Below the pieces are notes generated by a model that saw only the letters and a program-made list of their open reading frames with translations, was not told where the DNA came from and did no database searches. The translations under genes and the position numbers were made by a program. From a candidate division WOR-3 bacterium UBA2202 (GTDB lineage Bacteria > Hydrothermota > 32-111), in contig DCUY01000104.1 of assembly GCA_002327905.1 (NCBI GenBank), positions 7,904 through 71,903 of the forward strand: a stretch of 64,000 bases of DNA, in the 5' to 3' direction. Of this stretch, positions 1-64,000 are shown one piece after another (positions within the stretch are counted from its first letter, which is position 1; every line of letters starts with the position of its first letter).

Positions 1-819
1 GTATTCTGCGGCTATGCGCCTTTTGTCAAGAATCTCTTCAACCCTTTCCATCTGAGCCACACCGACAGCAGTCGAGAGTTCGTCTATCCTGAAATTATAC
101 CCTAAAAATGAATGGTCAAGCCACAGGTCCATATCCTTCCTTCCCTGATTCCTCAGCGCGCGCATCTTCAGATATGTGTCTCTGGAATCTGTGACAATCA
201 TCCCACCCTCTCCTGTTGTTATCTGCTTGTTCGGATAAAATGCGAATACTGAAGCCTCCCCGAAAGAGCCAGCCATTCCGTATGCGGATTCTGTTCCGAA
301 AGCCTCGCACGAATCCTCAATCAGAAAGAGTCCGTTTTTTTTTACTATTCTTTCAATTTTTTTATAATCGCATACATTTCCGAATATATCTACTGAAAGC
401 ACTCCCCTCAATTTTTTTTTTGTCTTTTTGTTAATGAGTTTTCCGTTTATACTCTTATATTCACATTCAATCATATTCTCGAGTTTTTCTGCCGACATAC
501 ACAGAGTATGATCGTCAATGTCGCAGAATTTTGGAGTTCCGCCCGCATGTATGATTACATTTGAAGAAGCCACAAAACTGAATGGTGATGTAATTACTTC
601 ATCATTTTCATTGAGATTATGATTCATCAAGAGAAGAAACAATCCTGCTGTTCCTGAGGATACAGAGACGCCGTATTTTCTTCCGGCATATTTCGACACT
701 CTTTTTTCAAATTCTTCAGTATATTTTCCTATGCTTAGAATTCCTGTTTTTAAGATATTCTTCAGGTATTTCAGTTCATTTCCCTTTAATGAGACTCCGC
801 TAAGATTTACTTTCATCAT
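1..819 (-). CDS. DegT/DnrJ/EryC1/StrS-family PLP-dependent sugar aminotransferase (WbpE-like); partial, with the C-terminus beyond the window edge
   Basis: Manual translation of the reverse strand from the ATG at 819 gives MMKVNLSGVSLKGNELKYLK...SPFSFVASSNVIIHAGG...VLSVDIFGNVCDYKKIERIVKKNGLFLIEDSCEAFGTESAYGMAGSFGEASVFAFYPNKQITTGEGGMIVTDSRDTYLKMRALRNQGR...YNFRIDELSTAVGVAQMERVEE with no stop through position 1. The ORF track omits it because it runs off the edge. The ATG overlaps the upstream stop (TAATGATG). Confidence 0.8.
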   Translation of the reverse strand, partial: MMKVNLSGVSLKGNELKYLKNILKTGILSIGKYTEEFEKRVSKYAGRKYGVSVSSGTAGLFLLLMNHNLNENDEVITSPFSFVASSNVIIHAGGTPKFCDIDDHTLCMSAEKLENMIECEYKSINGKLINKKTKKKLRGVLSVDIFGNVCDYKKIERIVKKNGLFLIEDSCEAFGTESAYGMAGSFGEASVFAFYPNKQITTGEGGMIVTDSRDTYLKMRALRNQGRKDMDLWLDHSFLGYNFRIDELSTAVGVAQMERVEEILDKRRIAAEY

Positions 820-1850
820 TACTCCTTGTCAAGAGGAAGCGGCACGACAGTTCCTTTCTTTGCCGATTTATATATAGCCAAAATCAGTTCTATTGATTTT
901 CTTCCCTCTCTTCCGTCAGTATTGGCTTTTTCATTTTTTTTAAGAACATCTATCACATTTTGATAGTATCCCGAATGACCGAAGCCGTAGACTGATTTTG
1001 TGCTGTAATTTATTTCATTAACAAGAGAATCATCATCATCATATTTTTCAAATTCCCATTTTTCAACTTTATTAACCGCATTTCCGCCTATCTTCACTGT
1101 TCCGCTCTCACCGAGTACTGTTATTGAACCCTCATAGTTTTTCGGGTATGCAAGCATTGTCACCTGAATCACTCCTATAGCTCCCGAGCGGAATTTCAAT
1201 ATTGCGGCTCCTGTATCCTCCACCTCTATGTGTCTTCCAAGAGTGCCTGTAACCGCAGTTACATAATCCACAGGACCTATGAGCCATTGAATCAAATCAA
1301 CATAATGGGAGGCCTGATTCATGAATGCTCCTCCGTCAAATTCCCATTTTCCGCGCCAGTCAGCCATATCATAATATTCCTGAGGCCTCTGCCAATATAC
1401 TGTTGCATTAGCCATGAACAACTTGCCGAATCTCTTTTTATCAATAGCATTTTTCAAAAGTCGAATCGGAGGATTGAGGCGATTTTGCTTAACCACAAAT
1501 AGTTTTACATTATTGTCGTCGCACTCTTTTATAAGCTCGTCTGCTCCTTTAAGAGATACAGCTATGGGTTTTTCTACAAGTACATTTATCTTCTTCTTTG
1601 CCGCCATCACACCGTGTTTCGGATGGAGGCCTGATGGAGTGCAGATGCTTATTAAATCAAAATTTTCTTTTTCAAGCATCTCCCCGTAATCGGAATAGCT
1701 GTTAACATTGAATTCCTCTGCATATTTATCTGCACGGAGTTTTATTTTATCGCACACTGCTGTGACTTTTAATTCATCTTTCAATTCCCTGAATACTTCA
1801 AAGTGCCGCTCTGAAATTCTTCCGCATCCCACTAATCCGATTTTTATCAT
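819..1850 (-). CDS. Gfo/Idh/MocA-family NAD(P)-dependent sugar-nucleotide oxidoreductase (WbpB-like UDP-GlcNAcA 3-dehydrogenase candidate)
   Basis: N-terminal Rossmann motif MIKIGLVGCGRISERH. Typical family length of 343 aa. Translationally coupled to the DegT aminotransferase downstream. Confidence 0.7.
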   Translation of the reverse strand: MIKIGLVGCGRISERHFEVFRELKDELKVTAVCDKIKLRADKYAEEFNVNSYSDYGEMLEKENFDLISICTPSGLHPKHGVMAAKKKINVLVEKPIAVSLKGADELIKECDDNNVKLFVVKQNRLNPPIRLLKNAIDKKRFGKLFMANATVYWQRPQEYYDMADWRGKWEFDGGAFMNQASHYVDLIQWLIGPVDYVTAVTGTLGRHIEVEDTGAAILKFRSGAIGVIQVTMLAYPKNYEGSITVLGESGTVKIGGNAVNKVEKWEFEKYDDDDSLVNEINYSTKSVYGFGHSGYYQNVIDVLKKNEKANTDGREGRKSIELILAIYKSAKKGTVVPLPLDKE

Positions 1851-2788
1851 TTTACACTCCTGAAATAAGTAATTGTTTTCTCAAGTCCGTCCTCTAATTT
1901 AATTTTTGCGCTAAACTTCAATTTCTTCTTTGCCAAAGAAAGATCCGGCTTTCTTCTGCACGGGTCATCAGAAGGAAGTCTTTTATAAATGATCTTTGAA
2001 TTTGAATTTGTAAGAGTGATTATCAATTGTGCTATATCTTTCACGCTCCTCTCGTCATCAGTTCCGAGATTGACAGGACCGGTGAAATCATCACTTGAAT
2101 TCATCATCTTCATAAGTCCGTCCACCATGTCCGAAACATAGCAGAATGACCTTGTCTGATTACCGTCTCCAAAGACTGTAAGATTTTTATTTTCAAGAGA
2201 CTGATTTATGAAATTAGAGACTACTCTGCCGTCATCTTTCATCATGGAAGGACCATAGGTATTGAAAATTCTGCACAATTTAATCTGTACATTGTGATTG
2301 CGGTGGTATTCAAACATCAGAGTCTCTGCGATTCTTTTTCCTTCGTCGTAGCAGGCTCTGATTCCTATCGGATTTACATTTCCCCAGTAGTTCTCCTTTT
2401 GAGGATGGACAAGCGGGTCTCCATAAATTTCCGAAGTCGATGAAAGAAGCACTTTTGATTTGAAGCGTTTTGCCATTCCGAGAATATTCATTGTTCCCAT
2501 GAAATTCGTCTTCAGAGTTCTTATCGGATTTTTTTGGTAAAAAACAGGAGAAGCTGGAGAAGCAAGGTGATAAATTTCATCCGCTTTTATTTCAACAGGA
2601 CTTATAATATCATGTAAAATAAATTTGAAGTTTTTATATTTGGAAAGCAATTTTACATTGGCTTCGCTTCCAGTATAAAAGTTGTCAAGCCCGATTATGT
2701 CGTTTTCCTCCTCTTCCAGAATTTTTTTACAAAGATTATACCCAATGAATCCTGCACAGCCTGTGATAAGAATTTTTTTCTTCACCAT
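1847..2788 (-). CDS. UDP-glucuronate decarboxylase (UDP-xylose synthase, SDR family)
   Basis: ILITGCAGFIGYNL; YHLASPASPVFYQKNPIRTLKTNFMGTMNILGMAKR; CYDEGKRIAETLMFEYH...RIFNTYGP. These closely match UXS/ArnA decarboxylase signatures. Confidence 0.8.
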   Translation of the reverse strand: MVKKKILITGCAGFIGYNLCKKILEEEENDIIGLDNFYTGSEANVKLLSKYKNFKFILHDIISPVEIKADEIYHLASPASPVFYQKNPIRTLKTNFMGTMNILGMAKRFKSKVLLSSTSEIYGDPLVHPQKENYWGNVNPIGIRACYDEGKRIAETLMFEYHRNHNVQIKLCRIFNTYGPSMMKDDGRVVSNFINQSLENKNLTVFGDGNQTRSFCYVSDMVDGLMKMMNSSDDFTGPVNLGTDDERSVKDIAQLIITLTNSNSKIIYKRLPSDDPCRRKPDLSLAKKKLKFSAKIKLEDGLEKTITYFRSVK

Positions 2789-4095
2789 CCGATTCCTCTG
2801 TAATTTTTTCCGCTCTTTCTTTCAGGAAATAAATTGACAAGATCAATTATAAGGACATCTTTACCTTTATAATTATTCAGTATCTCTCTGTATGAATTAT
2901 CTTTATTAGCGATTACAACCATATCAACTTTTTCAAGCATTTTTATCGGGTCGCTCTCCATCAGAGTCGAAATATGCTTTATCTCCCTCTCGATGAATTC
3001 TTTGTTTGTTCCCATGATATTTGCGAGATGCACATTCTCATCATATATGTAAACATCTTTTCCCTTGCCGAGAAGCTTTTCAACCAAAAGAACCGCTGGG
3101 GATTCTCTCAGGTCATCCGTTCCGTTCTTAAAACTTATTCCGAATATTCCGACTTTAGGCGATTTTTCCTTAATTATATTTTGAAATGCCCATTCAACAT
3201 GAAGATCATTTGAATTCATAATATTCTCCACAACAGGCATGTCCACGCCTATTTTCTTTCCTTCATACGATAAAGCCCTTACATCTTTCGGCAGACATGA
3301 ACCGCCGAACGCGAATCCCGGTCTAAGATAGTATTCTGATATATTGAGTTTCCTGTCCATTATGAAAATATCAATCACTTCTCTTGAATCAATGTTCTTT
3401 CTTTTGCAGAATCTTGACACCTCATTTGCAAAATCCACTTTAAGAGCATGAAATGCATTATTTACATATTTCAGCATCTCAGCGGTCCGTATTGCAGTGA
3501 CAATGAACTGACATTCAAGAAATGAGTACATTTTTCTGATCGTCTTTTCACTTGATTCGCATTCGCATCCGAGAAGGGTGTACGGAGGATTATAAAAATC
3601 ATTGACTGCGTTTCCCTCTCTTAAAAACTCCGGATTGGCGGCAATATCAAAATCCTTTTTTCTCTTCAGTCCTGATTTTGCCTCGACTATTTCAGCATAC
3701 TTGTCTACAGTGCCGGGCATTGAAGTTGACCTTATCAGAACAATGTGAAAAGAATTTTTTTCCTTCAGCACTTCTCCAATCTCTTCGGCAGTTTTGAATA
3801 TATAAGAGAGGTCAACCTCTCCGGTCTCTCTCGACGGAGTGCCTACGCATATCAGAGATATGTTAGTCTCCATCACAGCCTGTTTTATATCGCCGGTAGC
3901 AACAAGATTTTTACTTGCAGTGACTTTTTTGACTATCTCACCCACATAAGGCTCAACTATAGGAGAGACTCCGGCATTGACCTGTTCTATCTTGTCCCTG
4001 CTCACCTCGACTCCCAGAACCTTATAGCCCTGCTCTGCAAGGCAGGCGGCGGATATTATTCCCACATACCCAAGTCCGAATACTGAAATTTTCAT
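2782..4095 (-). CDS. ugd: UDP-glucose 6-dehydrogenase
   Basis: MKISVFGLGYVGIISAACLA NAD-binding N-terminus; catalytic GGSCLPKDVRAL motif; 437 aa. Supplies UDP-GlcA to the adjacent UXS. Confidence 0.75.
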   Translation of the reverse strand: MKISVFGLGYVGIISAACLAEQGYKVLGVEVSRDKIEQVNAGVSPIVEPYVGEIVKKVTASKNLVATGDIKQAVMETNISLICVGTPSRETGEVDLSYIFKTAEEIGEVLKEKNSFHIVLIRSTSMPGTVDKYAEIVEAKSGLKRKKDFDIAANPEFLREGNAVNDFYNPPYTLLGCECESSEKTIRKMYSFLECQFIVTAIRTAEMLKYVNNAFHALKVDFANEVSRFCKRKNIDSREVIDIFIMDRKLNISEYYLRPGFAFGGSCLPKDVRALSYEGKKIGVDMPVVENIMNSNDLHVEWAFQNIIKEKSPKVGIFGISFKNGTDDLRESPAVLLVEKLLGKGKDVYIYDENVHLANIMGTNKEFIEREIKHISTLMESDPIKMLEKVDMVVIANKDNSYREILNNYKGKDVLIIDLVNLFPERKSGKNYRGIGW

Positions 4096-6281
4096 TGTTC
4101 ACCCTCTTCTTTTGAATGATAGTGATAATAATAGTGGTAGTAGTAATATCTACCGTAATAACTCGTCATGTTTATGTTATTGAAAACAAATCCTAAGACA
4201 TTGACATTCATGTTGAGGAGTATTTTATTTGCATAATGCAGGTCCCTCTTATGAGCCTTCTTGAATTGCACTACCCACAAGAGTCCGTCAGATATTTTTG
4301 AAAGTATCGTAGGATCTGCTATTGACAGCATCGGTGAAGTGTCAATGATTATATAATCGAACTGCTTTCTCAGTTCCTTGAATATAAGTTTTGTTTTGGG
4401 AGACTCTAAAAGCTCCGTTGAATGTGTGGTTCTCTCTCCATGAGGCATTATATATAAATTTGAAAGCGAGGATTGATGTATGCATTCGCTCAACTCAACA
4501 TCCTCTTTTATTGCATGAGACAAGCCCTTGCTCTTTTGCGGTATTTCAAAGATTCTGCTGATTGTCGGTCTGCGCAGATCACCATCGATTATGAGCGTGC
4601 GCTTATTCAGCTGAGAGAGCACAATTCCCAGATTAGCCACTGTAGTTGATTTTCCCTCTCCCTTGGTTGCTGAAGAGACAGTCATCATCTGATGTGGGTT
4701 TTCCTGCGAAAGATAAATTATATTTGTTCTTAAAATTTTGTATGATTCGCTTACAGGAGAACCTTCAGGAAGGTTTGTTATTATAGGAGATTTTGACGAC
4801 TGGGGTTCCGATTTCCCGTTATTCTCAGTTTTTTTAAGAATCAATGGGACACTGCCTAATGTTTTTATCTTAAATTCTCTTTCTATTTCATCAATATCCT
4901 TAATGGTGTCATCAATATATTCCTTTAAAAGCACGCTTCCGATTGCTATTATAAGAGACAAAAAGAATCCGAGAATCAGATTTCTGCTTGTCTTGGGAAG
5001 TATTGGCTTTGTTGTCAGAACAGCTTTGTCAATTATACGCACTGCTCCGAGTTTTCCGGCCTCCGCGACTCTTGATTCTTCATATTTGCTTCGAAGCATA
5101 AGATAAAGTTCTTCAGACACTTTTTTATCCCTCTCGAGGCGGGCCAATGAAATTTCCTTGAGAGGAACATGTTTCATCTTTGCTTCATATTCTTCAACTG
5201 CAGTTGTGAGAGCATTCAGCATTGACTCTTTGGTCTTCATATCCACCTGCAGAGAGAGTATTTCATCAATGATTCCTTCTGAATACTCCACAGGATTGGC
5301 AGAGATATACCGTTCCTTGAAATTGGATTTGCTTGTTTCAACAATTTGCGCTTTTATGTTGCTGATTCTATTTTTGACTTCAATTATCTTCGGATGAAGA
5401 GAATCGTATCCCAAAGAGAGATAATACGCATAATTGGATTCAAGAGTCTCCAATTCGTTTATGGAGCGGGAAATGAAAGGATTTGAAGTATTGAAAATAC
5501 CTTCTGCAAGAGCTTTCTGCGATTCATTCAGATTTTCCGTCAAAGCATTCAGCCTTGTCTTCGCAGTGTGAAGCTCAACCTCGATTGATTTTCTCTGCTG
5601 TTCATAAATTGATATTGTCTGAACTAAAATCTTTGTCTCCTCTGAAAGTTCAAGAATGGAGTTCCCCTCTTTGTATGTCTTCAGACGCTCCTCGGAATTT
5701 TTAAGTTCAGATTCAATCTTAGTCAGCTGTTCTTCAAGAAAATGCCTCACTTCGCTCAATTCGCCTCTCGTCATGTCAAGATTTATTGTGTGATACTGAT
5801 TCACAATTAAATTCGTTATGTAATAAGCATTGAAAGGAGTCTTGTCCCTGTATGATATCCTTAGTATGTCAGTATCCTTTATCGGTATCACTGAGAGTCC
5901 GCTTTTAATCAAAGACATCTTTCTCTCTTTTGATAATTTCTGCGTTTTCAGATAAACTGAATCCGGTGTCGAATCGTTTTCAATAGCAGTGACTACTCTT
6001 TCTATCAGAGAGCGCGATTGTATCATCTCTATGTGATTATTAATCAATGTCTGGCGCGGATTCATCTCCCTTATCGGGAAGAAAGATAGGCCTTTGTCGC
6101 TGTTTTCAATCAGTACAGTGGAATTTGATTGGTAAACAGGTCTTGAAAGCTTTGTAAAAACGAATATGAAGACAAATACCGCCAAAAATACAGAAAGCAG
6201 AAGGAACCGGTTCTCCATCAGCAGATACCAGTAAGTTCTTAGTTCCTTTCCATCCTCTTCAACCAATTTTTCTTGCATCAT
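4092..6281 (-). CDS. Polysaccharide co-polymerase / bacterial tyrosine autokinase (Wzc/GumC-like)
   Basis: N-terminal TM, long coiled-coil periplasmic region and a second TM. Walker A SATKGEGKSTTVANLG. C-terminal tyrosine cluster YYGRYYYYHYYYHYH. Confidence 0.8.
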   Translation of the reverse strand: MMQEKLVEEDGKELRTYWYLLMENRFLLLSVFLAVFVFIFVFTKLSRPVYQSNSTVLIENSDKGLSFFPIREMNPRQTLINNHIEMIQSRSLIERVVTAIENDSTPDSVYLKTQKLSKERKMSLIKSGLSVIPIKDTDILRISYRDKTPFNAYYITNLIVNQYHTINLDMTRGELSEVRHFLEEQLTKIESELKNSEERLKTYKEGNSILELSEETKILVQTISIYEQQRKSIEVELHTAKTRLNALTENLNESQKALAEGIFNTSNPFISRSINELETLESNYAYYLSLGYDSLHPKIIEVKNRISNIKAQIVETSKSNFKERYISANPVEYSEGIIDEILSLQVDMKTKESMLNALTTAVEEYEAKMKHVPLKEISLARLERDKKVSEELYLMLRSKYEESRVAEAGKLGAVRIIDKAVLTTKPILPKTSRNLILGFFLSLIIAIGSVLLKEYIDDTIKDIDEIEREFKIKTLGSVPLILKKTENNGKSEPQSSKSPIITNLPEGSPVSESYKILRTNIIYLSQENPHQMMTVSSATKGEGKSTTVANLGIVLSQLNKRTLIIDGDLRRPTISRIFEIPQKSKGLSHAIKEDVELSECIHQSSLSNLYIMPHGERTTHSTELLESPKTKLIFKELRKQFDYIIIDTSPMLSIADPTILSKISDGLLWVVQFKKAHKRDLHYANKILLNMNVNVLGFVFNNINMTSYYGRYYYYHYYYHYHSKEEGEQ

Positions 6282-6288
6282 ATCTCCA

Positions 6289-7599
6289 TTATAATTTTAT
6301 TATGTTTTTACTCGAAATTCCCTTGAATCCGTTCCGAGTGTCAAAAATGACCTTTGAATGCTTTGCGTACCATTTGTAATCAAACTTTGTGTGATTTGTC
6401 AGAAGAATAACGCAGTCATAACTCTCAAGCTCTTTCTCCGAGATTGTATTTAAAACTCTTACTTTTTTGTGAGTTCCCCTCTCATCAATAAAATAATTCA
6501 CCATAGGGTCTATCACAGACACATTCGCTTTATCCTCTTTGAGAAGATGATAAACTTCGAAGGATGGAGATTCGCGCAGATCATCAATATCCTTCTTGTA
6601 TGCCATTCCCATAAGAAGAATTTTCGACCCGTTTATCGCGATTTTCCTTTTGTTTAATATTTCCGCGACTTTTCCCACAACGAATCTCGGCATATTTGTG
6701 TTTACATCAGACGAGAGTTCGATGAATCTGTTGTAGAAGTCATACATCTTCGCCTTCCATGACAGGTACATCGGATCAAGCGGAATACAATGTCCGCCTA
6801 TTCCGGGTCCGGGATAAAACGGCATAAAGCCGAATGGTTTTGTAGATGCCGCGTCTATAACATTCCACATATCTATTCCCATTCTGTGGCACATAATCGC
6901 AAGCTCATTCACAAGACCGATGTTCACCGCTCTGAAAGTATTTTCAAGAAGCTTAACCATCTCTGCCTCTTCCGGCGTGTTTACAGGAATAACTTTTTCA
7001 ATAACCTGTCCGTATAATGCCAATGAGAGGTCAGTATCCTTTTTTGTTATTCCGCCTATGACCTTTGGAGTATTCTTTGTATTGTATTTCGGATTTCCCG
7101 GGTCAACTCTCTCAGGAGAGAATGCCACAAAAATATCTTTACCGACTTTGTATCCCTCTTTTTCTATTTCATCCGCTATAAGCTCCCGAGTGGTTCCTGG
7201 ATATGTTGTAGATTCTAAAACAACAAGCATATCCTTATGAAGATATTTTCTGATGCTGTTCATGGAGGATGTTATATAAGAGATATCCGGATCTTTGCTC
7301 TTCTGAAGAGGAGTCGGAACAGCAATTGAAATACAGTCGGTTTTTTTCGCAACGGAATAATCCGTTGTCGGAATAAAATTTCCTTTTTTGATGCACTCTC
7401 TCACTTCAGAGTCTTTCACATCTATAATGTAGGATTTTCCCTTTTTCAGCATATTTATTTTTTCTTCAAGTAAATCAATTCCGTAAACAGTAAAACCCTT
7501 CTTTGCGAATTCCACTGCGAGAGGCAGACCGACATAGCCCATTCCCACTACTCCGATTACCGCCTTCTTAGTCTTGATTTTTTCCATCAAAGCATTCAT
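6289..7599 (-). CDS. UDP-N-acetyl-D-glucosamine/mannosamine 6-dehydrogenase (WbpA/WecC-like nucleotide-sugar dehydrogenase)
   Basis: VIGVVGMGYVGLPLAVEFAKKG NAD-binding motif, GGHCIPLDP catalytic Cys motif, 436 aa. Confidence 0.7.
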   Translation of the reverse strand: MNALMEKIKTKKAVIGVVGMGYVGLPLAVEFAKKGFTVYGIDLLEEKINMLKKGKSYIIDVKDSEVRECIKKGNFIPTTDYSVAKKTDCISIAVPTPLQKSKDPDISYITSSMNSIRKYLHKDMLVVLESTTYPGTTRELIADEIEKEGYKVGKDIFVAFSPERVDPGNPKYNTKNTPKVIGGITKKDTDLSLALYGQVIEKVIPVNTPEEAEMVKLLENTFRAVNIGLVNELAIMCHRMGIDMWNVIDAASTKPFGFMPFYPGPGIGGHCIPLDPMYLSWKAKMYDFYNRFIELSSDVNTNMPRFVVGKVAEILNKRKIAINGSKILLMGMAYKKDIDDLRESPSFEVYHLLKEDKANVSVIDPMVNYFIDERGTHKKVRVLNTISEKELESYDCVILLTNHTKFDYKWYAKHSKVIFDTRNGFKGISSKNIIKL

Positions 7600-7614
7600 T
7601 GTTTTTCCTCCTGT

Positions 7615-8241
7615 TTAATGCACAATTGTTGCTTTTATATAATCCAAATATTCATCAATGTCAATAGAATTCGTCTCTTTCATTATAAAAGGAATAAAAC
7701 TGTCCTGCGGGATTTTCTTCTCAGCATGAAACTGCCGCACTGAAAAAATATAAATCGCACCGTTTATCTGAAATATTTTTGGAGAATTGATATACAATTT
7801 TTCTGCATATCCTTTTTTGGACAGAGTGCAGAGATTGTCATTTACTTTTTTTGCTTCAAAGACCGAGACAACGGGAATTCCATCTTTTTTGAATATGGTG
7901 TAAGCATTTTTAATGTCATCGGAAGTTCTGTTGGGTGAAGTCGGTTGAAGCAGAATAACCGTATCCACATCTTCAAAAGAATATTTTTTTATAAGATATG
8001 ATATGAGAGAGTCTGTAGTGGAAAAGCTCTTCGCAATCTTTTCAGGCCTGATGTCTGTTATCCCACCCTTCAGATTCATATTTTCTCTGATATTTGTAGA
8101 TACAATTATTTCATCGCACACACCGCTCTTAAAAGCTCTCTCGCATGCTATCTCAATTAGATTCTTTCCCTTTATAGTAAGGAGATTCTTTCCTTCAATC
8201 CTTCTGCTGTCTCTTCTCGCAGGAATAATGCATTTAACCAT
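7615..8241 (-). CDS. Acylneuraminate cytidylyltransferase-family CMP-sugar synthetase
   Basis: MVKCIIPARRDSRRIEGKNLL N-terminal signature of the CMP-NeuAc/pseudaminic acid cytidylyltransferase family; 208 aa. Confidence 0.6.
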   Translation of the reverse strand: MVKCIIPARRDSRRIEGKNLLTIKGKNLIEIACERAFKSGVCDEIIVSTNIRENMNLKGGITDIRPEKIAKSFSTTDSLISYLIKKYSFEDVDTVILLQPTSPNRTSDDIKNAYTIFKKDGIPVVSVFEAKKVNDNLCTLSKKGYAEKLYINSPKIFQINGAIYIFSVRQFHAEKKIPQDSFIPFIMKETNSIDIDEYLDYIKATIVH

Positions 8242-8243
8242 AT

Positions 8244-11200
8244 TTATCCGAACAGGATGTCATCCATTGATGAGCTCTCCGAAGAGGACTCCTTGGATGA
8301 TTCACTCTCCATTTTTTTAAATGTTTTCTGAAATTCGCTTATCTGCCTCTCTTCTGCAAATTCTTTCACAGGAGATTTCTCAGAGGCAAAGTCAACATGC
8401 TTGACTGCAGGCTTCGACAATGTCTCAAATATATCCTGTCTTTTTTCTTCAGGATGTTTTTCTCTTTGGAATACATCAGTTGTCTTTTTCGATGCCTCTT
8501 CTGATTTTCCCATCCGCAATTCTCTTATCTCTGACTGCAGAATTTTGTTCTCTCTTAACAATCTCTCTGATGTCTCCTCAAGTTCCCTTATTTTCATAAT
8601 GCCGCCTGCAAAAGATTTCTCTTCAGGAATCCTCTTTGCATTTTCAAGCTCCAGTTCTTTTGTCTTCCTGTGAAGGGATTCGATCTCCTCTTTCGCTTTT
8701 ACAATCTGATTGTTCGTTCTTTGAAGAGATTCTCTTAGCTCCTTATTCTCTGAAAACAATTTGATCATCTCCGCATCAGCCCCAGATTTATCCTTTTCTG
8801 ATGCATTGACTTCAGTGAGGCGCTTATTCTCTTCCGTGAGAGTGTTTATTTCTTTTTCAATAGAATTCTTTTTCTTAGAAAGTTCTTCAAGGTGGAGATT
8901 CTCTGCGTCAAGTTTGGAATCAATCTGTTCTTTATCATCTGTCGCCTTCTTCAATTCTCTCTGAAGAGAGCTGTACTGTTCCTGCATCTGTTTTTCTATT
9001 TTTGCTATCTTAACCATCTTTTGAGTTGTATCTGAGAGTTCCTTTTTCAGATTTTCAAGTTTCACCTGATCATCCACAAATCCCTGTTGCATCTCTTGTC
9101 TCTTCGAACTCATGCGGGCTATCTCAGTGTTCTTCGATTTCAATTCCTCTGTAACACTGCTTAATTCCTTTCTGTATGTAAGCAGAGTCTTCTCCTTGTC
9201 TGAAAGTTCACTCTCAATGTTCTTTTTAATATTCTCTATTTTTTCTATTCCAAGAACAGCCGCAAGCTTCCTCTCCTGATTCTTTCTGAGAACAATGATT
9301 TCATCCAGTTTGTTCTTTATTTTCAGAAGTTGATTGAGGCTCATTTTTGCTTCAATTACCTGAGGAGCATCATCCTGCAGAGGCTTGTATTCCCTTATAT
9401 TGGGAAAATCAGTTTCGATTCTCTCCACCTTTTCATTAAGCTCCTCAAAATCCCTCTTCCTCTCTTCAATGATTGTTCTCGTCTTTATCTCTTCCGCTTT
9501 AAGCTCCTCTATCTCCTGTGCAAAACTCTCCTTCTGCAGTCTGACATCCTCTAAATCTACGGAAGCCATTTTTATGCTCATCTGCAAGCCGTTAAGCCTC
9601 TCCTGTGTCTCTTTCAATTCTGCTCCGCATTTGACTGCTTCCGACTCTTTTTCCTTCAGCCATTTTTCAAGTTCGTCTTTGTCTGACCTTAGGGAGACTG
9701 TCTCATTCTTCAGTTCTATCAGTTCTTCATCAAGAGCCTGCTTCTCCTTCTCCATATCTTCAATTGCAGAAGATACTCCCCTCATCCTGTCTTTAATCTC
9801 ATTCTCTATATTGACCTCTCTGTCATGAAGCTTTGCAATTTTAGCATCCATTGACTCTATTTCTTTCTTCTTTGAATCAAATTCTTCATCTATAATGGCA
9901 AGCTGTGTCTCAGCCTCTTCCATTTTAATTTTCATCTCGGAAAATGCTTTTTCTGAGGATTCGTTTTTGTCCTTAATTTGCTTTTCAATATCCTCAAGAA
10001 TCTCTTCCTGCTCAAGCACTTCCAATTTATATTTGTCAATTTCATTCATTATGTGCGTCTTCTCTTCTGTCTTCTTTGCTATCTCCTCCACAAGTGTCTT
10101 TCTTTCAAGCTCTTTTCCGTTGAAATTAGCGAGTATCATTTCAGCATTGGCTTTTAATTTCTCAAGCTCGCTTTTGTCTTCAATTATACTCTCTTTCAAA
10201 GACGAATCCTCTTCCTTGAGATCTTTTATACTCTTATCCAGTTCAATTTTTTCTTTCCTTGTCTTTTCAATATCGTTTATTAGAGCAGTCTTTTGTTTCT
10301 CATACTCAGCCATTTCATTCTTAATCTCCACATATCTGTCGGAGAAACCCGTGTACTCCTTCATTATTTCATCAAGTTTGTTTTGATTCTGTTTTATTGA
10401 GGTCTTTATATTTTCGATTTTCTCGCTTTCGGATTCAACCTCTGCCTCAAGAATCTTTTTCTTCTTCTCATTGGAATTTACCAGAGTATCTATCTCATTG
10501 AAGTAGGATTCCCTGTCTTTTATCTGTTTCTCTTTGTCGGAAAGCATCTTAATCGCATTTTCATAATCCGTTCTTGCCCTCTTAACTTTCTCCTGATATT
10601 CACCAAGCTGTGTTTTTATCTGGTCATATTCCGATTTTGATTCCTGCAGTTCTTTCTCAACCGACTCTTTCTCCTTCTTGATTTTATCTCTTTCCTTTTC
10701 ATTCTGAGAAGTCTGATTCTTAATCTCCTCAGAATGCTTCTTTAACTCCTTTATCTTCTCTCCAATGTCCATCTCCTGATTCAGAGTCTTTCCCATTCCT
10801 GATTCAAGATTGTTCAAATATTCTCTCTTATCGCTTATTTTTCCTTCAAGGTCTTTAAGAGTATTCTTTTCTTCTTCAATTTTCTTTAATAAGATATCCT
10901 GCTCTTTCTTCGCCTTTTCAATTACTGTCCTTGTCTCCCTCTCCTGCTCTTTGTACTCCTCAAAATTGCTTTCAAGGTCAGAGCGCGATTTTTTCAGGTC
11001 TTCAATTGACTTTTTCAGAAAATTCAATTCATTCTCTGATTTTTCCTTTTCAAGTTTTATCTGATTAAGGTTAGTTCCCTCTCTGTCAATTTTGGATTTT
11101 GCCTCTCTAATCAATTCTTCAAATTCCTTTTTCTCTTTTATTGCAGTTTCAATACCATCATTGAGAGTCTGTTTATTATTTTTCTTTTCTTCAACTTCCT

Positions 11201-12521
11201 TTTTTATCTTCTGATATTCCGAGTCAACCTGATACAGTTTGTCGGCAGATTCTTTTTCAAGGAGTTCAAGTTTTGTTTTCTGCTTTTTATACTCCTCCGA
11301 TATTCTTGATAATTGGCCTTTCTCCCTTTCTATATCCCTTCTGACGGCATTTAATTGTCTGCCATTGTCAGCAATTTTTTCGCGCAGTTCCTTCTCTTCG
11401 ACTGATTTCTTCATTATTATCGAGACCAATTCGTTCAAACTCTCTTCATCTGCCTTTATTGTGGCAGTATCTAAAATTCTGTTTTCAACTGCAGGTTTTA
11501 CAGTATCGGAGTCAAAATCGACCATCTCCTCTTTTCTTCCGAAATTGTCGGTCTCTTCAACAAGAGTCTCTTTTGCCGGTTCCTCTTCGGGAGTCATATC
11601 AATCGCATCAAGCATGTCAGAAAGCCCCTCTGTTTCAATTTTGTCTGACATACTCTCTTTTTCCGCAACCGCAGATTCCTCCTCAGTAATTGAAGCACCT
11701 TCTTTTAAGTCATCCAAAGAAATTTCTTTTATTTGCTCTGTTTCAATTATCCGAGAAGCGGCTTTTGGCTCTTCTATCATTGTTTCAGTCTTATCTTCTT
11801 CAGTTTCAAGAACTATTTCTTCAGAGTCCCCGATTTTTATGTCAGTCGGAGCATCTGCATCCAAATCGACATCTTTTATATATGTCACATCATTATCTTC
11901 GCTTTCAAGCTTCCCTATTCCGTCCACAAGAGAATCAAGAGATTCTGTCTCCATAATACTTTCAGCTGACTTGACTTCCTGTTCAATGCCGCTCTGTTCA
12001 GGCATCTTCTCCTCTTTCTCTGCTTCAGTCCTTTTTATTTCCGGTGTTTCATCATTAATTTCAATCCCAAGATGAGTTTCTTCCTGAACCGCATCCAGAG
12101 AATCAGTCAAATCCATTAAATCCGAAAGGGTATTCTCTAAATTGTCTTCATTCTCTTCTTTTTTAATTTCTTCCGCAGAGACAGAGAGTCCTTCAGTTTT
12201 AGATTCATCAGCATCCTGCGCTGAAGCTTTATTGTCCTGCATTTCATCTATTGAATCAAGCATATCCGTGAGGGAATCTATGGATGATTCATCAGTCTCC
12301 GCTTGTGTTTGAGAATCAAGATCGGAAATTATATCCTCCAAACCTGAAGAGATATCTTCAATTGTCTCATCTTGGCTATCCGTCTTGTCCTGCTTGAGCA
12401 CAGCTCTCTCTTTTCTGTCTAAGGAAGCGGGTTTTATCCCGCGCCTTTTCTTTTTCAGGACAATCGGCGCAGATTTTTTATCGGATTTTTTTTCATCGTC
12501 TCCGTTTTTCTTAAAAAACAT
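8244..12521 (-). CDS. Giant (1425 aa) acidic coiled-coil protein of unknown function
   Basis: Uninterrupted ORF with a short basic N-terminus (KKSDKKSAPIVLKKKRRGIK) and no signal peptide or TM segment. An acidic 300-aa region carries five SLxDxLDxID-like motifs. It is followed by roughly 1000 aa of E/K-rich heptad-like sequence and an acidic, Ser-rich tail. The purine-rich coding strand generates long spurious Ser/Phe-rich ORFs on the opposite strand. Confidence 0.6.
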   Translation of the reverse strand: MFFKKNGDDEKKSDKKSAPIVLKKKRRGIKPASLDRKERAVLKQDKTDSQDETIEDISSGLEDIISDLDSQTQAETDESSIDSLTDMLDSIDEMQDNKASAQDADESKTEGLSVSAEEIKKEENEDNLENTLSDLMDLTDSLDAVQEETHLGIEINDETPEIKRTEAEKEEKMPEQSGIEQEVKSAESIMETESLDSLVDGIGKLESEDNDVTYIKDVDLDADAPTDIKIGDSEEIVLETEEDKTETMIEEPKAASRIIETEQIKEISLDDLKEGASITEEESAVAEKESMSDKIETEGLSDMLDAIDMTPEEEPAKETLVEETDNFGRKEEMVDFDSDTVKPAVENRILDTATIKADEESLNELVSIIMKKSVEEKELREKIADNGRQLNAVRRDIEREKGQLSRISEEYKKQKTKLELLEKESADKLYQVDSEYQKIKKEVEEKKNNKQTLNDGIETAIKEKKEFEELIREAKSKIDREGTNLNQIKLEKEKSENELNFLKKSIEDLKKSRSDLESNFEEYKEQERETRTVIEKAKKEQDILLKKIEEEKNTLKDLEGKISDKREYLNNLESGMGKTLNQEMDIGEKIKELKKHSEEIKNQTSQNEKERDKIKKEKESVEKELQESKSEYDQIKTQLGEYQEKVKRARTDYENAIKMLSDKEKQIKDRESYFNEIDTLVNSNEKKKKILEAEVESESEKIENIKTSIKQNQNKLDEIMKEYTGFSDRYVEIKNEMAEYEKQKTALINDIEKTRKEKIELDKSIKDLKEEDSSLKESIIEDKSELEKLKANAEMILANFNGKELERKTLVEEIAKKTEEKTHIMNEIDKYKLEVLEQEEILEDIEKQIKDKNESSEKAFSEMKIKMEEAETQLAIIDEEFDSKKKEIESMDAKIAKLHDREVNIENEIKDRMRGVSSAIEDMEKEKQALDEELIELKNETVSLRSDKDELEKWLKEKESEAVKCGAELKETQERLNGLQMSIKMASVDLEDVRLQKESFAQEIEELKAEEIKTRTIIEERKRDFEELNEKVERIETDFPNIREYKPLQDDAPQVIEAKMSLNQLLKIKNKLDEIIVLRKNQERKLAAVLGIEKIENIKKNIESELSDKEKTLLTYRKELSSVTEELKSKNTEIARMSSKRQEMQQGFVDDQVKLENLKKELSDTTQKMVKIAKIEKQMQEQYSSLQRELKKATDDKEQIDSKLDAENLHLEELSKKKNSIEKEINTLTEENKRLTEVNASEKDKSGADAEMIKLFSENKELRESLQRTNNQIVKAKEEIESLHRKTKELELENAKRIPEEKSFAGGIMKIRELEETSERLLRENKILQSEIRELRMGKSEEASKKTTDVFQREKHPEEKRQDIFETLSKPAVKHVDFASEKSPVKEFAEERQISEFQKTFKKMESESSKESSSESSSMDDILFG

Positions 12522-12532
12522 AAATCCCCCTT

Positions 12533-13426
12533 TTAACTTCTGGGATGATATGCATTATAAATCTCTTTTATGAATTTTCTGCTCACATGAGTGTAAATTT
12601 CAGTAGTGATAATGCTTGAATGCCCCAGCATCTCCTGAACTGACCTGAGGTCCGCTCCTCCTTCAAGAAGATGAGTCGCGAATGAATGTCTTAAAATATG
12701 CGGGTGAAGATGAATCTTCAGACCTGCCTTTATCGACCTCTCCTTGAGTATGTTCCACACTGACATTCTGCTGAGCTGTCCGCCGAATCTGTTAAGGAAA
12801 AGATATTTTGACTGTTTGGAATTTAAAACAGGCCTTGAAGAAGCAAGATAATTATTAATCGCCTTTATTGCAGTTGAGCTTATAGGTATTATCCTCTCCT
12901 TCATTCTTTTTCCGAGAACAATGACAAACTCTTCTTTGAAATTTATTGATTCCATTGTGAGATTGACTGACTCGGAGACCCTCAGACCGCATGCGTAAAT
13001 TGTTTCAAGAAGAGCTCTGTCCCTTAAAGACATCCAGTCATCTCCCGATATTGATTCAAGAAGCAGATTTATCTCCTCCATTGTCATTGAATCCGGAAGA
13101 TTCTTATTCAGTTTCGGGGTCTCAATATTCTCCGACGGATTTTTTTCTATTTTGCCTTCAGAGAGGAGAAACATGAAAAAATTCTTTATGCTTGTCAGTT
13201 TTCTTGATAGTGTCGTATGCTTCGCGTCAAGGTCAAGCAGACTCTTCATGAAAGACATTATATCTTCCGATTCAGTTTTTTGAATATCCGTATTCTTCTC
13301 TTTCAAGTATTCCATAAACTGCTTTATATCCTTTAAATAAAATTCCACAGTCTCTTTTGAGCAGTTTCTCTCAGAGAGAAGATATGAGGAATACTCTTTA
13401 AGTATTGAAATGTCAAAAGATTTCAT
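12533..13426 (-). CDS. Tyrosine site-specific recombinase, XerC/XerD family
   Basis: C-terminal catalytic region HPHILRHSFATHLLEGGADLRSVQEMLGHSSIITTEIYTHV (R-H-R-Y pentad context). The likely start is MKSFDIS at 13426, not the upstream M at 13456. Confidence 0.85.
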   Translation of the reverse strand: MKSFDISILKEYSSYLLSERNCSKETVEFYLKDIKQFMEYLKEKNTDIQKTESEDIMSFMKSLLDLDAKHTTLSRKLTSIKNFFMFLLSEGKIEKNPSENIETPKLNKNLPDSMTMEEINLLLESISGDDWMSLRDRALLETIYACGLRVSESVNLTMESINFKEEFVIVLGKRMKERIIPISSTAIKAINNYLASSRPVLNSKQSKYLFLNRFGGQLSRMSVWNILKERSIKAGLKIHLHPHILRHSFATHLLEGGADLRSVQEMLGHSSIITTEIYTHVSRKFIKEIYNAYHPRS

Positions 13427-14789
13427 ACGAACTTCCTCTGCTTGGAATCTCCACATTATTGTATCCGTTCATTTTCAGACTATTGGTAAATGCATCCATC
13501 TGGCTTGATTCGCCGTGGACCAAGAATATCTTCTCAGGAGTTGTCTCCTTTACATGCCTCATCAGGTCGTTTTTATCAGCATGCGCGCTGTATTCATTCA
13601 TTATGTAAACATCAGCTCTCACCTGAAACTCTTCAGAGAATATCCTCACCCTCTTTTCATGGTCTGCTATTCTTCTTCCAAGTGTGTTTTCAGCCATAAA
13701 TCCTGTTATCAGAATTGTATTTTTTTTGTCTGTTATATTGTGCTTCAGATGATGCAGGATTCTCCCTGCTTCGCACATTCCGCTTGAGGATATTATTATG
13801 GACGGCTTCTTAAGCATATTCAGCATCTTTGAATCTTCCACTTCGGTTATATAGTGGAGATTTTCAAATTCAAAGGGATTCTGATTATTATTGAATAATT
13901 CCATCATCTCTTTATCATAGCATTCAGGATGATTCTTAAAAACATCAGTCGCATTTGAACTGAGAGGAGAGTCGACATATATTCCTATTTTCGGGATTCT
14001 GTCATCCTTCTGCAGATTAAAAATGTCAAAGAGCAATTCCTGTGTGCGGCCCACAGAGAATGACGGAACTACAAGATTTCCCTTTTTCCCTCTGGTCTCT
14101 TCAATTATTCTTTTCAGCTCATCCTGAGACATCTGAATATTTTTATGGCTACGATCTCCGTAAGTGGTTTCCGTTATCAGAATTTCCACATCACCCACTC
14201 TGTCCGGATTTCTTATTACAGGCATGTGCTCCCTTCCAAGGTCGCCTGTAAAAAGAATTTTCTTGCCCTTGAGTTCGAAAAGTATCTGAGCTGACCCGAG
14301 AATGTGGCCTGCCTCTATAAAAGAGAATTTCAGATCATTGTCAATATTTATGGTTTTGTAGTAGCTGATTCCTTTTATGTGCTCTATCGCATGCTCTGCA
14401 TCCCGAACTGTATAAAGCGGCTCCTTTAAAGGCTCATTCTTTTTTTTCAGCTTTTTATTAAGGTATTCAATATCCTTCTCATGAATATGTCCGCTGTCTC
14501 TCAGCATCAAATCGAGAAGGTCGCGCGTCGCATCTGTTGAAATAATGTCTCTGTTGTATCCCTGTTTTACGAGGTTCGGCAGATTGCCGCTGTGGTCTAT
14601 ATGGGCATGTGATATTATAACCATATCTATTGATTTCGGATCAAAGGGGAAATTTTTATTTATCTCTTCGCTCTCGCTCCTTCTCCCCTGATGAAGTCCG
14701 CACTCCACAAGAATCTTCTTTGAATTATGCTCTATTAAGAACATGGAACCTGTCACTGTGCGCGTTGCTCCGAAAAATGTTATTTTCAT
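13413..14789 (-). CDS. Beta-CASP metallo-beta-lactamase-fold ribonuclease (COG1236, TTHA0252/RNase J-like)
   Basis: MKITFFGATRTVTGSMFLIEHNSKKILVECGLHQG N-terminus, HAHIDHSGNLP metal-binding motif, 458 aa. Confidence 0.7.
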   Translation of the reverse strand: MKITFFGATRTVTGSMFLIEHNSKKILVECGLHQGRRSESEEINKNFPFDPKSIDMVIISHAHIDHSGNLPNLVKQGYNRDIISTDATRDLLDLMLRDSGHIHEKDIEYLNKKLKKKNEPLKEPLYTVRDAEHAIEHIKGISYYKTINIDNDLKFSFIEAGHILGSAQILFELKGKKILFTGDLGREHMPVIRNPDRVGDVEILITETTYGDRSHKNIQMSQDELKRIIEETRGKKGNLVVPSFSVGRTQELLFDIFNLQKDDRIPKIGIYVDSPLSSNATDVFKNHPECYDKEMMELFNNNQNPFEFENLHYITEVEDSKMLNMLKKPSIIISSSGMCEAGRILHHLKHNITDKKNTILITGFMAENTLGRRIADHEKRVRIFSEEFQVRADVYIMNEYSAHADKNDLMRHVKETTPEKIFLVHGESSQMDAFTNSLKMNGYNNVEIPSRGSSYEIF

Positions 14790-14790
14790 A

Positions 14791-15459
14791 TCAGTACCTG
14801 TAAAGAAATATTTTCTTCATGCTGTTTTCAAATAAGAGTTTTTTACCGCATTCTCCGTGCCCCGGATATATCATTGAATCCATCTTCAGTGCTGTCCAGA
14901 AAGATCGCACTGAAGCGACTAACTGGAGAGAGTCGCCGCCCGGAAGGTCTGTCCTTCCAAGTCCTTCTGTAAAAATCAAATCCCCTGAGAAAAAGAAATT
15001 TCCTGTTATTAAAGTGATTGAGCCGGGAGTATGACCCGGAGTCTCTTTTACAAAAAACCTGTTCTCCCCAAGTTCAAGATGGTCATTATTCTTAAGCACT
15101 ATATCGCTTTTTGGCGACACATAGGATATGCCGACAAATTCGGACATGTTCAGAGCGGGTGATGTCAGGTATTCCGCATCCTCAGCTCCAATGCATATCA
15201 AAGGATTATATTTCTCCTTCAAAAACTTATTGCCTGAAATATGGTCAAAGTGCCCGTGCGTATTTACTATGTATTTGACAGTCAATTCCCTCTCGTCAAG
15301 GTATTTTGAAATCGCCTTTCCGTCCGCAGGGTCTATCACTATGCAAGTATTATCCGGAGTGTTGCTTATTATATGGGTATTGGTGTCAATCTCACCGTTT
15401 AATATGGTATCTATCCTAAAACTCGCATTAAGGTTTCTCATAACCTTAAATAATATCAT
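14791..15459 (-). CDS. MBL-fold metallo-hydrolase (glyoxalase II-like)
   Basis: THGHFDHISGN and TPGHTPGS motifs; 222 aa. Confidence 0.7.
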   Translation of the reverse strand: MILFKVMRNLNASFRIDTILNGEIDTNTHIISNTPDNTCIVIDPADGKAISKYLDERELTVKYIVNTHGHFDHISGNKFLKEKYNPLICIGAEDAEYLTSPALNMSEFVGISYVSPKSDIVLKNNDHLELGENRFFVKETPGHTPGSITLITGNFFFSGDLIFTEGLGRTDLPGGDSLQLVASVRSFWTALKMDSMIYPGHGECGKKLLFENSMKKIFLYRY

Positions 15460-15629
15460 ATATTTATATTATTTCAAGATAAATTTATACAAATGAATTG
15501 TCGAACAAAACTGACCGTATTATGTAAAGTTGAAATGAATAAAATTGAATCTTAAAAGCATATTTTAAATCTAATATAATTTTCACTTTTTTATGACAAT
15601 GATATCTATTATAAATTTATATTGTATTT

Positions 15630-17135
15630 TTATCTTATCAAAAAATGCTTTTCTTTGATTGTTCTATTATTCTCTTTCAGTTTTATAAAGTATATCCCGT
15701 TCTTCAAGTGTCTGATGTCTGTTTTGTGCGTTCCGCTTGCTTTTGATTCTTCTTTGATTACCTCTCTGCCTGATATGTCATAAACTGTCAATGTGCCTTG
15801 TGTATTTGTATTCCATATTATGTATTGATTTTGTATTTGCATTTTTAGCTCATGGCTCACAGCGCATGGCACAAGGTTTTTTGCGCACGGCTCATGGCTC
15901 TCTTCTATCCCATTCACTGCCACCGAGTCTTCAAAGATTCTTGTGCATTCATCTCCAACACTCTGGCCGCAGCCGCTGAAGATTATCTCATCATAGCCGT
16001 TCTTATTAAAGTCATGACACTTTATATGGCTCTGGATTGTATTGTATGTAGGGTCAGTGTATTCCCAGCTCATTTCAAACTGATTGTCTCCTGTTGACTC
16101 CCATACCTCTATATGTCTCCCGCCACATATCACAAGTTCATTCAAACTATCCCCATCAACATCTCCATAATCCATATCCCCTGCATACACTAAGCTGTAA
16201 TCTGTATCTACTTCAAAGTCTCTTCTCCATATTGTATCATACACTCCCGTGCCGCTTGTGTCCTCATAAATTATAAATGCATAAGAATTAGGTGGACCTA
16301 AATAATTTAGTTGATATTTCATTATCTCATTTGTTCCATCTCTGTCTATATCAGGTAATATCAATAGCGCCCTAGATCCATATCCTCCTTCAGTTAATGA
16401 ATCCTGTTTTATGAAAGTGGTATCTGATAAATTTTCTGATTCAAAGAAATACAAATAATTCTCCGGTGATGTTATCACCATCTCTGTTAATCCATTTCCA
16501 TCTATATCACCAATATCCATTGCACTTTGTACTCTTGTACTTTCTGCAAATGTATTCAATATTTCATACTGATTATCTCCCGTACAGGTAAAATAATACC
16601 AGCCATAACCATTAGTCGGTGTTGTTATTTCAGGTATGCCTCCACCATAAATCCTTTCTATTCCATCACCTTTTAGATTGTTGGAAATGCTTAAGTAATA
16701 AACAGATCTATACAGTGTATCGGATTGCCATACTAAATTGTCAAAAAATGATGTGCTGTCAATCTGCTCTAATATCATCAGATGCATATATTCATCATCT
16801 CCTGGCATCCCAATAAGCAAATCTTTGAGTCCATCTTGATCAAAGTTACCAGTGCCTGAAGTCCATATAAGATTCGTATCTACAATGGAATCAATCAATA
16901 CATAAGTATTTTCACTTTGGTATTCATAAAATAATATTTTTCGTCCATTATTTATTATAAGCTCTTCATCAAAATCATTATTGTAATCAGATATTTGTTG
17001 TCTTGTAAAAGACATACTTGGATGCACCCCTCTCTGTATATAACTTATCTCTTCAAATGATTCTGCGCGTGTTTTCAAGAATAAGCATAATGTAATAAAA
17101 AACAATAATCTAAATATTTTCATTTTTTTCCTCAT
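15630..17135 (-). CDS. Secreted FG-GAP/VCBS-repeat protein with T9SS C-terminal sorting domain
   Basis: Signal peptide MRKKMKIFRLLFFITLCLFLKTRA. Repeated DxDGxG calcium-binding-like motifs (DQDGLKDLLIG, DIDGNGLTEMV, DVDGDSLNELVI, DFNKNGYDEIIF). C-terminus ...GTLTVYDISGREV...GIYFIKLKENNRTIKEKHFLIR, typical of a type IX secretion CTD. Confidence 0.7.
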   Translation of the reverse strand: MRKKMKIFRLLFFITLCLFLKTRAESFEEISYIQRGVHPSMSFTRQQISDYNNDFDEELIINNGRKILFYEYQSENTYVLIDSIVDTNLIWTSGTGNFDQDGLKDLLIGMPGDDEYMHLMILEQIDSTSFFDNLVWQSDTLYRSVYYLSISNNLKGDGIERIYGGGIPEITTPTNGYGWYYFTCTGDNQYEILNTFAESTRVQSAMDIGDIDGNGLTEMVITSPENYLYFFESENLSDTTFIKQDSLTEGGYGSRALLILPDIDRDGTNEIMKYQLNYLGPPNSYAFIIYEDTSGTGVYDTIWRRDFEVDTDYSLVYAGDMDYGDVDGDSLNELVICGGRHIEVWESTGDNQFEMSWEYTDPTYNTIQSHIKCHDFNKNGYDEIIFSGCGQSVGDECTRIFEDSVAVNGIEESHEPCAKNLVPCAVSHELKMQIQNQYIIWNTNTQGTLTVYDISGREVIKEESKASGTHKTDIRHLKNGIYFIKLKENNRTIKEKHFLIR

Positions 17136-17144
17136 ATAATAATG

Positions 17145-17176
17145 GAGCGGAATAAATCAATTAATTTATTCCGCTC
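17145..17176. terminator. Perfect 13-bp inverted repeat hairpin between the two T9SS cargo genes
   Basis: GAGCGGAATAAAT-caatta-ATTTATTCCGCTC, lying downstream of the 17195 stop on the minus strand. Flanks are A/T-rich. Confidence 0.4.
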
Positions 17177-17194
17177 TCATTAATTAGTGTTTTG

Positions 17195-20185
17195 TTACTT
17201 TATTATATTTATTCTGCTTGTCTCTGTCTCATCTCCATTCTTTAGAACTGCGAAGTAAACTCCGGTTTTATAGATATTGCTCAATTTTATACTGTTTGTT
17301 CCTTTGTTTACTTTTGCAATTATAGATGTTACTTCTCTGCCTGAGACATCATACACTCTTACTTCAACATTGACTTCTTTTTCGGATGTATAATTAATAG
17401 ATACTTTATCTTTGATCGTAAAGATATTTTTGTTTATCTCTTTTGATTCTGTTATTGGTGCAAATATCTTTATCTTATTTGATACTGCAACCACTTCTTC
17501 TCCGTCTGTTTCGTACTGGTAAACCAATACCTCTGCATCTCTATTTGGGTTGCCTCTCTTCCTGTCTATGCTTACAACAATGCTGTAATCCTGATATGTC
17601 TCCTTTGGAAGTGTTATCTCAGTAGTATCAGGTCTGTTGGTATGTCCTGTTACTACTGCATATACTTCTCCGTCTATCTGGATTATCTGTGGCTTTACTG
17701 GGCTTCCCTCCGAGGTAATTACCTTAACCGTATAATTCATCTCAGGATTGAGTCCGTTTATTGTTGTATTAAGTTGTTCAACAGGTTCTTTAACTGCTAT
17801 GTATTCATAAAGAGGAGATGTTGTTACCGTTTCTACTGTATCCTCCGGTTCCGATTCGATAAATGTAAATGCAGTAGGATAATAGTCCCTTGTCATCCAT
17901 TTAATCCTATAGTTCCCGTTGCTTCCTTCACTCCATATATGATAGCCTCTTACCTTCGTCATCAATAAAGGTTTTGTCTCAAATTCAGTCGTATGTATTG
18001 AGTCTGCTCCTGTATATACACTTATATCGTTTCCGCTGTAGTTGGTTATGAGTTTGTTGCTGTTATTGATATAGTTTATGAATATACCGTTGCTTGCTTT
18101 GGGATACTCATTCTTTCCCATTGTTACATTCACCTTTACTGCATTTGCATCAATTATTCCTTTACTCAATTTTCTTCTGTATATGTCTTTTGTTTCGTCT
18201 GTATTTACCGCCTCATATACAAATGATGTTGCATCTCCATAATAATCTGTTGTAGGTGCATTACAAATTTGGTTGGCGTTGCTGACTGTAGTTGGCTGAG
18301 TCCATTGCATAATGTTTGTGTTCCAAATCTTAGCTATGTAGTTTGTTGATGTATCTATAAATCCTATTACTTGTGCGGTAAAATCTGTTGTATTATACAA
18401 TGAAAACACAGGTGATTTCACAGGAACTTTATCATATTCACCCAAATAAGATACAATAGTGTCATAGTAAATACCGTCTGTATTCAACTCATTCATGCTT
18501 GTTAATATGTAATCTCCCTCTTCTCTCTGAAGATAACTATGATTTATGTATCCAAGATATGTCTGGCTTGTCGTACTATTATAACCCAGAACCGGCTCGC
18601 TCAGCAATATCGCAGGATTTACCAATGTATCCTCAGGTATCCACGGACTTGATTTGATAGAATAACTGTAAGAGCTCATCCCATCTCTCCATACTGCTAT
18701 CAGTCCGCTCGCAGTTCTTGTTAGTACTGGCTCAGTTCCTCTGCCCAATACCTCAAGATCCCATGTCTGTCCAAAATCTATACTCCTTCCATACACCACA
18801 CTTTCACCTGTCGTATAAACCATGTCCATCTCGTCAGTTTTTAGCTTTCTTACTATATGCTCCTGATTGTTTGTTCCGAAGGTTTCAGAAGTATTGCTCC
18901 ACATATATGCGCCTATTGTTGACCTGTATGCAACATATCCCACTCCGTCGATTGTAAGTTTCAGCGGTCTGTTGCTATTCAGATATGCCGGTATGAAAAC
19001 CCATCCATACTCATCCGTTATCCCCTGATAATAGAATCCTCCCGGTTGATTGTCTGTCAGTGTTACTGTCAAGCCCGGAATTCCTGTTATTCCCTTCGTT
19101 TCATCTTCTCTTGATGCCTCTATATATATCATATTATCCTTTATTACAGGAACCTCTGTCGGCTTCCCAACACGCTCAATCACCTTATAATCGACATCTA
19201 TTTCATGTCTCTCTATCTGTGTTAGCTCATTAGTATTTTGAACCACAAAATAGTATGGCAGTGTATCTGTAGCAGTAAAAGCAATTCTAATTACTCCATT
19301 TACATCGGCACTCTTTTCTGCTGTTATAATCTGTCCCTTATTATTCTCAATATGTGCTGATGCATTTGTAAATGGATTACCATCTGTACATCTCGTTAAT
19401 CTGATGCCCACTGTATCTAAAAATTCATATTTCACTGTTCGGTCAACAATCTGTGATACAAAAAAACTGTCCATGTCAGGTTCACTACTTATATCATTGT
19501 AGTCGCTCGTATGCTCTTGCACAAATTGCTTTTCAGTATATATGTATACTCTTATCGGTTTTGATGTATCTTCAAATCTAAAAGTGTCACCCAATATTAT
19601 ATAATTGCCATTTTGAATGTTCATTATTATTGCTTTTTCTGGAGCTTGTTCAGTTTGATTACTTGTTGTATCATATTTTACGATATTGTTGTTTACAATT
19701 ATTCGCCAGTAATAATGATTGACACCATCACGCCCCCTTCCTCCTGTTAACTGTATCCCTATTGAATTCCCATCATTTAAATGCAATTCTAGTGTGTTAT
19801 AATTATACAGATTATACCAATTATATACCACTAATTGAATATTGCCATGATCGAAAAGGGCATTTGACAGTAATTCCGGTATCTCCTGATAAACTCCACC
19901 TCTTATTAAATGAGTATCTGCCGGTAAAAAAACTTTTAGATATTTATCTTCTTCATATATATCTATTCCACTAATTGAATTAAACACCGTCCACTTGGAA
20001 TCAATTATACTATCATTGAATCCATCTGAGATATTCTTTATTAAATCTGCTTGTAAATTGCCGATTGGCAATAATGATAACAACATCAATCCAGCCAATA
20101 CTAACATAAATCGTAAGTATCGGGGGGGGGGGGGGTTAAACGCTTTTCGAAATTGTTCATACTTTCCTCCTTTGGTTAAATTCAA
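17195..20185 (-). CDS. Large secreted protein with T9SS C-terminal sorting domain; 5' end carries a C14 homopolymer (candidate phase-variable gene)
   Basis: 996-aa frame. Signal-peptide-like RFMLVLAGLMLLSLLPIGNLQA. C-terminus ...VRVYDVSGREV...GVYFAVLKNGDETETSRINIIK (T9SS CTD). The ORF-track start is a TTG at 20185 with no SD. The only SD-equipped start (AGGAGG 20170..20165, ATG 20160..20158) is out of frame by one nucleotide across the C14 tract. Confidence 0.7.
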   Translation of the reverse strand: MNLTKGGKYEQFRKAFNPPPPRYLRFMLVLAGLMLLSLLPIGNLQADLIKNISDGFNDSIIDSKWTVFNSISGIDIYEEDKYLKVFLPADTHLIRGGVYQEIPELLSNALFDHGNIQLVVYNWYNLYNYNTLELHLNDGNSIGIQLTGGRGRDGVNHYYWRIIVNNNIVKYDTTSNQTEQAPEKAIIMNIQNGNYIILGDTFRFEDTSKPIRVYIYTEKQFVQEHTSDYNDISSEPDMDSFFVSQIVDRTVKYEFLDTVGIRLTRCTDGNPFTNASAHIENNKGQIITAEKSADVNGVIRIAFTATDTLPYYFVVQNTNELTQIERHEIDVDYKVIERVGKPTEVPVIKDNMIYIEASREDETKGITGIPGLTVTLTDNQPGGFYYQGITDEYGWVFIPAYLNSNRPLKLTIDGVGYVAYRSTIGAYMWSNTSETFGTNNQEHIVRKLKTDEMDMVYTTGESVVYGRSIDFGQTWDLEVLGRGTEPVLTRTASGLIAVWRDGMSSYSYSIKSSPWIPEDTLVNPAILLSEPVLGYNSTTSQTYLGYINHSYLQREEGDYILTSMNELNTDGIYYDTIVSYLGEYDKVPVKSPVFSLYNTTDFTAQVIGFIDTSTNYIAKIWNTNIMQWTQPTTVSNANQICNAPTTDYYGDATSFVYEAVNTDETKDIYRRKLSKGIIDANAVKVNVTMGKNEYPKASNGIFINYINNSNKLITNYSGNDISVYTGADSIHTTEFETKPLLMTKVRGYHIWSEGSNGNYRIKWMTRDYYPTAFTFIESEPEDTVETVTTSPLYEYIAVKEPVEQLNTTINGLNPEMNYTVKVITSEGSPVKPQIIQIDGEVYAVVTGHTNRPDTTEITLPKETYQDYSIVVSIDRKRGNPNRDAEVLVYQYETDGEEVVAVSNKIKIFAPITESKEINKNIFTIKDKVSINYTSEKEVNVEVRVYDVSGREVTSIIAKVNKGTNSIKLSNIYKTGVYFAVLKNGDETETSRINIIK
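20122..20135. repeat. G14 (C14 on the coding strand) homopolymeric tract inside the 5' end of the T9SS cargo gene
   Basis: Counted directly: cggggggggggggggtt at 20121..20137. Encodes PPPP in the annotated frame. Confidence 0.9.
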
Positions 20186-20188
20186 AAT

Positions 20189-20217
20189 ATTATAGTAAAT
20201 TTATTTTACCTTGTCAA
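20189..20217 (-). promoter_or_regulatory. Sigma70-type promoter for the T9SS cargo gene
   Basis: Minus strand: TTGACAAGG (20217..20212) - 17 nt - TATAAT (20194..20189). Confidence 0.5.
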
Positions 20218-20245
20218 CTGTATTGAAGTCCTTTCATAATTCTGG

Positions 20246-22114
20246 TTACCGTGGACACACACTAAACCAGTCGAAGGATGAATTCTCATTTTCAGAGAAT
20301 GTCATGATATATTGATTCTTTTCAGATACGGTAATAAATTCTCCTTTTGAAGGACTAAAGAGTATTCTGCTCTTTTCAATCACATTTCCCAAAGAATCAA
20401 TTGTTGACAATTTCACTGTGATTCCATCTGATTTTTGAACTCTTTTATCAGGAAAGAATACTATCTCAAAGGTGTCATCCGCCTCTGCATTAAAAATCAG
20501 AGTGTCATCCAAATAGGATGGAATGACTATTTTTCCGTTCCAAAAAACAACTCTGTCAATATATTTCAGAATGTGCGGATTTGCTTTCTCTCTATATTCA
20601 TATTTGAAGCATTTTATCGAATACTCATTTGAAATCGAAAACGGAAGTATCCCGTACATTGATGTGTAATATCCGGATTTCCCCTCTTTTGACAACAGCT
20701 TCACAGGAAAATTAAAGAGGGACTCTGCTTCAATCAATTTAAGATGCAAAGCAAGATATGAAATGTCAGTCATATTCTCTATAAGAGAGACATACAAAAT
20801 ATCCGATTCCTTCATTTTCGAACTCTTCAACAAAAACGGTTCTGCCCGACTCTTCTCTGCCACAGTTCTAAATCCCCATTCTCCCAAGAAGTATTCTTTT
20901 GCATCAGATGAACAGTTTTCTTTGCTGTCAAACTGCAATTTGCTATAACTGTTCGTTTGTATTAAATCGCTTGTCAGAAGAAGAGATGTCAGGAGTAAAC
21001 TTGAAAATATGCCGAATGAAAGAAACTTCAGTCCGTTGTCTTTGAAGAGTATTATTGCCAAAATAATGAAATATGCAAAGAGGTACCTTCCTATAACCAT
21101 AGGAAAGAATAAGACTATAGCGGCTCCTGTTCCGGCTGTTAGAAGAAGCATTGCCTTTCTCTCTCTGCTTTGAAACATTGACGAACATGCGTTAATTCCT
21201 GAAAAGAGAAGAAGGAAGAGAGTGACTTTCGAAAAAGGATTTCCCGCTGAAGATGAATATGCAAAATAGAGTATTAAAGTCAGTAGAAGAGAGACAATTC
21301 TGAATTTGATTCCGCCTTTAACTTTTTTGAAAACCTCAGGAAAAGCAAACAGACCTGTTAAAACCAGAAGAGCAAGAAATTTCTCAAATGTCTTATGGTA
21401 ATTGAATATTTTTTCAGACCCGTACCATTTTATCGACCTGAACAAAGTGGGGGCAAGCTGATAATGGTTCAATAAGAGAATCACAAGCAGAGTGAAAACG
21501 AACAAGAGTGCAAGAAGAAACATATTCTTTTTATCCCTGCTCTTTTCAAATGCCAAAAAGCAGATAGGAAAAAGAATAAAAGAGACATAAGAGAAGAGAA
21601 GAGAGAGAATTGAAAAAACTGAGAATAATATAAAATTAAAGATTCTTCCGTCTTCGTAAAATCTGATTAAAAAATAAATTCCGAAGATCATAAGAACAAA
21701 AGCGGGTATATCAGCCATGAATGAATTGGCATAGACTCCTATAGCAGGAGAAAAAAGAATAAGAGCAGTGACAGCAAGAGGATGCTTCGTTTTGAAATAC
21801 TTCAGTATTGCCTCAAGAGGAAAGAGCATTGATGCAAATAGCATGTAAATAAATATATGGACAAATCTGTGCGAAAAATTCAGTCTCTCAAGGAGAGCAT
21901 AAAAAAGTATCGGCACAATGGAATGCGTCCCGTCCGTTATTTTTACTGTCTCTCCGTGAAAAGGCCAGTCTCTGTCAAGAAATGCCCTTACCCCGTTTTC
22001 AGAGATGAATTTTCCGTTGCCAATATAAATAATATCATCATAATTCATCTCCCTACTTGAGAATATGCAAAAAAAGGATATAATAAACAGAAATAATAAA
22101 AACCGTTTGACCAT
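20246..22114 (-). CDS. Polytopic membrane protein, GT-C-fold glycosyltransferase-like (ArnT/PMT-like) with C-terminal soluble domain
   Basis: About 12 predicted hydrophobic helices in the first 400 aa, then a roughly 220-aa soluble C-terminal domain; 622 aa. Family assignment is by architecture only. Confidence 0.4.
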   Translation of the reverse strand: MVKRFLLFLFIISFFCIFSSREMNYDDIIYIGNGKFISENGVRAFLDRDWPFHGETVKITDGTHSIVPILFYALLERLNFSHRFVHIFIYMLFASMLFPLEAILKYFKTKHPLAVTALILFSPAIGVYANSFMADIPAFVLMIFGIYFLIRFYEDGRIFNFILFSVFSILSLLFSYVSFILFPICFLAFEKSRDKKNMFLLALLFVFTLLVILLLNHYQLAPTLFRSIKWYGSEKIFNYHKTFEKFLALLVLTGLFAFPEVFKKVKGGIKFRIVSLLLTLILYFAYSSSAGNPFSKVTLFLLLFSGINACSSMFQSRERKAMLLLTAGTGAAIVLFFPMVIGRYLFAYFIILAIILFKDNGLKFLSFGIFSSLLLTSLLLTSDLIQTNSYSKLQFDSKENCSSDAKEYFLGEWGFRTVAEKSRAEPFLLKSSKMKESDILYVSLIENMTDISYLALHLKLIEAESLFNFPVKLLSKEGKSGYYTSMYGILPFSISNEYSIKCFKYEYREKANPHILKYIDRVVFWNGKIVIPSYLDDTLIFNAEADDTFEIVFFPDKRVQKSDGITVKLSTIDSLGNVIEKSRILFSPSKGEFITVSEKNQYIMTFSENENSSFDWFSVCPR

Positions 22115-22164
22115 GTCAAGATTATAACTTTGAATTTTGATGTGTCAATACGAATGGAGGTCTT

Positions 22165-23286
22165 ATGCTCTTGGATTCCAGAATTTCAAAATGGGCTCAG
22201 ACAATAGTAAATTACTCGGTTGAAGTGAAACCCAAGCAGAAAGTGATGATAAGGGGATCTTATGCGGCTATGCCGTTGATTAAGGAAGTGTATAGAGAAG
22301 TAATCAAAGCGGGTGGGCTTCCTGATTTCCGCCTCTCTGAAAGCGAACTCTCAGAGATATTTTTAAAAGAGGCCTCAAACGAACAAATAATGTATGTCTC
22401 TCATCCTGAAGAATGGATTATAGAAAATTATGATGCATTCATTAATATAGGCGGGGAAAACAATCTCAAATCCCTGTCGTCTGTTCCTTCGGAAAAAATA
22501 AAAATACTTATGCAGGCAAAAAAGAAATTGAATGAAATTTATTTCAGCAGAGCGTCAAAGAATGAATTAAAATGGGTGATAACGCATTATCCTACAAACT
22601 CGTCTGCTCAGGAGAGCGGAATGTCATTAAATGATTTTGAAGATTTTGTCATAAGCGCATGCTATCTTGACAAGGAGAATCCCACAGAGGAGTGGCGAAG
22701 AGTGAGCAGGATGCAGGACAAAATAATTGATTTTCTCAAGAATAAAAAGAATTTCAGGTATGTTTCCAAAGATACGGATTTGTCATTCTCTGCTGAAGGG
22801 AGAAAATGGATCAATTCTGACGGAAGGCATAATTTCCCCTCGGGAGAGGTGTTCACAAGCCCTGTTGAGACAAGCATAAACGGCAGAGTCAGATTCTCAT
22901 TCCCTGCGATATATTCGGGAAAAGAGATAGAGGATATCAGCATGGAGTTTAAAAACGGAGAGATAATACGCGCCTCCGCAAAGAGAGGAGATGAGCTTCT
23001 TCAGACGGTTCTCTCTGTTGATGAAGGCGCAAGAAGAGTGGGAGAGGCCGCAATAGGAACAAATTACGGCATAAATAAATTCGTGAAGAATATGCTCTTT
23101 GACGAAAAGATCGGAGGCACGATTCATATTGCTATAGGAAACGGATTTGAAGAGGCGAACGGAAAGAACAAATCTGCGATTCACTGGGACATGCTTTGCG
23201 ATATGAAGGAGCAGGGCGAAATATACGGCGACGGAGAGTTGTTTTATAAGAACGGAAAATTTTTAATAAAAGGAGTGGTATTATGA
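22165..23286 (+). CDS. Aminopeptidase, peptidase family M29 (AmpS/PepS-like)
   Basis: N-terminus MLLDSRISKWAQTIVNYSVEVKPKQKVMIRGSYAAMPLIKEVYREVIKAGG matches the thermophilic-metalloprotease M29 family; 373 aa. Confidence 0.75.
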   Translation: MLLDSRISKWAQTIVNYSVEVKPKQKVMIRGSYAAMPLIKEVYREVIKAGGLPDFRLSESELSEIFLKEASNEQIMYVSHPEEWIIENYDAFINIGGENNLKSLSSVPSEKIKILMQAKKKLNEIYFSRASKNELKWVITHYPTNSSAQESGMSLNDFEDFVISACYLDKENPTEEWRRVSRMQDKIIDFLKNKKNFRYVSKDTDLSFSAEGRKWINSDGRHNFPSGEVFTSPVETSINGRVRFSFPAIYSGKEIEDISMEFKNGEIIRASAKRGDELLQTVLSVDEGARRVGEAAIGTNYGINKFVKNMLFDEKIGGTIHIAIGNGFEEANGKNKSAIHWDMLCDMKEQGEIYGDGELFYKNGKFLIKGVVL

Positions 23287-23576
23287 ACCAGAAGAATCTG
23301 AATATCAAAATAGAGAAAGATGTGGCAGAGGGAAAATACGCGAATCTTGTGCTGACAGTTCATTCACAGTCGGAATTCATACTTGATTTTGCGAAGATGC
23401 TACCCGGGCTCACTGAGGCATCTGTGCACACGCGCATAATAATGACTCCGTCGCATGCCAAGATGCTTCTGAAATCCATTGAGGAGGCAATGAAAAAATA
23501 CGAATCCACATTCGGAGAGATTAAAATTGATGAGCATGCGAAAGACGGAAAGAGCATAGGCTTCACAAACAATTAG
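23283..23576 (+). CDS. DUF3467-family small protein
   Basis: NIKIEKDVAEGKYANLVLTVHSQSEFILDFAKMLPG...HTRIIMTPSHAKMLLKSIEEAMKKYESTFGEI, characteristic of DUF3467. Overlaps the aminopeptidase stop by 4 nt. Confidence 0.55.
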   Translation: MNQKNLNIKIEKDVAEGKYANLVLTVHSQSEFILDFAKMLPGLTEASVHTRIIMTPSHAKMLLKSIEEAMKKYESTFGEIKIDEHAKDGKSIGFTNN

Positions 23577-24913
23577 ATTCTGACTGCCTGATATATAAGC
23601 AGAGCAAAAGATAGGATAGCGCTGAATTTGAACTGCTTGTTGAGGGTGAGGATTATTATTCCGAAGAGAAACGCAAATAGAAATGCGTCGATGTTTAAAT
23701 TGAAAAAGAGAGGAAGCTTCTCGGAAAATAGAATTATCCTTTCAATGAAAAAATAAAGAATTCTGACAGGAAGACAAAGAAAAGAGAGAATCGGAATCAG
23801 AGAGAGAAGAGAGAGAGGAAGAATCAAGTTGAAGAACGGGAGGAGAAGAAGAGTGAAGAAGGGCGATCCTATTGAGACATATTTGAATCTGAACATCATG
23901 AATGGAAATGTAAGAAGCAGTATCAGCATTGATGACGCGAATATTTTATATATTGAATGCTTTGGCGAAAAAATCCTCGAAGTCATAAAGAGCCCGTAAA
24001 CAGCTATGAATGAGAGAATAAACCCCTCGTCATAAAAATTTCTCCTGTTCAAAACGAGCATTACAATCATTGAAATGATAAGCATATTTTCATTATCGGC
24101 ATCTCTTGAAAACATCTGTCCGAATATGATTATTGAGATGAAGAGCACTGCCCTCATAACAGGCGGATTGAGATATGTGAGAAATCCATAAAAGATGATA
24201 AGAGACATTCCTATAAGCATTTTTATTCTTTTGGGCAGAGGAAAAGGAAAGAGAAAGACCATTATTAAAGCAAAAATAACAGTAGTGTGCTGTCCGCTTA
24301 TTGCAATCAGATGAATTACCCCGCTGTGCAGAAACCCCTTCTTCAAATCGCTGTTAAGGTCTTTTCTGTAACCCCAAAGAAGAGAATTGATGAATCCGTT
24401 TATTTTATCGTCAGGATAAAGAGTTTTTACTCTGTTTATGAGAATTGTCCTTATTCTCTCCACTCCGCGCGTGCTCTTGACAGAATCAATAATGATAGGG
24501 GATGCGGTATATCCTATTCCGCTCTCCAAAAGATATTTTTCATAATCAGTATTGCTCTTTATTTTTTTTATTCGGAAAGATCCGTATATTCTGTCCCCTT
24601 CAAAGAGGGAGACTCTTGTCCTTAAAAGCATCTTCGCATTCCCTGTACCCGCAATGTAATCATATCTTAATGCCCTCTCAACTCTCATATCAGTAACATA
24701 ATCATTTTCAGGTATGTTCACTCTATCTGTCTGCATCGAGAGAATAAATCCTGCAAGCACTGCAAGAGCGACAGAGAGCGCGATGATAAATCTTTTTTTG
24801 AAAATCAATAGGGATATGAAAATGAGAGGAATGAGAACAGATGACAGTGCTGTCTTTATGAAAAAACCGGAGATGAGAGAAAAAAGAATATAATAAAGAG
24901 GATTACCCATCAA
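23573..24913 (-). CDS. ComEC/Rec2-family competence membrane protein (competence domain only, no MBL domain)
   Basis: Polytopic membrane protein with the HSGVIHLIAISGQHTTVIFALIM motif, analogous to ComEC ISGLHV; 446 aa. Confidence 0.65.
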   Translation of the reverse strand: MMGNPLYYILFSLISGFFIKTALSSVLIPLIFISLLIFKKRFIIALSVALAVLAGFILSMQTDRVNIPENDYVTDMRVERALRYDYIAGTGNAKMLLRTRVSLFEGDRIYGSFRIKKIKSNTDYEKYLLESGIGYTASPIIIDSVKSTRGVERIRTILINRVKTLYPDDKINGFINSLLWGYRKDLNSDLKKGFLHSGVIHLIAISGQHTTVIFALIMVFLFPFPLPKRIKMLIGMSLIIFYGFLTYLNPPVMRAVLFISIIIFGQMFSRDADNENMLIISMIVMLVLNRRNFYDEGFILSFIAVYGLFMTSRIFSPKHSIYKIFASSMLILLLTFPFMMFRFKYVSIGSPFFTLLLLPFFNLILPLSLLSLIPILSFLCLPVRILYFFIERIILFSEKLPLFFNLNIDAFLFAFLFGIIILTLNKQFKFSAILSFALLIYQAVRI

Positions 24914-25275
24914 ACGTATAAGACGGGGGAGAGCTCCTGTGTGAGGCGCCTGATTTCATACCTTGCCAATCCGACATTCTGCTCTTTTCCTGACAATGCG
25001 TAGTAAATGTAATACTCCTTTCCCACCATTGCAGTTACAATAGTCATTTTACCCGTTATCAGTATTATCTCAGCCATAGCTCCCGCTCCTATCTCCCTTG
25101 AAATCTTCTCCGCGGTTGTCGCAAGAGTCGCCAACTCCGCATCCGCCAGAGATAAATCCGATTGGTCATTCTTTGTATATGATGACAGGGCAATGCCGTC
25201 TATCCCCACAAGAGAGACAGCCACACAGCCTGTAATTTTCATTCCCGATTCTTTTAATACAACATCAAAGTCCAT
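24910..25275 (-). CDS. Roadblock/LC7-domain protein (MglB-like)
   Basis: 121 aa; GCVAVSLVGIDGIALSSY...AMAEIILITGKMTIVTAMVGKEYYIYYA pattern typical of Roadblock/LC7. Confidence 0.55.
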   Translation of the reverse strand: MDFDVVLKESGMKITGCVAVSLVGIDGIALSSYTKNDQSDLSLADAELATLATTAEKISREIGAGAMAEIILITGKMTIVTAMVGKEYYIYYALSGKEQNVGLARYEIRRLTQELSPVLYV

Positions 25276-25937
25276 TATTTCCTCCTGAAAATCATATCTA
25301 GCAATCCCTTCTTTTTCGGCACATACTTCTGCCTCATAAGATACGCTCTCTTGCTTCTCGGATTAACGCTGAATGTCTGCTTTATAAGCTCCTGCGCCTT
25401 ATTCTTCTCATTATTCATAAAATACGCCTCCGCAAGATTGAGCATAAAATCTTCATCCGAAAACATGGATTGCGTCACCGCCTTGTCCATCAGGTCAATT
25501 CCCCTCTTCTTGTCCTTTCCGCTCATAAAGAGCGCATATCCGAAATAAGAGTAAAATTCCTGAGACGGCTGTTTGTTTGTATATTTGTAATTATTCTCAA
25601 GCCTCTCATAGTATTCAAGAGCCTCTAAGTATCTGTGCTCCTTTATTCTTTTTTTCGCCCGTATGAAATAATGTTCGAATTTTTCATCCATCTTCTTCTG
25701 CTCGACATCTATGCCTTCATTGAATTTTTTCAAGTTTGAATCATACTCTTCCCTCTTTTTTTCATCCGACAAAACTTCGTATGCCTCCGATATGTCGGCG
25801 AACATACCTGTATCCTCTCCTCCATCCTGATTAACTTTGTCCGGATGATACCTCTTGGCAAGCATGATATATGTTTTTTTTATCTCAGCTTTGCTTGCTT
25901 TGGACTCTACATTTAAAATTTCATAGTAATTTTTCAT
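25275..25937 (-). CDS. J-domain (DnaJ-like) protein with TPR-like C-terminal region
   Basis: NYYEILNVESKASKAEIKKTYIMLAKRYHPDK, a canonical J domain with HPD. Tyr/Glu-rich helical repeats follow downstream. Confidence 0.75.
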   Translation of the reverse strand: MKNYYEILNVESKASKAEIKKTYIMLAKRYHPDKVNQDGGEDTGMFADISEAYEVLSDEKKREEYDSNLKKFNEGIDVEQKKMDEKFEHYFIRAKKRIKEHRYLEALEYYERLENNYKYTNKQPSQEFYSYFGYALFMSGKDKKRGIDLMDKAVTQSMFSDEDFMLNLAEAYFMNNEKNKAQELIKQTFSVNPRSKRAYLMRQKYVPKKKGLLDMIFRRK

Positions 25938-26066
25938 AATTTATTATTATATCAAAAGACAGACAATAGTCAATTGTATTTGTCAATGAAATGTTTTCAT
26001 CTATTTTGGGAGGCTAAGGCATTTTCCCCTTTACTTTTTAGAAGATTCACATATAATTTTTTCATT

Positions 26067-27191
26067 ATGAAGAAACTTGATATATTGCTTGTCTCTGACC
26101 CTTATTATCCTTACCCTTCGGGAATCTCCGAATATACATTTTATCTGGCAAAATACCTGAGGAAATTCGGAAATAATGTAACTGTGCTGACAACACATTA
26201 CAAAAACGAAATTGAAGATGACCATGTTATCAGATTCGGAAGAGTTCTGATGATTCCAATGAACAGGTCATACGCGACAATGTCTTTCGGGCTTGATATA
26301 CCTGCGAAGGTGAAGAATCTGCTTCATAATAATCATTATGATATAATTCATCTTAACGGACCCTTTCCTCCGTCAATTTCATTCTTTGCACTTCATTATT
26401 CAAAATCAGTCAATATATCCGCATTCCTCAATGCCGGATTCTCTTTCAATTCTACAGGGGCATCAATTGCAAAATTCCTGTACGGGAAATATCTGAAAAA
26501 AATAGATGGGCTTTTTGCCATATCTGAAACGGCAAAGAAGGCTATGGAGCCGTATTTTCCCGGAGAGTATGCGATTATTCCCGCAGGAGTGGATACTGAA
26601 GTCTTCAATCCGGATGTTAAAGAAAGAAATGATTTGAGAGAGGGATACCCGAGAGTTCTCTTTCTCGGACGGCTTGACGAAAGAAAAGGCGTGATTGTAA
26701 TGATAAATGCTTTCAAGAGTCTTTTGAAATTAAAACCCAAGGCACAGCTTGTTATAGCTGGAAAGGGACCTCTTGACAATGAAGCGCGCAATTTGGCAAA
26801 GCACTTGAAAATAGAGGACTCTGTCGAATTCAAAGGATTCATTCCTTTCGGAGAGATTCCGTCATACTATAAATCTACGGACATTTACTGCTCACCGGCT
26901 TTGGGCGGAGAGTCATTCGGAATAGTTCTTCTTGAGGCAATGGCAACAGGAACTCCGGTTATTGCATCAAACATCCACGGATACTCTCAGGTTGTCAAAG
27001 ATAATGAAAACGGGTTATTGTTTGAAACAGGAAATGAAGATGACATTGTGAAAAAGATAATTCAGATTGCAGACAATAAAGAATTGAGGGATAAGTGCAT
27101 AAAAAACGGTTTCATTCTTGCAGACAAATACTCATGGGAGAATGTGGCAAAACAGATTGAATCCTTCTATATATCCCGCCTTAAAAGGTAA
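26067..27191 (+). CDS. Glycosyltransferase family 4 (GT-B)
   Basis: GGESFGIVLLEAMATGTPVIASNIHGYSQVVKDNENGLLFE, an EX7E-type GT4 motif. Likely start is MKKLDILLVSDPYYPYPSGISEY at 26067. Confidence 0.8.
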   Translation: MKKLDILLVSDPYYPYPSGISEYTFYLAKYLRKFGNNVTVLTTHYKNEIEDDHVIRFGRVLMIPMNRSYATMSFGLDIPAKVKNLLHNNHYDIIHLNGPFPPSISFFALHYSKSVNISAFLNAGFSFNSTGASIAKFLYGKYLKKIDGLFAISETAKKAMEPYFPGEYAIIPAGVDTEVFNPDVKERNDLREGYPRVLFLGRLDERKGVIVMINAFKSLLKLKPKAQLVIAGKGPLDNEARNLAKHLKIEDSVEFKGFIPFGEIPSYYKSTDIYCSPALGGESFGIVLLEAMATGTPVIASNIHGYSQVVKDNENGLLFETGNEDDIVKKIIQIADNKELRDKCIKNGFILADKYSWENVAKQIESFYISRLKR

Positions 27192-27253
27192 ATACTATTC
27201 AAAATTTTATCGAAAACTGCTGACTATATAAGGCCCATTCAATTTGATGCATT

Positions 27254-27754
27254 TTAATGTTTTGCATTCGCAAGCATTTTTAGGGTATCATAATAACCAA
27301 AATATTTCTTTTCAAATTCTTCATAATCTTTTTTCTCAGTAATCCATATAATTGTGTAATATTCTTTTGCTCCGCTCCTCACCAATGCTTCAAATCTGTG
27401 GTTACCGTCATTTAGTTCAAATGTGTCATCGTAATACCCGATTATCAGAGGCGGAACATCCCATCCCTCTTCTATATCATTCTGCATCCTTGCCACTTTT
27501 TTTTCAAAACTTTCTGTATCAGTGCGAAATCTCATGTTCTCTTCAGTCCCGCAACACCTTTTAAAAAGATTTAGCGGCATCTTTACAGGATACATATAAT
27601 ATCTGTGTGTCAATTTTAAGCCCTTTGAGAATCCTTCATTACTCCCCTCACCCAAAAGAAATTCATGTATCCATTCTTCCAACTGTCCTTTATCCGCTCT
27701 CTCTATAGCATCCTTCAATGAAAACTCTTTCTGCATTTCTCTTCTCCTGACCAT
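27254..27754 (-). CDS. ParB/sulfiredoxin-like nuclease-domain protein
   Basis: ELNDGNHRFEA (DGxHR ParB N-terminal motif); 166 aa. First gene of the AT-rich island. Confidence 0.5.
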   Translation of the reverse strand: MVRRREMQKEFSLKDAIERADKGQLEEWIHEFLLGEGSNEGFSKGLKLTHRYYMYPVKMPLNLFKRCCGTEENMRFRTDTESFEKKVARMQNDIEEGWDVPPLIIGYYDDTFELNDGNHRFEALVRSGAKEYYTIIWITEKKDYEEFEKKYFGYYDTLKMLANAKH

Positions 27755-27862
27755 TATATAATGCGCATCTTGGAATATTACGAAACAATTTAAATAGTAA
27801 AAAAGTAAAGCGCCGAGATAACAGTTTTTTCATTTCGCTATGCGAAATACGACCTATTTATT

Positions 27863-28537
27863 TTATGGCTTCCTCATTATAAACAAATATTTAAAACCTC
27901 TTAAATAAAAATTAAACTGCCTTGCTCTGTTGTGCCAAACTCCCGTGTTTGACGTTTGATTGTGTCTTGTTAAACAAACAATATCCATTGGCTCAAAATG
28001 TTTTTCCAATCTTTGCCACATCAAAAATCCAACAGCCGTAAATTTCTTTTTAATCCATTGATCGGCAATAACCCAGCCCATAACTTTTCCGGGTTTCAAA
28101 ATTCTTGCAATTTCGGAAGCGGTCTTTTCCAATTCATCATAAAATTCTGTTTTCTCGCAAGAAATTTTACCGATACATTCCTTGTTGTCAGAATAGTTGA
28201 TATTGTCGGAGTATGGCGAATCAATAAAAACAAAATCAACAGAATTGTCCGCAAGCGGGATTTTCCGAGAATCGTTTTTAATTACATCGGGTCTAACAAT
28301 ATTCAAATCATAACCGATTACTTTTCGGTTCAATTCTTTTGCAACATCAATCGTTGTTCCGCTCCCGCACATCGGATCGACAACTAAATCACCTTCTTTG
28401 GTATATCTTTGGAGTAAATTCCAAATGACAAAAGCCGGCGTTACGCCATTGTATTTATTGTTTCCATGTGGCTTGTCGCCATAATTTTGTCTCGGAAAAT
28501 CCCAAAGTGTTGTTGATTCAATAATCAAGTCAGACAT
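27863..28537 (-). CDS. DNA (amino) methyltransferase, N6-adenine/N4-cytosine type, small
   Basis: DPMCGSGTT (motif I, FxGxG-like) followed by FVFIDSPYSD (motif IV, D/S-PP-Y-like); 224 aa. Confidence 0.7.
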   Translation of the reverse strand: MSDLIIESTTLWDFPRQNYGDKPHGNNKYNGVTPAFVIWNLLQRYTKEGDLVVDPMCGSGTTIDVAKELNRKVIGYDLNIVRPDVIKNDSRKIPLADNSVDFVFIDSPYSDNINYSDNKECIGKISCEKTEFYDELEKTASEIARILKPGKVMGWVIADQWIKKKFTAVGFLMWQRLEKHFEPMDIVCLTRHNQTSNTGVWHNRARQFNFYLRGFKYLFIMRKP

Positions 28538-28763
28538 ATTTTTTCATCTGCATGCGATAAAAATTTATAGTCTTTTTATAAACCATTTCATTGAAGACGG
28601 CGTTTTCGTCAGCTTCAATTTTATCCAATAAAACTTGGGCATATAATAGTAAATCACCAAGTTGTGATATGTTTTTATTTTTCAGTCGCCAGCCGAGTTT
28701 CGATCTTTCATGCGTTTCGCAGATTATTTTTCCCCATGCTTTTTGCAATTGTTTTTTAGTCAT
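28530..28763 (-). CDS. Hypothetical small protein within R-M locus
   Basis: 77-aa ORF packed between the MTase and REase remnants; no recognisable motif. Confidence 0.3.
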   Translation of the reverse strand: MTKKQLQKAWGKIICETHERSKLGWRLKNKNISQLGDLLLYAQVLLDKIEADENAVFNEMVYKKTINFYRMQMKKYV

Positions 28764-28768
28764 ATTTT

Positions 28769-29438
28769 TTATTTTAATAATTTTTTCAAATCATCAATAA
28801 ATTTATCAAACATTTTTACTTTGTCGCTTTCTTCAATGTCGGTCTCGCTCAAAACATAACTTCCGTCTGTGTCAACTTCAACAATTGCTCTGCCTTTCTT
28901 TGCAGGTCTTTTAACTGTTAGTGTCCCATCCTCATCAGGCGTTACAAAATAAACTTTGATATGCTTTGTCGCTTCGTCAGAGGCAAGTTTAATTTTCCAA
29001 TATCCCGTTTGTGCAATTCTTTCCCGCAAAGTTACTTTGCTTGATAAAACAGCAACAACTTTGCTTGTTTTTTGGATCATAAATAATCAAATCAACATCT
29101 GGCAAATGCGAGCCAAACTCGCCATAATCAATAAGTAAATTTCTTTTAACTATACTCAATTCTTTTGAAAGGTTTGATCCATTCGTCCTTTCAAGGCTGT
29201 TGCCATTTACTACTTGCAAGCCGAGGGCATTAACCTCGTCCGTTATGATGTATTCAATCAATTTCTCTAAATTTTTACCTTTGAAAGCGCGCCATGATTG
29301 CTCGTGGTCTTTGCCGGTAAAATCTTTTTTGTGCAATTCCTTTGCTTCTTTCAAAACATTTGAAATATGGCGATATGCTTGCAGTCCATATTTTTTCTTT
29401 TTTGTTTCGTAGATTTTGATAAGGTCGTCTATAGTCAT
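28769..29438 (-). pseudogene. Frameshifted Type II restriction endonuclease candidate (two overlapping ORFs, 28989..29438 and 28769..29080)
   Basis: The frame switches at an A-rich run (ccaaaaaacaagcaaag, about 29065..29080). The fused reading gives ...GSHLPDVDLIIYDPKNKQ|VVAVLSSKVTLRER..., resembling a PD-(D/E)xK core. The position between two MTases and a C-protein is typical for the REase. Confidence 0.45.
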
Positions 29439-29442
29439 AGTT

Positions 29443-30714
29443 TTATTTTTCCATTATCAAAATGTATTCTGTTGGATAAACAGAAACTCTATTTTTATTA
29501 TTTATGCTCGCAAATTTACCCGTCTTTTCGTCTCGAACGGACGGCAAATTTTTTGATGGGATTTCTCTTTTGATAATATCGGCGATTTTTAATCCCAAAT
29601 TTTGTAATTGCTCAACAAAAACCTCCGCATTAAGTATTTCAACGCCTTTTAAGCTCGTATTGCCAATAACAATGCAGGCTTTCCCACCTTTCTTTAATAT
29701 TCTTTTCATCTCACTAAACACTTGATTCATTTCACTAAAATATGTCGAAACTTCCTCGGCAGTTTTTTTATCTTTTTTTAGCAATTCTGTTCTGATATTT
29801 TCTGCAATCAAACTGTTGAGAAATAAATCTTTTTTACAATGATACGAAGTTCCAATAAAACGTTTTCGAAAATCACTTAAGTCATTAGTGTATTCTAACC
29901 ACAATGCAGTGAGCTGGTGTAAGTCGGCGTATTCGTAAGAGGTTACATAAGGAGGCGAAGTGACAATCAAACTAACGCTATTATCTTTTGCCGGAATTGT
30001 TCTTGCATCCGTGCAAATTACCTTGCTCGGAATTTTCAAATAACCTTTTTCTGATAACAATTCAAATAATCGTGCGTTGCCTCGCAACATCATTTTTATT
30101 TGTTTCAAAAATGTTTTAATCGGCTCCGATGGTTTTTTTTCAAAATCTCTCGTCGGTTTATTGCTTTTTTGTAGCCAGATTGAGCAATTTTTGAGAATGT
30201 TTGAAAATCCGCAGAAAAAGAAATCTTGGACATCTTGATCTTTTATTTTTGAAATCTCAGCAAAAATAAAGGCGAGTTTTCTTTTTTCTTCTGGCCTAAA
30301 CCAATAGTCAATTCTTTCGTGTTCGGGGGTTTTTACTTTTGTTTTTTCGCTGTAAGCTTCCAATTTCTTTTGAAAAATTGTAAATTCCTTTTCAATTTTA
30401 ACAGGATCAATCGCCGTGATTTTTGCTTTTGTAATTAAAACAGCGACTGGGTTAATATCAACGGCAATTGATGGCCGTCCCATAATTTTTGATTCAACAA
30501 GAGTTGTTCCGCAACCGCCGAACGGATCAACAATAAAATCACCTGCTCGTGTATATTTTTCCACCAAGCGAGAAACTATTTGCGGAATAAATTTTGCTGG
30601 ATAACGATGATAACCATGCGTAATATATGCCGTATCTTTCCTCGTTTTATCAGAAAACGCCCACGAGGGATCGATTTTTGTTTTATTCAATAATGAAGTA
30701 ATAGTCAGACTCAT
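29443..30714 (-). CDS. DNA (amino) methyltransferase, alpha-class architecture
   Basis: HRYPAKFIPQIV...DFIVDPFGGCGTT (AdoMet motif I) near the N-terminus; LIVTSPPYVTSYEY (motif IV, SPPY) about 180 aa later; 423 aa. Confidence 0.8.
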   Translation of the reverse strand: MSLTITSLLNKTKIDPSWAFSDKTRKDTAYITHGYHRYPAKFIPQIVSRLVEKYTRAGDFIVDPFGGCGTTLVESKIMGRPSIAVDINPVAVLITKAKITAIDPVKIEKEFTIFQKKLEAYSEKTKVKTPEHERIDYWFRPEEKRKLAFIFAEISKIKDQDVQDFFFCGFSNILKNCSIWLQKSNKPTRDFEKKPSEPIKTFLKQIKMMLRGNARLFELLSEKGYLKIPSKVICTDARTIPAKDNSVSLIVTSPPYVTSYEYADLHQLTALWLEYTNDLSDFRKRFIGTSYHCKKDLFLNSLIAENIRTELLKKDKKTAEEVSTYFSEMNQVFSEMKRILKKGGKACIVIGNTSLKGVEILNAEVFVEQLQNLGLKIADIIKREIPSKNLPSVRDEKTGKFASINNKNRVSVYPTEYILIMEK

Positions 30715-30716
30715 AT

Positions 30717-30935
30717 TTATTTTTTGATTAAGTCGTTCACTTTTACATCTAATGCTTGGGCAATTTTTGTTAGTGTTTCAAAAGTTGGATTTGGATTCAA
30801 GCTATATTCTACTGTAACAATAGTATTCAGCGACAAATCAGCCAGCTTGGACAAACGATTCTGAAAAATACCTTTTTTCTGCCTTACCTTTTTAAGGTTT
30901 TTTCCTATTGTTGATTTAGAATTATTGTTTGACAT
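30717..30935 (-). CDS. XRE-family HTH protein (R-M controller C-protein candidate)
   Basis: 72 aa; LSKLADLSLNTIVTVEYSLNPNPTFETLTKIAQALDV helix-turn-helix. First gene of the R-M operon behind a strong promoter. Confidence 0.65.
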   Translation of the reverse strand: MSNNNSKSTIGKNLKKVRQKKGIFQNRLSKLADLSLNTIVTVEYSLNPNPTFETLTKIAQALDVKVNDLIKK

Positions 30936-30960
30936 AGTTTTAATTAAAATATATTATTAT

Positions 30961-30989
30961 ATTGTATTGGATAATGGCTCCCTTGTCAA
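30961..30989 (-). promoter_or_regulatory. Sigma70-type promoter of the C-protein/MTase operon
   Basis: Minus strand: TCTTGACAAGGGA (-35 at 30989..30984) - 17 nt - TACAAT (30966..30961). Confidence 0.5.
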
Positions 30990-31135
30990 GACACAAGATT
31001 GGCTTTCTATACTACCAACGCTGTCGAATCCTTCAACTCAGTCCTCGAACACATTCGCCGGCAAAAGGGCAGATTCTTTCAATCCGAAGACATCTTCTTC
31101 ATCAATATTTACATCCGTTATCTGAATATGTTGCC

Positions 31136-31807
31136 TTAATGGAAAATCGGTGTAGTAAATGAAATATCACTTCCATAATTTGTTCCCGAACTGTTTGTCG
31201 CCACTATAATGTAATGATATGTAACACCAGAAGTAAGTTCAGTTAAACTAAAATTAACTGACACTGTATCTATTCCACTGCCAACTGACGTGTTCGTTGT
31301 TATGTTCCCATAATTCGTTGTCATTCCCCACATAAAACAATATGTAGTTGACAATCCATTCGGATTAACTGTCCCGTTTAATTGAGCAGTGCTTGTTGTA
31401 ACATGCGTCGCTGATTGAGTTGTCACTGTTGGTGGAACTGCTACAGTTGTAAATGTAAGAGCCTCTCCATAACTTATTCCAACACTGTTTTCTGCAACTA
31501 AACGATACTGATATGTAGTGCTTGGACTTAAGGAAGATATAATACTCATAACATCTATCTCTTCAGAACCAGAACCAGCGGATTCTTTTTCAGTAGAAAA
31601 TGAATAATCTGATATGCCATATATGCCATATTCAAAATGGTACAGAGTTGCCAGCTCGTTTGGATTTACCCTCCCATGTAAAATTGAGCTATTTGAAGTA
31701 ATTGAAGTGGCTGATTCTGATACTACAGTTGGTGCAATTTTCGTTGTTGTAGTACAAGAAATTAAAATTAAAGCTATAACAAAAATAACAATTCCTTTTC
31801 TTTTCAT
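31136..31807 (-). CDS. Lipoprotein with two tandem fibronectin-III-like roughly 95-aa repeats
   Basis: Lipobox ALILISC. Internal duplication: SATSITSNSSILHGRVNPNELATLYHFEYG...TTYQYRLVAENSVGISYGEALTFTT versus SATHVTTSTAQLNGTVNPNGLSTTYCFMWG...VTYHYIIVATNSSGTNYGSDISFTT. Confidence 0.6.
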   Translation of the reverse strand: MKRKGIVIFVIALILISCTTTTKIAPTVVSESATSITSNSSILHGRVNPNELATLYHFEYGIYGISDYSFSTEKESAGSGSEEIDVMSIISSLSPSTTYQYRLVAENSVGISYGEALTFTTVAVPPTVTTQSATHVTTSTAQLNGTVNPNGLSTTYCFMWGMTTNYGNITTNTSVGSGIDTVSVNFSLTELTSGVTYHYIIVATNSSGTNYGSDISFTTPIFH

Positions 31808-31859
31808 AGTTTCTCCTTTTTTTAAATTAAATTTAATACTTTTTCTTTTATTTGATTAA

Positions 31860-31888
31860 ATTATATGAGATGATGAATCCCTTGTCAA
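31860..31888 (-). promoter_or_regulatory. Sigma70-type promoter of the lipoprotein gene
   Basis: Minus strand: TCTTGACAAGGGA (-35 at 31888..31883) - 17 nt - TATAAT (31865..31860). SD AGGAG at 31813..31817. The 22-bp block around the -35 is a near-exact copy of the block at 30975..30996. Confidence 0.55.
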
Positions 31889-31919
31889 GACTCAAGATTT
31901 TGAAAAAATGTGTAAATTG

Positions 31920-32290
31920 TTAAGCTGTATGAGTATTTGTGATACCTCCATAAACTTCAGATAAAGTCCTGTATCCCAATGACTGATGTTTTCTTCTGTT
32001 GTTATAGTATCCAAAGTAATCTTTTAACCCTCTTCTAAGCTCTTTAATAGTATCAAACCTCCCGTATTCCACAGATAGTTTCTGCAATGTCTTCTCATCA
32101 CTTATCGCCTCCAACGCCACCCTGTCTTAAACTCTGAACCGTGTCTCTTGTAATTCATTTCCGACCTCCTTTTTTAACATATTCTATCACTAAATCGTGT
32201 CTCATTTCGAGAGACCATTATATTAATCAATTCATCTTTAGTCATTTTCCTCAAATCCGAATATGATTTTGACATAGAGATACTCCTTTA
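31920..32290 (-). mobile_element. IS3-family insertion sequence remnant (transposase C-terminal fragment plus possible OrfA N-terminal fragment)
   Basis: The 66-aa ORF ends ...LKDYFGYYNNRRKHQSLGYRTLSEVY, the conserved C-terminal tail of IS3/rve-family OrfB. A 34-aa ORF at 32182..32286 (MSKSYSDLRKMTKDELINIMV...) may be an OrfA remnant. No intact transposase is present. Confidence 0.5.
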
Positions 32291-32324
32291 TCTATTATGT
32301 TTAACTAAAATCTAAATTCTCTGA

Positions 32325-33065
32325 TTACTTTCCGATATAGGAATAAATTGGTTCCGATTTCACCGGATAATCGTTATATATTTTCCCCTCAAGGAGTTTT
32401 CCGGTCTTATGCTTATTAAATCCACCCCATTGTTTAAAGAAAAATGGTATGCTCTCTTTTTCACTCATATCTCTTAGCTTCAAAACCCATTCTTCCTTTA
32501 TGGGTCTTGCGCCCGCCCCTGATTCTCCTCCAACGATAACCCAATCAATGCCCTTCAAGGATATCCGCCCTATGGGTCCAAGAAGGGGTTCAAAAGATAT
32601 AAATTTGATTTTTGAATCTATCTCTTTCAATTCTTTTATGCGATATACATATTCATTCATTTCAACAGTTACACCCATCCAAATATTGTCAGACCAATTT
32701 AATTTATCATTTAATTCAAGCAATCTCTCAGAACGCTTTGTTAATATCTGAAACTGAATGTGCTTACAGTCATTCATAACATTGAAGACTTCTTTAATGT
32801 AGCTTAAAGGAATATCCTTGTGAAACAAATCGGACATCGAGTTTACAAAAACTCTTCTTGGAGATTTCCATGTATAAGGTGCTTTTAAAGCATTCCTTTG
32901 CAGTGTCACTTTAAATCCGTTTTTGTATTGTTTTACACCCATCCTTTGCAGACGAAAGGCGAACTTCTCGGCATAGCAGTTCATACATCCCGGACTGATT
33001 TTTGTGCAGCCCGTTACAGGATTCCAGCTCATCTCTGTCCATTCGATCTTAGTTTTTCCTGACAT
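32325..33065 (-). CDS. DUF5131 (phage Gp37/Gp68 family) three-Cys-motif protein
   Basis: N-terminus KTKIEWTEMSWNPVTGCTKISPGCMNCYA (CX6CX2C) as I recall it for PF07505; 246 aa. Confidence 0.6.
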   Translation of the reverse strand: MSGKTKIEWTEMSWNPVTGCTKISPGCMNCYAEKFAFRLQRMGVKQYKNGFKVTLQRNALKAPYTWKSPRRVFVNSMSDLFHKDIPLSYIKEVFNVMNDCKHIQFQILTKRSERLLELNDKLNWSDNIWMGVTVEMNEYVYRIKELKEIDSKIKFISFEPLLGPIGRISLKGIDWVIVGGESGAGARPIKEEWVLKLRDMSEKESIPFFFKQWGGFNKHKTGKLLEGKIYNDYPVKSEPIYSYIGK

Positions 33066-33932
33066 TTATCTCCTTTTTTCCATTCCATTTATCAAAGACT
33101 GTGCTATTGGTATTGCAGTTTTCGCACCTTTAGAATTACCCGCAGCAAAACATAATAAATAGATAGGACTATTTTTACTATTATAGAATATTTTGGGATT
33201 TTCTACAACCCCTGCAAATTCCTTTTTCAGTTTTCTGGATAAATATGTAATAACATTCTTATAATTGGTTCTTCCTATATTTTCAGTCTTTCCAAATAGA
33301 GTTTCTTCTTCCTCAATTTGATAGAATTCTTGTTCCCATTCATTGTCACCAAATAATTCATTCAGTTTTTTTCTGTTGCCCTCTTCAATTTCACCATCTT
33401 TTTTCAGAAGTCGCATAGCACCAATCCCTAGTGGGAAGAAATACCACATGTCAATTGCTTTTGTTTGTGCAATGGCTTTTATTGTTTCCCACTTAACCTG
33501 CATTCCAAAGGGATCAAGAAACAAAACCGCTCTATATTTTTTCCAATCATAATTATGGCAAATGTCCGTTACTGCTTTATTAGCATCATCTTTTTTTATT
33601 TCATAAGTTACAGAATATTTTTTCACTTCCAATTCCAATTCTTTACATAGTTCAGAATCATTTTCGATAAAAATATATTTATTGAATTTGGTTTCCAATT
33701 CAAGAGCTTTTATAACTGATCCTTTTGAGTATTCGGTAAACTCGTCATTGAATAGCAATTGCTCATCTGATTCACTATAAATTTTCCCACATCCAGCAAA
33801 AGCATCAATATAAATTGTTTCAAAATACTTAGCTCCTTCATTTGTGGTAAATATTTTCATATAGGTTTTTAAATATTTTTCAAGTATTTCAAGTTTTTGT
33901 TGAGTCCAATTTCCTCCCCATAACTGTTCCAT
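33066..33932 (-). CDS. Partner protein of the three-Cys-motif protein (TcmP-like, TIGR04474 candidate)
   Basis: Stop/start abuts the DUF5131 gene (33065/33066). N-terminus WTQQKLEILEKYLKTYMKIF...IYIDAFAGCGKI is MTase-motif-I-like; 288 aa. Assignment rests on gene pairing plus my recollection of the family. Confidence 0.4.
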   Translation of the reverse strand: MEQLWGGNWTQQKLEILEKYLKTYMKIFTTNEGAKYFETIYIDAFAGCGKIYSESDEQLLFNDEFTEYSKGSVIKALELETKFNKYIFIENDSELCKELELEVKKYSVTYEIKKDDANKAVTDICHNYDWKKYRAVLFLDPFGMQVKWETIKAIAQTKAIDMWYFFPLGIGAMRLLKKDGEIEEGNRKKLNELFGDNEWEQEFYQIEEEETLFGKTENIGRTNYKNVITYLSRKLKKEFAGVVENPKIFYNSKNSPIYLLCFAAGNSKGAKTAIPIAQSLINGMEKRR

Positions 33933-34168
33933 TTTGAAGCTCCTTAAATTAAAGATTTTTTCACTACACCCTCTTGGTCATGCATTTCAGAAAACAACCT
34001 TAAACTTCTGTTCCTTCGTCCATTCTCTGAGTACCATTTCCGCCTCCTATTTTTCCCCGCTCTCGTTAAGAAAATCTCGTTTTCCTTAACAGAAATTATA
34101 CTACTTTTCTTAACTCTTGTTAAGCGGACTCAGTATAATCAGTATAATTAGAGATCACCTCTAAATTT

Positions 34169-34684
34169 TCATTCATATAAGTAAACAAAAAAAATAGTGC
34201 CTAATATTATTAACACTGCAGTTCCATAAGATAGACTCTTAATGTATTCATCTCTCATTTCTTTTTTCTTTTCCAGTTCAGCCAATCTCTCATCTAATGC
34301 TTTCCTGACTGCCAAATTATTGATTGTTACTATTTTTCTATCTCCTTCAGCAATAAATATGTCATAAGTTCCTACCCGAATTATTTCATTTAGAGCATCT
34401 CTATTGAGAGTATTAAACACAATTTCATATTGAGGATTCAAATTTAAATACTCACGAAACAATTCTCTCTTAATGTCGTATGTTTTCCAATTAAACATGC
34501 TGATTGTATAAGTGCCTGTGCCTAAATTCTTCAATTTAATTGTATCTGAACTGATGATTTTTACTAAACCTTCATTAACAAAGATTGGGCAGGAATCATA
34601 GGGATCTTCCAGTTTAATCCATAATTCTGTTGAAAAAGCTAAATTTGATAATAAGATTATAGTACACGCAATAAACCACTTCAT
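34169..34684 (-). CDS. Hypothetical exported protein with C-terminal TM anchor
   Basis: N-terminal signal-like MKWFIACTIILLSNLAFS; C-terminal hydrophobic TAVLIILGTIFFVYLY. Confidence 0.35.
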   Translation of the reverse strand: MKWFIACTIILLSNLAFSTELWIKLEDPYDSCPIFVNEGLVKIISSDTIKLKNLGTGTYTISMFNWKTYDIKRELFREYLNLNPQYEIVFNTLNRDALNEIIRVGTYDIFIAEGDRKIVTINNLAVRKALDERLAELEKKKEMRDEYIKSLSYGTAVLIILGTIFFVYLYE

Positions 34685-35533
34685 TTATTTCTCCTTAATA
34701 ATTTCTGTTTCAATTTTGCCTATAAAGCTTGATGTTTCATTTTTCTCTGTCTTTATTTGATTATTTTCTTTTTTTGCTTTGGCATCTAATTTTCTCTTGT
34801 AAGATTTATTAAGTTTATTTATGGTTCTCTTTACTTTGCCGACCTTATCTCCTTCAAATATCTCCCTTTTTAGAACTTCATTAAGTAAAATATTCTTAAT
34901 TTCTTCATTTGTAACTTTTATCTCGGGCGACATTTTTCTGATGTTTTTCCTAATTACATTCAGGACATCATCAGTTAAAACTATTTGCCCGACAGAAAAT
35001 TTATTTAGAATCTTCTTTTGCATATGAAACTCCTCAAGACACGATTTTGACAGACTTTCTTTACATAAATAAAACAATAACTCCAAATCATCATCTTTTT
35101 TGTAATTCAATTTCAGTAAATCGATCTCATAGAGTAATTCATTGCTAACTGGCTGTCCAAAAGTAACTTTATAAATCTTCCAATTTATACCATTTGTTAA
35201 TATAATCCATTCTATTCCTGCATTTGCCCCATAGTCTAAAGCTTGTCTGATATGATCATTTTTCAGGTCCAATCCAATTGCTTTTGCTTCTACTAAAAAT
35301 TTCACTTTTCCATCAATTCTAAGCGCCAAATCACAAAATGTTTTTTTCACTGAGAATTCAGAAGTTATCTCTGAATATTTATCATAGCCTAATATTTCAT
35401 TCAAAATATCAGCTATTATAACAACAGTATCTGATTCATTAATATCTTTTGACTTTGCTGAAATTAAAATCGTTTGGAATTTCTTTACTCCCTCAATCAA
35501 TCTTTCTTTAATTTTAGCTGTTATCTTCGTCAT
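34685..35533 (-). CDS. PD-(D/E)xK nuclease-fold protein, HsdR_N-like (COG4748-like) standalone
   Basis: DLALRIDGKVKFLVEAKAIG (D...EAK) and QALDYGANAGIEWIILTNGINWKIY, reminiscent of the type I R-subunit N-terminal / Mrr-like nuclease domain; 282 aa. Confidence 0.4.
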   Translation of the reverse strand: MTKITAKIKERLIEGVKKFQTILISAKSKDINESDTVVIIADILNEILGYDKYSEITSEFSVKKTFCDLALRIDGKVKFLVEAKAIGLDLKNDHIRQALDYGANAGIEWIILTNGINWKIYKVTFGQPVSNELLYEIDLLKLNYKKDDDLELLFYLCKESLSKSCLEEFHMQKKILNKFSVGQIVLTDDVLNVIRKNIRKMSPEIKVTNEEIKNILLNEVLKREIFEGDKVGKVKRTINKLNKSYKRKLDAKAKKENNQIKTEKNETSSFIGKIETEIIKEK

Positions 35534-36212
35534 TTTCGACCTCCCTGTTTTCTTTTTGATTTTTTACGAACTTAACAATTATTCCTGCGAATTCTGCGGT
35601 CAACATTGAAAACAATCCCATACCGGTTAATACTAATATTGCCGCCATTATCCTGCCGCTAGTAGTAACCGGATAGATATCTCCATATCCAACTGTAGTG
35701 AGTGTTGTAAAACTCATCCATAAAGCATCTTCAAAACTATTCATTGAATTATTAAAACCCTTTTCAAATGTATACAAGCCCACACTACAATAGAAATAAA
35801 TAATTACTGTCAAACTTGCATAAATAGAAAAAAGCGATCTTGCAGGATTTGCCAATAGAATTCTCATTATTGGTAAAGCTCCTTTCAGACCTCTAATGAT
35901 TTTAAATGCTCTGAATATTCTGACAACTCTGAATATTCGTAAAGGCCTCAATAATTGCACATATGGAATTGATGATATCAAATCAAAAAAACGAGTTACT
36001 ATATAATTTTTTTTATCTTTTGCTTTAAACAGAAACAAAAACCAATCAGAAAGAAAAATAATACAAATTAGTAAGTCAATCCAATTTAAAATAGTAATAA
36101 TATTTTCAGGCACATTTAAAATGACTTCTAATACCAACTCTATAAGAACATAAACACTAAGGATTAAAATAAAATAATTATATTTTTTTAGAAAATTGTT
36201 TTTAATTTTCAT
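35514..36212 (-). CDS. Voltage-gated potassium channel (6TM Kv-like)
   Basis: Selectivity filter TTLTTVGYGDIYP; S4-like arginine ladder RPLRIFRVVRIFRAFKIIRGLK; 232 aa. Confidence 0.75.
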   Translation of the reverse strand: MKIKNNFLKKYNYFILILSVYVLIELVLEVILNVPENIITILNWIDLLICIIFLSDWFLFLFKAKDKKNYIVTRFFDLISSIPYVQLLRPLRIFRVVRIFRAFKIIRGLKGALPIMRILLANPARSLFSIYASLTVIIYFYCSVGLYTFEKGFNNSMNSFEDALWMSFTTLTTVGYGDIYPVTTSGRIMAAILVLTGMGLFSMLTAEFAGIIVKFVKNQKENREVENDEDNS

Positions 36213-36298
36213 ACACTTCTTTCCTCCATAATTGCTTATCCTTTTTTATAATTATATCCCTAAATAATTAAAAAATCAATATTCAAAGTTAAAAAACA

Positions 36299-36970
36299 TC
36301 AACGGATGAATAGCGTCAATCCACCCTGAATGCCATAAATGAAAGTTTCAGGTTTGCCTAAGTTGGTTCCTGCTTTTATAGTCAAATACGGCATAATATG
36401 AAGCCCTTTGAAAATTCTTATTTCAGTTGCAACTTGCCCTGCAAGGGATATCATTTTCAAATAATTGCTGTATTCATATCCGTTATCTACATAGTCAATA
36501 CCGAGTATGAGTCTTGATGTAATACCGCTTCTGCTACCGGGACTTGACGAGTAGTGATTTAATGAGGCGTAAAGACCTTTTGTGTCAATCCGAGATAATG
36601 AAATTTGCAAACCAATACTTGTTTGAGATATCTTGTTTTCATACATTTTTATTCTTTTTGTCACTCCTAAAGACAATTGCAGAGGATAATAATTAAAAAA
36701 TCCAACACCGATATTTGCATTGAATCCGTTTGCAAAACCGCACCTTAGAAAAGCATGCATTGGATTAATCCACGGATAAGTATAGAAAGCACCTTCAGAG
36801 GCTACGATTCCAATATTTGATCCGACAGCAAATTCACATTTATTTTTTTCAAGAGTCTTTGCTGAAAAATAATATTGAGAGCACCCTGCAGATATTATGG
36901 ATACTGCAAAAACAATTATTAAAATAATGCCTTTTTTTCTTAAATTCATCTTCCTGAAAAACATAAACAA
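36299..36970 (-). CDS. Lipoprotein / outer-membrane beta-barrel-like hypothetical protein
   Basis: Signal plus lipobox IISAGC; alternating amphipathic strands; C-terminal GGLTLFIR. Confidence 0.35.
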   Translation of the reverse strand: MFMFFRKMNLRKKGIILIIVFAVSIISAGCSQYYFSAKTLEKNKCEFAVGSNIGIVASEGAFYTYPWINPMHAFLRCGFANGFNANIGVGFFNYYPLQLSLGVTKRIKMYENKISQTSIGLQISLSRIDTKGLYASLNHYSSSPGSRSGITSRLILGIDYVDNGYEYSNYLKMISLAGQVATEIRIFKGLHIMPYLTIKAGTNLGKPETFIYGIQGGLTLFIR

Positions 36971-36981
36971 ATCATTACTCC

Positions 36982-37386
36982 TTATACTTTCACCCTCTCT
37001 TTTATCATACCTACAATCTTCTCTTTATTCTCTCTGCCGTAACGGACATAAATGCCGCGGAAATTTTCAAGGCGGCTCGGACTAATAAATGGAGACAAGA
37101 GCACACCGGTATTGTCGGGATAATATGATTTTATTCTTGCAAAATCATACTCCTTTTTGGAAAATAAAAATTCGACAATAAGAGTATTCTCATTAATTGT
37201 GAATGTAGTGGGAAACACGAATTGCATAAACACTATGATAGAGACAAAGAAAGCGATAAATAGTCCGACCCATGAGAGTTCGACGAATCCCACAAGAAGC
37301 ATGAGAAAAAATCCGAGAATTGCTATGACTTTTATCATCGGCTTTGAATCCCTTGCCGGAAGAGAGACCCATTTTAGATTATCCAT
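36982..37386 (-). CDS. Membrane protein with bacterial PH-like (bPH_2/YdbS-like) domain
   Basis: Two N-terminal TM helices followed by a roughly 70-aa soluble domain; 134 aa. Confidence 0.35.
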   Translation of the reverse strand: MDNLKWVSLPARDSKPMIKVIAILGFFLMLLVGFVELSWVGLFIAFFVSIIVFMQFVFPTTFTINENTLIVEFLFSKKEYDFARIKSYYPDNTGVLLSPFISPSRLENFRGIYVRYGRENKEKIVGMIKERVKV

Positions 37387-37861
37387 TCATCACCTCTTTT
37401 AATGCTTTTTTAATCCTCTCTCTGCTCTGCTCTATATGTTCGCTTATTATCTTCGTATCGCTTAAAACAGGCATGAAATTCGTATCACCCTCCCATCTCG
37501 GAACAAGATGCACATGAAGATGATTTGTAATTCCCGCTCCGGAGCATTTTCCGCTGTTTATGCCTATATTTATCCCCTGCGGCTTGTATGTCTTCTTCAA
37601 AGCTTTGTACGCAAACTGTACTCCTGTGAAAAGTTTTGTTATCTCCCCCTGTGTTAATTCGTCCAAATTCTTTCCATGCCTCTTCGGAGAGACCATGATG
37701 TGTCCGTTTGTATATGGGTATTTGTTCATTACAATTGTAAAATCCCTTCCTTTATAAACAAGATATTCTTTTTCCGGAAAGCAGAATATGCATTTCCCTT
37801 TGTTTGATTCAGTCTCCTTTGATATGTACTCCATTCTCCAAGGAGCGAATATTTTTTTCAT
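37379..37861 (-). CDS. HIT-family hydrolase (histidine triad)
   Basis: HLHVHLVPR histidine triad; 160 aa. Confidence 0.8.
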   Translation of the reverse strand: MKKIFAPWRMEYISKETESNKGKCIFCFPEKEYLVYKGRDFTIVMNKYPYTNGHIMVSPKRHGKNLDELTQGEITKLFTGVQFAYKALKKTYKPQGINIGINSGKCSGAGITNHLHVHLVPRWEGDTNFMPVLSDTKIISEHIEQSRERIKKALKEVMNG

Positions 37862-39021
37862 ATTTCCTCCATTGCTTTTATTTTCCCGTAAACTCCGTCA
37901 TACCCTTCATCCAAAAGAATTTTTTTCTCCCTCACATTTATGCAAAAATCGGCAAATTCTTTATTGTATGCTTCAGTCAATTCTTTTCTTGTTGCAAAAG
38001 ATTTCATTTTCATCTCATCCATTCTTTCAAGCATATTAAAAAATGCCTCTTCTTTTGACCGGCATTTTTCAACTCTCTTTCTGAAAAAATCCACATAATC
38101 TTTTATAGGAAGAACATAGAAGACTTCTTTGGAGTATTTTTCTTTTCTGCTCTGCGGAAGATTTTTAATTCTGTTCAACACTCCGTCAGTAAGAGGTTTT
38201 CCGCACACAGGGCATTCTTTCAATTTTTCTTTTGTCTTGAAATCGCATGCTCTGTGCCCTGACAAAAAGTATTTCCCCTCCTGCGGAAAAAACTCCACAG
38301 TGCCCAGTATTTTTTTATTCTCAAATGCCCCCTTCACATCCTTTATTGTCTTTACCCTCCCCTCAAGAATTGTCGCCTCTCTTCCGAGAAGCTCAGGAGA
38401 ATGAGCGTCAGAGAATGATACAAAAGAATATTTTGATGCGTCTTTGTTTAAAGAACACATGTACGGATCAGATGAGAGCCCTGTTTCAAGAGCTGATATG
38501 AGTTTCTCGAGTCCGTCAGGAATGCTGTTATAACCGGATTTTGCTCCGAGAAGTCCGAAATGCGGAGTCCAGATATGCGCGGGAATAAGAATTATATCAT
38601 CTGAAACTTCCTTTACTCTCTCTGCAAATTCGACAACATTCATTTTGATTATAGGTCTTCCGTCCGAATTGAGTTTGCCGAAATCCTTCAGTAATAACTG
38701 AGCCTTTTCTACGGATTTGAAATCAGGGAAGACTGCGACAATGTGTACCTTTTTGCATTTTTCATTCTCCCTGTAAATTAAAGAGACCTCGACTGTCAGA
38801 AGAAACCGCGTTTCTTTGCAGGAATAAATTCCGTATGACTCTTCAGAGAGTTCCCTCTTCGCTTGATCAAAATATTCTCCGTGGAGTATGTCGCCTGTGC
38901 CTATAATTCCTATGCCCTTTCTCTTTGCCATATCGGAAAAATTTTTTATGTCTCCCCTCTTTGAAGAGGCGAGAGAATATTTCGTATGTATATGAAGGTC
39001 AAGAAATGTCATTTCACGCAC
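37858..39021 (-). CDS. PHP-domain protein with C-terminal zinc ribbon (endonuclease Q-like / TIGR00375-like)
   Basis: MTFLDLHIHTKYS PHP start; LIPAHIWTPHFGLLG; CDFKTKEKLKECPVCGKPL Zn-ribbon; 387 aa. Confidence 0.45.
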   Translation of the reverse strand: MREMTFLDLHIHTKYSLASSKRGDIKNFSDMAKRKGIGIIGTGDILHGEYFDQAKRELSEESYGIYSCKETRFLLTVEVSLIYRENEKCKKVHIVAVFPDFKSVEKAQLLLKDFGKLNSDGRPIIKMNVVEFAERVKEVSDDIILIPAHIWTPHFGLLGAKSGYNSIPDGLEKLISALETGLSSDPYMCSLNKDASKYSFVSFSDAHSPELLGREATILEGRVKTIKDVKGAFENKKILGTVEFFPQEGKYFLSGHRACDFKTKEKLKECPVCGKPLTDGVLNRIKNLPQSRKEKYSKEVFYVLPIKDYVDFFRKRVEKCRSKEEAFFNMLERMDEMKMKSFATRKELTEAYNKEFADFCINVREKKILLDEGYDGVYGKIKAMEEI

Positions 39022-39734
39022 ACTGCCATACCCCTTTCCGATGTCCGTTTCAATCCGTTTGTTGACAAAAAATGATAAAAGTGCTTCTCTCTGAAACCCG
39101 AGTTGGAGACTGCAAAATCAAGCTCTTCAATATCAATAGCCCTCTCTTGAAATACTATTTTTTTCTCTTTGTCTTTCTCCTCAATCGTAAGGTCGAGAGT
39201 GCATATCTGCGTACTCTCATCATAGGATGTATTCCAAATTGATTTGAAATTTGTTCCGTTTCTGTACTGCACATGAGAGGCAAATGCATTTAGACCGAAA
39301 TCAGTATTGAAATCAAACATGAATATGCCTCCCTCCTTTAAAGAATCCGCAGTATTCAAAAAGAAAGGGATAATATCCTTTTCATCAAGATGATTCACAG
39401 TATCATACATGCATACTGCAAAATCGTAAGTGTCTCTCAGGGCAAGATGCCTTATATCGGAGCATAATACTGACACTCTTCTGCCTAAAATCTTCTTCTG
39501 CGCCTCCAAAAGCATTTTATACGACTTATCAATGAGAAGAACATCAAATCCCATTTCAGAGAGAGGTATCGAGAGATTTCCGGTTCCGCCTCCGAGGTCA
39601 AGCACCCTGTTCCCCCGTCCTGAATGCTGAAAGAACAGCTCATTGACATATTTCGCCCATCCTTTGTATGGAATGAACTGCATAAGCTCATCATAAATCT
39701 CGGATATGGAATCGTAATTATAGAAAAGATTCAT
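39009..39734 (-). CDS. Class I SAM-dependent methyltransferase
   Basis: VLDLGGGTGNLSIPLSEMGFDVLLIDKS motif I; 241 aa. Confidence 0.7.
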   Translation of the reverse strand: MNLFYNYDSISEIYDELMQFIPYKGWAKYVNELFFQHSGRGNRVLDLGGGTGNLSIPLSEMGFDVLLIDKSYKMLLEAQKKILGRRVSVLCSDIRHLALRDTYDFAVCMYDTVNHLDEKDIIPFFLNTADSLKEGGIFMFDFNTDFGLNAFASHVQYRNGTNFKSIWNTSYDESTQICTLDLTIEEKDKEKKIVFQERAIDIEELDFAVSNSGFREKHFYHFLSTNGLKRTSERGMAVCVK

Positions 39735-40258
39735 TATATTTTCAATGGTTCAAAATTCGAAAAATCAGCATAATGAATTATTATCGCCTCTCTTGTGCGT
39801 TTTGACAGGTCACCCTCTTTTGCGTGCATTGCGATAATGTGAGTGACAGCATCAGGAAGTCCGTGTTTGAATGACATAGCCGCGCCTGAAAACGGGTGGC
39901 GGAGGAATTTTCCGCATGTTGAGACTGAATACTTTCCATTTTCATTTTTATATTCGAGAAGCTTTCCTATATCATGCAGAAGTCCGCCCGCTGTTATCAG
40001 ATCAAGATCGACAAAATTCTCTCCGTAGAACTGGTTCAATGTCTTTCCCATATTCAGAGCTGTATTTGTAACAGCCCTCGTGTGAGTGACAATGGATATT
40101 TTTGTATTCTCTATGAGAAGCGTGAATGGAATGTTTTCAAGAGTCTCTATAGTCCATCCTCCAGTCTTTATCGCATCCTCAATCACTTTGACAGTCTTCT
40201 CTTTCAAATCCTGATTCTTTATCAGGTCTATCTCGGGGAATACTTCATTTGTCTTCAT
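39734..40258 (-). CDS. HD-domain phosphohydrolase
   Basis: LLHDIGK (HD motif) and TVKVIEDAIK; 174 aa. Confidence 0.65.
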   Translation of the reverse strand: MKTNEVFPEIDLIKNQDLKEKTVKVIEDAIKTGGWTIETLENIPFTLLIENTKISIVTHTRAVTNTALNMGKTLNQFYGENFVDLDLITAGGLLHDIGKLLEYKNENGKYSVSTCGKFLRHPFSGAAMSFKHGLPDAVTHIIAMHAKEGDLSKRTREAIIIHYADFSNFEPLKI

Positions 40259-41198
40259 TGATTCTCCTTTGTTTTATGTTTCTGATTATGCCTATAATTT
40301 GTTCATAATCATCCGTTTTATTTATTATCTCCTTAAACTGCTTCACACCCTTGATTCCCTTTACATACCAGTGGAAATGCTTTCTCATCTCTCTGATTCT
40401 GTCCTTTGCCTTTCCGTCGCTACATGCAATAGAGTAATGCTCCTCAAGCACCTCCATCTTCTCTTCAATTGAGGGAATACTGTATTTCCTTTCTTTTATG
40501 TAATCTTTTATCTGTTTGAATATCCAAGGATTTCCGAATGACGCCCTTCCTATCATTATTGCATCGACTTTTGCTCTCTCCCATTTTTCTATAGCATCTT
40601 CCGGCGTCTTAATGTCCCCGTTTCCTATCACAGGAATTGAAACGGATTCCTTTATTTTTTTGATCTCTTCCCAGTTCGCCTCTCCCGTAAACTGCATCGT
40701 GGCGAGCCGTCCGTGAACCGCAATGAATGAGACTCCGCATTTTTCAAGCACATTTGCTATGTCTGTTCCCCTCACAGTATTGTATCCTATGCGCATCTTT
40801 GCCGATACGGGAAGACGGGTTGAAGAGACAACTGCAGACACTATGTCTTTGAGTTTGGATAAGCTTCTTAAAAGAGCAGAGCCGTATCCCTGTTTTATAA
40901 TCTTCGGCACGGAGCATCCGAGATTTATGTCAATGAAATCAGGGGAAAATTCTGAGGCTCTCTCGCTTGCAGATGACATTGCCTCCATACTGCCTCCGAA
41001 GATTTGAATTCCGTAAGGACGCTCCGACTCTGTGAATTCCATAAGCTTCACTGTCTTCTTTGAGTTTCTGAAGAGTCCGTCTGCCGAGACGAGTTCACTG
41101 TACGAAACATCTGCTCCGTATCTTTTGCAAATTTGTCTGTAAGGGGAATCTGTTATACCTGCAAGCGGGGCAAGAATTATCTTACCTGAAAGATCCAT
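40245..41198 (-). CDS. dusB: tRNA-dihydrouridine synthase (DusB-like)
   Basis: ILAPLAGITDSPYRQICKRYGADVSYSELVSADGL N-terminus; catalytic region; 317 aa. Confidence 0.8.
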   Translation of the reverse strand: MDLSGKIILAPLAGITDSPYRQICKRYGADVSYSELVSADGLFRNSKKTVKLMEFTESERPYGIQIFGGSMEAMSSASERASEFSPDFIDINLGCSVPKIIKQGYGSALLRSLSKLKDIVSAVVSSTRLPVSAKMRIGYNTVRGTDIANVLEKCGVSFIAVHGRLATMQFTGEANWEEIKKIKESVSIPVIGNGDIKTPEDAIEKWERAKVDAIMIGRASFGNPWIFKQIKDYIKERKYSIPSIEEKMEVLEEHYSIACSDGKAKDRIREMRKHFHWYVKGIKGVKQFKEIINKTDDYEQIIGIIRNIKQRRINEDK

Positions 41199-42128
41199 CT
41201 ATTCTATTGTGGTATCGTTGTCGAAATACTTTGTAGGGTCTGTCTTGTCGTCGAAGAGGCGCACTTCATAGTGAAGGTGGGTTCCTGTGGAACGCCCCGT
41301 GGTGCCCATATATCCGATGAGCTGATGCCTCTTGACAATGTCGCCTTCTTTTACCGCAAACTTATTCAGATGCGCATAAACAGTGATGTATCCGTAGCCG
41401 TGGTCTATTTTCAGAGTCTTTCCGTATCCTGAAAGGTAATCAGAGAAAATAACTTTTCCGTCAGCCGGAGCATATACAGGAGGAGCCGCCTGATTTGCAA
41501 TGTCTATCCCCGTATGAAGTTCGCTTCTCCCGTTGAATGGGTCCTTTCTGTATCCGAATGGACTCGTTATTGTGCCCTGAGTAGGCATGACGGACGGTGT
41601 ATGCGTTACAAGGTCATATTCATTCAGAAGATTTTTATTCACGCTCTTTACATTCTTTGATTCGAAATCAATAAGGTTCTGCACCTGAAAGAGTCTCTTG
41701 TCCACATTCTCAATCAATCGCTTGGTTGACATATCAAGCATTGCAAGACGGTCATCATGAAAGTCATAACCTCCAAGACCCAACTGCCTGACATCCTCTG
41801 AAAGAACTGAAAGATTTGAGAGTGTTCTCAACCTCTTTTCATATTCGGTAATTTTGTTTATTTCAGTGAAATAATCATTTATTTTTCTGTTGCCGGTGTC
41901 AATTGAACTTATGAGATAATCCCTCTTTGCATAAATCCCTATCAGAGCATCAGGATTAAGATTGTTCAGCTGGGCAAAAATTATAATTGCGATTGAAGTT
42001 GTGAAGAAGATTGCAAAGACTGATAAGAGCATTGTCACCTGCTTCTCTGTAATCTCAAGTGTCAATGGCTTGCTGTTTGACTTGAATTCATTATCTATTA
42101 TAATAGTCCACTTCTTCATAAAAAACAT
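41199..42128 (-). CDS. M23-family (LytM-domain) peptidoglycan endopeptidase
   Basis: HTGIDIA...GTTGRSTGTHLHYEV Zn-binding motifs. The first ATG overlaps the predicted -10, so the real start may be the second Met at 42119. Confidence 0.8.
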   Translation of the reverse strand: MFFMKKWTIIIDNEFKSNSKPLTLEITEKQVTMLLSVFAIFFTTSIAIIIFAQLNNLNPDALIGIYAKRDYLISSIDTGNRKINDYFTEINKITEYEKRLRTLSNLSVLSEDVRQLGLGGYDFHDDRLAMLDMSTKRLIENVDKRLFQVQNLIDFESKNVKSVNKNLLNEYDLVTHTPSVMPTQGTITSPFGYRKDPFNGRSELHTGIDIANQAAPPVYAPADGKVIFSDYLSGYGKTLKIDHGYGYITVYAHLNKFAVKEGDIVKRHQLIGYMGTTGRSTGTHLHYEVRLFDDKTDPTKYFDNDTTIE

Positions 42129-42220
42129 TATATGGTTTTAATATTTCTTGTCAAGTCCTATTTATAAAAAAAATAAAAAAACAATATACCTATTGACAAA
42201 ATGGAAATAATAGGTAAAAT
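42127..42220. promoter_or_regulatory. Divergent consensus sigma70-type promoters (M23 peptidase leftward; mraZ/dcw rightward)
   Basis: Minus strand: TTGACAAG (42154..42149) - 16 nt - TATAAT (42132..42127). Plus strand: TTGACA (42193..42198) - 16 nt - TAAAAT (42215..42220). Confidence 0.55.
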
Positions 42221-42221
42221 A

Positions 42222-42246
42222 TGGAGAAAAATGGAGTAAATTGGAG
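42222..42246 (+). promoter_or_regulatory. Candidate MraZ operator: three TGGAG direct repeats at 10-bp periodicity just downstream of the Pmra -10
   Basis: aTGGAGaaaaaTGGAGtaaatTGGAGtttt, followed by SD-ATG of mraZ at 42251. Resembles the triple-repeat MraZ-box layout known from E. coli and Mollicutes. Confidence 0.5.
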
Positions 42247-42250
42247 TTTT

Positions 42251-42688
42251 ATGGAAACAAAAATGCGCTTTATCGGATTCAAGTTTGTAAATGTAGAGGA
42301 GAATGGCAGAATCTCCATTCCATCCGCTTACAGAGACGCTACTGACGCAAAGATTTTCTTCATTGTCCCCGGATCGAATAAGACTCTGCATTTATACCCT
42401 GAGGAATCATTTCTCAAACTTGAGGAGAAGATATCCAAGCTCGAATCGGAAGAGGACAGAAAAATCATCACTGACTATATCTATTCGAATGCAGTGTCCA
42501 TTAAGAGGGATTCAATGTGGAGAATATCCATTCCCCAGCATCTTATTGAATATGCATCTCTTAAAGAGAGTGTTAAGATTGTCGGAGGAAATGACAAGCT
42601 GGACATTTGGGATCCTAAGAGCCATGATGAGTATAATAAATCACTGCTCACTGAGGGAAGCGCCACATTTAAAAAGATAGGAATATAA
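42251..42688 (+). CDS. mraZ: Transcriptional regulator MraZ
   Basis: MRFIGFKFVNVEENGRISIPSAYRD, matching E. coli [24 protein letters not shown]; two-repeat MraZ fold; SD GGAG 5 nt upstream of the ATG at 42251. Confidence 0.8.
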   Translation: METKMRFIGFKFVNVEENGRISIPSAYRDATDAKIFFIVPGSNKTLHLYPEESFLKLEEKISKLESEEDRKIITDYIYSNAVSIKRDSMWRISIPQHLIEYASLKESVKIVGGNDKLDIWDPKSHDEYNKSLLTEGSATFKKIGI

Positions 42689-42689
42689 A

Positions 42690-43031
42690 ATGAAAAAAAC
42701 AATCTCCAAGAAGTCCACTCACATCCTCATAAAAATCAGCGGAATTGTCTCTCTGGAGGATGTAAGCGAGTTGAAAGAATCCTTGAGCGCGGTTCTGAAT
42801 AGTTCGCTTCCTGTAATTCTCGACATAAGGCAGGCAAAAGCCGTCCACTATAAGACAGGGCTTCTTTTAAGAGGCATGAGAAAGTGTTTTCTTTCAAGGT
42901 GTATTCCCCTGACAATTATATGCACTGACCCTTACATACTTTCGGTTCTATCGCTCTTTGACTGTGATGTCATGTATGGCACCACTAAAGATTTGAATTC
43001 AGCAAGAAACCTTGTAGAGATCAAATTCTGA
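42690..43031 (+). CDS. STAS-domain (anti-sigma-antagonist-like) protein inserted between mraZ and rsmH
   Basis: 113 aa; ILIKISGIVSLEDVSELKESLSAVLNSSLPVILDIRQAKAV... is SpoIIAA-like. Abuts the mraZ stop and rsmH start. Confidence 0.4.
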   Translation: MKKTISKKSTHILIKISGIVSLEDVSELKESLSAVLNSSLPVILDIRQAKAVHYKTGLLLRGMRKCFLSRCIPLTIICTDPYILSVLSLFDCDVMYGTTKDLNSARNLVEIKF

Positions 43032-43032
43032 A

Positions 43033-43875
43033 ATGAGTCACATTCCTGTAATGCTCTCTGAAGCAATCTCGTTTTTAGAGTTGCATGACGGAATGAAGTA
43101 TCTTGATCTCACAGCCGGATTCGGCGGCCATTCTGCTGAAATTCTTGCAAAGATTCCGCACGGAGAACTCTATCTTGTGGACAGGGACAATGCGGCTATT
43201 GAGCATCTTCAGAAAATTTTTTCACAATCAAAGAATGTTCATATTGTTAAAATGAACTTTGCAGATATGGATTTTTCAGTAAAATTTGACGGGATACTCG
43301 CAGACCTCGGGGTCTCGTCTCTTCAATTTGACTCTTCAGAGAGGGGCTTTTCCTACAGATTTGACTCTCCCCTTGACCTTAGGATGGACACTGACGAAGA
43401 GAACCAGCTTGACAAACTTCTGAAGCTTGATTTTAAAGAGATAGCAGAAATAATTAAAGATAATTCCGACGAGTATCAGGCAGAGGAGATCGCCTTAGTG
43501 ATGAAGAGAAGATATTCAGAGGGCAAACTCAAAACCACATTTGACCTAAAACACGCAATAATTGAAGGGAAAAAAGGCAAAGATATAAAGCGCGGTCTTA
43601 AGCGCACATTCATGGCATTGAGAATGTTTGTAAATGATGAAAAGAATTCTCTTTCAAAAATGATCGAGAGAGTCTCCGCCTCCCTAAATCCTTCCGGAAG
43701 ATTCGTCATAATCACATACCATTCAATTGAAGACAGAATCGTAAAGGACTATTTCAAAGAAAGGGATGACATGAAGATGATCACAAAAAAAGTAATACAA
43801 CCGTCATACCTTGAAGTTCAGTCAAACAAGAGAGCGCGCTCCGCAAAAATGCGAGTCTATGAGAAGGTTTCATGA
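43033..43875 (+). CDS. rsmH: 16S rRNA (cytosine1402-N4)-methyltransferase RsmH (MraW)
   Basis: HIPVMLSEAISFLELHDGMKYLDLTAGFGGHS; 280 aa. Confidence 0.9.
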   Translation: MSHIPVMLSEAISFLELHDGMKYLDLTAGFGGHSAEILAKIPHGELYLVDRDNAAIEHLQKIFSQSKNVHIVKMNFADMDFSVKFDGILADLGVSSLQFDSSERGFSYRFDSPLDLRMDTDEENQLDKLLKLDFKEIAEIIKDNSDEYQAEEIALVMKRRYSEGKLKTTFDLKHAIIEGKKGKDIKRGLKRTFMALRMFVNDEKNSLSKMIERVSASLNPSGRFVIITYHSIEDRIVKDYFKERDDMKMITKKVIQPSYLEVQSNKRARSAKMRVYEKVS

Positions 43876-44144
43876 AGAATGTTTTAATTCTTATAGGAGT
43901 GGGTTTCATCTTTCTTGCGGTCTTCGCTACTTCAAGATTTTATGTTATTCAGATAACAATGCAGTCTGACAAACTCAATAATGAATATAAGAGACTTCTG
44001 AACACATCAATGAGGTCTGATTTTGAAATAGAGGAGCTCACATCATTAAAGAGGCTTGAGAAATTCGCATTCGACACCTTAAACCTTAAATACCCCGCAG
44101 GCGAGGATTATGAGTCCGGTGACAAGAAATATTCACAAAGATAG
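43872..44144 (+). CDS. FtsL-like small bitopic division protein
   Basis: 90 aa; single TM ILIGVGFIFLAVFA then a coiled-coil; position between rsmH and ftsI. Confidence 0.5.
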   Translation: MKNVLILIGVGFIFLAVFATSRFYVIQITMQSDKLNNEYKRLLNTSMRSDFEIEELTSLKRLEKFAFDTLNLKYPAGEDYESGDKKYSQR

Positions 44145-44151
44145 CCAATCC

Positions 44152-45852
44152 ATGAACCGCAGGATGAATTATGCCATCATAGCTCTTCTGGTATTGACCG
44201 GACTTGTGGTTATAAGAACCGCATCACTGCAGATATTCTCATCCTTCAAATTCGACAAAGTCGTCTCTTCGAAAAATACAATTAAAATAGCAGACAATGC
44301 AGAGAGAGGAGAAATACTCGACAGAAACGGAGAATCAATAGCAACAAGCATAAAGACATTCAATCTCTATGTTTTAAAGCCGATGATGAAGAGCGCATCA
44401 AACGTTGCAGAGGTCGTCTCCTCGGCGGGAATACTTTCATACAATGATGTTTTAAGCCGCCTCAATTCAAGAATGCTCTACATACCTGTATCCTATGATA
44501 TTCCGCAGAGTGCAGCAATACAGCTTAAAAACAAATATGCCTCAATAGTAGTGAAGGAAGAGAAGACAAGATATTATATAAATCCCCATATGTTTTCAAA
44601 TATAACGGGATTTGTGGGAGTAGACAACAGCGGACTTGAAGGCATAGAATATCTTTATAATGATGACTTGAGGGGAAAGAACGGATTTGCGATTTTCCAG
44701 AAGAAGCCGAACGGAAAAATATACAAGCATCCTGATTATCCGGAGAAATTATCACAGAAGGGAAAAGACATTGTTCTGACAATAGATAAGAGATTTCAGG
44801 AGATTGCATACAATATAGTCGAAGAATGGTGCGAAAAATTCAATGCTAAGCAGGGTTCCGCAATTATTATGGATGTCAAGACAGGCGAAATATACGCAAT
44901 GGCAGACTATCCCACATACAATTCGAATCTCCACGGAAAAGAGAATCCGCAGATATGCAAGAATACATCCGTAGTGAATCTTTTTGAGCCGGGCTCCATA
45001 TTCAAGCTCATTCCCGCAGTGAGCGCCTTAGAAAACAATGCAGTCAAACTTGATGATATTGTCAAAACATCTGTTGACACTCTCAGAATAAACGGAAAGA
45101 AAATCACTGACGCTCATGATCTTGATATTCTCACATTTGAAAAGGCATTTATTCTTTCAAGCAATATAGGATTTGCAAACATAGGCGAAAAGACGGGAAA
45201 AGAGAATGTTTACAATACTGCGGTAAAATTCGGAATTGGAAGAAAGACAAATATAAATGTTCCCGGGGAACAGCGCGGATTCTTCACCGACTATTCAAAA
45301 TGGATTCCTATTCATTTTGCAAATATATGCTTCGGACAGGGGCTAAGCGTAACTTCCATTCAAATACTCTCTGCCTATAATGCAATCGCAAACAATGGAG
45401 TCCTTGTCAATCCAAAGCTCGTGAAGAGCGTCGGCGGCTCAAACCTCATAAAAAACAGCGAGAAGAGAATTGTCTCGCAGTCGATTGCCGATATAATGAA
45501 TGACCTGTTGAAAAAAGTTGTGAGCGAAGGAACAGGAGTTAAAGCGCAGGTCGCTGGAATCAATGTTGCAGGAAAGACCGGAACTGCGGAAAAGGCATCC
45601 GAAAAGGGCGGATACATGAGGGGAAAATACATTTCATCATTCATCGGATACTTCCCTGCAGATGATCCGAAATTTATAATTTTGACTCTCATAGATGAAC
45701 CGAAGGGATTATACTGGGCGAGCGAAATCGCCGCCCCTATGTTTTCGGAAATTGTAAAAAGAATAGTCAATCTCTACGATTACAGATATATGCTTTCTGA
45801 TAAAAAGGAGAGTGCAGAGAATGAAACTCGCAAAAATAATAAACGGTCTTGA
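44152..45852 (+). CDS. ftsI: Peptidoglycan D,D-transpeptidase FtsI (PBP3)
   Basis: N-terminal TM, PBP dimerisation and transpeptidase domains (SNIGFA, KTGTA motifs); likely start MNRRMNYAIIALLV. Confidence 0.85.
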   Translation: MNRRMNYAIIALLVLTGLVVIRTASLQIFSSFKFDKVVSSKNTIKIADNAERGEILDRNGESIATSIKTFNLYVLKPMMKSASNVAEVVSSAGILSYNDVLSRLNSRMLYIPVSYDIPQSAAIQLKNKYASIVVKEEKTRYYINPHMFSNITGFVGVDNSGLEGIEYLYNDDLRGKNGFAIFQKKPNGKIYKHPDYPEKLSQKGKDIVLTIDKRFQEIAYNIVEEWCEKFNAKQGSAIIMDVKTGEIYAMADYPTYNSNLHGKENPQICKNTSVVNLFEPGSIFKLIPAVSALENNAVKLDDIVKTSVDTLRINGKKITDAHDLDILTFEKAFILSSNIGFANIGEKTGKENVYNTAVKFGIGRKTNINVPGEQRGFFTDYSKWIPIHFANICFGQGLSVTSIQILSAYNAIANNGVLVNPKLVKSVGGSNLIKNSEKRIVSQSIADIMNDLLKKVVSEGTGVKAQVAGINVAGKTGTAEKASEKGGYMRGKYISSFIGYFPADDPKFIILTLIDEPKGLYWASEIAAPMFSEIVKRIVNLYDYRYMLSDKKESAENETRKNNKRS

Positions 45853-47269
45853 CCTTAATATCCTGAATTTTCAGGATGTTGAGATTTCAGACATGACAAA
45901 TGACTCAAGAGAGGCGAAGAAAAACTCTCTCTTCATAGCTGTAAAGGGGAAAAACTTCGACGGAAATGATTTTATAGACAAGGCATGCAAGAACGGAGCC
46001 ACGGCGGTTCTCACTCATTTTGCCCCTGCAAAGAATTATCGAATACCTGTTCTTATAAGCTCCGACATGAACAGGGATCAGACTGTAATGGCTAAGAATT
46101 TTTTCTTGAACCCTCTGTCTTCAATAAGAACAATCGGAGTCACAGGAACAAACGGAAAGACTACAACAACATATATTCTCAGGTCGATTTTTTCTCAAAA
46201 TGAAAAGACCGGAGTGATAGGCACTATAAGGAATATTATAGGAGATGAAATTATTGAGACGCAAAACACCACTCCGGAGCCGGTCACGCTCTACAGAATC
46301 TTTGATAAAATGAAGACAAAGGGAGTGAAGACATTACTTATGGAGGTCTCAAGCCACGGATTGAAATTGAACCGCGTCTTCGGTGTTGAATTCGACTCTG
46401 CGATATTCACTAATCTCACGCAGGACCATCTTGATTTTCACGGCACAATGACAGATTACAGAAAATCCAAAGAGATGCTCTTTAAAATGATTAAGAAAGA
46501 CGGATTCGCAGTTATAAACGGAGATGATAAAAATCATCAACACTTCATAAGCGCGGCAGAGAACAAAAAGTCCTTTACATTCGGCATAAGAAACAAAAAT
46601 ACTGATTGGATTATTGATATAAAATCACTCTCTCTTGACGGAAGCAGATTCACTCTGACAGAAAAGAGCGAAGATAAGACTTTTGAGGTCTTTGTGCCTC
46701 TTGTGGGAGACTATAATATTTACAATGCCGCATGCTCATTCGTAACAGCTTATAATTTCAATATAAAACCTTCAATTATCCTTGACGGCATAAAGAATGT
46801 TCCTCAGGTTGACGGAAGATTTGAAAAATTCATGGATAAAAGAGGCTTTTATATTGTTGTCGATTATGCTCATTCTCCTGATGCTCTTGAACGGCTTCTT
46901 CGCACTGTAAAGCGCCTCACAAAGAACAGAGTCATAACGCTCTTCGGATGCGGAGGAGACAGAGACAGGGAGAAGAGGCCTATAATGGGAAAGATCGCAA
47001 CTCATCTTTCGGACTATGTTTTGATCACTTCGGATAATCCGCGCACAGAAGACCCTGAAGAGATTATAAAAGAAATCCTTGCGGGAGTTAAGGAGAAAAA
47101 CTGGGTGGTTGAGCTAAACAGGGCGAGAGCTATAAAGAAGGCGTTTCTCATGGCCCGAGACAATGACACAATAGTGATAGCTGGAAAAGGCCATGAAGAT
47201 TATCAGATAATAGGAACAAAAAAATATCATTTTGACGACAGAGAAGAAGTAAAAAAACATTTGAAATGA
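45821..47269 (+). CDS. murE: UDP-N-acetylmuramoyl-L-alanyl-D-glutamate--2,6-diaminopimelate ligase MurE
   Basis: GVTGTNGKTTTTYIL P-loop; DNPRTEDP (DNPR) motif. Confidence 0.85.
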   Translation: MKLAKIINGLDLNILNFQDVEISDMTNDSREAKKNSLFIAVKGKNFDGNDFIDKACKNGATAVLTHFAPAKNYRIPVLISSDMNRDQTVMAKNFFLNPLSSIRTIGVTGTNGKTTTTYILRSIFSQNEKTGVIGTIRNIIGDEIIETQNTTPEPVTLYRIFDKMKTKGVKTLLMEVSSHGLKLNRVFGVEFDSAIFTNLTQDHLDFHGTMTDYRKSKEMLFKMIKKDGFAVINGDDKNHQHFISAAENKKSFTFGIRNKNTDWIIDIKSLSLDGSRFTLTEKSEDKTFEVFVPLVGDYNIYNAACSFVTAYNFNIKPSIILDGIKNVPQVDGRFEKFMDKRGFYIVVDYAHSPDALERLLRTVKRLTKNRVITLFGCGGDRDREKRPIMGKIATHLSDYVLITSDNPRTEDPEEIIKEILAGVKEKNWVVELNRARAIKKAFLMARDNDTIVIAGKGHEDYQIIGTKKYHFDDREEVKKHLK

Positions 47270-47281
47270 CAAGGAAAAGAA

Positions 47282-48622
47282 TTGGATAAAATTAAAATCT
47301 GTTTTGCAGTCAAATCCGTTAACGGAGTATTAATGAACGGTTCTTCCGCTGTTTCCGAAATTTCAGCTGTGACAACGGATTCAAGGTCTAAAATCGAAAA
47401 TTCCCTATTTGTGCCTCTCAAAGGCGAAAAATTCGACGGACATGATTTTATAAATAAAGCTTATGAAAACGGAGCCTCAATAGTCCTATCGGCAAAAGAA
47501 CTTGATTCAAGCAAGCCGTATATCCGTGTTGATGACACGCTTTTTGCTCTGCACCGTCTTTCAACGGAATATCTTAAGACCTTGAATCTTAGAAGAGTGT
47601 GCATAACCGGCTCGACAGGAAAGACTACTACAAAGAATCTTCTCTCCGCATGCATAAGAGAAGAGGGAACAATTGCGACGGAAGGAAATACAAATAATCT
47701 GATAGGTGTTCCGCAGAATATATTCAGGTGCGGAAGAGAGACGAAGAATGTCATTCTTGAAATGGGAATGAACATGAAAGGCGAACTCACAGCACTCTCC
47801 GATATTGTGAAACCCACCCATATAATAATCACAACAGTAAATAATTCGCATATAGGAAATTTTGCTTCATTTGAAGAAATAATCAATGCCAAGCTTGAGA
47901 TACTCAGCGGATATTCAAACAGAGAGACTCCTGTGATTGTTAACGGTGATGACTCGCATGTCACAGAGAGAATGAAGGGAATAAATATAGTGACATTCGG
48001 AATGAACGGAAAGAATGATTTCCATCCGGAAGACATTACACTGATGAAAGAGAAGAGTGAGATAAAAATCAATTCAAAGACATACAGTATAGGAATACCC
48101 GGAATGGGAGGAGTTTACTCATTCCTCGCGGTCTTCGCATTCTTAAAGACATTTGCGGAATTTAAGTCCGACATTGAAAAGGGTCTCTCTGAATTTGTGA
48201 GGCCGCAGAGCAGACTGAACATTATTCCTTTGAGGGATATTACTCTGATAGATGATTCCTACAATGCCTCCCCTGCTTCAATGCAGAATGCAATTGATGT
48301 TTTGAGCAGATTCTCTGCAAGAAGAGTCGCTCTTCTCTCTGATATGCTTGAACTCGGAGATGAATCAAAATTCCTGCATGAGAGAGTGGGAGAGGAACTG
48401 AACAAAAAATCCATTGATGTGCTGGTCGCAGTAGGAAAAGAGGCAAAGACATACTATGATATTTTTATTGGGGAAAAATATTATTTTGAAGAGAGAAAAG
48501 AGATGGAGAAAAAGATATTTTCGATATTGCAGAGCAGGGATGCGGTTCTTGTGAAGGGTTCGCATTCCACAATGATGAATGAGACTGCAAAACTTATAAA
48601 GGAGAATTATAATGCTTTATAG
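47282..48622 (+). CDS. murF: UDP-N-acetylmuramoyl-tripeptide--D-alanyl-D-alanine ligase MurF
   Basis: ITGSTGKTTTKNLL P-loop; Mur ligase middle and C-terminal domains; 446 aa. Confidence 0.85.
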   Translation: MDKIKICFAVKSVNGVLMNGSSAVSEISAVTTDSRSKIENSLFVPLKGEKFDGHDFINKAYENGASIVLSAKELDSSKPYIRVDDTLFALHRLSTEYLKTLNLRRVCITGSTGKTTTKNLLSACIREEGTIATEGNTNNLIGVPQNIFRCGRETKNVILEMGMNMKGELTALSDIVKPTHIIITTVNNSHIGNFASFEEIINAKLEILSGYSNRETPVIVNGDDSHVTERMKGINIVTFGMNGKNDFHPEDITLMKEKSEIKINSKTYSIGIPGMGGVYSFLAVFAFLKTFAEFKSDIEKGLSEFVRPQSRLNIIPLRDITLIDDSYNASPASMQNAIDVLSRFSARRVALLSDMLELGDESKFLHERVGEELNKKSIDVLVAVGKEAKTYYDIFIGEKYYFEERKEMEKKIFSILQSRDAVLVKGSHSTMMNETAKLIKENYNAL

Positions 48623-49700
48623 TCTGTCACTGCTTTTTTTCAAAGACATAGCCCTGTTCAGATACATCACATTCCGCTCCGCTATGGCTTCAATAACAGC
48701 TCTCCTCGTAACATTTATATTCGGCAGAGGCATTATAAACGCAATAAGGAAACATAATGTCAATGAAAAAATAAGAGAGGACGGACCTAAGACTCATCTT
48801 GTCAAGCAGGGCACTCCGACTATGGGGGGCATTATAATAATAATATCCATATTAAGCGGTGTTCTCCTCTGGGCTGACCTTTCAAATCCCTTCATTCAGG
48901 TCATGATCGCATCAATGCTCGGATTCTCCCTCCTCGGTTTTACCGACGACCTTATAAAACTCACAGACAAAAAGGGAGTTCTGCCTGTATATAAGCTTTT
49001 GTTCCAGTTTCTAATTGCAGGAGGAATAGTTCTGTTCATGATTAATTCAAAGAATTATTCCACGCTCAACACATATACAAATATTTTGTTTGTGAAGAAT
49101 CTTATGGTTGACCTGTCTTTTCTCTTCTTCCCGTTTGTAATAATAGTGATAATGGGAACCACAAATGCAGTTAACATAACTGACGGGCTTGACGGATTGG
49201 CTTCAGGTCTTCTCGCTATTATTTTCTTCGTATTTGCAATAATCATATACATTGTCGGAAACAGGGTTTTCAGCGGATACCTTAATATGATGTATATTCC
49301 AGAAATAGGAGAACTGACACTCTTTATTCTGTGTAGCGCGGCGGCATCTCTGGGCTTTCTCTGGTTTAATTCATATCCTGCGGAGATATTCATGGGAGAT
49401 ACAGGATCCCTCACTCTTGGCGGAATACTCGGCACTGCGGCAGTGCTTTCTAAGCAAGAGATTCTTCTCTTCATTGCAGGAGGCGTCTTTGTAATTGAAG
49501 CCTCTTCATCAATGCTTCAGATAATATATTTCAAAATGACAAAGAGAAGTGCCACAGGAGGAAAGAGACTCTTCAAAATGGCTCCCCTGCACCATCATTT
49601 TGAGCAGATGGGGATAAAGGAGACAAAAATAGTTGCGAGATTCTACATTCTTGCAGTCATATTCGGAATAATTGCATTAAGCACATTAAAGATAAGGTAA
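48612..49700 (+). CDS. mraY: Phospho-N-acetylmuramoyl-pentapeptide transferase MraY
   Basis: 10-TM protein with NAVNITDGLDGLA and MGDTGSLTLGG motifs; 362 aa. Confidence 0.9.
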   Translation: MLYSLSLLFFKDIALFRYITFRSAMASITALLVTFIFGRGIINAIRKHNVNEKIREDGPKTHLVKQGTPTMGGIIIIISILSGVLLWADLSNPFIQVMIASMLGFSLLGFTDDLIKLTDKKGVLPVYKLLFQFLIAGGIVLFMINSKNYSTLNTYTNILFVKNLMVDLSFLFFPFVIIVIMGTTNAVNITDGLDGLASGLLAIIFFVFAIIIYIVGNRVFSGYLNMMYIPEIGELTLFILCSAAASLGFLWFNSYPAEIFMGDTGSLTLGGILGTAAVLSKQEILLFIAGGVFVIEASSSMLQIIYFKMTKRSATGGKRLFKMAPLHHHFEQMGIKETKIVARFYILAVIFGIIALSTLKIR

Positions 49701-49701
49701 T

Positions 49702-51042
49702 ATGGTAAAGGACAAAAGATTCTCAGTCATAGGATTCGGCAGAAGCGGACAGGCGATTGCAAAGCTCTTGACTGCAAAACAGGGAATTGTATTCGTCTCC
49801 GACTCAAAGCCAATGTCCAAGGAGCAGATGAAAGTGATAGCGGATTATCATCTGAAATATGAGACCTCCCACTCTGAAGATATACTCAATGCGGATTACA
49901 TTGTTCTAAGCCCGGGAGTTCCCGACACTATAGAGATGGTCAGAAGAGCCGCATGGAAGAGAATCCCAGTGCTCTCGGAGATTGAGATGGCATCAAGGCT
50001 GATGAAGAATAAATTCATCTGCATTACAGGAACAAACGGAAAATCAACAACCGCATACCTCGCCTACCAGATACTGAAGCTTCTTGATGCTGACTGCGAC
50101 CTTGGAGGAAACATCTCCCCGGGAAAATCATTGAGCGAAATCGCAATCAATGAGCCTGATAAAAACAAACTGATAGTCCTTGAACTCTCTTCATTCCAGC
50201 TTGAGCATATAGTCAAATTTACTCCTTTTATAGGAATGATTACAAATATTTCGGATGACCATCTTGACAGATACAAATCAATTGATGATTACCTTAATGC
50301 AAAACTGCAGATGTTCAAAAATATGAAGGACGAGGGATTCAAGATTCTAAACAAGGATGACACATCTCTGCAGAGGATTGAACCAACGCAGAACACTCTG
50401 TATGTTTCGGAGAATGAGGTTGAGAGAGGAGCATTCTTAAAAGGAAAAGAGATAATCATAAGATTCAATTCAAAGGAGCATTCTTATGACATCTCCGGTT
50501 TCCGTCTTATAGGAAAGCATAATCTGTATAATCTGATGTTCGCCCTTCTCTCGTCTGTAATAGCATACAAATTTTCGCCCTCTCTTGATGAAAAATTCAA
50601 TGAGCTAAAGGGCCTTGAACATCGAATGGAATTTGTTGCAGAAATTGATAATGTAAAAATATTCAATAATTCTATGTGCACCAATCCAAAGGCATTTGTC
50701 TCCTCCCTTGAATCTGCAGGAGAGAATCAAACAGTGATTCTCGGCGGAAGAAACAAAAACTTTGACACTGACATTATTATTAAAGCAATAGTGAAATACG
50801 CAAAACAGGCATATATCATGGGAGAGGTGAAAGAATCAGTGAAACAGCTTCTCATGGATGAAGGATTCTCAAACGCGGAGACCGTAAACTCTCTTGAAGA
50901 GGCATTCGATAAGGCGATACTAAATGCAGATAAGGGAACTGCAATAAACTTTTCACCGGGATTCGCATCATTCGATATGTTTAAGGACTTCACGGACAGA
51001 GGAAACAAATTCAAGGAGATTGTGAAAAGATATGTCAAATGA
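49702..51042 (+). CDS. murD: UDP-N-acetylmuramoylalanine--D-glutamate ligase MurD
   Basis: VIGFGRSGQAIAKLL Rossmann start; ITGTNGKSTTAYL P-loop; 446 aa. Confidence 0.85.
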   Translation: MVKDKRFSVIGFGRSGQAIAKLLTAKQGIVFVSDSKPMSKEQMKVIADYHLKYETSHSEDILNADYIVLSPGVPDTIEMVRRAAWKRIPVLSEIEMASRLMKNKFICITGTNGKSTTAYLAYQILKLLDADCDLGGNISPGKSLSEIAINEPDKNKLIVLELSSFQLEHIVKFTPFIGMITNISDDHLDRYKSIDDYLNAKLQMFKNMKDEGFKILNKDDTSLQRIEPTQNTLYVSENEVERGAFLKGKEIIIRFNSKEHSYDISGFRLIGKHNLYNLMFALLSSVIAYKFSPSLDEKFNELKGLEHRMEFVAEIDNVKIFNNSMCTNPKAFVSSLESAGENQTVILGGRNKNFDTDIIIKAIVKYAKQAYIMGEVKESVKQLLMDEGFSNAETVNSLEEAFDKAILNADKGTAINFSPGFASFDMFKDFTDRGNKFKEIVKRYVK

Positions 51043-52108
51043 CAGAAAGATTCTCCTGATTGTCAGCCTGCTCGTGCTCTTTGGTATATTCACTCTGTTC
51101 AATGCCTCGTCATTCATATCATCACAGCTTGAAAGGTGCGGTCATAATCCTTTTTACTATGTAATCAAGCAGGTCGAGGCGATATTCATCGGAGGTATAG
51201 CGATGCTTGTTTTAAACAAGATTGACCTTGAAAAATTGAAAAAAATGGCTCTTCCCGGCCTCATTTTCTCCATAATGCTTTTAGCGATTGTTCTGATTGT
51301 CGGTAAGGAGATAAACGGAGCAAAAAGGTGGCTTGATTTGGGAATAACAAATTTTCAGCCCTCTGAGATGGCGGAGTTTTTTATACTTCTTTATCTTTCC
51401 GCTTTCATCTCCTCCTCCAAAATCGGCAAAAAGACTCATGAAAAGATAATAGCAGTTCTTGTTCTCTGTCTCACAGCTATTGTTCTTGTGGCTGTGGAGC
51501 CTAATCTGTCAACCGCCCTTCTCATGTACCTCTTTGTGATAGTTCTTCTTCTCCTCTCGGATATTCCCAGAGGATATATCTTTTCCATGTGCGTTTTCCT
51601 TGTGGTCGGCTTTTTGGCGATGATTCCAAGATACGCGCATGCGGTAACTCGCCTTAAAATGCTTGCAGGTTCAGTGCACTCGGAGCAGGCTGAAAATTCA
51701 ATTTTGGCGATAGCGAACGGAGGATTCTTCGGACAGGGGATCGGTATGGGAAAATTCAAATTATTTTTTATTCCTGAAGTCCACTCGGATTTCATATTCA
51801 CAACAATCGCTGAAGAATTCGGATTCATAGGCTGCATAATACTTATAGGCGCGTTTCTCTTGTTTCTGAAGACAGGAATTGATGTGGCAAAGAATTCGTA
51901 CAGCACATTTTCAAAAGTTCTTGCATTCGGAATCACATTCATCATATTCACAAAGGCAATCACTCATATAGCAATATCCCTCAAAATTGCTCCCACGACA
52001 GGACTGGTGCTTCCATTCATATCATACGGCGGTAGCGCAATGATATTTAATCTGGCGATGATCGGAATACTCATGAATATCGCAAGGGACGGCTATAATG
52101 CAAAATAA
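51032..52108 (+). CDS. ftsW: SEDS-family peptidoglycan glycosyltransferase FtsW
   Basis: Polytopic; FIPEVHSDFIFTTIAEEFGFIG and PFISYGGSAMI SEDS motifs; 358 aa. Confidence 0.85.
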   Translation: MSNDRKILLIVSLLVLFGIFTLFNASSFISSQLERCGHNPFYYVIKQVEAIFIGGIAMLVLNKIDLEKLKKMALPGLIFSIMLLAIVLIVGKEINGAKRWLDLGITNFQPSEMAEFFILLYLSAFISSSKIGKKTHEKIIAVLVLCLTAIVLVAVEPNLSTALLMYLFVIVLLLLSDIPRGYIFSMCVFLVVGFLAMIPRYAHAVTRLKMLAGSVHSEQAENSILAIANGGFFGQGIGMGKFKLFFIPEVHSDFIFTTIAEEFGFIGCIILIGAFLLFLKTGIDVAKNSYSTFSKVLAFGITFIIFTKAITHIAISLKIAPTTGLVLPFISYGGSAMIFNLAMIGILMNIARDGYNAK

Positions 52109-53108
52109 ACGCAATCTTATAATCTCCGCTGGAGGAACAGGAGGGCACATAATTCCCGCCCTTACAATCGGACTCTCTCTACAAAATGTAAATCCGATAT
52201 TCATCTGCGGAAGAAGAGATATTGAAAAAACAGTATATGAAAATTTCAATGTCAAACCCATTCTTTTGAATCTCAATTCCTTCTCTTTTGTCTCATTCAT
52301 TTTTAGTCTGCCTAAAAACATAATGACTGCTGTAAAAATATTAATAGATAAAAATCCGCAATCAGTCATTATTGCAGGCAACTATACTTCAGTGCCTGTG
52401 GGAATAGCCTCTGTAATGCTTCATAAGAGACTGTTTGCAGTAGAACAGGACGCTCTTATAGGCAAGGCGAATAAAGTCTTTGCAAGAGCCGCATGCAGAA
52501 TATTCACTGCGTATGAGCCTCCGTTCAGATACATTGACAATAAAAAGGCGGTGTATGTCGGACATGTGATACGAGATGAAGTGAGAAATCCGAGAAAGAG
52601 TGAGAATGACATTACAATTGAAACTGACAGAAAAAAAATACTTATAATGGGAGGAAGTCAGGGCGCTCTAACAATGACAAAAAAGATTATTGAAATTCTT
52701 TCAAAGAAGGGAGAGTATCATCTTATAGTGATTGCGGGAAAAAACCTCGAAAAATTTGAATGTGCGCCCAACACGACATTATTGGGATTCTACAAAAATA
52801 TGGGATACCTCTATTCTATTGCGGACTTGATTATAGCCCGTTCAGGCGCATTAAGCGTTGCTGAAATAGCATCCACCAATAAGCCCGCAGTATTCATTCC
52901 ACTGTCAACTGCTTCAAACAATGAGCAGAGAAAAAATGTCGAAGCATTGATGAAGAATAATTCTCAATTTGAAATACTTGATGAATACAAAATAGATGAA
53001 GAGTCCCTTCTAAGAAAAATAAAGAGAGTCGAAGTTCTAAGAGGCGCAAATAAGAGCGCGGAAACGGTTTTCAAAAAACAGATATCAATCATAGAAAATT
53101 ATGTTTAA
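52098..53108 (+). CDS. murG: UDP-GlcNAc:lipid I N-acetylglucosaminyltransferase MurG
   Basis: ISAGGTGGHIIPAL N-terminus; GT28 fold; 336 aa. Confidence 0.85.
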   Translation: MQNKRNLIISAGGTGGHIIPALTIGLSLQNVNPIFICGRRDIEKTVYENFNVKPILLNLNSFSFVSFIFSLPKNIMTAVKILIDKNPQSVIIAGNYTSVPVGIASVMLHKRLFAVEQDALIGKANKVFARAACRIFTAYEPPFRYIDNKKAVYVGHVIRDEVRNPRKSENDITIETDRKKILIMGGSQGALTMTKKIIEILSKKGEYHLIVIAGKNLEKFECAPNTTLLGFYKNMGYLYSIADLIIARSGALSVAEIASTNKPAVFIPLSTASNNEQRKNVEALMKNNSQFEILDEYKIDEESLLRKIKRVEVLRGANKSAETVFKKQISIIENYV

Positions 53109-54486
53109 AAATATTTATCACATTCATTTTGTCGGGATAGGCGGAATAGGAATGAGCGGCATATCGGAAGTCCTAAAATCAATGGGATACAGCATATCCG
53201 GTTCGGACATAAGAGAGTCGCAGATAACAGACCATCTAAAGAGCATAGGCATAAAGATAGTTATAGGCCATTCACCGTCTAATGTGGGAGATGCCGATGT
53301 TGTTGTCTATTCTTCCGCAGTAAAGAGCGACAATGTGGAGCTTATTCAGGCTAAAAAGGAAAAAATTCCGGTTATACCGAGAGCTGAAATGCTCGCTGAG
53401 CTTATGAGAATGAAATTCTCCATAGGTGTTGCGGGAACACACGGCAAGACAACCACTACTTCGCTTATAGCAAAAATCTTCCACAACGCCAAACTTGATC
53501 CGACAATAATAATCGGAGGACAGGTAAAGGTCTTTGAAGGAGCAAATGCCCGCCTCGGAGCAGGAGAATACCTGATTGCAGAAGCTGACGAAAGCGATAA
53601 ATCGTTTCTAAAACTCTTCACTTCAATGGCTGTGATAACAAATATCGATGAAGACCATCTTGACAATTATAAAGATCTTGAAGAGATAAAAGAGCATTTC
53701 ATAAAATTTGCAAATTCAGTTCCGTTTTACGGTTCAGTGATAATATGTATTGATGATGAAAACAACAGAAATGTACTTGACAGAATAAACTCCAAAGTCA
53801 TATCATACGGATTCGGAAGAAGAGGCGATGTAAGGGCAATTGATTTAAAGATGAAGGTTCTCGGCTCCAAATACCAGCTTGTTTCAAGAAACATGCCTTT
53901 GGGGGAAATAACCCTGAATATTCCGGGAAAGCATAATGTGCTCAATTCACTCGCCGCAGCTGCTGTTGCTATTGAGATGGAGATTCCATTCAAGACCATA
54001 AAAGAGGCATTGTCGCAATTCAGCGGAGTGAAAAGAAGATTCGAAATAATTTTTCAAGACGAAAGGAAAAACATCTTTGTCGTGGATGACTATGCTCACC
54101 ATCCTGCGGAGATATTTACTGTAATCAATTCTGCAAGAAACATGGGAGACTATAAAGTTGTGACTGTCTTTCAGCCGCATTTATATTCACGCACTCTATC
54201 TCTTAAAGACAGATTCTCCGAAGTTTTGTCCAAATCGGATATTTCCGTTGTAACAGATATATACCCTGCAAGAGAGACGCCCGTTGAAGGAGTCACAGGA
54301 GAGATTTTATACAATGAAATAAAAAAGACTCTCAAAGATAATGCGCATTATGTTCCTGATAAGAATGACCTGCCCGGATTTCTCAAAAAATTCGCTGATG
54401 ACAATACAATCTTCCTTTTTATCGGAGCGGGAGACATAAACAAATATTCACTGAGTTTTGCAGAGGCTATGAATGAAAAAATATGA
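53101..54486 (+). CDS. murC: UDP-N-acetylmuramate--L-alanine ligase MurC
   Basis: HFVGIGGIGMSGISEVL; VAGTHGKTTTTSLI; 461 aa. Confidence 0.9.
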   Translation: MFKNIYHIHFVGIGGIGMSGISEVLKSMGYSISGSDIRESQITDHLKSIGIKIVIGHSPSNVGDADVVVYSSAVKSDNVELIQAKKEKIPVIPRAEMLAELMRMKFSIGVAGTHGKTTTTSLIAKIFHNAKLDPTIIIGGQVKVFEGANARLGAGEYLIAEADESDKSFLKLFTSMAVITNIDEDHLDNYKDLEEIKEHFIKFANSVPFYGSVIICIDDENNRNVLDRINSKVISYGFGRRGDVRAIDLKMKVLGSKYQLVSRNMPLGEITLNIPGKHNVLNSLAAAAVAIEMEIPFKTIKEALSQFSGVKRRFEIIFQDERKNIFVVDDYAHHPAEIFTVINSARNMGDYKVVTVFQPHLYSRTLSLKDRFSEVLSKSDISVVTDIYPARETPVEGVTGEILYNEIKKTLKDNAHYVPDKNDLPGFLKKFADDNTIFLFIGAGDINKYSLSFAEAMNEKI

Positions 54487-55303
54487 AATGTATGACCTGA
54501 AAAAGGCATCGTATATAAAAATAGGATGCAAGGCAAAAAACTTTATTGAAGTTTACAATGAAGATGACCTTAAAGAGGCAGTAAGCATGAATAATCCGAA
54601 AATCCTCGGAGGAATGTCAAATGTTCTCTTCGCAGGAGATTCTTATGAAAATACATTCATTTCACTGCAGGGCGAATTTAAGGAGATTGAGAGAATCAGC
54701 GACACTGATGTCAGGGCGGGAGCAGGAGTAATGCTCTCCTCTCTTCTCTCGTTTCTCGCGGAAAACGGACTCTCCGGACTTGAGGAATTGAGCGGCATTC
54801 CGGGCTCTTTAGGCGGAATGCTTTTTATGAATGCCGGCGCAAACGGAGTCTCAATTTCAGACCTGCTTGTAAGCTTTGACACTCTTGAGAATAAGAATTT
54901 GAAAAAGGATGAATGCGTTTTTTCATACAGGCATTCTTCAATAAAGGAGCCTGTTGAATTCGTCACTCTCCGCCTTAAAAAAGATTCCAAGGAGAATATA
55001 AAGAATAAAATGTCCGATATTATAAATAAAAGAAAGATGACTCAGCCTTATGACACTCTCTCTTTGGGATGCGTCTTTAAGAATCCTGCTTTTGAAATTC
55101 CGGCTTGGAAGCTGATAGATTCTGTGGGAATGCGTTCAAAATGCGTAAATGATGTCTGTGTCTCTGAAAAACATTCCAATTTTATAATAAACAAAGGAGA
55201 CGGGAAAGCGTCGGATTTTCTCTCCCTGTCAGAAGAGATTGTGAAACTCGTGTGGGAGAATTATAATGTGAAACTGGAGTATGAAATTGAGATACTATTC
55301 TAA
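54473..55303 (+). CDS. murB: UDP-N-acetylenolpyruvoylglucosamine reductase MurB
   Basis: FAD-binding PCMH-type domain (ILGGMSNVLF) and C-terminal MurB domain; 276 aa. Confidence 0.8.
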   Translation: MKKYEMYDLKKASYIKIGCKAKNFIEVYNEDDLKEAVSMNNPKILGGMSNVLFAGDSYENTFISLQGEFKEIERISDTDVRAGAGVMLSSLLSFLAENGLSGLEELSGIPGSLGGMLFMNAGANGVSISDLLVSFDTLENKNLKKDECVFSYRHSSIKEPVEFVTLRLKKDSKENIKNKMSDIINKRKMTQPYDTLSLGCVFKNPAFEIPAWKLIDSVGMRSKCVNDVCVSEKHSNFIINKGDGKASDFLSLSEEIVKLVWENYNVKLEYEIEILF

Positions 55304-55361
55304 CAAAGGCGACCGTTTGTACAGACATTACACTCTTCAGAAGAAGAAAAAAAAGAATTTC

Positions 55362-56018
55362 ATGAACAAGCTTCCTCAGGCAACCCTCAGAATAATGCTT
55401 TTGATTTTAATAGTGTCTTTGTCCGCATTTGCCGTTAATTATTTTTTGAAGACGGGCAGTATGTTCGCAGTCAAAACAATCAAAATCGTAGTAGCTAATG
55501 AGAAATCCTCTGTTGAACAAAACTCTCTTGATGCATTTAAGGGAGTCAATCTTAATACTCTCAAAAAAAGCGACATAGCGGAGTTCTATAACAATAAAAA
55601 CAGCGAATATGGAGTGAGAAGCATACAGAAGATTCTGCCTTCCGCATTGAAAGTGGTCTTATACAGAAGATTTCCCATTTTCCTCGTCAATAATGAATGG
55701 GTGGTCAATAATGACCTGTCGATATTTCCTTACACTGAAAAATGCGTCAATTATATACCTCTCACTGTAAATGAAAGCGAATTGAAATCCATATTCGACA
55801 TACCGGGGCTTCCGACAATTCACAAGCAGATAATAAAAGAGAGGGATTTAATCAGATCAATGGCATTCGAAGGTTCGAATATATATTTGAGGATGAAGAA
55901 CGGAAAGCTGATAGTGATATCTGCCGGACAGTCTCTCCCCTCTCTCAAGGATGCTTCGGCATCTGATTTCAAAGTTTTGGATTTCAGATTTAATAATGCA
56001 ATATATGTAAAAAAATAA
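55362..56018 (+). CDS. ftsQ: FtsQ/DivIB-like division protein (POTRA)
   Basis: Single N-terminal TM LRIMLLILIVSLSAF, periplasmic POTRA-like region; position between murB and ftsA. Start chosen at MNKLPQ. Confidence 0.55.
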   Translation: MNKLPQATLRIMLLILIVSLSAFAVNYFLKTGSMFAVKTIKIVVANEKSSVEQNSLDAFKGVNLNTLKKSDIAEFYNNKNSEYGVRSIQKILPSALKVVLYRRFPIFLVNNEWVVNNDLSIFPYTEKCVNYIPLTVNESELKSIFDIPGLPTIHKQIIKERDLIRSMAFEGSNIYLRMKNGKLIVISAGQSLPSLKDASASDFKVLDFRFNNAIYVKK

Positions 56019-56032
56019 AAAAGTGAGGTTTT

Positions 56033-57259
56033 ATGGACATTACGGTTCTGGACATAGGAACATCGAGCGTTAAGACTCTGATGGCTTCCTTGGATGAAAA
56101 TGGAAGCATAAATGTCAATGGCTTCGCAAACACGAAAAACAGCGGAATGGCGAAGAGCAGGATTGTCGATATAGACCTGACAATAATAGCAATCAAAGAA
56201 TCCATACAATCCGCGGAAATAATGGCAGGCAGAAAGGCGGACAATCTCTTTGTTTCAATCGGCGGAAGCGACACCATAGGCATTTCAAGCAAAGGCATAA
56301 TCGCCACAAAGCATTCGGGGGGAGCCATCACTCCTGAGGATGTTGTGCGCGTCATAGCACAGGCTAAGGTTGTTCTCACAATCGACAGCAATATACTGCA
56401 TGTCATACCGAAAGAATACACTGTTGATGATCAGACCAACATCAAGAATCCTGTGGGGCTTTTGGGCTCAAAACTCTCTGCAGAGACAATGGTGATTGCA
56501 GTGCAGAATATTCTGATTCAGAATATAAACAATGCGGTGGAGAGAAGCGGTTTCAAGGTGAATGAACTTATTTCACAGCATGTGGCGGCATTTCATTCCA
56601 CTCTTGACAGAGAAGAGATGGACCTCGGAGTAGCTCTCATAGATATAGGCGGAGGCTCCACAAAGATTTCAATTTTCAATGAGGATGCCATAAGATACAT
56701 TGACACGATTGATGTTGCCGGAGACCATATTACAAAGGATATTTCCATAGGACTCCGCCTTACAAAGAATGATTCGGAATCAATAAAGCTGAAGCATGGA
56801 GCATGCCTTAAAGACCTTGTTTCAAACGAGGAGACATTCTCCGCTCCCGGGCTTAATGAGAGAGAGAGCAGAACAATATCCACATCAGACCTCTTTGAAA
56901 TAATCGCTCCGAGAGTCGATGAGATAATCGAACTCGTGTCAAAATCAATAGAGAAGAGCAACATGTTTGACAAGCTCAATGCAGGCATTGTTCTGACAGG
57001 TGGAACTGCGAATCTGAGAGGAATAAAGGAGAGATTTGAAAGAAAGACAAATCTTCCTGTCAAGATAGGAACCCCTCAGCGCTTATCCGGAATTACGGAC
57101 AATCTCAACAACCCTTCATTTGCAGTGAGTGTGGGAATGCTTCTCTATGCTACTGAAATGTTCAGACAGACAGGCGGTTCTTTATCTAAGAAGAATCTCT
57201 CATTTGACGGTTCAATCAACAGATTCATGAACTTTTTCAAAGATATGTTTAAATTATAA
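56033..57259 (+). CDS. ftsA: Cell division protein FtsA
   Basis: Actin-fold ATPase: VLDIGTSSVKTL, ALIDIGGGSTKISIF, LTGGTANLRGI. Confidence 0.9.
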   Translation: MDITVLDIGTSSVKTLMASLDENGSINVNGFANTKNSGMAKSRIVDIDLTIIAIKESIQSAEIMAGRKADNLFVSIGGSDTIGISSKGIIATKHSGGAITPEDVVRVIAQAKVVLTIDSNILHVIPKEYTVDDQTNIKNPVGLLGSKLSAETMVIAVQNILIQNINNAVERSGFKVNELISQHVAAFHSTLDREEMDLGVALIDIGGGSTKISIFNEDAIRYIDTIDVAGDHITKDISIGLRLTKNDSESIKLKHGACLKDLVSNEETFSAPGLNERESRTISTSDLFEIIAPRVDEIIELVSKSIEKSNMFDKLNAGIVLTGGTANLRGIKERFERKTNLPVKIGTPQRLSGITDNLNNPSFAVSVGMLLYATEMFRQTGGSLSKKNLSFDGSINRFMNFFKDMFKL

Positions 57260-57280
57260 AATATAACAAGGGGGAGAAAA

Positions 57281-58399
57281 ATGTTTAGTCCAATTCAAGA
57301 ATCAGTCCAGCCGGCGAAGATAAAAGTCGTCGGAGTGGGAGGAGCCGGAGGAAATGCAATCAACAGGATGATTTCCTACGGATTCACGGGTGTCGACTTC
57401 ATAAGCATCAATACTGACCAGCAGATATTGAGCGTGTCAAAGGCGCCTGTGAAAATTCAGATAGGCAAGAATATTTCGCGCGGACTCGGAGGAGGCGGAA
57501 ACCCTGAGGTGGGCAAAAAATCCGCAGAGGAGTCAAAGGACGAAATCAGAGAGGCTATTGATGGAGCAGACATGCTTTTCATCACAGCTGGAATGGGCGG
57601 AGCAACCGGAACAGGAGCATCGCCAATAATAGCTGAAATAGCAAAGGAGCTCGGGATACTCACTATCGCAATAGTGACAAAGCCATTTGCATTTGAAGGA
57701 AAGAAGAGGATAAACAGCGCTCTCAACGGAATATCCTCTCTTAAAGAGACTGTTGACACTATGCTTGTGATTCCGAATGAGAAGCTGAAAAATATCTCCG
57801 ACAGGTCAACACCTCTCAACTCTCTTTTTGAAGCGGCTGACACTGTTTTGTATCAGGCGGCAAAGGGCATTTCGGACATTATCATAAGGCCCGGATTTGT
57901 GAACAGGGATTTCGCTGATGTCAAAGCGGTTATGACTTACAGAGGAGATGCGGTTATCGGAGTGGGAACGGCAAAAGGAGACGACAGAGGCGCAAGCGCC
58001 GCTCAGATAGCGCTTGATTGCCCGATACTCGAAGACTCTTCAATTGAAGGCGCATCTGCAATGCTCGTGACTCTCACCGGACCTTCAAATATGTCATACG
58101 GAGATATTGAGGATGCAATGGAGATAATAAGAAAGAGAGCAGGAGAGAATACTGACATAAACTGGGGCGCAGTATTTGATGATACTCTTGAAAATGAAAT
58201 AAGAATTACAATAGTAGCCACAGGAATATCGAGGAATGTGCAGACAGAGAAGCCCAAAGCCGAAGCGCTGGAGCTCTTCAGCACTTCCAAAATAGAGGAT
58301 AAAGCGTCTGATAATTCGACTGCAATGAATGTGAGACGGACAGTTACAAAGGATGATGACATAGAAAAGCCTGCTTTTTTACGCAGAGCAAGCGACTGA
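57281..58399 (+). CDS. ftsZ: Cell division GTPase FtsZ
   Basis: GVGGAGGNAINRM, tubulin signature GGGTGTGASP, C-terminal conserved peptide DIEKPAFLRR. Confidence 0.95.
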   Translation: MFSPIQESVQPAKIKVVGVGGAGGNAINRMISYGFTGVDFISINTDQQILSVSKAPVKIQIGKNISRGLGGGGNPEVGKKSAEESKDEIREAIDGADMLFITAGMGGATGTGASPIIAEIAKELGILTIAIVTKPFAFEGKKRINSALNGISSLKETVDTMLVIPNEKLKNISDRSTPLNSLFEAADTVLYQAAKGISDIIIRPGFVNRDFADVKAVMTYRGDAVIGVGTAKGDDRGASAAQIALDCPILEDSSIEGASAMLVTLTGPSNMSYGDIEDAMEIIRKRAGENTDINWGAVFDDTLENEIRITIVATGISRNVQTEKPKAEALELFSTSKIEDKASDNSTAMNVRRTVTKDDDIEKPAFLRRASD

Positions 58400-58417
58400 T
58401 TTTTTTCATACTCCCCC

Positions 58418-58460
58418 AAGAGGGAGGGATCTATATGACCCTCCCTCTTACCCTTTTTAA
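58418..58460 (+). terminator. Rho-independent terminator after ftsZ (end of dcw cluster)
   Basis: AAGAGGGAGGG-atctatatga-CCCTCCCTCTT, an 11-bp perfect stem followed by ACCCTTTTT. Confidence 0.6.
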
Positions 58461-58749
58461 ACATTGATGTTTTATTCTTCCTTGTGATTATCGTATGATA
58501 TGGTGTAATGCAAAGCACTCTGGCTCTCAGTGGCGTCTTCGCCGAAGCAATCTCCTTACTTCTATTCACTCTTTTGTTTTTTTGTGTCTCCCCGCCTCTG
58601 AACTCTCAACCATTAACTATAAACTATTAACTCTTTGATTTTGTTTTGCCCACGGCACATGGCTCACGGTATCTTTGTCACTTTTTTCCACCCCCGCCGC
58701 TATATATACTCCGAACTCCGAATGGATTTTTTTGCATTTTACCATTTCT

Positions 58750-59667
58750 TCACTTTTTCAGTCTTTTATAGCCGTCTTCAAGAATAATCATGAAGTTTTC
58801 CTTCTTATCATTTATGAACGGATAATCCTCAACGAAATTCATTATCTTATCCCTGCTGTCAAGCACTTCCTTTATAATGTTCAAACAAATTGATTCGTCC
58901 ATTTTCATGGCATTTGCCAATCTTAAAAAATCATCGGCTTTCAGTTTGTTTTTTTTACCGTTTACGGTCAAAGCGCTGTCCTCTTCATTTTTAATGACAA
59001 GTTTTGAAGAAACGATATCATAGCACGGAGAAAGAACTTTCTCATTGTCATCATCATATAAGAATCCGTAATTCTTAAGATGTCCATCCCCGTTTCCCAC
59101 TATAAAATTCATAACAACAATCTTAAAAAAGTTTTGAATTTCTAAGCCCGGAAACTTTGCGTATGCTCTTATCGCTTCTCCGACCCTTTCCGCGCTTCCT
59201 GTATATTTGTCATCCGCCTGAATCACGGACTGCATATCTTCAAAATGAATCTTTTTATTTCCTTTTCTGTCAAATCGCCTCACAATATATGCGCTTGAAC
59301 CGTCACGAAGAGTTACGATTCCGTGAAGAGCGGTCTTAACTCCGGCTATTTCAAATATTGTCATGCACATATTTTCATTTTGAGGCATTTCGGGGAATCT
59401 GTCCGTCTGCGGTTTAAGAATGAATTGACCTCCCGCATAAACAACTTCAACCTCTCCATTTTTTCTGTTTATTTTTGTCGAGAGTTTCGGCTGAACACCC
59501 GATATTGAAAGTTTTCCGACACACTCTTGCGCCTTCTCGGAAATTTCATTGAGAGAAAATCTTACGGAAGGAATTTTTGAAACTGAAAAGACCCGTCTCA
59601 CGCATTTTTCATGCATGAGATCCTCACCCTTCAAAGGAAGGCCGCATGATATGCAGTATCTGTTCAC
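58750..59667 (-). CDS. HipA-family serine/threonine kinase core (HipT-like toxin of a HipBST-type module)
   Basis: ISGVQPKLS (E. coli HipT has ISGYQPKLQ) and VGNGDGHLKNYG (catalytic-loop xGNxDxHLxN); 305 aa; lacks the HipA N-subdomain; N-terminal C-x2-C...H-x2-C. Confidence 0.7.
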   Translation of the reverse strand: MNRYCISCGLPLKGEDLMHEKCVRRVFSVSKIPSVRFSLNEISEKAQECVGKLSISGVQPKLSTKINRKNGEVEVVYAGGQFILKPQTDRFPEMPQNENMCMTIFEIAGVKTALHGIVTLRDGSSAYIVRRFDRKGNKKIHFEDMQSVIQADDKYTGSAERVGEAIRAYAKFPGLEIQNFFKIVVMNFIVGNGDGHLKNYGFLYDDDNEKVLSPCYDIVSSKLVIKNEEDSALTVNGKKNKLKADDFLRLANAMKMDESICLNIIKEVLDSRDKIMNFVEDYPFINDKKENFMIILEDGYKRLKK

Positions 59668-59984
59668 TCCATCTCCTTAATCGAAACTGCGCCTATCGCA
59701 TCTTCGCAGGTCTTTATCAAAAAACCGAAATCATCGTCTTTGTCGAGTTTCAATTTCAATCCTGTGATGTCTCTGTACCAGCCCTCAGGAAGAATGGATT
59801 TAAAAAAAACAAAGAGCTTCTTTGACTCGTATGTTTTTTCCGTCAATGGGAAATTAACCGATATCGGAATTCCCGATTTAAGATATTCATCAAAATAAAC
59901 AAATCTGTAGCCGTCTTCAATCTCCTCTATTATTCCCGCATCCATCTCTTTGAAAAAAACAATACCCTTCCTATTCTTTTTCAT
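59664..59984 (-). CDS. HipA N-terminal-subdomain protein (HipS-like)
   Basis: 106 aa; ...FFKSILPEGWYRDI...IGAVSIKEME aligns with the HipA N-subdomain-1 pattern (FFdNLLPEG...GAV). Overlaps the kinase gene by 4 nt. Confidence 0.6.
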   Translation of the reverse strand: MKKNRKGIVFFKEMDAGIIEEIEDGYRFVYFDEYLKSGIPISVNFPLTEKTYESKKLFVFFKSILPEGWYRDITGLKLKLDKDDDFGFLIKTCEDAIGAVSIKEME

Positions 59985-60171
59985 CTTTTACTGCCTCAAG
60001 ATGGTAGCCGAAAAGAGAGAGCACTCTGTTTACTTTGTCCATACGCATAGTTTTTTTGCCCTGTTCAACTTCCCTAACAAACCTCAGTCCGACACCGGAC
60101 TTCTTGGCAAGCTCTGTCTGAGTCAAGTTTGCCTGCTTTCTTAAAGTTTTGAATCTGTTTTTTATTTCCAT
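59971..60171 (-). CDS. XRE-family HTH protein (HipB-like)
   Basis: 66 aa; LRKQANLTQTELAKKSGVGLRFVREVEQGK helix-turn-helix; overlaps the HipS-like gene. Confidence 0.65.
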   Translation of the reverse strand: MEIKNRFKTLRKQANLTQTELAKKSGVGLRFVREVEQGKKTMRMDKVNRVLSLFGYHLEAVKDEKE

Positions 60172-60177
60172 AGTGAT

Positions 60178-60326
60178 ATTTTATACCCTAAACAGCATAA
60201 TGTCAAGCTCTTTCTTTTAAAGAATCAAATTATTATACCATTAAGGGTATTATTCAGAAGTCATTATACCTTTTTAGGTATTATTTATAGCTCTTGAAAT
60301 TCCATTTATACCCTTTTGAGCATAAT
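60178..60326. promoter_or_regulatory. hipBST promoter with four repeated operator-like palindromes
   Basis: Minus strand: TTGACA (60206..60201) - 17 nt - TAAAAT (60183..60178). Four copies of TTATACC(C)-N6-8-(G)GTATTAT / GCATAAT at 60181, 60233, 60264 and 60306, two of them perfect ATACC-N6-GGTAT palindromes. Copy 1 sits between the -35 and -10. Confidence 0.5.
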
Positions 60327-60968
60327 AATAGCAAGTTTAATGCGAATAGGATGGTGCATGTTTGAATGAATGTCAATAGTGAATAAAACTTCCCGCAGAA
60401 GTCAAGACAAAAAAATATCTGTTACTTTTTTCTCGAAGAATACAAAATGTCAAGCATCCGTCATATCTGTATTAAGGTCACAAAATGTGACCTTAAAGCT
60501 TTATTCTGAAATCAATAGGATAAATTGAAAACCTATTCCTGATAAAGAATCCAAAAATACAAGCTACGGTTCCATTTGTTTAAATATATTACTTTTTCAT
60601 CATTTTGATTATATTCATAGGAGGCAATATAATCGGTTGTAAACCTGTTCTACTGCTAATATTGCTGACAAATTCTCTAATATATGGGAATATAATAGCA
60701 GGTGCATTGTTTTTACTAAAATCCTCCAAATCCAAATTGGGATTTGCCGAATCGGTGCTGAATAAACCAATCATTGTAACCATTAGTTTAATCGGAGATT
60801 TTTCATCATCCCTTCCAAACTCAACCTGAATTTCTGTCTGAAGTTTATCTTTTTTCTCATTTAAATTATTTTTTACATTGAAATCAAATTCCTTTTAAAT
60901 TCTACTTAAAAATGATTTCAACTCCATACTTTTGTTTAGCTTCAAAAGCCTCACCTGGTGATATTTGG

Positions 60969-61038
60969 GACTCCTTGTGTTATTTATTTTTCTGAATTAC
61001 AATAATTCAGTTTTAATTCAAGGAGTCCTTTTTTATGC
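60969..61038 (+). terminator. Nested hairpin followed by T6 (plus-strand intrinsic-terminator-like element) in a gene-poor region
   Basis: GGACTCCTTG ... CAAGGAGTCC, a 10-bp perfect stem enclosing an inner CTGAATT-acaat-AATTCAG hairpin, followed by TTTTTTAT. Confidence 0.35.
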
Positions 61039-61161
61039 TCAATGAGTTTTATTCTCATTTTTTTATATCCATGAAATTCCCCTCTATTGCTATATTATAA
61101 CTTCTTCTATCCTAATCTTTTATAAAGAATCGCTCAACTTAGGGTATAGTTATTATCACCT

Positions 61162-62667
61162 TCATTTTTCTTTTGATTTTTTGTGTCTTTCGTCCCATAA
61201 AGGTTTGGTTAATTTACGAATTTTTTCACCAAATTCTGCCATCTTTTCAAAGTATTCAGGGTCATGAAGTGCAATTTTTGCATTTTCATTTTCAGGTTTT
61301 ATGTCGTCACTTAAAATTTTTTCTCTAAAACATTTGTAATTATCTCTAATGGAACAAGGTGCAAAGAAATTACCTGAAGGGTCTTTAAGATAACCATACT
61401 CTTCCTGCCAGGATCTACCTCTTGTAAAAAAGTCACTCATTAATGCATCGACTATTGTTTTGTCATTTTGATAAAGTTCTATGATGTTGTCTTTGTAATA
61501 CGGAATGAATACGCAAGGCATAATGTTGCCATTCCAGTCAATATGGAAATAACCTCCTTCTCGCGCATAAGCCATGCAACCACGACTTCCAGCACCTGCA
61601 TTCCAGAAATCTCCTACAAAATATCCTTTATCAAACATTATGTGTTCCCATTCTTTTAGTAGATTAACTCTTTCTTCAGGAGAAAGAACTAAATCCATTG
61701 TATCTTTTGCTCTTCCTATTGGCATTAAATGAAACATCCACATATAAGTTGCTCCAACCTCATCAAACCAGTATTCATAAAATTTATCTTCCAAGAGAGA
61801 ATTTATATTCTTTTTAGTAGCGGTTACTGAAATTCCAAATGGAATTCCAATTTTTTTCAAATGTTCTATGTTTTCTAAAATCTGTTTGAATACTCCTTTT
61901 CCCCGTCTGTCATCTGTTTCTTTTTCAAATCCTTCTACAGATATTGCAGGTGTTATGTTTCCTGTTTCTGCCATTCTTTCTAATCTATCTCCATATAATA
62001 GTAATCCATTTGTAAAAACAAGGAAAAACATATTCTGAAAAGTTTCTGCTATGGATATTATATCCTTTCCTGCTTCATTCCAGACGAAAGGTTCTCCACC
62101 AGAAACAACAACAAATGTTGAATCACATATATCCCGCATCTCTCTTATAGCCTTTTCTACTACCCAATAGGGCAAAGAAGCCATTGTCTGAGCCTGGCTT
62201 TCCGCATAACAACCAATACATCTCAGGTTGCATTTTTGTGTTGGTGAGATGGTGAAAAATCCAGGGGGCGCAACATTGTACTTTTCTATATATTTCTTTT
62301 TTACAGCAGATTTTTCTGAAGTGTCACTTTCTAACATATTTTTCATAAATATTTCCCATGATTTTTCCACGTATTTTTTTGAAATAAATCCTCTATCACA
62401 ATTTTTCATTAGCTGATTCACAATATTGATAACAAATTGTCCTACCACTCTTGCAATATATTCCGACTCAAAATATGTCGACTTAATTTTCTCAAACATC
62501 TTGTGTTTTATCCTGGCAACTGCCAGATTTCTTAAACATTTTTTAAGTGGAATTTTTGATGTAGATAATTTTATCAAGTTAAACACCACAGAGCTTTTTA
62601 CTCCAGCCATAAACTTTCTTGCATTTTTACGACTTGCATTTTTAGGATTAAACATCTGTGTTATCAT
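61162..62667 (-). CDS. Radical SAM enzyme with SPASM/twitch-type C-terminal domain and a 130-aa N-terminal extension
   Basis: FFTISPTQKCNLRCIGCYAES (CX3CX2C); C-terminal Cys-bearing region GSRGCMAYAREGGYFHIDWNGNIMPCVF; 501 aa. Confidence 0.75.
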   Translation of the reverse strand: MITQMFNPKNASRKNARKFMAGVKSSVVFNLIKLSTSKIPLKKCLRNLAVARIKHKMFEKIKSTYFESEYIARVVGQFVINIVNQLMKNCDRGFISKKYVEKSWEIFMKNMLESDTSEKSAVKKKYIEKYNVAPPGFFTISPTQKCNLRCIGCYAESQAQTMASLPYWVVEKAIREMRDICDSTFVVVSGGEPFVWNEAGKDIISIAETFQNMFFLVFTNGLLLYGDRLERMAETGNITPAISVEGFEKETDDRRGKGVFKQILENIEHLKKIGIPFGISVTATKKNINSLLEDKFYEYWFDEVGATYMWMFHLMPIGRAKDTMDLVLSPEERVNLLKEWEHIMFDKGYFVGDFWNAGAGSRGCMAYAREGGYFHIDWNGNIMPCVFIPYYKDNIIELYQNDKTIVDALMSDFFTRGRSWQEEYGYLKDPSGNFFAPCSIRDNYKCFREKILSDDIKPENENAKIALHDPEYFEKMAEFGEKIRKLTKPLWDERHKKSKEK

Positions 62668-62693
62668 TACATCCTCCTTTTTGCTTCACGCTT

Positions 62694-63600
62694 TTAATAA
62701 TTTACTGCTTTATTAATAAATCTATCAAAATTTCCTATAAAACTCGATCTTGTTAAAAGAATTATTGTGGCAATAAAGTAATTGAACCAACACCTGAAAC
62801 TATCATAGTAATAGCAACCGGAATACCAAATCGCCGCAGGGGAACCAAATTGGATAATGTGAGCACTAAAAAATCCCATTGTCACAGTTATTACATTAAT
62901 AAAAATTGCCTTGCAGGTTGTTTCTAATGTTTTATCCAGCGCCTCAAGTTCAGTTCCGGCTTTCTTAAATTCTTTCCGAAACCTGCTGAAAAAATGGATT
63001 GAATAATCTATCCCAATACCAATAGGGACGCTTCTTACAAGAACAGTGGCAACGTCCAGTGGAATGCTTGAGAACCCCATAAAACCAAAGATGATTAAAA
63101 GTGCGAAACCTATTGGCACAAGACCTATCAACCCACCAATAAAAGAACGCATCATGAACATAAGACAGATAAATACCAGAACAACGGCAATAATAATACT
63201 CTGGATTTGGCTGAGCATAATACTATTATCTAAATTCTGATAGATAGATGGCATCAATGTTTGAGCAAAAATGACATTAGAATTATTTACTTCTTTGATA
63301 TATTCCTCAATATTCTCAAGCAATTTCCATGTTCGTGCCGTATTCATATTCGTAATAGTTGCCTGAATGATGGCTTCTGTTTTTGCTGGATTAACCAATT
63401 GGCTCATAATTTCTTCCTCTTCTAAAAGAAACCAGAGATTGCTGACCTTATCTTTACTATCCGGTATTGTTTTCCCTTCGTCCATTACATCACTCATTTC
63501 TTCTATTATATCTACTACTGATTGGGGATTATGAACATCTTTTTTTGATTCTAAGAAATCTTTCATCTTTTTCATCTCTTCCAGAACCACAGGGTCCTGA
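62694..63600 (-). pseudogene. MMPL/RND-superfamily exporter (COG1033, HpnN-like), C-terminal half only; interrupted by IS630 and possibly frameshifted near its 3' end
   Basis: Second sterol-sensing-like TM bundle MFMMRSFIGGLIGLVPIGFALLIIFGFMGFSSIPLDVATVLVRSVPIGIGIDYSIHFFSRFRKE. The N-terminal half is absent and the 5' end runs into the IS630 transposase gene. An alternative frame near 62770..62810 gives a more MMPL-like C-terminus (GIPVAITMIVSGVGSITLLPQ*). Confidence 0.5.
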
Positions 63601-64000
63601 ATATCGACTTTAACTATCGTGGTGTCTCTAACAATTCTTGACATTTGAAATTTTATTAAGAATGCTTTCGGCTGAGGCTGTCCAGACAAAAACTTTGGGA
63701 TTTTGATTGTGATTATCTATATATTGATTGATAACATTAACAAGCTCTTTAATATTTTCAAATGATCCTCTGCGTATTATTTTGCAGGTTATTTCAGAGA
63801 ACCATCGTTCTGCATGATTCAGCCATGAACTTGATGTTGGAGTTAAGTGCAGATGAAAACGAGGATGACGCTCCAGCCATTTTATTACACTCTTATGTTT
63901 ATGGGTTGCGTAATTATCTACAATAAGATGCAGGTCAAGTTCAGGTGGAGTCTTGACATTGATTATCTGCAAAAACCTTATGAACTCCTGATGCCTGAAC
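63570..64000 (-). mobile_element. IS630-family insertion sequence (3' part; extends beyond the window)
   Basis: Transposase C-terminal region, 63628..64000 and open to the edge: ...FRHQEFIRFLQIINVKTPPELDLHLIVDNYATHKHKSVIKWLERHPRFHLHLTPTSSSWLNHAERWFSEITCKIIRRGSFENIKELVNVINQYIDNHNQNPKVFVWTASAESILNKISNVKNC. This is the classic DDE motif region of IS630/Tc1-like transposases. Confidence 0.8.

Follow-up and report, generated by a model that had tools for sequence, protein, structure and literature searches.

The proteins closest in character to the one described here come from several systems. A signal or transmembrane segment and a periplasmic LysM domain are found in HubP and FimV, whose acidic repeats are in tandem and longer than the motifs reported below. 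In eukaryotes, the LD motifs of paxillin have the form LDxLLxxL, and the golgins are long coiled-coil tethers. Scy, a polarity scaffold of Streptomyces coelicolor, comprises 1326 amino acids, and its long domain consists of a non-canonical coiled-coil repeat (PMC3718342). In a 64,000-nucleotide stretch of DNA from the candidate division WOR-3 bacterium UBA2202, the whole of which is referred to as the window, we analysed a gene for a giant protein of 1425 amino acids. We propose, with a probability of roughly 0.5, that this protein acts as a cytoplasmic, non-enzymatic scaffold or tether with a head-rod-tail layout. By analogy, its mode of action may be like that of the Scy, FilP and crescentin scaffolds or of the HubP hubs, and it would be homologous to none of these.

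The giant gene is intact and under constraint

The coding sequence (8244..12521, minus strand; 1425 amino acids plus stop, 165 kDa, pI 4.8) is a single uninterrupted ORF, as claimed in the initial annotation, which had left the strand unstated. Direct reading showed a Shine-Dalgarno-like AAGGGGG (12526..12532, minus strand) 4 nt 5′ of the ATG, within the 11-nt gap past the xerD stop codon. At 37.6% GC, stops make up ∼6.7% of random codons and, arithmetically, 1425 stop-free codons would arise by chance with p ∼1e-43. The initial annotation had also raised the matter of an internal frameshift or stop. The ORF was found intact and 100% identical on two JGI contigs (L001 and L002), and 99.9% identical in the NCBI assembly GCA_003543575.1, where the gene call is split solely by a run of N; the intact gene is present in three independent assemblies of one species. 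On an old draft contig (L015) the ORF is in three pieces. These breaks, clustered 1-nt A insertions adjoining Ns, are assembly errors.

Conceivably, the broken copy on L015 could indicate a pseudogene, and low-complexity DNA rich in purines might contain a long ORF that is merely spurious, since long antisense ORFs also arise from purine-rich coding DNA. However, the orthologues keep the frame across more than 1420 codons with strongly uneven, motif-specific conservation, and the single indel in the first rod segment, a deletion of 7 amino acids in L013, amounts to exactly one heptad. In addition, the gene has a Shine-Dalgarno sequence and the same GC content as the neighbouring genes, and no tandem DNA repeats were found. 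The conservation across species effectively refutes a non-functional ORF, and we conclude that the giant gene is real and under constraint.

The gene is known from only four related uncultured bacteria. Two other species have full-length orthologues (on L006 and L013; 54–57% identity, lengths of 1422 and 1447 amino acids), while that of the fourth is split over two contigs (L005 and L014). When the most conserved core of the protein was compared with 1.84 billion representatives in an exhaustive HMMER search, only a fragment of one known orthologue was returned. Judged by these sequence comparisons, the giant protein is lineage-restricted and outside any known family.

Gene neighbourhood

Directly upstream lies a gene for a XerD tyrosine recombinase (12533..13456, minus strand), which scored 350.6 bits against the TIGR02225 cutoff of 329.6 and failed the XerC model (316.4 bits vs 335.15). 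It is preceded by a gene for a beta-CASP metallo-beta-lactamase nuclease (13413..14789, minus strand; Pfam Lactamase_B, Beta-Casp and RMMBL). Of the xerC/xerD pair previously assigned to this position, xerD thus stands, whereas the presumed xerC is the nuclease gene. Downstream, the junction sequence places the start of a CMP-sugar-type cytidylyltransferase gene (7615..8241, minus strand; PF02348) 2 nt past the stop codon of the giant gene. The intergenic gaps of 11 and 2 nt agree with the 2–12 nt given before. Since, in addition, no terminator-like site was found between xerD, the giant gene and the sugar genes, and the four species share one gene order around the giant gene, co-transcription of the giant gene with xerD and the sugar genes seems plausible.

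The earlier view that the gene is embedded in a polysaccharide operon did not hold. It is located at the 5′ edge of the polysaccharide genes, with the metallo-beta-lactamase/beta-CASP and XerD genes upstream, and sugar-nucleotide and Wzc-like genes downstream. The giant protein could be a scaffold or regulator of the downstream polysaccharide machinery, for instance of a Wzc-like tyrosine autokinase/co-polymerase and sugar-nucleotide enzymes at the inner membrane. Supporting this idea, only 2 nt separate the giant gene from the PF02348 gene, no terminator-like site lies among these genes, and the PF02348 gene follows the giant gene in 4/4 lineages. Next come genes for an NDP-sugar dehydrogenase, a Wzc-like protein (Wzz, GNVR, AAA_31) and a UDP-glucose dehydrogenase, according to the annotation of both the window and STE_119; in L006, ORFs of matching size follow the PF02348 gene. 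However, the four lineages are close relatives (71–72% identity between their XerD proteins) and the shared order may be mere inheritance; in so narrow a clade, conserved gene order does not imply a functional link. Moreover, the protein has no transmembrane segment or enzyme domain, and the upstream metallo-beta-lactamase, beta-CASP and XerD functions are unrelated to polysaccharides, which makes this a mixed-function array. We therefore regard a dedicated polysaccharide role as distinctly unlikely. The conserved tight linkage to xerD and the sugar genes could still reflect a more specific role that a generic scaffold model misses.

Searches for enzymatic, membrane and known-family features

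Hydrophobicity and motif scans bore out that the protein has no signal peptide, transmembrane segment or nucleotide-binding motif. The Walker A pattern [AG]xxxxGK[ST] occurred nowhere in the protein, no 18-residue window contained at least 12 hydrophobic residues, and the N-terminus (MFFKKNGDDEKK) was without a hydrophobic core. The T9SS sorting domain Por_Secre_tail was not matched in the giant protein, whereas two neighbours (15630–17135 and 17195–20185) carry one. These features favour a cytoplasmic location. An M-protein-like surface fibril or a T9SS cargo was rejected on these grounds, with a C-terminus that is a Ser-rich, non-coiled tail rather than an LPXTG or T9SS sorting signal.

No Pfam family matched at E ≤ 0.01, and those that appeared at E ≤ 1 were coiled-coil models below threshold; the matches in NCBIfam, PADLOC and PHROGs were confined to generic, sub-threshold coiled coils of arm regions. 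A sequence search of the PDB found nothing, and the structure-based search proposed in the initial annotation, Foldseek with an AlphaFold2 model, gave no match at E < 1e-3. A hub of the DivIVA/HubP/FimV type was likewise rejected, as there was no such Pfam domain (whole protein at E ≤ 0.01, four pieces at E ≤ 1) and no transmembrane-like stretch.

A long heptad coiled coil is shared with the arms of SMC, Rad50, MukB and JetC, and the best, yet weak, database matches were to the arms of SMC, Rad50 and JetC. This likeness, the polybasic N-terminus, and an 11-nt gap to a bona fide XerD gene conserved in 4/4 lineages could point to a factor that works with XerD in chromosome organisation or segregation, either as a headless SMC-like arm or by tethering the terminus or nucleoid through DNA binding of the basic tip. 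However, unlike SMC, Rad50 and MukB, the giant protein is without a Walker A/B ATPase head, a hinge domain or a zinc hook: Pfam gave no match to SMC_hinge, and with a single Cys, residue 965, the protein has no CxxC zinc hook. Of the SMC models, TIGR02168 scored 82 bits (cutoff 567) and TIGR02169 scored 75 bits (cutoff 729), with the best stretches at coiled-coil arm positions only, and SMC membership was rejected. Furthermore, orthologues have 36 to 54 additional amino acids at residue 1213 with no compensating indel in residues 361–1035, and the XerD loci of more distant, Marinimicrobia-like relatives (43% identity) are without the giant gene. A role in chromosome organisation, which rests only on the adjacency of xerD and a generic coiled-coil likeness to SMC, is improbable in our judgement.

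Head-rod-tail layout and conserved core

The layout given in the initial annotation, i.e. a basic N-terminus, an acidic motif region, a coiled coil of ∼1000 residues and an acidic Ser-rich tail, holds by charge, pI and heptad register. The register spans residues ∼361 to 1335, corresponding to ∼975 residues of canonical coiled coil with a hydrophobic periodicity of 3.50–3.51 over residues 361–1035 and 3.47 over residues 1056–1335; as an in-register oligomer at full extension, the rod would measure ∼145 nm. Rod segment 1 (residues 361–1035; 9417..11441, minus strand; periodicity 3.51) is a canonical heptad coiled coil within a stretch free of proline (residues 344–1039), and the one-heptad deletion in L013 is its sole indel among the four species. 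The only interruption of the rod is a nearly invariant Pro-rich break (residues 1036–1055, ETDFPNIREYKPLQDDAPQV; 9357..9416, minus strand), where the AlphaFold2 helix is also broken. Rod segment 2 (residues 1056–1335; 8517..9356, minus strand; periodicity 3.47) has an indel hot spot past residue 1213 (∼nt 8883–8885), with 36 extra amino acids in L006 and 54 in L013 and STE_119, while the length of residues 361–1213 is nearly constant among species. AlphaFold2 predicted long helices, with a pLDDT of 83 for residues 940–1210 in a single-sequence monomer model of the core (pTM 0.47). We infer that the rod forms homo-oligomers, for which a parallel dimer would be the simplest arrangement.

Conservation peaks in a core spanning the break (residues 976–1190; 8952..9596, minus strand), with ∼90% identity compared to 54% overall. 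The heptad positions b, c and f were 77–83% invariant in residues 976–1035, 1056–1110 and 1141–1185, residues 1111–1140 being less conserved; across most of the other rod the invariant fraction at these positions was 0.16–0.43, rising to 0.53–0.60 in residues 556–600 and 706–810. As b, c and f are surface positions, their conservation makes the core a likely candidate for an interaction or assembly surface, which could bind a partner or form a self-assembly junction. Possibly, the core folds back as an antiparallel hairpin (∼895–1035 against 1055–1195), with the break as its apex as in SMC-type arms. Around the break, conservation did show mirror symmetry (r = 0.63). A rival centre at residue 915, however, matched this (r = 0.65) and the hairpin is therefore only suggestive; the putative arms about the break are unequal (675 and 280 residues), and the monomer AlphaFold2 model resembles a helical hairpin weakly.

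The C-terminus is formed by a non-coiled tail, as delimited by composition and alignment (residues 1336–1425; 8247..8516, minus strand; 16.7% Ser). It ends in the conserved sequence FKKME.ES(S/T)KES(S/T)S..DDI(L/F)FG-COOH, of which DDI(L/F)FG is invariant, and the terminal DDILFG peptide might dock another partner.

With a head-rod-tail architecture built around a long heptad rod, and lacking a nucleotide-binding domain, the giant protein has the features of the intermediate filament-like, coiled-coil-rich architectural class. It could be a self-assembling cytoskeletal filament that does more than tether partners and determines the shape or polarity of the cell; the basic head and the strictly conserved rod length fit this idea, and the highly conserved rod blocks recall the assembly motifs of intermediate filament proteins. 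Yet, Pfam Rod_CreS (PF19220) scored 18.7 bits against a curated cutoff of 100 and Filament (PF00038) 12.8 against 40, so that membership of the crescentin or intermediate filament profiles was rejected, and an acidic disordered region of 320 residues bearing docking-type motifs is atypical of such proteins. On this evidence, we consider a filament unlikely.

Like Scy, the giant protein is very large, cytoplasmic and dominated by coiled coil (1425 vs 1326 amino acids), and with Scy, FilP and crescentin it shares non-coiled ends, a hinge-like interruption, the absence of an enzymatic domain and a proposed scaffold role. However, no sequence relationship to these proteins was detected and the phyla differ. 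Scy-type membership was rejected because the giant rod is a canonical heptad coiled coil without repeats in self-BLAST, whereas the repeat of Scy is non-canonical. Scy is not known to contain an acidic disordered region of 320 residues with repeated docking helices. A long rod with putative binding sites at its ends is also reminiscent of golgins. Of the roles suggested in the initial annotation, the scaffold or cytoskeletal one fits all that was measured: the head-rod-tail layout, a ∼975-residue rod almost without indels, the conserved acidic helices and the C-terminal peptide.

Basic tip and putative acidic docking helices

In the proposed scaffold or tether, the N-terminal part would provide an anchor and docking sites. 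The basic tip (residues 1–40; 12402..12521, minus strand; net charge +9, pI 10.4) was delimited by charge, alignment and AlphaFold2, and is disordered in the model. It contains MFFKK and P(I/V)VLKKK-GIKPAS, both invariant in 4/4 species, and MFFKK together with the polybasic tip might anchor one end of the protein to one of two anionic surfaces, the inner membrane or nucleic acid. The acidic region, delimited by the same means (residues 41–360; 11442..12401, minus strand; net charge −78, pI 4.05), is mostly disordered. Among the four species its linkers are divergent with indels, whereas the motifs are positionally conserved. In the N-terminal AlphaFold2 model, a low-confidence, single-sequence monomer, 243 of the first 430 residues had a pLDDT below 50, and the helices coincided with the motifs.

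All five motifs quoted in the initial annotation were found. Motif 1 (residues 57–70, ISSGLEDIISDLDS; 12312..12353, minus strand) has hydrophobic residues spaced i, i+3, i+4, i+7, reads LS(A/S)GLDDLISDLD in orthologues and lies inside a modelled helix (pLDDT ∼80). Motif 2 (residues 81–96, IDSLTDMLDSIDEMQD; 12234..12281, minus strand), with DSLTDML invariant in the four species, and motif 3 (residues 132–148, LSDLMDLTDSLDAVQEE; 12078..12128, minus strand), with SDLMD invariant, are also inside modelled helices (pLDDT ∼85 and 71–87, respectively). Motif 4 (residues 194–209) continues into an adjoining conserved block up to residue 221 (SLDSLVDGIGKLESED..DVTYIKDVDLD; 11859..11942, minus strand), in which SL..L..GIG.LE and V.YIK.VDLD are invariant and a low-confidence short helix was modelled at residues 195–204. 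For motif 5 (residues 300–314, LSDMLDAIDMTPEEE; 11580..11624, minus strand), S.MLDA is invariant and a short helix was modelled at residues 298–307. The core pattern [ST][DG][LM][LM]D, which was chosen post hoc, occurs three times in residues 41–360 compared to 0.17 expected from shuffles.

In all, the region contains five or six short helices that are acidic and amphipathic and whose hydrophobic residues are spaced Phi-x-x-Phi-Phi-x-x-Phi. Together, they may offer multivalent docking to one or several partner proteins. Such helices along a disordered region resemble the LD motifs of paxillin by analogy; paxillin, like the golgins, is eukaryotic, and homology to either is neither implied nor detected. 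The large size and strong acidity of the protein, together with repeated acidic motifs through which it could recruit several partners, also recall HubP and FimV. Unlike these, however, the giant protein has no signal or transmembrane segment and no LysM domain, a tandem repeat was detected neither in the DNA nor by self-BLAST, and neither HubP nor FimV is known to have a coiled coil of ∼975 residues. A sixth conserved island of the acidic region (residues 327–339, FGRKEEMVDFDSD; 11505..11543, minus strand), with GRK..M.D..S invariant, was absent from the initial list of motifs.

The giant gene is intact and maintained in related lineages

Inspection of the region 8244–12521 bore out the single uninterrupted ORF for a giant protein of the initial annotation, with 1425 codons, an ATG start and a TAA stop, and placed it on the minus strand. 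Stops would make up about 6.7% of random codons, and a stop-free run of 1425 codons therefore has, by our own arithmetic, a chance probability of ~1e-43; the GC content of the window is 37.6%. A Shine-Dalgarno-like AAGGGGG is located 4 nt 5′ of the ATG, within the 11-nt gap that follows the preceding stop. No tandem DNA repeats were found in the gene. Its GC content is that of the neighbouring genes and tblastn searches of phage and plasmid collections returned no match to it, so that nothing suggests an origin from a mobile element.

Contigs from two JGI metagenomes (L001 and L002) encode exactly the same protein intact, with an ORF nucleotide identity of 100%. Likewise, the NCBI MAG GCA_003543575.1 carries the giant at 99.9% identity, its gene call being split by a run of N only. 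Internal breaks of the frame, named initially as an observation that would count against the giant, were encountered only in an old draft contig of JGI 3300000558 (L015), where positions 4468–8756 are called as three ORFs of 533, 629 and 171 aa. Because the breaks coincide with clustered 1-nt A insertions and adjoining Ns, they represent assembly errors. Orthologues were present in three other species-level lineages, namely on contig L006 of MAG CA_2019_TPIn_165 (1422 aa, 54% identity to the window's giant), on the Ga0172375 contig L013 (1447 aa), and in MAG STE_119, in which the gene is divided between contigs L005 and L014. Among these orthologues, a reading frame of more than 1420 codons is maintained and conservation is strongly uneven. 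Together with the intact copies, this led us to reject the idea that the gene is an artefact or a pseudogene.

The L013 orthologue was found on metagenome contigs with a hand-made degenerate pattern for FPNIREYKP, which gave one chance match besides (L012) and did not return the window's own JGI contigs, these being absent from that collection. A search of metagenome and viral contigs with the core alignment of the giant (A1) gave nothing, the patterns picked being E/K-rich and uninformative. Of the window's giant, the large protein collection contains just the 533-aa piece from L015 (P0001), and therefore homology searches there miss the giant family. Searches there with the full-length giant and with alignment A1 gave no match, and one with residues 1–413 recovered a piece of the query alone, but these negatives are weak since both the full-length protein and the L006 orthologue are absent from the collection. 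An exhaustive phmmer search of 1.84 billion cluster representatives with the best-conserved part of the protein (residues 960–1200) returned a single match, the C-terminal fragment from STE_119. On the sequences searched, four closely related lineages are thus the only known carriers of the giant family. Its absence elsewhere is suggestive rather than proof, since the protein and metagenome collections lack known members or contigs.

The giant gene lies between a XerD-containing trio and a polysaccharide cluster

Upstream of the giant gene, and like it on the minus strand, are genes for a small metallo-beta-lactamase (MBL)-fold hydrolase (14791–15459), a beta-CASP MBL nuclease (13413–14789) and XerD (12533–13456), the 3′ end of the nuclease gene overlapping the xerD ORF by 44 nt. 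Downstream, on the same strand, follow the genes for a PF02348 cytidylyltransferase (7615–8241), an NDP-sugar dehydrogenase (6289–7599), a Wzc-like co-polymerase and tyrosine autokinase (4092–6281), a UDP-glucose dehydrogenase (2782–4095) and an epimerase (1847–2788), and then further polysaccharide genes. The xerC and xerD pair described initially proved to be one xer gene: XerD scored 350.6 bits on TIGR02225 (cutoff 329.6), the XerC model remained below its cutoff, and the supposed xerC at 13413–14789 encodes the beta-CASP nuclease. This nuclease reached 296 bits on archaeal aCPSF1 and 414.6 bits on NCBIfam NF045584 (type VII CRISPR-associated Cas14; cutoff 800), the latter match spanning model positions 1–425 of 612 only. 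On account of this score and partial coverage, a defence-system reading of the locus was rejected. Furthermore, the giant gene is not embedded in a polysaccharide operon, as had been proposed, but sits at the junction of the housekeeping trio and the polysaccharide cluster.

The reported tight spacing was confirmed, with gaps of 11 nt between xerD and the giant gene and of 2 nt between the giant and cytidylyltransferase genes. No terminator-like site was detected between these three genes, in a promoter/terminator scan that was itself at background level and uninformative. Beta-CASP, XerD, giant and cytidylyltransferase follow one another in this order in every lineage with a long enough contig, and MBL, beta-CASP, XerD and giant keep a constant order in related loci. 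Judged from the short gaps, the lack of an intervening terminator-like site and the constant order, co-transcription of the giant with its adjoining genes is plausible. Gene linkage is also the one observation that would favour a scaffold specific to the polysaccharide machinery, which we consider a weaker explanation than the more general scaffold or tether discussed below. XerD is 71–72% identical among the four lineages and, as these are close relatives, functional coupling and recent common ancestry are indistinguishable as causes of the conserved order. No giant-type gene was present at the XerD loci of greater divergence (Marinimicrobia-like, 43% identity). Scanning the window for Rfam families and tRNAs returned nothing.

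The rod is flanked by a disordered acidic region and conserved termini

The layout described initially was reproduced in full. Residues 1–40 are basic (net charge +9, pI 10.4), residues 41–360 are strongly acidic (net charge −78, pI 4.05), residues ~361–1335 are rich in E, K, L and I, and the last 90 residues contain 16.7% Ser. In agreement with the earlier reading, neither a Walker A motif nor a TM-like hydrophobic stretch was present; the protein has no export signals or enzymatic domains. Both termini are conserved, the N-terminal MFFKK and P(I/V)VLKKK-GIKPAS and the C-terminal ...KES(S/T)S..DDI(L/F)FG being invariant among the orthologues.

The five motifs quoted initially are located at residues 57–70, 81–96, 132–148, 194–209 and 300–314. 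As read from the sequence, the spacing Phi-x-x-Phi-Phi-x-x-Phi, interspersed with acidic residues, is common to all five, which identifies them as short acidic amphipathic helices. Their positions are conserved in the four species, while the linkers have diverged and carry indels. A sixth conserved island, FGRKEEMVDFDSD, which the initial annotation did not include, was recognized at residues 327–339. The pattern [ST][DG][LM][LM]D, chosen post hoc, occurs three times in residues 41–360, against 0.17 expected from composition-preserving shuffles. A single-sequence AlphaFold2 model of residues 1–430 was consistent with a disordered region bearing helices: pLDDT was below 50 for 243 residues, helices at the motifs were predicted for residues 50–99 and 118–151 (pLDDT 70–87), short low-confidence helices for residues 195–204 and 298–307, and a confident helix begins at about residue 345.

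The C-terminal DDILFG resembles the SSB tail (DDDIPF), a candidate lead that is weakened by the extra C-terminal Gly. It shows no likeness to the peptide in which the organism's own FtsZ ends (DDDIEKPAFLRR versus DDILFG).

The coiled-coil rod has a constrained length and a surface-conserved core

A simple heptad scan revealed a continuous heptad register over residues ~361–1335, with a hydrophobic periodicity of 3.51 (361–1035) and 3.47 (1056–1335), as in a canonical heptad. There is no proline between residues 344 and 1039, and the single break of the rod is the Pro-rich ETDFPNIREYKPLQDDAPQV at 1036–1055. Self-BLAST detected no internal repeats. Fully extended, the rod would measure ~145 nm (0.1485 nm per residue).

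Identity to the L006 orthologue is ~90% in residues 976–1110 and 1141–1185, against 54% overall, and amounts to ~80% in 706–810 and ~77% in 556–600. Even at heptad positions b, c and f, which face the solvent, 77–83% of the residues are invariant among species in 976–1035, 1056–1110 and 1141–1185, compared with 53–60% in 556–600 and 706–810 and 16–43% across most of the remaining rod. Because this conservation exceeds the needs of a structural coiled coil, it points to the core as a putative binding or assembly surface. Between residues 361 and 1213, the sole indel in the four species is the loss of exactly seven residues from L013, whereas the orthologues carry 36 or 54 additional residues directly after residue 1213. 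Since the indels cluster there, the first ~850 residues of the rod are constrained in length and its C-terminal part is variable. The fixed length over ~850 residues in four species, with one exact-heptad exception, hints at a possible ruler or spacer function, which would be rare and interesting in bacteria.

Conservation is roughly mirror-symmetric about the Pro-rich break (r = 0.63, centre 1048, among the top two of 650 centres), but a rival centre at 915 gave r = 0.65. The AlphaFold2 monomer of residues 940–1210 (pLDDT 83, pTM 0.47) shows a helix broken at 986–989 and 1039–1052. Foldseek found in this model a weak resemblance to antiparallel helical hairpins, the PDB matches being generic helical hairpins only, all with E > 1e-3. 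In view of the rival centre and this weak resemblance, an antiparallel hairpin of ~895–1035 against 1055–1195 is possible, and no more. A fold-back of the whole rod in the style of SMC proteins is argued against by the unequal arms and by indels without compensation.

The giant is most readily understood as a scaffold or tether

A Pfam scan of the giant gave no match at E <= 0.01, and four overlapping pieces searched at E <= 1 gave only sub-threshold matches to generic coiled-coil models, with Rod_CreS at 18.7 bits (cutoff 100) and Filament at 12.8 bits (cutoff 40). A true IF-like filament is permitted by the architecture, yet we rate it below a scaffold. PHROGs yielded no meaningful match and phmmer against all PDB chains none, while JetC and LmuB arms were matched in PADLOC at 17–25 bits. 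Clear SMC homology, considered at the outset, was not observed: the SMC models of NCBIfam reached 75–82 bits (cutoffs 567–729), their best stretches aligning to arm positions only, and the further NCBIfam matches were to other generic helix-rich families. Linkage to xerD and this generic arm similarity would suit a XerD- or chromosome-linked factor, but the giant has neither heads nor hinge; this explanation is accordingly weaker, and the role in chromosome organisation suggested initially was not supported.

As judged from its sequence, the giant is a new family within a known kind, the giant bacterial coiled-coil scaffolds. With Scy, a 1326-aa ParA-binding polarity scaffold with a non-canonical coiled-coil repeat (PMC3718342), and other coiled-coil-rich bacterial proteins it would be alike in function without being a sequence member; it differs from Scy in its canonical heptad rod and long acidic docking region. 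The best-supported reading is that of a cytoplasmic head-rod-tail scaffold or tether, and of the scaffold or cytoskeletal role guessed initially we thus retain the scaffold, on the basis of the rod, the conserved acidic helices, the conserved core and termini, and the lack of export signals and enzymatic domains. The protein would homo-oligomerise, most simply as a parallel dimer, and its basic tip would anchor it to the membrane or to nucleic acid. Multivalent docking of partners would fall to the acidic helices together with the peptide at the C-terminus, while the core would either bind a partner or act as a node of self-assembly. In function the giant would also resemble HubP and other acidic hub proteins, as well as eukaryotic LD-motif or golgin scaffolds, again without being a sequence member. 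Unlikely in its full detail is a new, lineage-specific cytoskeletal tether, in which the ~145 nm rod, anchored by the MFFKK/polybasic tip at membrane or nucleoid, would use the five LD-like helices, the surface-conserved hairpin core and DDILFG to position a multi-protein machine. This machine could be the adjoining polysaccharide export apparatus or a XerD-linked division or terminus complex, and the giant would then be the bacterial counterpart of scaffolds of the golgin or paxillin type in eukaryotes.

If the scaffold model holds, a new sequence family would be added to the few giant coiled-coil scaffolds of bacteria, as the first from this uncultured lineage encoding T9SS-sorted proteins. 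The modules are unusually clear (anchor, multivalent docking helices, fixed-length rod, conserved core and terminal peptide), which makes partner-fishing experiments straightforward. As it stands, the giant is an orphan structural protein in four uncultured genomes; its general interest is modest and it makes no long-standing question testable.

Other features of the window

A ComEC-type Competence-domain protein (23573–24913, minus strand) and a DnaJ-domain protein (25275–25937, minus strand) are encoded upstream of the locus, with no evident link to the giant. Two minus-strand ORFs (27863–28537 and 29443–30714) align to the N6_N4_Mtase DNA-methylase profile in its C-terminal third alone (~138–221 of 221); they may belong to a restriction-modification locus, as methyltransferases that are split, rearranged or atypical. 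A division and cell-wall (dcw) cluster (43033–58399, plus strand), ~31 kb from the giant gene, encodes MraW/RsmH, an FtsI-type PBP, FtsA and FtsZ by Pfam, with intervening ORFs of mur/ftsW size; its FtsZ ends in DDDIEKPAFLRRASD. Directly after this cluster lies an ORF for a toxin-like HipA_C-domain kinase (58750–59667, minus strand).

A 622-aa polytopic membrane protein without a Pfam match (20246–22114, minus strand) is kept beside the conserved block in L005, L006 and L001 (600–627 aa) and, by eye, resembles a GT-C-type glycosyltransferase. Between its gene and the MBL gene are two minus-strand genes for T9SS-sorted proteins (15630–17135 and 17195–20185), one of 501 aa with FG-GAP repeats and the other of 996 aa. 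Their presence suggests that the organism belongs to the FCB group, given where T9SS occurs. Since the pair is absent at that position in L006 (5944–8636), it represents a variable insertion beside the conserved block. The two genes are separated by a strong terminator-like hairpin (17176–17145).

What the first reader, a model, noticed from the sequence alone, without database searches (positions are those of the whole stretch)
20101..20217. Poly-G/C tract just after the ribosome-binding site of a 1000-aa T9SS-secreted protein: a likely slipped-strand phase-variation switch
A 14-nt G run (20122..20135; C14 on the coding strand) sits 8 codons after the only Shine-Dalgarno-equipped start (AGGAGG 20170..20165, 5 nt, ATG 20160..20158).

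Reading from that ATG with 14 C gives MNNFEKRLTPPPPDTYDLC and a TAG at 20103..20101. The gene is therefore OFF. A tract of 15 (or 12) would fuse the ATG in frame with the signal peptide (RFMLVLAGLMLLSLLPIGNLQA) and the 980-aa body ending in a T9SS CTD.

The ORF finder only gets a long frame by using a TTG at 20185, which has no SD. That TTG lies at or upstream of the transcription start predicted from the consensus promoter TTGACAAGG (20217..20212)-17-TATAAT (20194..20189).

Homopolymer-mediated ON/OFF switching of surface proteins is classic in Neisseria, Campylobacter and Helicobacter. I am not aware of it being described for T9SS cargo.
Basis: partly seen in the sequence, partly recalled or inferred. 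Interest (0 to 1): 0.8.

Follow-up and report, generated by a model that had tools for sequence, protein, structure and literature searches.

The report
Repeat-tract on/off switch in secreted-protein genes
A run of 14 C's sits between the true start codon and the export signal of a large secreted protein in an uncultured WOR-3 bacterium; it is one copy of a hypermutable repeat switch found in a whole family of such genes, a pathogen-style trick not reported for this secretion system in the papers searched.

Summary
G14 lies at 20122..20135 (C14 on the coding strand) and is the only G/C run longer than 6 in 64 kb. It sits 25 nt after a Shine-Dalgarno (SD)-led ATG (20160..20158). That ATG is out of frame with a ~970-aa body ending in a type IX secretion (T9SS) sorting domain.

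- **Same species.** Four other assemblies are 99.96-99.99% identical over 7-9 kb. The tract is the only indel. Alleles are CCA-C10 (twice), CCA-C11 and CCA-C12. The C12 allele is in frame (MNNFEKRLTTPPPRYLRFMLVL...).
- **Second species.** It shows C11 (OFF) and C12 (ON).
- **Relatives.** Orthologues and paralogues in candidate-division WOR-3 genomes carry C8-C12, (CT)10-15 or G10 at the same leader position. One genome has three paralogues with three repeat types. CT-type ON and OFF gene calls both exist.

This is a multigene contingency family switched by slipped-strand mispairing. The kind is known; the phylum and cargo class are new.

One point remains open. All seven poly-C lineages share an exact 39-nt start-to-GATACTTAC spacing, one base short of ON. 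A conserved early stop in that frame may explain this. Programmed -1 frameshifting or transcriptional slippage is not excluded. Switching within one population was not shown, because no reads were available.

The parts
20189..20217 (-). Sigma-70-type promoter: TTGACA (20217..20212), 17-nt spacer, TATAAT (20194..20189)
   Evidence: 12 of 12 consensus match. A TTGAC -35 element and an A/T-rich -10 element align in all poly-C relatives.
20183..20185 (-). TTG used by the ORF finder; judged not to be a real start
   Evidence: No SD. It lies 3 nt after the -10 hexamer. It is not conserved in relatives, and the frame is closed in the C10 alleles.
20166..20171 (-). Shine-Dalgarno sequence AGGAGG, 5 nt before the ATG
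   Evidence: AAGGAGG is conserved in all relatives.
20158..20160 (-). True start codon (ATG) of the precursor
   Evidence: The start codon and a 27-nt basic leader ending in TAAC[TC] are conserved in seven lineages.
20122..20135 (-). Poly-C tract (C14; G14 on the + strand): the hypermutable switch
   Evidence: Only G/C run longer than 6 in the window. G10 is expected 0.01 times in shuffles. It is the only indel among five assemblies that are 99.96-99.99% identical. Alleles seen are C10, C11, C12 and C14.
20113..20121 (-). GATACTTAC, invariant in all poly-C relatives. It reads D-T-Y in the OFF frame and (R)-Y-L in the ON frame.
   Evidence: It is conserved even in a homologue with 25% protein identity (L087).
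20095..20123 (-). Predicted RNA hairpin (CCGAUACUUAC / GUUAGUAUUGG). The internal AUG is in its loop and the OFF-frame UAG is in its 3' arm.
   Evidence: Folds in five lineages. The basal pairs differ as CC..GG versus AUC..GAU, which is one compensatory change. It is absent from the C8 lineages. Function unknown.
20101..20103 (-). TAG that ends the 19-aa OFF-state peptide
   Evidence: An early stop 4-8 codons after the tract is present in all seven lineages.
20048..20107 (-). Hydrophobic core and predicted cleavage site of the signal peptide (MLVLAGLMLLSLLPIGNLQA / DLIK). It begins with the internal ATG that gene callers use.
   Evidence: The basic n-region is supplied only when the upstream leader is fused in frame. 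The signal peptide was judged by inspection; no predictor was run.
17195..20122 (-). Main reading frame of the cargo protein, from the CGA codon that starts with the last C of the tract to the stop codon
17210..17404 (-). T9SS type A C-terminal sorting domain
   Evidence: TIGR04183 at 32.2 bits against a cutoff of 23. PF18962 at 26.6 against 27. 21 of 29 family members hit PF18962.
17145..17176 (-). 14-bp stem-loop after the stop codon; a likely terminator or RNA-stability element
   Evidence: A strong hairpin of different sequence occupies the same intergenic position in L003, L004, L010 and L012.
15630..17135 (-). Conserved downstream neighbour: an FG-GAP repeat protein with its own signal peptide and T9SS sorting domain
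   Evidence: The same neighbour follows the cargo gene in every related locus.

Best explanation
The tract is the switch of a contingency (phase-variable) gene.

Transcription starts from a strong constitutive-looking promoter. Ribosomes initiate at the SD-led ATG and read a 9-codon basic leader into the C run.

If the slot between TAAC[TC] and GATACTTAC is 13 nt, the leader is fused to the hydrophobic core of a Sec signal peptide. The beta-propeller protein is then made, exported and handed to the type IX secretion system through its C-terminal sorting domain. If the slot is 12 nt (this window) or 11 nt, translation ends after 19 or 48 codons and no cargo is made.

Slipped-strand mispairing during replication adds or removes C's. 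A population therefore always contains ON and OFF cells. Paralogues in the same genomes carry their own C, CT or G repeats, so each cell can display a different subset of the family.

Shown: the anatomy, the frame logic, tract-length polymorphism including ON alleles between near-identical genomes, and the family-wide presence of different repeat types.

Inferred: that the changes arise by replication slippage at high, reversible rates inside one population; that the ON form is actually secreted by T9SS; and what advantage the switching gives.
For: 1. Hypermutability in the window species. Five assemblies are 99.96-99.99% identical over 7-9 kb with 0-2 mismatches. The single indel in each comparison is the tract. 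There are four alleles: C14, CCA-C11, CCA-C10 (twice) and CCA-C12.
2. ON alleles exist. L011/P0009 reads MNNFEKRLTTPPPRYLRFMLVL... in the window species. L012/P0015 reads MENSKKRVTTPPPRYLQYMLVL... in a second species, against C11 OFF alleles in L008, L014 and L144.
3. The same leader position carries other repeat types in relatives: (CT)10 in L009/L136/L137, (TC)12 in L010/L135, (TC)15 in L139, (TC)14 in L141, G10 in L140/L142 and C8-C10 in L003/L138, L143, L087, L044 and L004. One genome (DPZ-2 bins_157) has three paralogues with three repeat types.
4. CT-type copies sit one repeat unit above or below ON. ON gene calls exist (P0176 MRKIKNFKSISFFSLSLSLSLSLSNTIVLL..., and P0178) alongside OFF calls (P0025, P0175) in one 90% cluster.
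5. The long frame cannot start on its own. There is no ATG/GTG/TTG start before the hydrophobic core in the C8 lineages, and the basic n-region comes only from the upstream leader.
6. Long repeats in the fetched WOR-3 loci occur only at these leaders, and the window has no other such tract.
7. Precedent for exactly this layout: in Bifidobacterium breve pilus genes a G tract separates the signal-peptide ORF from the body, the reference is OFF, and the switch is by replication slippage (PMC9187656).
Against: - No reads were available, so heterogeneity inside one population and reversibility are not shown. Differences between assemblies of 10-14-nt homopolymers could partly be consensus errors, especially in low-coverage contigs.
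- In the short-tract lineages no variation was seen. C9 was found in six assemblies; C8 was found in three lineages but in no more than two records each.
- Every poly-C lineage has the same modal state, exactly one base short of ON, with a 39-nt start-to-GATACTTAC distance. No allele longer than ON was seen. Simple random switching does not predict that bias.
- The invariant GATACTTAC and the adjacent hairpin are not needed by a plain slippage switch.
Confidence: 0.75

Rival explanations
1. Programmed recoding. The conserved out-of-frame arrangement (12-nt slot, one base short) is the functional ground state. The protein is made when RNA polymerase adds one C on the run (transcriptional slippage), or when tRNA-Pro slips -1 on C CCC CCC while the ribosome is slowed by the polyproline motif. 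This sets a low or regulated expression level. DNA-level length variation would then be a side effect.
For: - The start-to-GATACTTAC distance is exactly 39 nt in the modal allele of all seven poly-C lineages, although the C run itself ranges from 8 to 14. The frame offset is therefore conserved even in a 25%-identity homologue.
- All runs are at least 8 nt, about the length of the RNA-DNA hybrid, and each contains an in-phase C CCC CCC heptamer.
- The OFF frame reads PPP(P)D, a strong EF-P-dependent stalling motif (from my own knowledge).
- GATACTTAC is invariant and a hairpin follows the run in five lineages.
- C9 is identical in six assemblies.
Against: - In-frame DNA alleles exist in two species.
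- Paralogues use CT dinucleotide repeats with different frame offsets (+1 unit or -1 unit). Neither -1 frameshifting nor single-base transcript slippage can correct these.
- The hairpin starts 0-1 nt after the last in-phase heptamer rather than the usual 5-9 nt, lies downstream rather than upstream of the run as slippage-stimulating hairpins do, and is absent from the C8 lineages.
- Known programmed slippage mostly uses A or T runs (PMC1088944, PMC3711429).
- The bias has a simpler possible cause. The 39-nt frame ends in a 17-20-aa peptide in all lineages. The other OFF frame gives a 33-49-aa peptide with a basic head and a hydrophobic tail.
Confidence: 0.12
2. Sequencing or assembly error. 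The real tract is in frame everywhere, the gene is simply intact, and the length differences are homopolymer miscalls.
For: - Homopolymers of 10-14 are error-prone.
- The window's uninterrupted C14 is unique and differs from the ON allele CCA-C12 only by loss of the A.
- Some contigs have low coverage. The record titles give 2.7x for L010/L135 and 17x for L138.
Against: - C8 and C9 runs are within the range that short reads call reliably. C9 is reproduced in six independent assemblies from JGI, ENA, NCBI and Logan, all out of frame.
- CT dinucleotide repeats in MAGs from different projects are also out of frame.
- An error model does not explain why three different repeat types sit at the same leader position in paralogues.
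Confidence: 0.04
3. The tract is not a switch. The protein is translated from the TTG at 20185 (the tract then simply encodes Pro-Pro-Pro-Pro) or from the internal ATG at 20107..20105, whatever the tract length.
For: - The TTG frame is open through the tract in this assembly.
- Gene callers use the internal ATG (P0001).
Against: - The TTG has no SD and lies at or before the predicted transcription start. It is not conserved, and the frame is closed in the C10 alleles.
- The internal ATG has no SD, sits in a hairpin loop and would give a signal peptide with no basic n-region.
- The C8 lineages have no ATG/GTG/TTG start before the hydrophobic core.
Confidence: 0.04
4. Decaying pseudogene. The frameshift is an inactivating mutation in a gene that is being lost.
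For: - Some relatives look degraded. The 'TA06 bacterium 32_111' copy has an interrupted tract (…SNSHPNRYL…) and ends after 185 aa.
- Two others end after 168 aa on contigs of 53-92 kb.
Against: - The ~970-codon body is uninterrupted here and in more than ten relatives down to 42% identity (25% for the distant L087 copy), with many invariant residues.
- Promoter, SD, leader and repeat are all conserved.
- In-frame alleles exist.
Confidence: 0.03

Closest known systems
Helicobacter pylori outer-membrane protein genes (oipA/hopH, sabA, hopZ, babB) with CT dinucleotide repeats in the signal-peptide coding region (recalled from my own knowledge, not checked in a paper here)
   Same: A paralogous family of surface proteins. 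The repeat lies between the start codon and the signal-peptide core. Frame decides ON or OFF. The CT-type relatives found here (L009, L010, L139, L141; P0176 and P0178 read ...SLSLSLSL...) have the same layout.
   Different: - The organism here is uncultured, from candidate division WOR-3, and apparently not host-associated.
- The cargo leaves by type IX secretion rather than being a beta-barrel outer-membrane protein.
- One family mixes three repeat types (C, CT, G).
Bifidobacterium breve sortase-dependent pilus genes bbr_0113 and bbr_1889 (PMC9187656)
   Same: A homopolymeric G/C tract separates a short upstream ORF, which carries the SD, start and Sec signal, from the long body. The reference genome is OFF, and annotators call an unsupported internal start. 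The switch is by replication slippage, and equivalents with tracts of 8-11 occur in related strains.
   Different: - Gram-positive pilin with an LPXTG motif, against a diderm T9SS cargo here.
- In B. breve the whole signal peptide lies upstream of the tract. Here the tract splits the n-region from the hydrophobic core.
Campylobacter jejuni, Neisseria and Haemophilus contingency loci (PMC8437040, PMC6321876, PMC5084427, PMC11868660)
   Same: Poly-G/C tracts of 8-12 in the 5' part of genes for surface structures. Several loci per genome. Tract length varies between close relatives.
   Different: - Those are host-adapted pathogens or commensals.
- In the library searched, no paper combined 'phase variation', 'type IX secretion' and 'homopolymeric'.
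- The five papers that mention both T9SS and phase variation appear, from titles and abstracts (one checked in text), not to describe a repeat-switched T9SS cargo.
- Here all poly-C lineages share one preferred OFF frame and an invariant flank.
Programmed transcriptional slippage and -1 ribosomal frameshifting (dnaX, IS elements; PMC1088944, PMC3711429)
   Same: A conserved out-of-frame junction at a homopolymer of at least 8 nt, with a fixed frame offset across orthologues and a nearby RNA hairpin.
   Different: - The run is C rather than A or T.
- The hairpin spacing and side do not fit.
- In-frame DNA alleles exist.
- Paralogues use CT repeats.

Membership tests
Repeat-mediated phase-variable (contingency) locus | A simple sequence repeat long enough to be hypermutable (about 7-8 or more for G/C runs), in the 5' coding region or promoter | tested here: met
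   C14 lies 25 nt after the start codon and is the only G/C run longer than 6 in 64 kb.
Repeat-mediated phase-variable (contingency) locus | A change in repeat number toggles the reading frame between a full product and an early stop | tested here: met
   In-silico alleles: a 12-nt slot gives 19 aa, 11 or 14 nt gives 48-49 aa, and 13 nt gives the full precursor.
Repeat-mediated phase-variable (contingency) locus | Repeat length is polymorphic among otherwise near-identical genomes, with both ON and OFF alleles | tested here: met
   Window species: four alleles in five assemblies that are 99.96-99.99% identical. ON alleles are L011 and L012. CT-type ON calls are P0176 and P0178.
Repeat-mediated phase-variable (contingency) locus | High-frequency, reversible switching within a clonal population | not testable with these tools
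   Needs read-level data or cultures; only consensus contigs were available.
Repeat-mediated phase-variable (contingency) locus | The product is surface-exposed or secreted, and there are usually several such loci per genome | tested here: met
   T9SS sorting domain. Two or three paralogues with their own repeats in single MAGs: Uz-U4-10, UBA6260 and DPZ-2 bins_157.
Programmed -1 ribosomal frameshift site | An in-phase slippery heptamer X XXY YYZ | tested here: met
   C CCC CCC is in phase in every poly-C allele. This is trivially true of any run of 8 or more.
Programmed -1 ribosomal frameshift site | A stimulatory RNA structure 5-9 nt downstream of the heptamer, conserved across members | tested here: not met
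   The hairpin begins 0-1 nt after the last in-phase heptamer and is absent from the C8 lineages.
Programmed -1 ribosomal frameshift site | The out-of-frame junction is fixed in all members, with no in-frame alleles | tested here: not met
   The modal offset is conserved at 39 nt. However, in-frame alleles occur in two species, and CT-type paralogues have other offsets.
Programmed transcriptional slippage | Transcripts carry extra or missing bases relative to the DNA at the run | not testable with these tools
   No transcript data. The run length (8 or more) is compatible; the base (C) is atypical (PMC1088944).
T9SS cargo protein | A C-terminal sorting domain (type A, TIGR04183 / PF18962) | tested here: met
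   TIGR04183 at 32.2 bits against a cutoff of 23. PF18962 is just below its cutoff, 26.6 against 27. 21 of 29 relatives hit PF18962.
T9SS cargo protein | An N-terminal Sec signal peptide | tested here: inconclusive
   By inspection only. The ON form has a basic n-region, a hydrophobic core and LQA/D. No signal-peptide predictor was available.
T9SS cargo protein | T9SS machinery genes in the same genome | not tested
   None were recognised among the window proteins scanned. The rest of the genome was not available.

The most novel reading that the evidence does not exclude
The one-base-short leader (exactly 39 nt from start codon to GATACTTAC in all seven poly-C lineages) is a selected ground state. 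The cargo is normally expressed by programmed recoding on the C run. This would be either RNA-polymerase slippage adding one C, or a -1 slip of tRNA-Pro on a ribosome stalled at the PPP(P)D motif. Output would then depend on translation-elongation status (for example EF-P activity). DNA-level tract changes would act as a second, heritable layer. This would be a poly-C/polyproline recoding device that gates secretion of a surface protein.
Probability: 0.12. Interest if true: 0.75.

Novelty: new member of a known kind. Interest (0 to 1): 0.55.

Why it matters
Repeat-driven phase variation has been studied almost entirely in host-adapted pathogens and commensals (PMC11868660, PMC3711429).

Here the same logic appears in an uncultured FCB-group lineage, candidate division WOR-3. 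The isolate and sample names look to me like hot-spring, oil-reservoir and tailings samples. That reading rests on my memory of the names and was not checked.

The system is also a whole family of large T9SS cargo proteins. Each has its own repeat, of three different types, and N-terminal domains are swapped between members. This suggests that bet-hedging over surface composition matters in free-living, non-host communities, for example against phages or grazers, or for attachment to and use of polysaccharides.

There are two practical consequences.
- Gene callers systematically mis-start these genes and hide the switch. All OFF copies in public databases begin at internal or spurious codons.
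- Metagenomic read sets already deposited could measure ON/OFF fractions in nature.

The conserved one-base-short frame and the invariant flank offer a clean test case for separating DNA slippage from transcriptional or translational recoding.

Tried and rejected
- **Shallow structure model.** AlphaFold with the 6-sequence alignment gave an unusable model (pLDDT 38). A 29-sequence alignment was needed.
- **Sequence-based function.** Searches gave nothing beyond the sorting domain. The Pfam scans and the NCBIfam scan of the window protein found only that domain. The PDB profile search gave one insignificant hit.
- **RNA genes.** Rfam and tRNA scans of the window found nothing.
- **Metagenome pattern scan.** Most hits were chance matches or an unrelated methyltransferase locus. 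Only five of the loci belonged to this family.
- **Search for more ON alleles.** A profile of in-silico ON-form N-termini returned only three short truncated proteins.
- **Pairing of GATACTTAC with the start region.** AAGUAU/AUACUU pairing exists in two lineages only, so I rejected it.
- **Termination-reinitiation.** Coupling at ATGTTAG (OFF-frame stop overlapping the internal ATG) is possible in five lineages. I rejected it as a general mechanism because the C8 lineages lack a usable internal start.
- **Hairpin as a frameshift stimulator.** The spacing does not fit.
- **Literature.** Searches found no report of repeat-mediated switching of T9SS cargo, or of such switching in WOR-3.


Full report
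**What is in the window**

On the - strand the locus is laid out as follows.
- A 12/12 consensus promoter: TTGACA 20217..20212, 17-nt spacer, TATAAT 20194..20189.
- AGGAGG at 20171..20166, a 5-nt spacer, and ATG at 20160..20158.
- 25 nt of leader, then C14 at 20135..20122 (G14 on the + strand).

The run is the only G or C homopolymer longer than 6 in 64 kb. A G10 pattern is expected 0.01 times in shuffles.

The ATG frame reads MNNFEKRLTPPPPDTYDLC and stops at TAG 20103..20101. The long frame continues RYLRF-MLVLAGLMLLSLLPIGNLQA-DLIK... to the stop at 17195. One more C, or two fewer, joins the two frames.

About half of the genes in the window have an SD-like motif at -8 to -13. SD presence is therefore informative, and the organism is unlikely to be a Bacteroidota (the link between SD usage and phylum is from my own knowledge).

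The TTG at 20185 chosen by the ORF finder has no SD and lies 3 nt after the -10 hexamer.

**Whose gene it is**

The nearest proteins are annotated as 'T9SS type A sorting domain-containing protein' from candidate division WOR-3 metagenome-assembled genomes (MAGs). The C-terminal domain passes the NCBIfam TIGR04183 cutoff (32.2 against 23). It just misses the Pfam cutoff (26.6 against 27).

No other family model matches the ~900-aa body, in this protein or in 28 relatives. An AlphaFold model built on a 29-sequence alignment is confident for residues ~190-850 and for the sorting domain (mean pLDDT 76).
- Foldseek adds arrays of Ig-like domains of the macroglobulin type.
- There is one Asp-box, SIDFGQTW.

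A glycan-binding or glycan-cleaving surface protein is a reasonable guess, but no more than that.

The gene is followed by a 14-bp stem-loop (17176..17145). A hairpin of different sequence occupies the same place in other lineages. Next comes an FG-GAP repeat protein with its own signal peptide and T9SS domain (15630..17135). That neighbour is present in every related locus.

**The comparative test**

*Window species.* I fetched the DNA of every relative I could. Four other assemblies of the same species are 99.96-99.99% identical to the window over 7-9 kb, with 0-2 mismatches. The only indel in each comparison is the tract. The assemblies are two from JGI, one from ENA and one from Logan.

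| Assembly | Tract | Frame |
|---|---|---|
| L002, L013 | CCA-C10 | other OFF frame |
| L001 | CCA-C11 | same OFF frame as the window |
| L011 | CCA-C12 | in frame |

L011 is called as a 988-aa protein starting MNNFEKRLTTPPPRYLRFMLVLAGL.... The window's pure C14 equals the ON allele minus its A, or the C11 allele with A>C. It is unique to this assembly and may be a real mutation or a miscall.

*Second species.* The protein is about 60% identical over the conserved three-quarters of its length. It has C11 (OFF) in three assemblies and C12 in two. One of the two is called as MENSKKRVTTPPPRYLQYMLVL.... The other contig begins inside the leader, so its frame could not be checked.

A site that shows four alleles among five genomes differing at one or two other positions in 8 kb is mutating orders of magnitude faster than its surroundings.

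**The family**

A genome scan and a profile search found 33 cluster representatives at E<1e-30, and several paralogues per MAG. At the same place, between an SD-led start and the hydrophobic core of the signal peptide, they carry one of three repeats.

| Repeat type | Loci |
|---|---|
| C run, C8 | L003/L138, L143, L026/L087 |
| C run, C9 | L004-L007, L098, L145 |
| C run, C10 | L044 |
| CT dinucleotide | (CT)10 L009/L136/L137; (TC)12 L010/L135; (TC)15 L139; (TC)14 L141 |
| G10 | L140, L142 |

- MAG DPZ-2 bins_157 alone has (CT)10, G10 and C8 copies.
- The CT copies are one unit above or one unit below ON.
- In another CT-type cluster two MAGs have ON calls (P0176 MRKIKNFKSISFFSLSLSLSLSLSNTIVLL..., and P0178). 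Two others have truncated OFF calls.
- In the fetched loci, long repeats occur only at these leaders.
- In the C8 lineages the long frame has no ATG/GTG/TTG start before the hydrophobic core (…RYLHLLLLVLFMFVFPLKTFS/D). The leader must therefore be read through the tract.

Different repeat chemistries at one functional position, several copies per genome, and ON and OFF alleles together are the signature of contingency loci. The layout is the same as in Helicobacter pylori outer-membrane protein genes (CT repeats in the signal sequence; from my own knowledge). It also matches the Bifidobacterium breve pilus genes, where a G tract splits the signal-peptide ORF from the body and replication slippage was demonstrated (PMC9187656).

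**What does not follow from a plain switch**

In all seven poly-C lineages the modal allele has exactly 39 nt from the first base of the start codon to GATACTTAC. This comprises a 27-nt leader ending in TAAC[TC] and a 12-nt slot. The C content of the slot varies from 8 to 12 (ATCG-C8, CT-C10, A-C11, C9-ATC, C12). Every lineage is therefore one base short of ON. The alleles seen are 11, 12 or 13 nt, never 14.

GATACTTAC is invariant even in a homologue with 25% protein identity. In five lineages it forms the 5' arm of a hairpin with GUUAGUAUU. There is one compensatory difference at the base, CC..GG against AUC..GAU.

This pattern raises the possibility of programmed -1 frameshifting or transcriptional slippage. 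I rank it second, for four reasons.
- In-frame DNA alleles exist.
- The CT-type paralogues cannot be rescued that way.
- The hairpin is too close to the run, and on the wrong side for a transcriptional-slippage stimulator.
- The C8 lineages lack the hairpin.

A simpler account is available, though it is inference. Periodic selection for ON anchors the slot near 13 nt. Long G/C runs tend to contract. The 12-nt OFF frame also ends after 17-20 residues in every lineage, whereas the other OFF frame makes a 33-49-residue peptide with a basic head and a hydrophobic tail. Such a peptide could be harmful. Double coding of D-T-Y (OFF frame) and R-Y-L (ON frame) would also freeze the nine flanking bases.

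**Limits**

No reads, transcripts or proteins were available. Switching within a population, its rate and its reversibility are inferred. Some of the length differences could be consensus errors in low-coverage contigs. However, C8 and C9 runs and CT repeats are within reliable range, and they are out of frame in independent assemblies. T9SS machinery was not looked for outside the window. The signal peptide was judged by eye.

**Literature**

In the library searched, no paper combined phase variation, type IX secretion and homopolymeric tracts, or WOR-3 and T9SS. Five papers mention both T9SS and phase variation. From their titles and abstracts, and the text of one, none appears to describe a repeat-switched T9SS cargo. 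Reviews treat phase variation as a feature mainly of pathogens and commensals.

**Verdict**

The window holds one OFF copy of a repeat-switched family of T9SS cargo genes in an uncultured phylum. The mechanism is of a well-known kind; the phylum, the cargo class and the mixed-repeat family are new. The conserved one-base-short frame is a real, unexplained detail worth an experiment.

Noticed in passing
L029, L043, L054, L077, L105, L113, L120, L128, L130, L132 (e.g. L105 9184..9194): An unrelated locus (about 50% GC) picked up by the pattern scan. A poly-C run of 7, 9, 10 or 11 sits in otherwise near-identical contigs. It lies inside a 467-aa ORF whose sequence looks to me like a C5 cytosine DNA methyltransferase (no family search was run). 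The run reads ...WGGGQ... on the coding strand. The ORF is next to what look like phage genes. It resembles a phase-variable methyltransferase.
   Followed up: partly
P0063, P0179-P0181 ('candidate division TA06 bacterium 32_111' and three other assemblies); P0049, P0182: Some relatives look degraded or partial. One lineage has an interrupted tract (…SNSHPNRYL…) and the ORF ends after 171-185 aa. Two others end after 168 aa with the same foreign tail, PAFVFRGIIL, on contigs of 53-92 kb. These could be dead copies, insertion sites or N-domain cassettes.
   Followed up: partly
Protein family (P0001-P0006, L044, L087); window 19400..20047: The N-terminal ~200-300 residues are swapped between family members. 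There is a window-specific domain, a second type shared by P0002, P0005 and P0006, and LVIVD beta-propeller repeats in P0003, P0004 and L044. The C-terminal three-quarters is conserved. This suggests domain shuffling on top of the on/off switching.
   Followed up: partly
L140 3279..3288, L142 3279..3288: In the G10-type paralogues the run lies in an SD-led upstream ORF. That ORF stops about 10 nt before a separate ATG with a complete signal peptide (MKWLMMVISVL...). The tract may therefore act through translational coupling or a leader peptide rather than by fusing frames.
   Followed up: no
window 20122..20135 compared with L001, L002, L011 and L013: The uninterrupted C14 is found only in this assembly. 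The four other assemblies of the species have CC-A-C10..12. Losing the A lengthens the pure run from 12 to 14, which would raise its mutability if the change is real.
   Followed up: yes
window 8244..12521 (-): A 1425-aa ORF with no Pfam match and only weak coiled-coil (SMC-like) similarity. It sits at the edge of a polysaccharide-synthesis cluster (Wzz/tyrosine-kinase-like protein, nucleotide-sugar dehydrogenases, cytidylyltransferase).
   Followed up: no
window 27863..28537 and 29443..30714 (-); 58750..59667 (-): Two DNA methyltransferase-like genes (N6/N4 type) and a HipA-like kinase gene. Their partners were not examined.
   Followed up: no
window 20246..22114 (-): A 622-aa multi-pass membrane protein directly upstream of the switch promoter. 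It has only a weak match to the LIC_10190 family. It is present in the same-species assemblies but not upstream of the cargo gene in the other lineages.
   Followed up: no

What the first reader, a model, noticed from the sequence alone, without database searches (positions are those of the whole stretch)
27254..35533. AT-rich accessory island: orphaned R-M system, ParB-like nuclease, IS3 remnant, DUF5131/TcmP and HsdR_N-like nuclease
From just after the GT4 gene to the K+ channel gene the sequence is visibly more A/T-rich than the flanks. Every gene is of the mobile or defence type:
- ParB/Srx-like nuclease (DGNHR);
- small amino-MTase;
- 77-aa ORF;
- frameshifted REase;
- alpha-class amino-MTase;
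- XRE-type C-protein candidate behind a consensus promoter;
- Fn3-repeat lipoprotein cassette flanked by a near-identical 22-bp block (tcccttgtcaagacNcaagatt at 30975..30996 and 31875..31896);
- IS3 transposase fragments;
- DUF5131 and TcmP-like pair;
- hypothetical exported protein;
- PD-(D/E)xK HsdR_N-like protein.

No integrase or tRNA marks the borders, so this looks like an old, partly decayed defence island rather than a fresh integration.
Basis: partly seen in the sequence, partly recalled or inferred. Interest (0 to 1): 0.6.

Follow-up and report, generated by a model that had tools for sequence, protein, structure and literature searches.

The report
Mosaic defence island in WOR-3 bacterium

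Summary
The A/T-rich block is real: GC is 0.330 against 0.384 for the rest of the window.

A related lineage (L109/L110, about 75% nt identity) has the GT4 gene and the 134-aa gene after HIT only 144 bp apart. The island is therefore window 27192-36981. The K+ channel gene and a lipoprotein gene lie inside it, not at its border.

It is a mosaic rather than one old insertion:
- The C-M-R-orf77-M operon is shared with a more distant MAG (L001) at dS 0.15-0.43 for most of its length. Flanking core genes show dS of 0.74 to saturated.
- The BsaWI-family REase carries a fixed +1 frameshift in an A6 run. The L001 copy is intact.
- The Fn3 lipoprotein gene is an 899-bp insertion at the end of an IS3 remnant.
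- TcmP+DUF5131 is intact and matches the PADLOC candidate PDC-M41. A TcmP model has an RlmJ-like SAM methyltransferase fold.
- One strain (L009) lacks the 2.84-kb block of lipoprotein, K+ channel, HsdR_N-like nuclease and 171-aa gene.

Verdict: an ordinary, still-changing defence/accessory island, a new member of a known kind. The one unexpected lead is that the HsdR_N-like family repeatedly sits next to K+ channel genes.

The parts
27192..36981 (.). Whole island: everything between the stop of the GT4 gene (27191) and the stop of the 134-aa membrane-protein gene (36982). These two genes are convergent.
   Evidence: In L109/L110 the two flanks are 144 bp apart. L109 1-2338 matches window 39353-37016, and L109 2483-3602 matches window 27148-26029. 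GC is 0.330 against 0.384.
27254..27754 (-). ParB N-terminal-domain-like protein, 166 aa. A separate module, not part of the R-M block.
   Evidence: No direct family hit. Homologues at 50-57% identity carry PF02195, and some are fused to Mor (PF08765). PPLI and DGNHR are invariant. Absent in L001, where similarity to the window starts at 27752.
27863..28537 (-). Small N4/N6 amino-methyltransferase, 224 aa, intact.
   Evidence: PF01555 1.2e-23; PADLOC MTase_II 3e-30. 98% aa identity and dS 0.15 to the L001 copy.
28530..28763 (-). orf77, a 77-aa ORF of unknown function inside the operon.
   Evidence: No hit in any library. L001 has an unrelated 363-aa ORF, also without hits, at exactly this position.
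28769..29438 (-). BsaWI-family type II restriction endonuclease pseudogene. The +1 frameshift is in the run at 29068-29073 (T6 on the + strand, A6 in the gene).
   Evidence: PF18643 hits are split over two ORFs. Alignment to the intact 222-aa L001 gene shows CCAAAAAAC against CCAAACAC. Coordinates. The same split occurs in all same-species contigs.
29443..30714 (-). 423-aa amino-methyltransferase, intact. Motif I (DPFGGCG) comes before motif IV (SPPY), with about 195 aa between them.
   Evidence: PF01555 4e-22; PADLOC MTase_II 3e-59. dS 0.33 to L001.
30717..30935 (-). 72-aa XRE-type HTH, a candidate controller (C) protein and the first gene of the operon.
   Evidence: HTH_3 / HTH_26. PADLOC Control_protein 2e-7. 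Its stop is 2 bp before the MTase start.
30961..30989 (-). Promoter-like site TTGACA-17-TACAAT in front of the HTH gene. The -35 hexamer lies inside repeat copy 1.
   Evidence: 11 of 12 consensus match.
30950..31000 (+). Repeat copy 1. The 22-bp core is at 30979-31000.
31001..31877 (.). Segment present in the window but absent in L001. It holds the Fn3 lipoprotein gene plus a 65-bp piece (31063-31127) that recurs, inverted, in L001. With one repeat copy it makes an 899-bp insertion.
   Evidence: L001 has a single repeat copy that joins the left flank of copy 1 to the right flank of copy 2.
31136..31807 (-). 223-aa lipoprotein with two weak Fn3-like repeats.
   Evidence: Fn3 families at E 5e-6 to 2e-3, all below their cut-offs. 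The lipobox LILISC can be read from the translation. The exact protein is found only in this context.
31849..31899 (+). Repeat copy 2 (core 31878-31899). On the - strand it carries a perfect TTGACA-17-TATAAT (31888-31860) in front of the lipoprotein gene.
31885..32273 (-). Internally deleted IS3-family element. The ORF at 31920-32120 keeps only the last ~34 residues of the rve core. An OrfA-like N-terminus and TGTCAA...TTGACA ends were read by eye.
   Evidence: rve_3 6e-8. 81.6% nt identity to the IS3 scrap of L001. The ends and the OrfA part are my reading, not a tool result.
32325..33065 (-). DUF5131 (phage Gp37/Gp68 family) protein, 246 aa, with a C-x6-C-x2-C motif.
   Evidence: PF07505 2.5e-94; PADLOC PDC-M41B 2e-113; TIGR04471 1e-24, below cut-off; phrog_2045.
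33066..33932 (-). TcmP (three-Cys-motif partner protein), 288 aa. RlmJ-like SAM methyltransferase fold.
34095..34123 (-). Promoter-like site TTAACA-17-TATAAT upstream of TcmP.
   Evidence: 11 of 12 consensus match. Retained in strain L009.
34138..36976 (.). 2.84-kb four-gene block that is absent in strain L009.
   Evidence: L009 joins window 36977 directly to 34137. The junction shows ACTCAGTATA / ACTCCTTATA microhomology.
34169..34684 (-). 171-aa protein with an N-terminal signal-like segment and a C-terminal hydrophobic anchor.
   Evidence: No family hit apart from a weak PHROG 'membrane protein' match. No homologue in the other HsdR_N-like loci.
34685..35533 (-). Stand-alone HsdR_N-like PD-(D/E)xK protein, 282 aa.
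   Evidence: PF13588 2.8e-7. phrog_17239 3e-98. Family of 2262 hits with invariant D68, E82 and K84. The model gives weak matches to PD-(D/E)xK folds.
35514..36212 (-). 6-TM K+ channel, 232 aa. It overlaps the HsdR_N-like gene by 20 bp.
   Evidence: Ion_trans 1e-24; Ion_trans_2 4e-17. Absent from L109/L110 at this site and from strain L009.
36299..36970 (-). 223-aa putative lipoprotein (lipobox ISAGC). Rightmost gene of the island.
   Evidence: No family hit. GC 0.345. Absent in L009 and L109.

Best explanation
Window 27192-36981 is a 9.8-kb variable accessory/defence island. It has built up in the short spacer between two convergent core genes, GT4 and the 134-aa gene of the EndoQ-HIT-134aa operon, in a candidate-division WOR-3 bacterium. 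It is a patchwork of at least five modules with separate histories, not one inserted element.

1. A solitary ParB-N-domain-like gene.

2. One operon, C (HTH) - M423 - R (BsaWI family) - orf77 - M224. It is read from a hybrid promoter whose -35 box lies in the end of an IS3 scar. The REase is inactivated by a fixed +1 frameshift while both methylases are intact. The module should therefore now only methylate: two orphan methyltransferases, with no restriction and no post-segregational killing.

3. An Fn3-like lipoprotein gene that arrived as an 899-bp insertion at the IS3 end. The insertion duplicated the promoter-bearing junction.

4. An intact TcmP-DUF5131 pair, equal to the PADLOC candidate system PDC-M41. 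TcmP has an RlmJ-like SAM methyltransferase fold. DUF5131 is a three-Cys protein that SFLD lists under the radical-SAM superfamily. I infer that the pair modifies nucleic acid with SAM.

5. A four-gene block of lipoprotein, K+ channel, stand-alone PD-(D/E)xK (HsdR_N-like) nuclease and a small membrane protein. This block is present or absent among near-identical strains.

SHOWN: the borders, the mosaic structure, the frameshift, the family memberships and the TcmP fold.
INFERRED: every biochemical activity, and the defence role of modules 4 and 5.
For: EMPTY SITE. L109 and L110 are independent ENA and JGI assemblies with EndoQ 70% aa identical to the window. In both, the 134-aa gene and GT4 are 144 bp apart.

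COMPOSITION. GC is 0.330 against 0.384, and it steps at exactly these borders: GT4 0.393 then ParB-like 0.363; lipoprotein 0.345 then 134-aa gene 0.378.

SEPARATE HISTORIES.
- L001 shares only window 27752-28522, 28769-31000 and 31857-32062. These are 91-92% nt identical, against 71-81% for core DNA.
- dS is 0.15 for M224, 0.33 for M423 and 0.43 for the REase N-terminal part. It is 0.74 for GT4, 1.43 for p121 and saturated for DnaJ.
- L001 lacks the ParB-like gene, the Fn3 segment, TcmP/DUF5131 and the K+ block.
- L009 lacks 34138-36976.

FRAMESHIFT.. It is present in all same-species contigs, which come from at least 8 samples.

PROMOTERS..

FAMILY ASSIGNMENTS..

TcmP FOLD..

DUF5131 AS A RADICAL-SAM SUBGROUP. 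It is listed as such in PMC9477430.
Against: - Polarity is not proven. L109 could have lost the block rather than the window lineage gained it. An R-M module also sits next to GT4 in the more distant L001, so part of the block could be older than the GT4/134-aa junction.
- The REase C-terminal part has dS 0.89, like core genes, so the 'recently shared' signal is itself patchy.
- No integrase, tRNA, att-like repeats, or plasmid or phage DNA similarity identify a vehicle.
- No experimental evidence exists for defence by PDC-M41 or by the K+ channel/nuclease genes. No paper on them was found.
- There is no avoidance of WCCGGW in the window.
Confidence: 0.8

Rival explanations
1. One reading: a single, old, decaying defence island bounded by GT4 on the left and by a conserved K+ channel gene on the right (27254-35533).
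For: Low GC, a frameshifted REase, an IS3 scrap, and no integrase or tRNA.
Against: - The K+ channel and the lipoprotein are absent from the empty site in L109/L110 and from strain L009.
- GC is lowest beyond 35533.
- The modules differ widely in divergence from L001 and in presence among strains.
- TcmP, DUF5131, the HsdR_N-like gene and both MTases are full length.
Confidence: 0.07
2. The block is ancestral to this clade and was deleted in the L109/L110 lineage (and partly in L009). On this view it is differential loss rather than insertion, and the low GC reflects relaxed or function-specific composition.
For: - The R-M operon lies next to GT4 in L001 as well.
- The L009 junction has only imperfect microhomology, as expected for a deletion.
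- No insertion signatures are visible at the outer borders.
Against: - In the two more distant MAGs, the operon ending in the 13x-aa gene is followed by HI0933-like and UbiA genes, and GT4 lies elsewhere. The GT4/134-aa junction is therefore young, and the block must post-date it or have moved with GT4.
- R-M dS is far below core dS.
- GC3 of 0.21-0.26 in five genes, against 0.38-0.50 in the flanks, is hard to explain without foreign origin.
Confidence: 0.12
3. It is the remnant of one integrated mobile element, such as a prophage, ICE or IME, whose integration and transfer genes have been lost.
For: DUF5131 and the HsdR_N-like family both have PHROG families. The HsdR_N-like family occurs on 55 IMG/VR contigs, and ParB-like homologues are sometimes fused to Mor.
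Against: - No structural, replication, integrase or conjugation gene is present.
- No flanking direct repeats were found.
- There is no DNA similarity to 50,697 phage or 72,556 plasmid records beyond a ~100-bp DUF5131 motif.
- The modules vary independently.
Confidence: 0.04

Closest known systems
Defence islands / defence hot spots between conserved core genes (as described for many bacteria; from general knowledge)
   Same: - Clustering of R-M, candidate defence pairs, IS scars and a solitary nuclease in a compositionally deviant stretch.
- Absent from the same site in a relative.
- Module-by-module turnover.
   Different: - No integrase or tRNA.
- The site is the 3'-3' spacer of two convergent genes.
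- Several passengers (two lipoproteins, a K+ channel, a 171-aa membrane protein) are not known defence genes.
- The host is an uncultured WOR-3 lineage.
BsaWI-type type II R-M systems with a controller protein (Pfam PF18643 RE_BsaWI)
   Same: C-M-R gene order, a REase of the BsaWI family, and an amino-MTase of the N6_N4 family.
   Different: - The REase is frameshifted.
- A second, small MTase and an unknown orf77 (a 363-aa ORF in L001) are appended to the operon.
- The recognition site is unknown, and WCCGGW is not avoided in the window.
- No C-box was identified.
PADLOC candidate system PDC-M41 (TcmP + DUF5131); NCBIfam TIGR04474 and TIGR04471 'mobile pair' families
   Same: Both proteins match full length (E 4e-103 and 2e-113). 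They are adjacent on the same strand with a 0-bp gap.
   Different: Nothing differs structurally. The system itself is only a candidate, and no functional study was found. New here: the TcmP model is closest to RlmJ-type methyltransferases, but it has DPFG where RlmJ has DPPY.
HsdR N-terminal nuclease domain / Mrr-like stand-alone PD-(D/E)xK 'type IV restriction' proteins
   Same: PF13588 hit, a D...ExK triad, and weak fold matches to HsdR, Hjc, Cas4 and DrdV nuclease domains.
   Different: - No helicase or ATPase domain, and no HsdM/HsdS partners.
- It has a C-terminal helical half with no structural match and a Lys-rich tail.
- The family is unusually conserved, at 55-65% identity across phyla.
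- In about 5% of loci it sits next to a K+ channel gene.
RexAB-type abortive infection (a sensor protein plus an ion-channel effector; from general knowledge)
   Same: This is only the idea behind the novel reading: a DNA-recognising protein encoded next to, and probably co-translated with, an ion channel.
   Different: There is no sequence relationship and no experimental link. Most members of the nuclease family have no channel neighbour.

Membership tests
Genomic (defence) island | Absent from the orthologous site in a related genome | tested here: met
   In L109/L110, GT4 and the 134-aa gene are 144 bp apart.
Genomic (defence) island | Composition deviates from the host | tested here: met
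   GC 0.330 against 0.384. GC3 is 0.21-0.39 inside and 0.38-0.50 in the flanking genes. Tetranucleotide distance is 0.29, against 0.12-0.21 for most 5-kb windows.
Genomic (defence) island | Integrase, tRNA target or flanking direct repeats | tested here: not met
   No tRNA. No integrase domain other than the rve_3 scrap. No border repeats.
Type II R-M system, BsaWI family | Uninterrupted REase ORF of the family | tested here: not met
   PF18643 is split over two ORFs, with a +1 frameshift at 29068-29073. The L001 copy is intact at 222 aa.
Type II R-M system, BsaWI family | Adjacent DNA methyltransferase with SAM-binding and catalytic motifs | tested here: met
   M423 has PF01555 and PADLOC MTase_II 3e-59, with DPFGGCG and SPPY. 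M224 has DPMCGSG and DSPY.
Type II R-M system, BsaWI family | Controller protein with its operator (C-box) | tested here: inconclusive
   The HTH matches PADLOC Control_protein at 2e-7. Only a short CTTGT/ACAAG inverted repeat overlapping the -35 box was seen, and there is no recognised C-box.
Type II R-M system, BsaWI family | Recognition of and cleavage at W^CCGGW; matching methylation | not testable with these tools
   Site counts show no avoidance. Methylome data are needed.
PDC-M41 (TcmP + DUF5131) | TcmP family member | tested here: met
   TIGR04474 at 188.5 bits against a cut-off of 53. PDC-M41A 4e-103, full length.
PDC-M41 (TcmP + DUF5131) | DUF5131 member with the three-Cys motif, adjacent and on the same strand | tested here: met
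   PF07505 at 315.8 bits. PDC-M41B 2e-113. C20-x6-C27-x2-C30 in the translation. 0-bp gap to TcmP.
PDC-M41 (TcmP + DUF5131) | Protection against phage | not testable with these tools
   It is only a PADLOC candidate. No paper was found.
ParB/Srx-fold (ParB N-terminal domain) proteins | Match to PF02195 (ParBc) | tested here: inconclusive
   The window protein has no hit at E up to 0.01. Many homologues at 50-57% identity carry a precomputed PF02195 hit, and sources name them 'ParB-like nuclease domain-containing'.
ParB/Srx-fold (ParB N-terminal domain) proteins | Conserved PPL(I/V) ... DG(N/H)HR core | tested here: met
   P101, P102, L103, I104 and D116-G-N-H-R120 are invariant in 27 sequences.
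ParB/Srx-fold (ParB N-terminal domain) proteins | Nuclease (or CTPase) activity | not testable with these tools
   No structure or assay exists. PDB sequence hits were spurious monobody matches.
IS3 family insertion sequence | Complete OrfA/OrfB with a DDE (rve) core | tested here: not met
   Only residues 19-52 of a 66-aa ORF match the last part of rve_3. The element is about 390 bp long.
Type I restriction enzyme R subunit (HsdR) | N-terminal PD-(D/E)xK nuclease domain | tested here: met
   PF13588 at 31.1 bits against a cut-off of 25. D68, E82 and K84 are invariant.
Type I restriction enzyme R subunit (HsdR) | SF2 helicase/translocase domains and HsdM/HsdS partners | tested here: not met
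   The protein is 282 aa with no such domain, and there are no hsdM or hsdS genes in the island. It is therefore not an HsdR.

The most novel reading that the evidence does not exclude
The K+ channel gene and the HsdR_N-like PD-(D/E)xK gene, which overlap by 20 bp here, may form an undescribed two-gene sensor-effector module, perhaps together with the 171-aa membrane protein. In this reading a DNA-recognising nuclease-fold protein gates or is coupled to a potassium channel, giving a RexAB-like abortive response.

Support:
- In 123 distinct loci of this nuclease family, 6 of 205 directly adjacent genes are K+ channels, against 0 of 717 non-adjacent genes (Fisher p = 1e-4).
- A further Thermoanaerobacteraceae group of loci has a 2-TM channel upstream.
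- The channels are only 24-54% identical to one another, so the pairings are not one inherited locus.
- In most cases the channel lies upstream on the same strand, 30-100 bp away.
- One strain lacks the whole block.

Neither protein matches any PADLOC model.
Probability: 0.12. Interest if true: 0.6.

Novelty: new member of a known kind. Interest (0 to 1): 0.3.

Why it matters
As given, the finding adds one more defence/accessory island to the catalogue, this time in a little-studied uncultured phylum (WOR-3). It shows such islands forming in a 144-bp spacer between convergent genes without any integrase.

It has some practical value:
- It documents a natural case of an R-M system being converted into two orphan methylases.
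- It gives the first fold-level assignment, as far as I could find, for TcmP as an RlmJ-like SAM methyltransferase. That makes the untested PDC-M41 candidate system easier to approach biochemically.
- It yields a testable lead that a very widespread stand-alone PD-(D/E)xK family is linked to K+ channels.

None of this overturns current views.

Tried and rejected
- PDB sequence search with the ParB-like protein gave only spurious monobody/fibronectin hits at E of 0.04 or worse. They were discarded.
- PDB sequence searches with TcmP, DUF5131 and the HsdR_N-like profile found nothing usable. Only the TcmP profile gave weak RsmD/RlmJ hits, later confirmed by fold comparison.
- Foldseek of the HsdR_N-like model gave only weak hits (best E 1.5e-3). 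They suffice for 'PD-(D/E)xK core' but say nothing about the C-terminal half.
- blastn of 7.8 kb of the island against phage and plasmid collections found only a ~100-bp DUF5131 motif.
- PADLOC, Pfam and PHROG gave nothing for orf77, the 171-aa protein, the 223-aa lipoprotein, or the 363-aa ORF of L001.
- WCCGGW/CCGG site-avoidance as a way to infer the R-M specificity gave no signal within the CCGG context.
- Literature searches for DUF5131, TcmP, PDC-M41, PF13588 and K+ channel plus phage defence returned no functional study. The first search was swamped by unrelated 'TCMP' acronyms.
- Looking for fused domains in longer TcmP relatives found none.
- ParB-like homologues were checked for linkage to methylases. 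The two contexts examined had none.
- A dif/attC-like reading of the 22-bp repeat was considered and dropped. The repeat coincides with the end of an IS3 remnant plus a promoter, and L001 has the single-copy ancestral-type junction.
- An IS256-like reading of the L001 79-aa ORF next to the inverted 65-bp piece is my impression only. Pfam gave no hit.
- Rfam and tRNA scans of the whole window were empty.

Full report
**1. What is in the sequence**

All genes between 27.2 and 37.4 kb lie on the minus strand.

- 27863-28537: a small N6_N4 amino-MTase.
- 28769-29438: two overlapping ORFs that each match part of PF18643 (RE_BsaWI).
- 29443-30714: a 423-aa MTase.
- 30717-30935: an XRE-type HTH that also matches PADLOC's 'control protein'.
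- 31136-31807: a lipoprotein with sub-threshold Fn3 hits.
- 31920-32120: the last ~34 residues of an rve_3 transposase core.
- 32325-33065: DUF5131.
- 33066-33932: TcmP (TIGR04474).
- 34685-35533: an HSDR_N_2 protein.
- 35514-36212: an Ion_trans K+ channel.

The 'ParB-like' gene (27254-27754) has no direct hit in Pfam, NCBIfam, PHROGs or PDB. Its homologues at 50-57% identity carry PF02195 and are named ParB-like by their sources. PPLI and DGNHR are invariant in the family. The label is therefore reasonable, but the nuclease activity is not shown.

The 22-bp repeat is real. It lies at 30979-31000 and 31878-31899, with none expected by chance, and it extends to 51 nt at 80% identity.

The window holds no tRNA and no Rfam family.

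**2. Composition**

No 1-kb window inside exceeds 0.353, while windows outside average 0.385 ± 0.028.

The HsdR_N-like gene (0.285), the K+ channel gene (0.289) and the next lipoprotein gene (0.345) are all low. GC recovers at the 134-aa gene (0.378) and the HIT gene (0.385).

**3. Organism and relatives**

The neighbouring 387-aa protein is an endonuclease Q family protein. Its 99%-identical database entry is assigned to a 'candidate division WOR-3 bacterium'.

About two dozen contigs at 99.4-100% identity from JGI, ENA and Logan cover parts of the region.

More distant relatives:
- L109 and L110: EndoQ 70% aa identical, flanks about 75% nt identical.
- The MAG JBFXGO01 (L001 and L111): EndoQ 61%.
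- The MAG JAQVDU01 (L002 and L113): EndoQ 59%.

**4. The island and its true borders**

In L109, and independently in L110, the order is EndoQ-HIT-134aa followed directly by GT4 on the opposite strand. L109 1-2338 aligns to window 39353-37016, and L109 2483-3602 aligns to window 27148-26029. So 144 bp there correspond to 9.87 kb here.

It supports an island, but with the 134-aa gene as the right neighbour rather than the K+ channel gene.

In the two more distant MAGs, the gene corresponding to the 134-aa gene is followed by HI0933-like and UbiA genes, and GT4 lies on another contig. The GT4/134-aa junction is therefore itself a young rearrangement. Whether the block was gained in the window lineage or lost in L109 cannot be strictly decided. 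Composition and the points below favour gain.

**5. It is a mosaic**

*(a) The R-M operon.* L001 carries, about 2 kb downstream of its GT4 gene and beyond ABC-transporter fragments, the same operon at 91-92% nt identity (window 27752-28522 and 28769-31000). Surrounding core DNA is only 71-81% identical.
- Synonymous divergence is 0.15 for M224, 0.33 for M423 and 0.43 for the REase N-terminal part.
- It is 0.74 for GT4, 1.43 for p121 and saturated for DnaJ.
- The REase C-terminal part is 0.89, so the tract is patchy.
- GT4 itself is 94% aa identical to L001 but only 79% identical to the otherwise closer L109. This suggests that it was partly carried along in the exchange.

*(b) The ParB-like gene.* L001 has ABC-transporter fragments where the window has the ParB-like gene.

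*(c) orf77.* Inside the operon, L001 has a 363-aa ORF with no family hit where the window has orf77.

*(d) The Fn3 segment.* L001 has one copy of the repeat. That copy joins the left flank of window copy 1 to the right flank of window copy 2. So 31001-31899, which holds the Fn3 lipoprotein gene, is an 899-bp insertion in the window lineage.
- On the minus strand, the two copies read TTGACA-17-TACAAT before the HTH gene and TTGACA-17-TATAAT before the lipoprotein gene.
- The TTGACA is, by my reading of the sequence, the terminal TGTCAA of an internally deleted IS3 element (31885-32273). This element keeps an OrfA-like start and the OrfB C-terminus.
- Same-species assemblies repeatedly break at 30918-31065 and 31962-32447, as expected at IS scars.

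*(e) The K+ channel block.* Contig L009 is 99.4-99.7% identical to the window and joins window 36977 directly to 34137. It lacks the lipoprotein, K+ channel, HsdR_N-like and 171-aa genes. The junction shows only ACTCAGTATA / ACTCCTTATA microhomology.

**6. State of the R-M module**

The REase is split by one extra A in an A6 run: CCAAAAAAC against CCAAACAC in L001. On the plus strand this is T6 at 29068-29073.

The same split into 149-aa and 86-aa ORFs is called in every same-species contig that covers it, from at least eight samples. It is therefore fixed and is not a sequencing error. No intact allele was seen, so phase variation is unsupported.

Both MTases are full length with motif I and motif IV. 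Gene spacing of -8 to +5 bp indicates one operon, C-M-R-orf77-M.

I infer a methylation-only module. The specificity is unknown, and counts of NCCGGN sites show no avoidance.

**7. TcmP-DUF5131**

Both proteins match PADLOC's candidate system PDC-M41 full length, at 4e-103 and 2e-113. The genes abut, and a promoter-like site lies upstream.

I found no functional paper. DUF5131 is listed as a subgroup of the radical-SAM superfamily in PMC9477430.

The TcmP family is large, with 2667 clusters at 50% identity.
- A 30-sequence profile gives only weak PDB hits, nearly all RsmD or RlmJ-type methylases.
- By Foldseek, the model gives 202 hits at E up to 1e-3, and the 50 listed are nearly all SAM-dependent methyltransferases.
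- The motifs YIDAFAGCG and FLDPFG align with the SAM-binding motif and the (D/N)PP(Y/F) motif.

I infer a SAM-dependent nucleic-acid-modifying pair. Substrate and role are untested.

**8. The HsdR_N-like protein and the K+ channel**

The 282-aa protein belongs to a very large family of 2262 hits, 255-270 aa long. Members are 55-65% identical across Bacteroidota, Clostridia and Leptospira, and D68, E82 and K84 are invariant. It matches phrog_17239 full length and occurs on 55 IMG/VR contigs.

Its model (pLDDT 78) matches PD-(D/E)xK domains only weakly: DrdV, Hjc, Cas4 and HsdR. It lacks any helicase domain, so it is not an HsdR.

In the window it overlaps the K+ channel gene by 20 bp. Among the related loci examined:
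- Five of the 48 metagenome loci with enough upstream sequence have a 6-TM K+ channel directly upstream on the same strand.
- One locus has a channel directly downstream, and one viral contig has a convergent one.
- A Thermoanaerobacteraceae group of loci has a 2-TM channel upstream.
- In 123 de-duplicated loci, 6 of 205 adjacent genes are K+ channels, against 0 of 717 other genes (p = 1e-4).
- The channels are only 24-54% identical to each other.

This is an association and not a demonstrated system. Most family members are solitary.

**9. Comparison and verdict**

The locus behaves like a classical defence island or hot spot: absent in a relative, compositionally foreign, modular, and full of R-M, candidate defence and IS remains. 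It lacks integrase, tRNA and att features, and it shows no relation to known phages or plasmids.

- The right border is 1.4 kb too short.
- The island is not simply old and decaying. It is a site of continuing exchange.
- Not every gene is a defence or mobility gene.

Novelty: a new member of a known kind. Interest is low to moderate. Two leads seem worth keeping: the RlmJ-like fold of TcmP and the K+ channel linkage of the stand-alone nuclease family.

Noticed in passing
window 34685-36212; loci L066, L074, L075/L079, L096, L101, L158, L021-L023: The stand-alone HsdR_N-like PD-(D/E)xK family recurrently sits next to K+ channel genes. Six of 205 adjacent genes are channels, against 0 of 717 non-adjacent genes (p = 1e-4). 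The channels are only 24-54% identical to each other. In the window the two genes overlap by 20 bp. Neither protein matches a PADLOC model.
   Followed up: partly
window 34138-36976 vs L009 (Logan SRR28219344): A strain 99.4-99.7% identical to the window lacks this 2.84-kb four-gene block. The junction has only imperfect 10-bp microhomology. A 9-bp tandem duplication, CAGTATAAT-CAGTATAAT, lies at the left junction in the window.
   Followed up: partly
[not shown]
   Followed up: yes
window 15494-20258: A second low-GC stretch (0.34-0.35) is missing from the otherwise syntenic L001. It encodes two large proteins with T9SS C-terminal sorting domains: one of 501 aa with FG-GAP repeats, and one of 996 aa. 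It is probably another variable surface-protein island.
   Followed up: partly
window 59664-64000: A third low-GC stretch (0.32-0.36) holds a HipA N-terminal-domain ORF, a 501-aa radical SAM protein and an MMPL-family protein. It was not compared with relatives.
   Followed up: no
L001 13982-15073: A 363-aa ORF with no hit in Pfam, PADLOC or PHROGs sits inside the R-M operon of L001, exactly where the window has orf77. It could be the lost partner nuclease of the small methylase, or an inserted passenger.
   Followed up: partly
L001 15750-17342: In L001 the HTH (C-protein) reading frame runs into the 423-aa methylase without a stop, giving a 530-aa ORF. The HTH part also carries several non-conservative changes, so control of the intact L001 system may differ.
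   Followed up: no
window 26067-27191 (GT4): GT4 is 94% aa identical to the L001 copy but only 79% identical to the copy in L109. By EndoQ and flanking DNA, however, L109 is the closer relative. GT4 may have been co-transferred with the adjacent R-M operon. It also scores above the cut-off for PF20706 (GT4 in conflict systems), although generic GT4 families score far higher.
   Followed up: partly
window 31063-31127 and L001 18065-18129: A 65-bp piece downstream of the Fn3 gene recurs at 81.5% identity, inverted, about 0.7 kb beyond the IS3 scrap in L001. There it lies next to a 79-aa ORF that looks to me like a transposase N-terminus, although Pfam gives no hit. It is probably another IS scar. 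Several assemblies break at exactly this point.
   Followed up: partly
whole window: Strong avoidance of some 4-bp palindromes. Observed/expected is 0.13 for ACGT, 0.11 for CTAG, 0.35 for GATC and 0.38 for GGCC; CCGG is only 0.62. This suggests long-term exposure to R-M systems with specificities other than the one in the island.
   Followed up: no
window 33046-33093: A weak 22-bp tandem repeat (2.1 copies, 76% matches) spans the TcmP/DUF5131 gene junction. It is probably chance.
   Followed up: no
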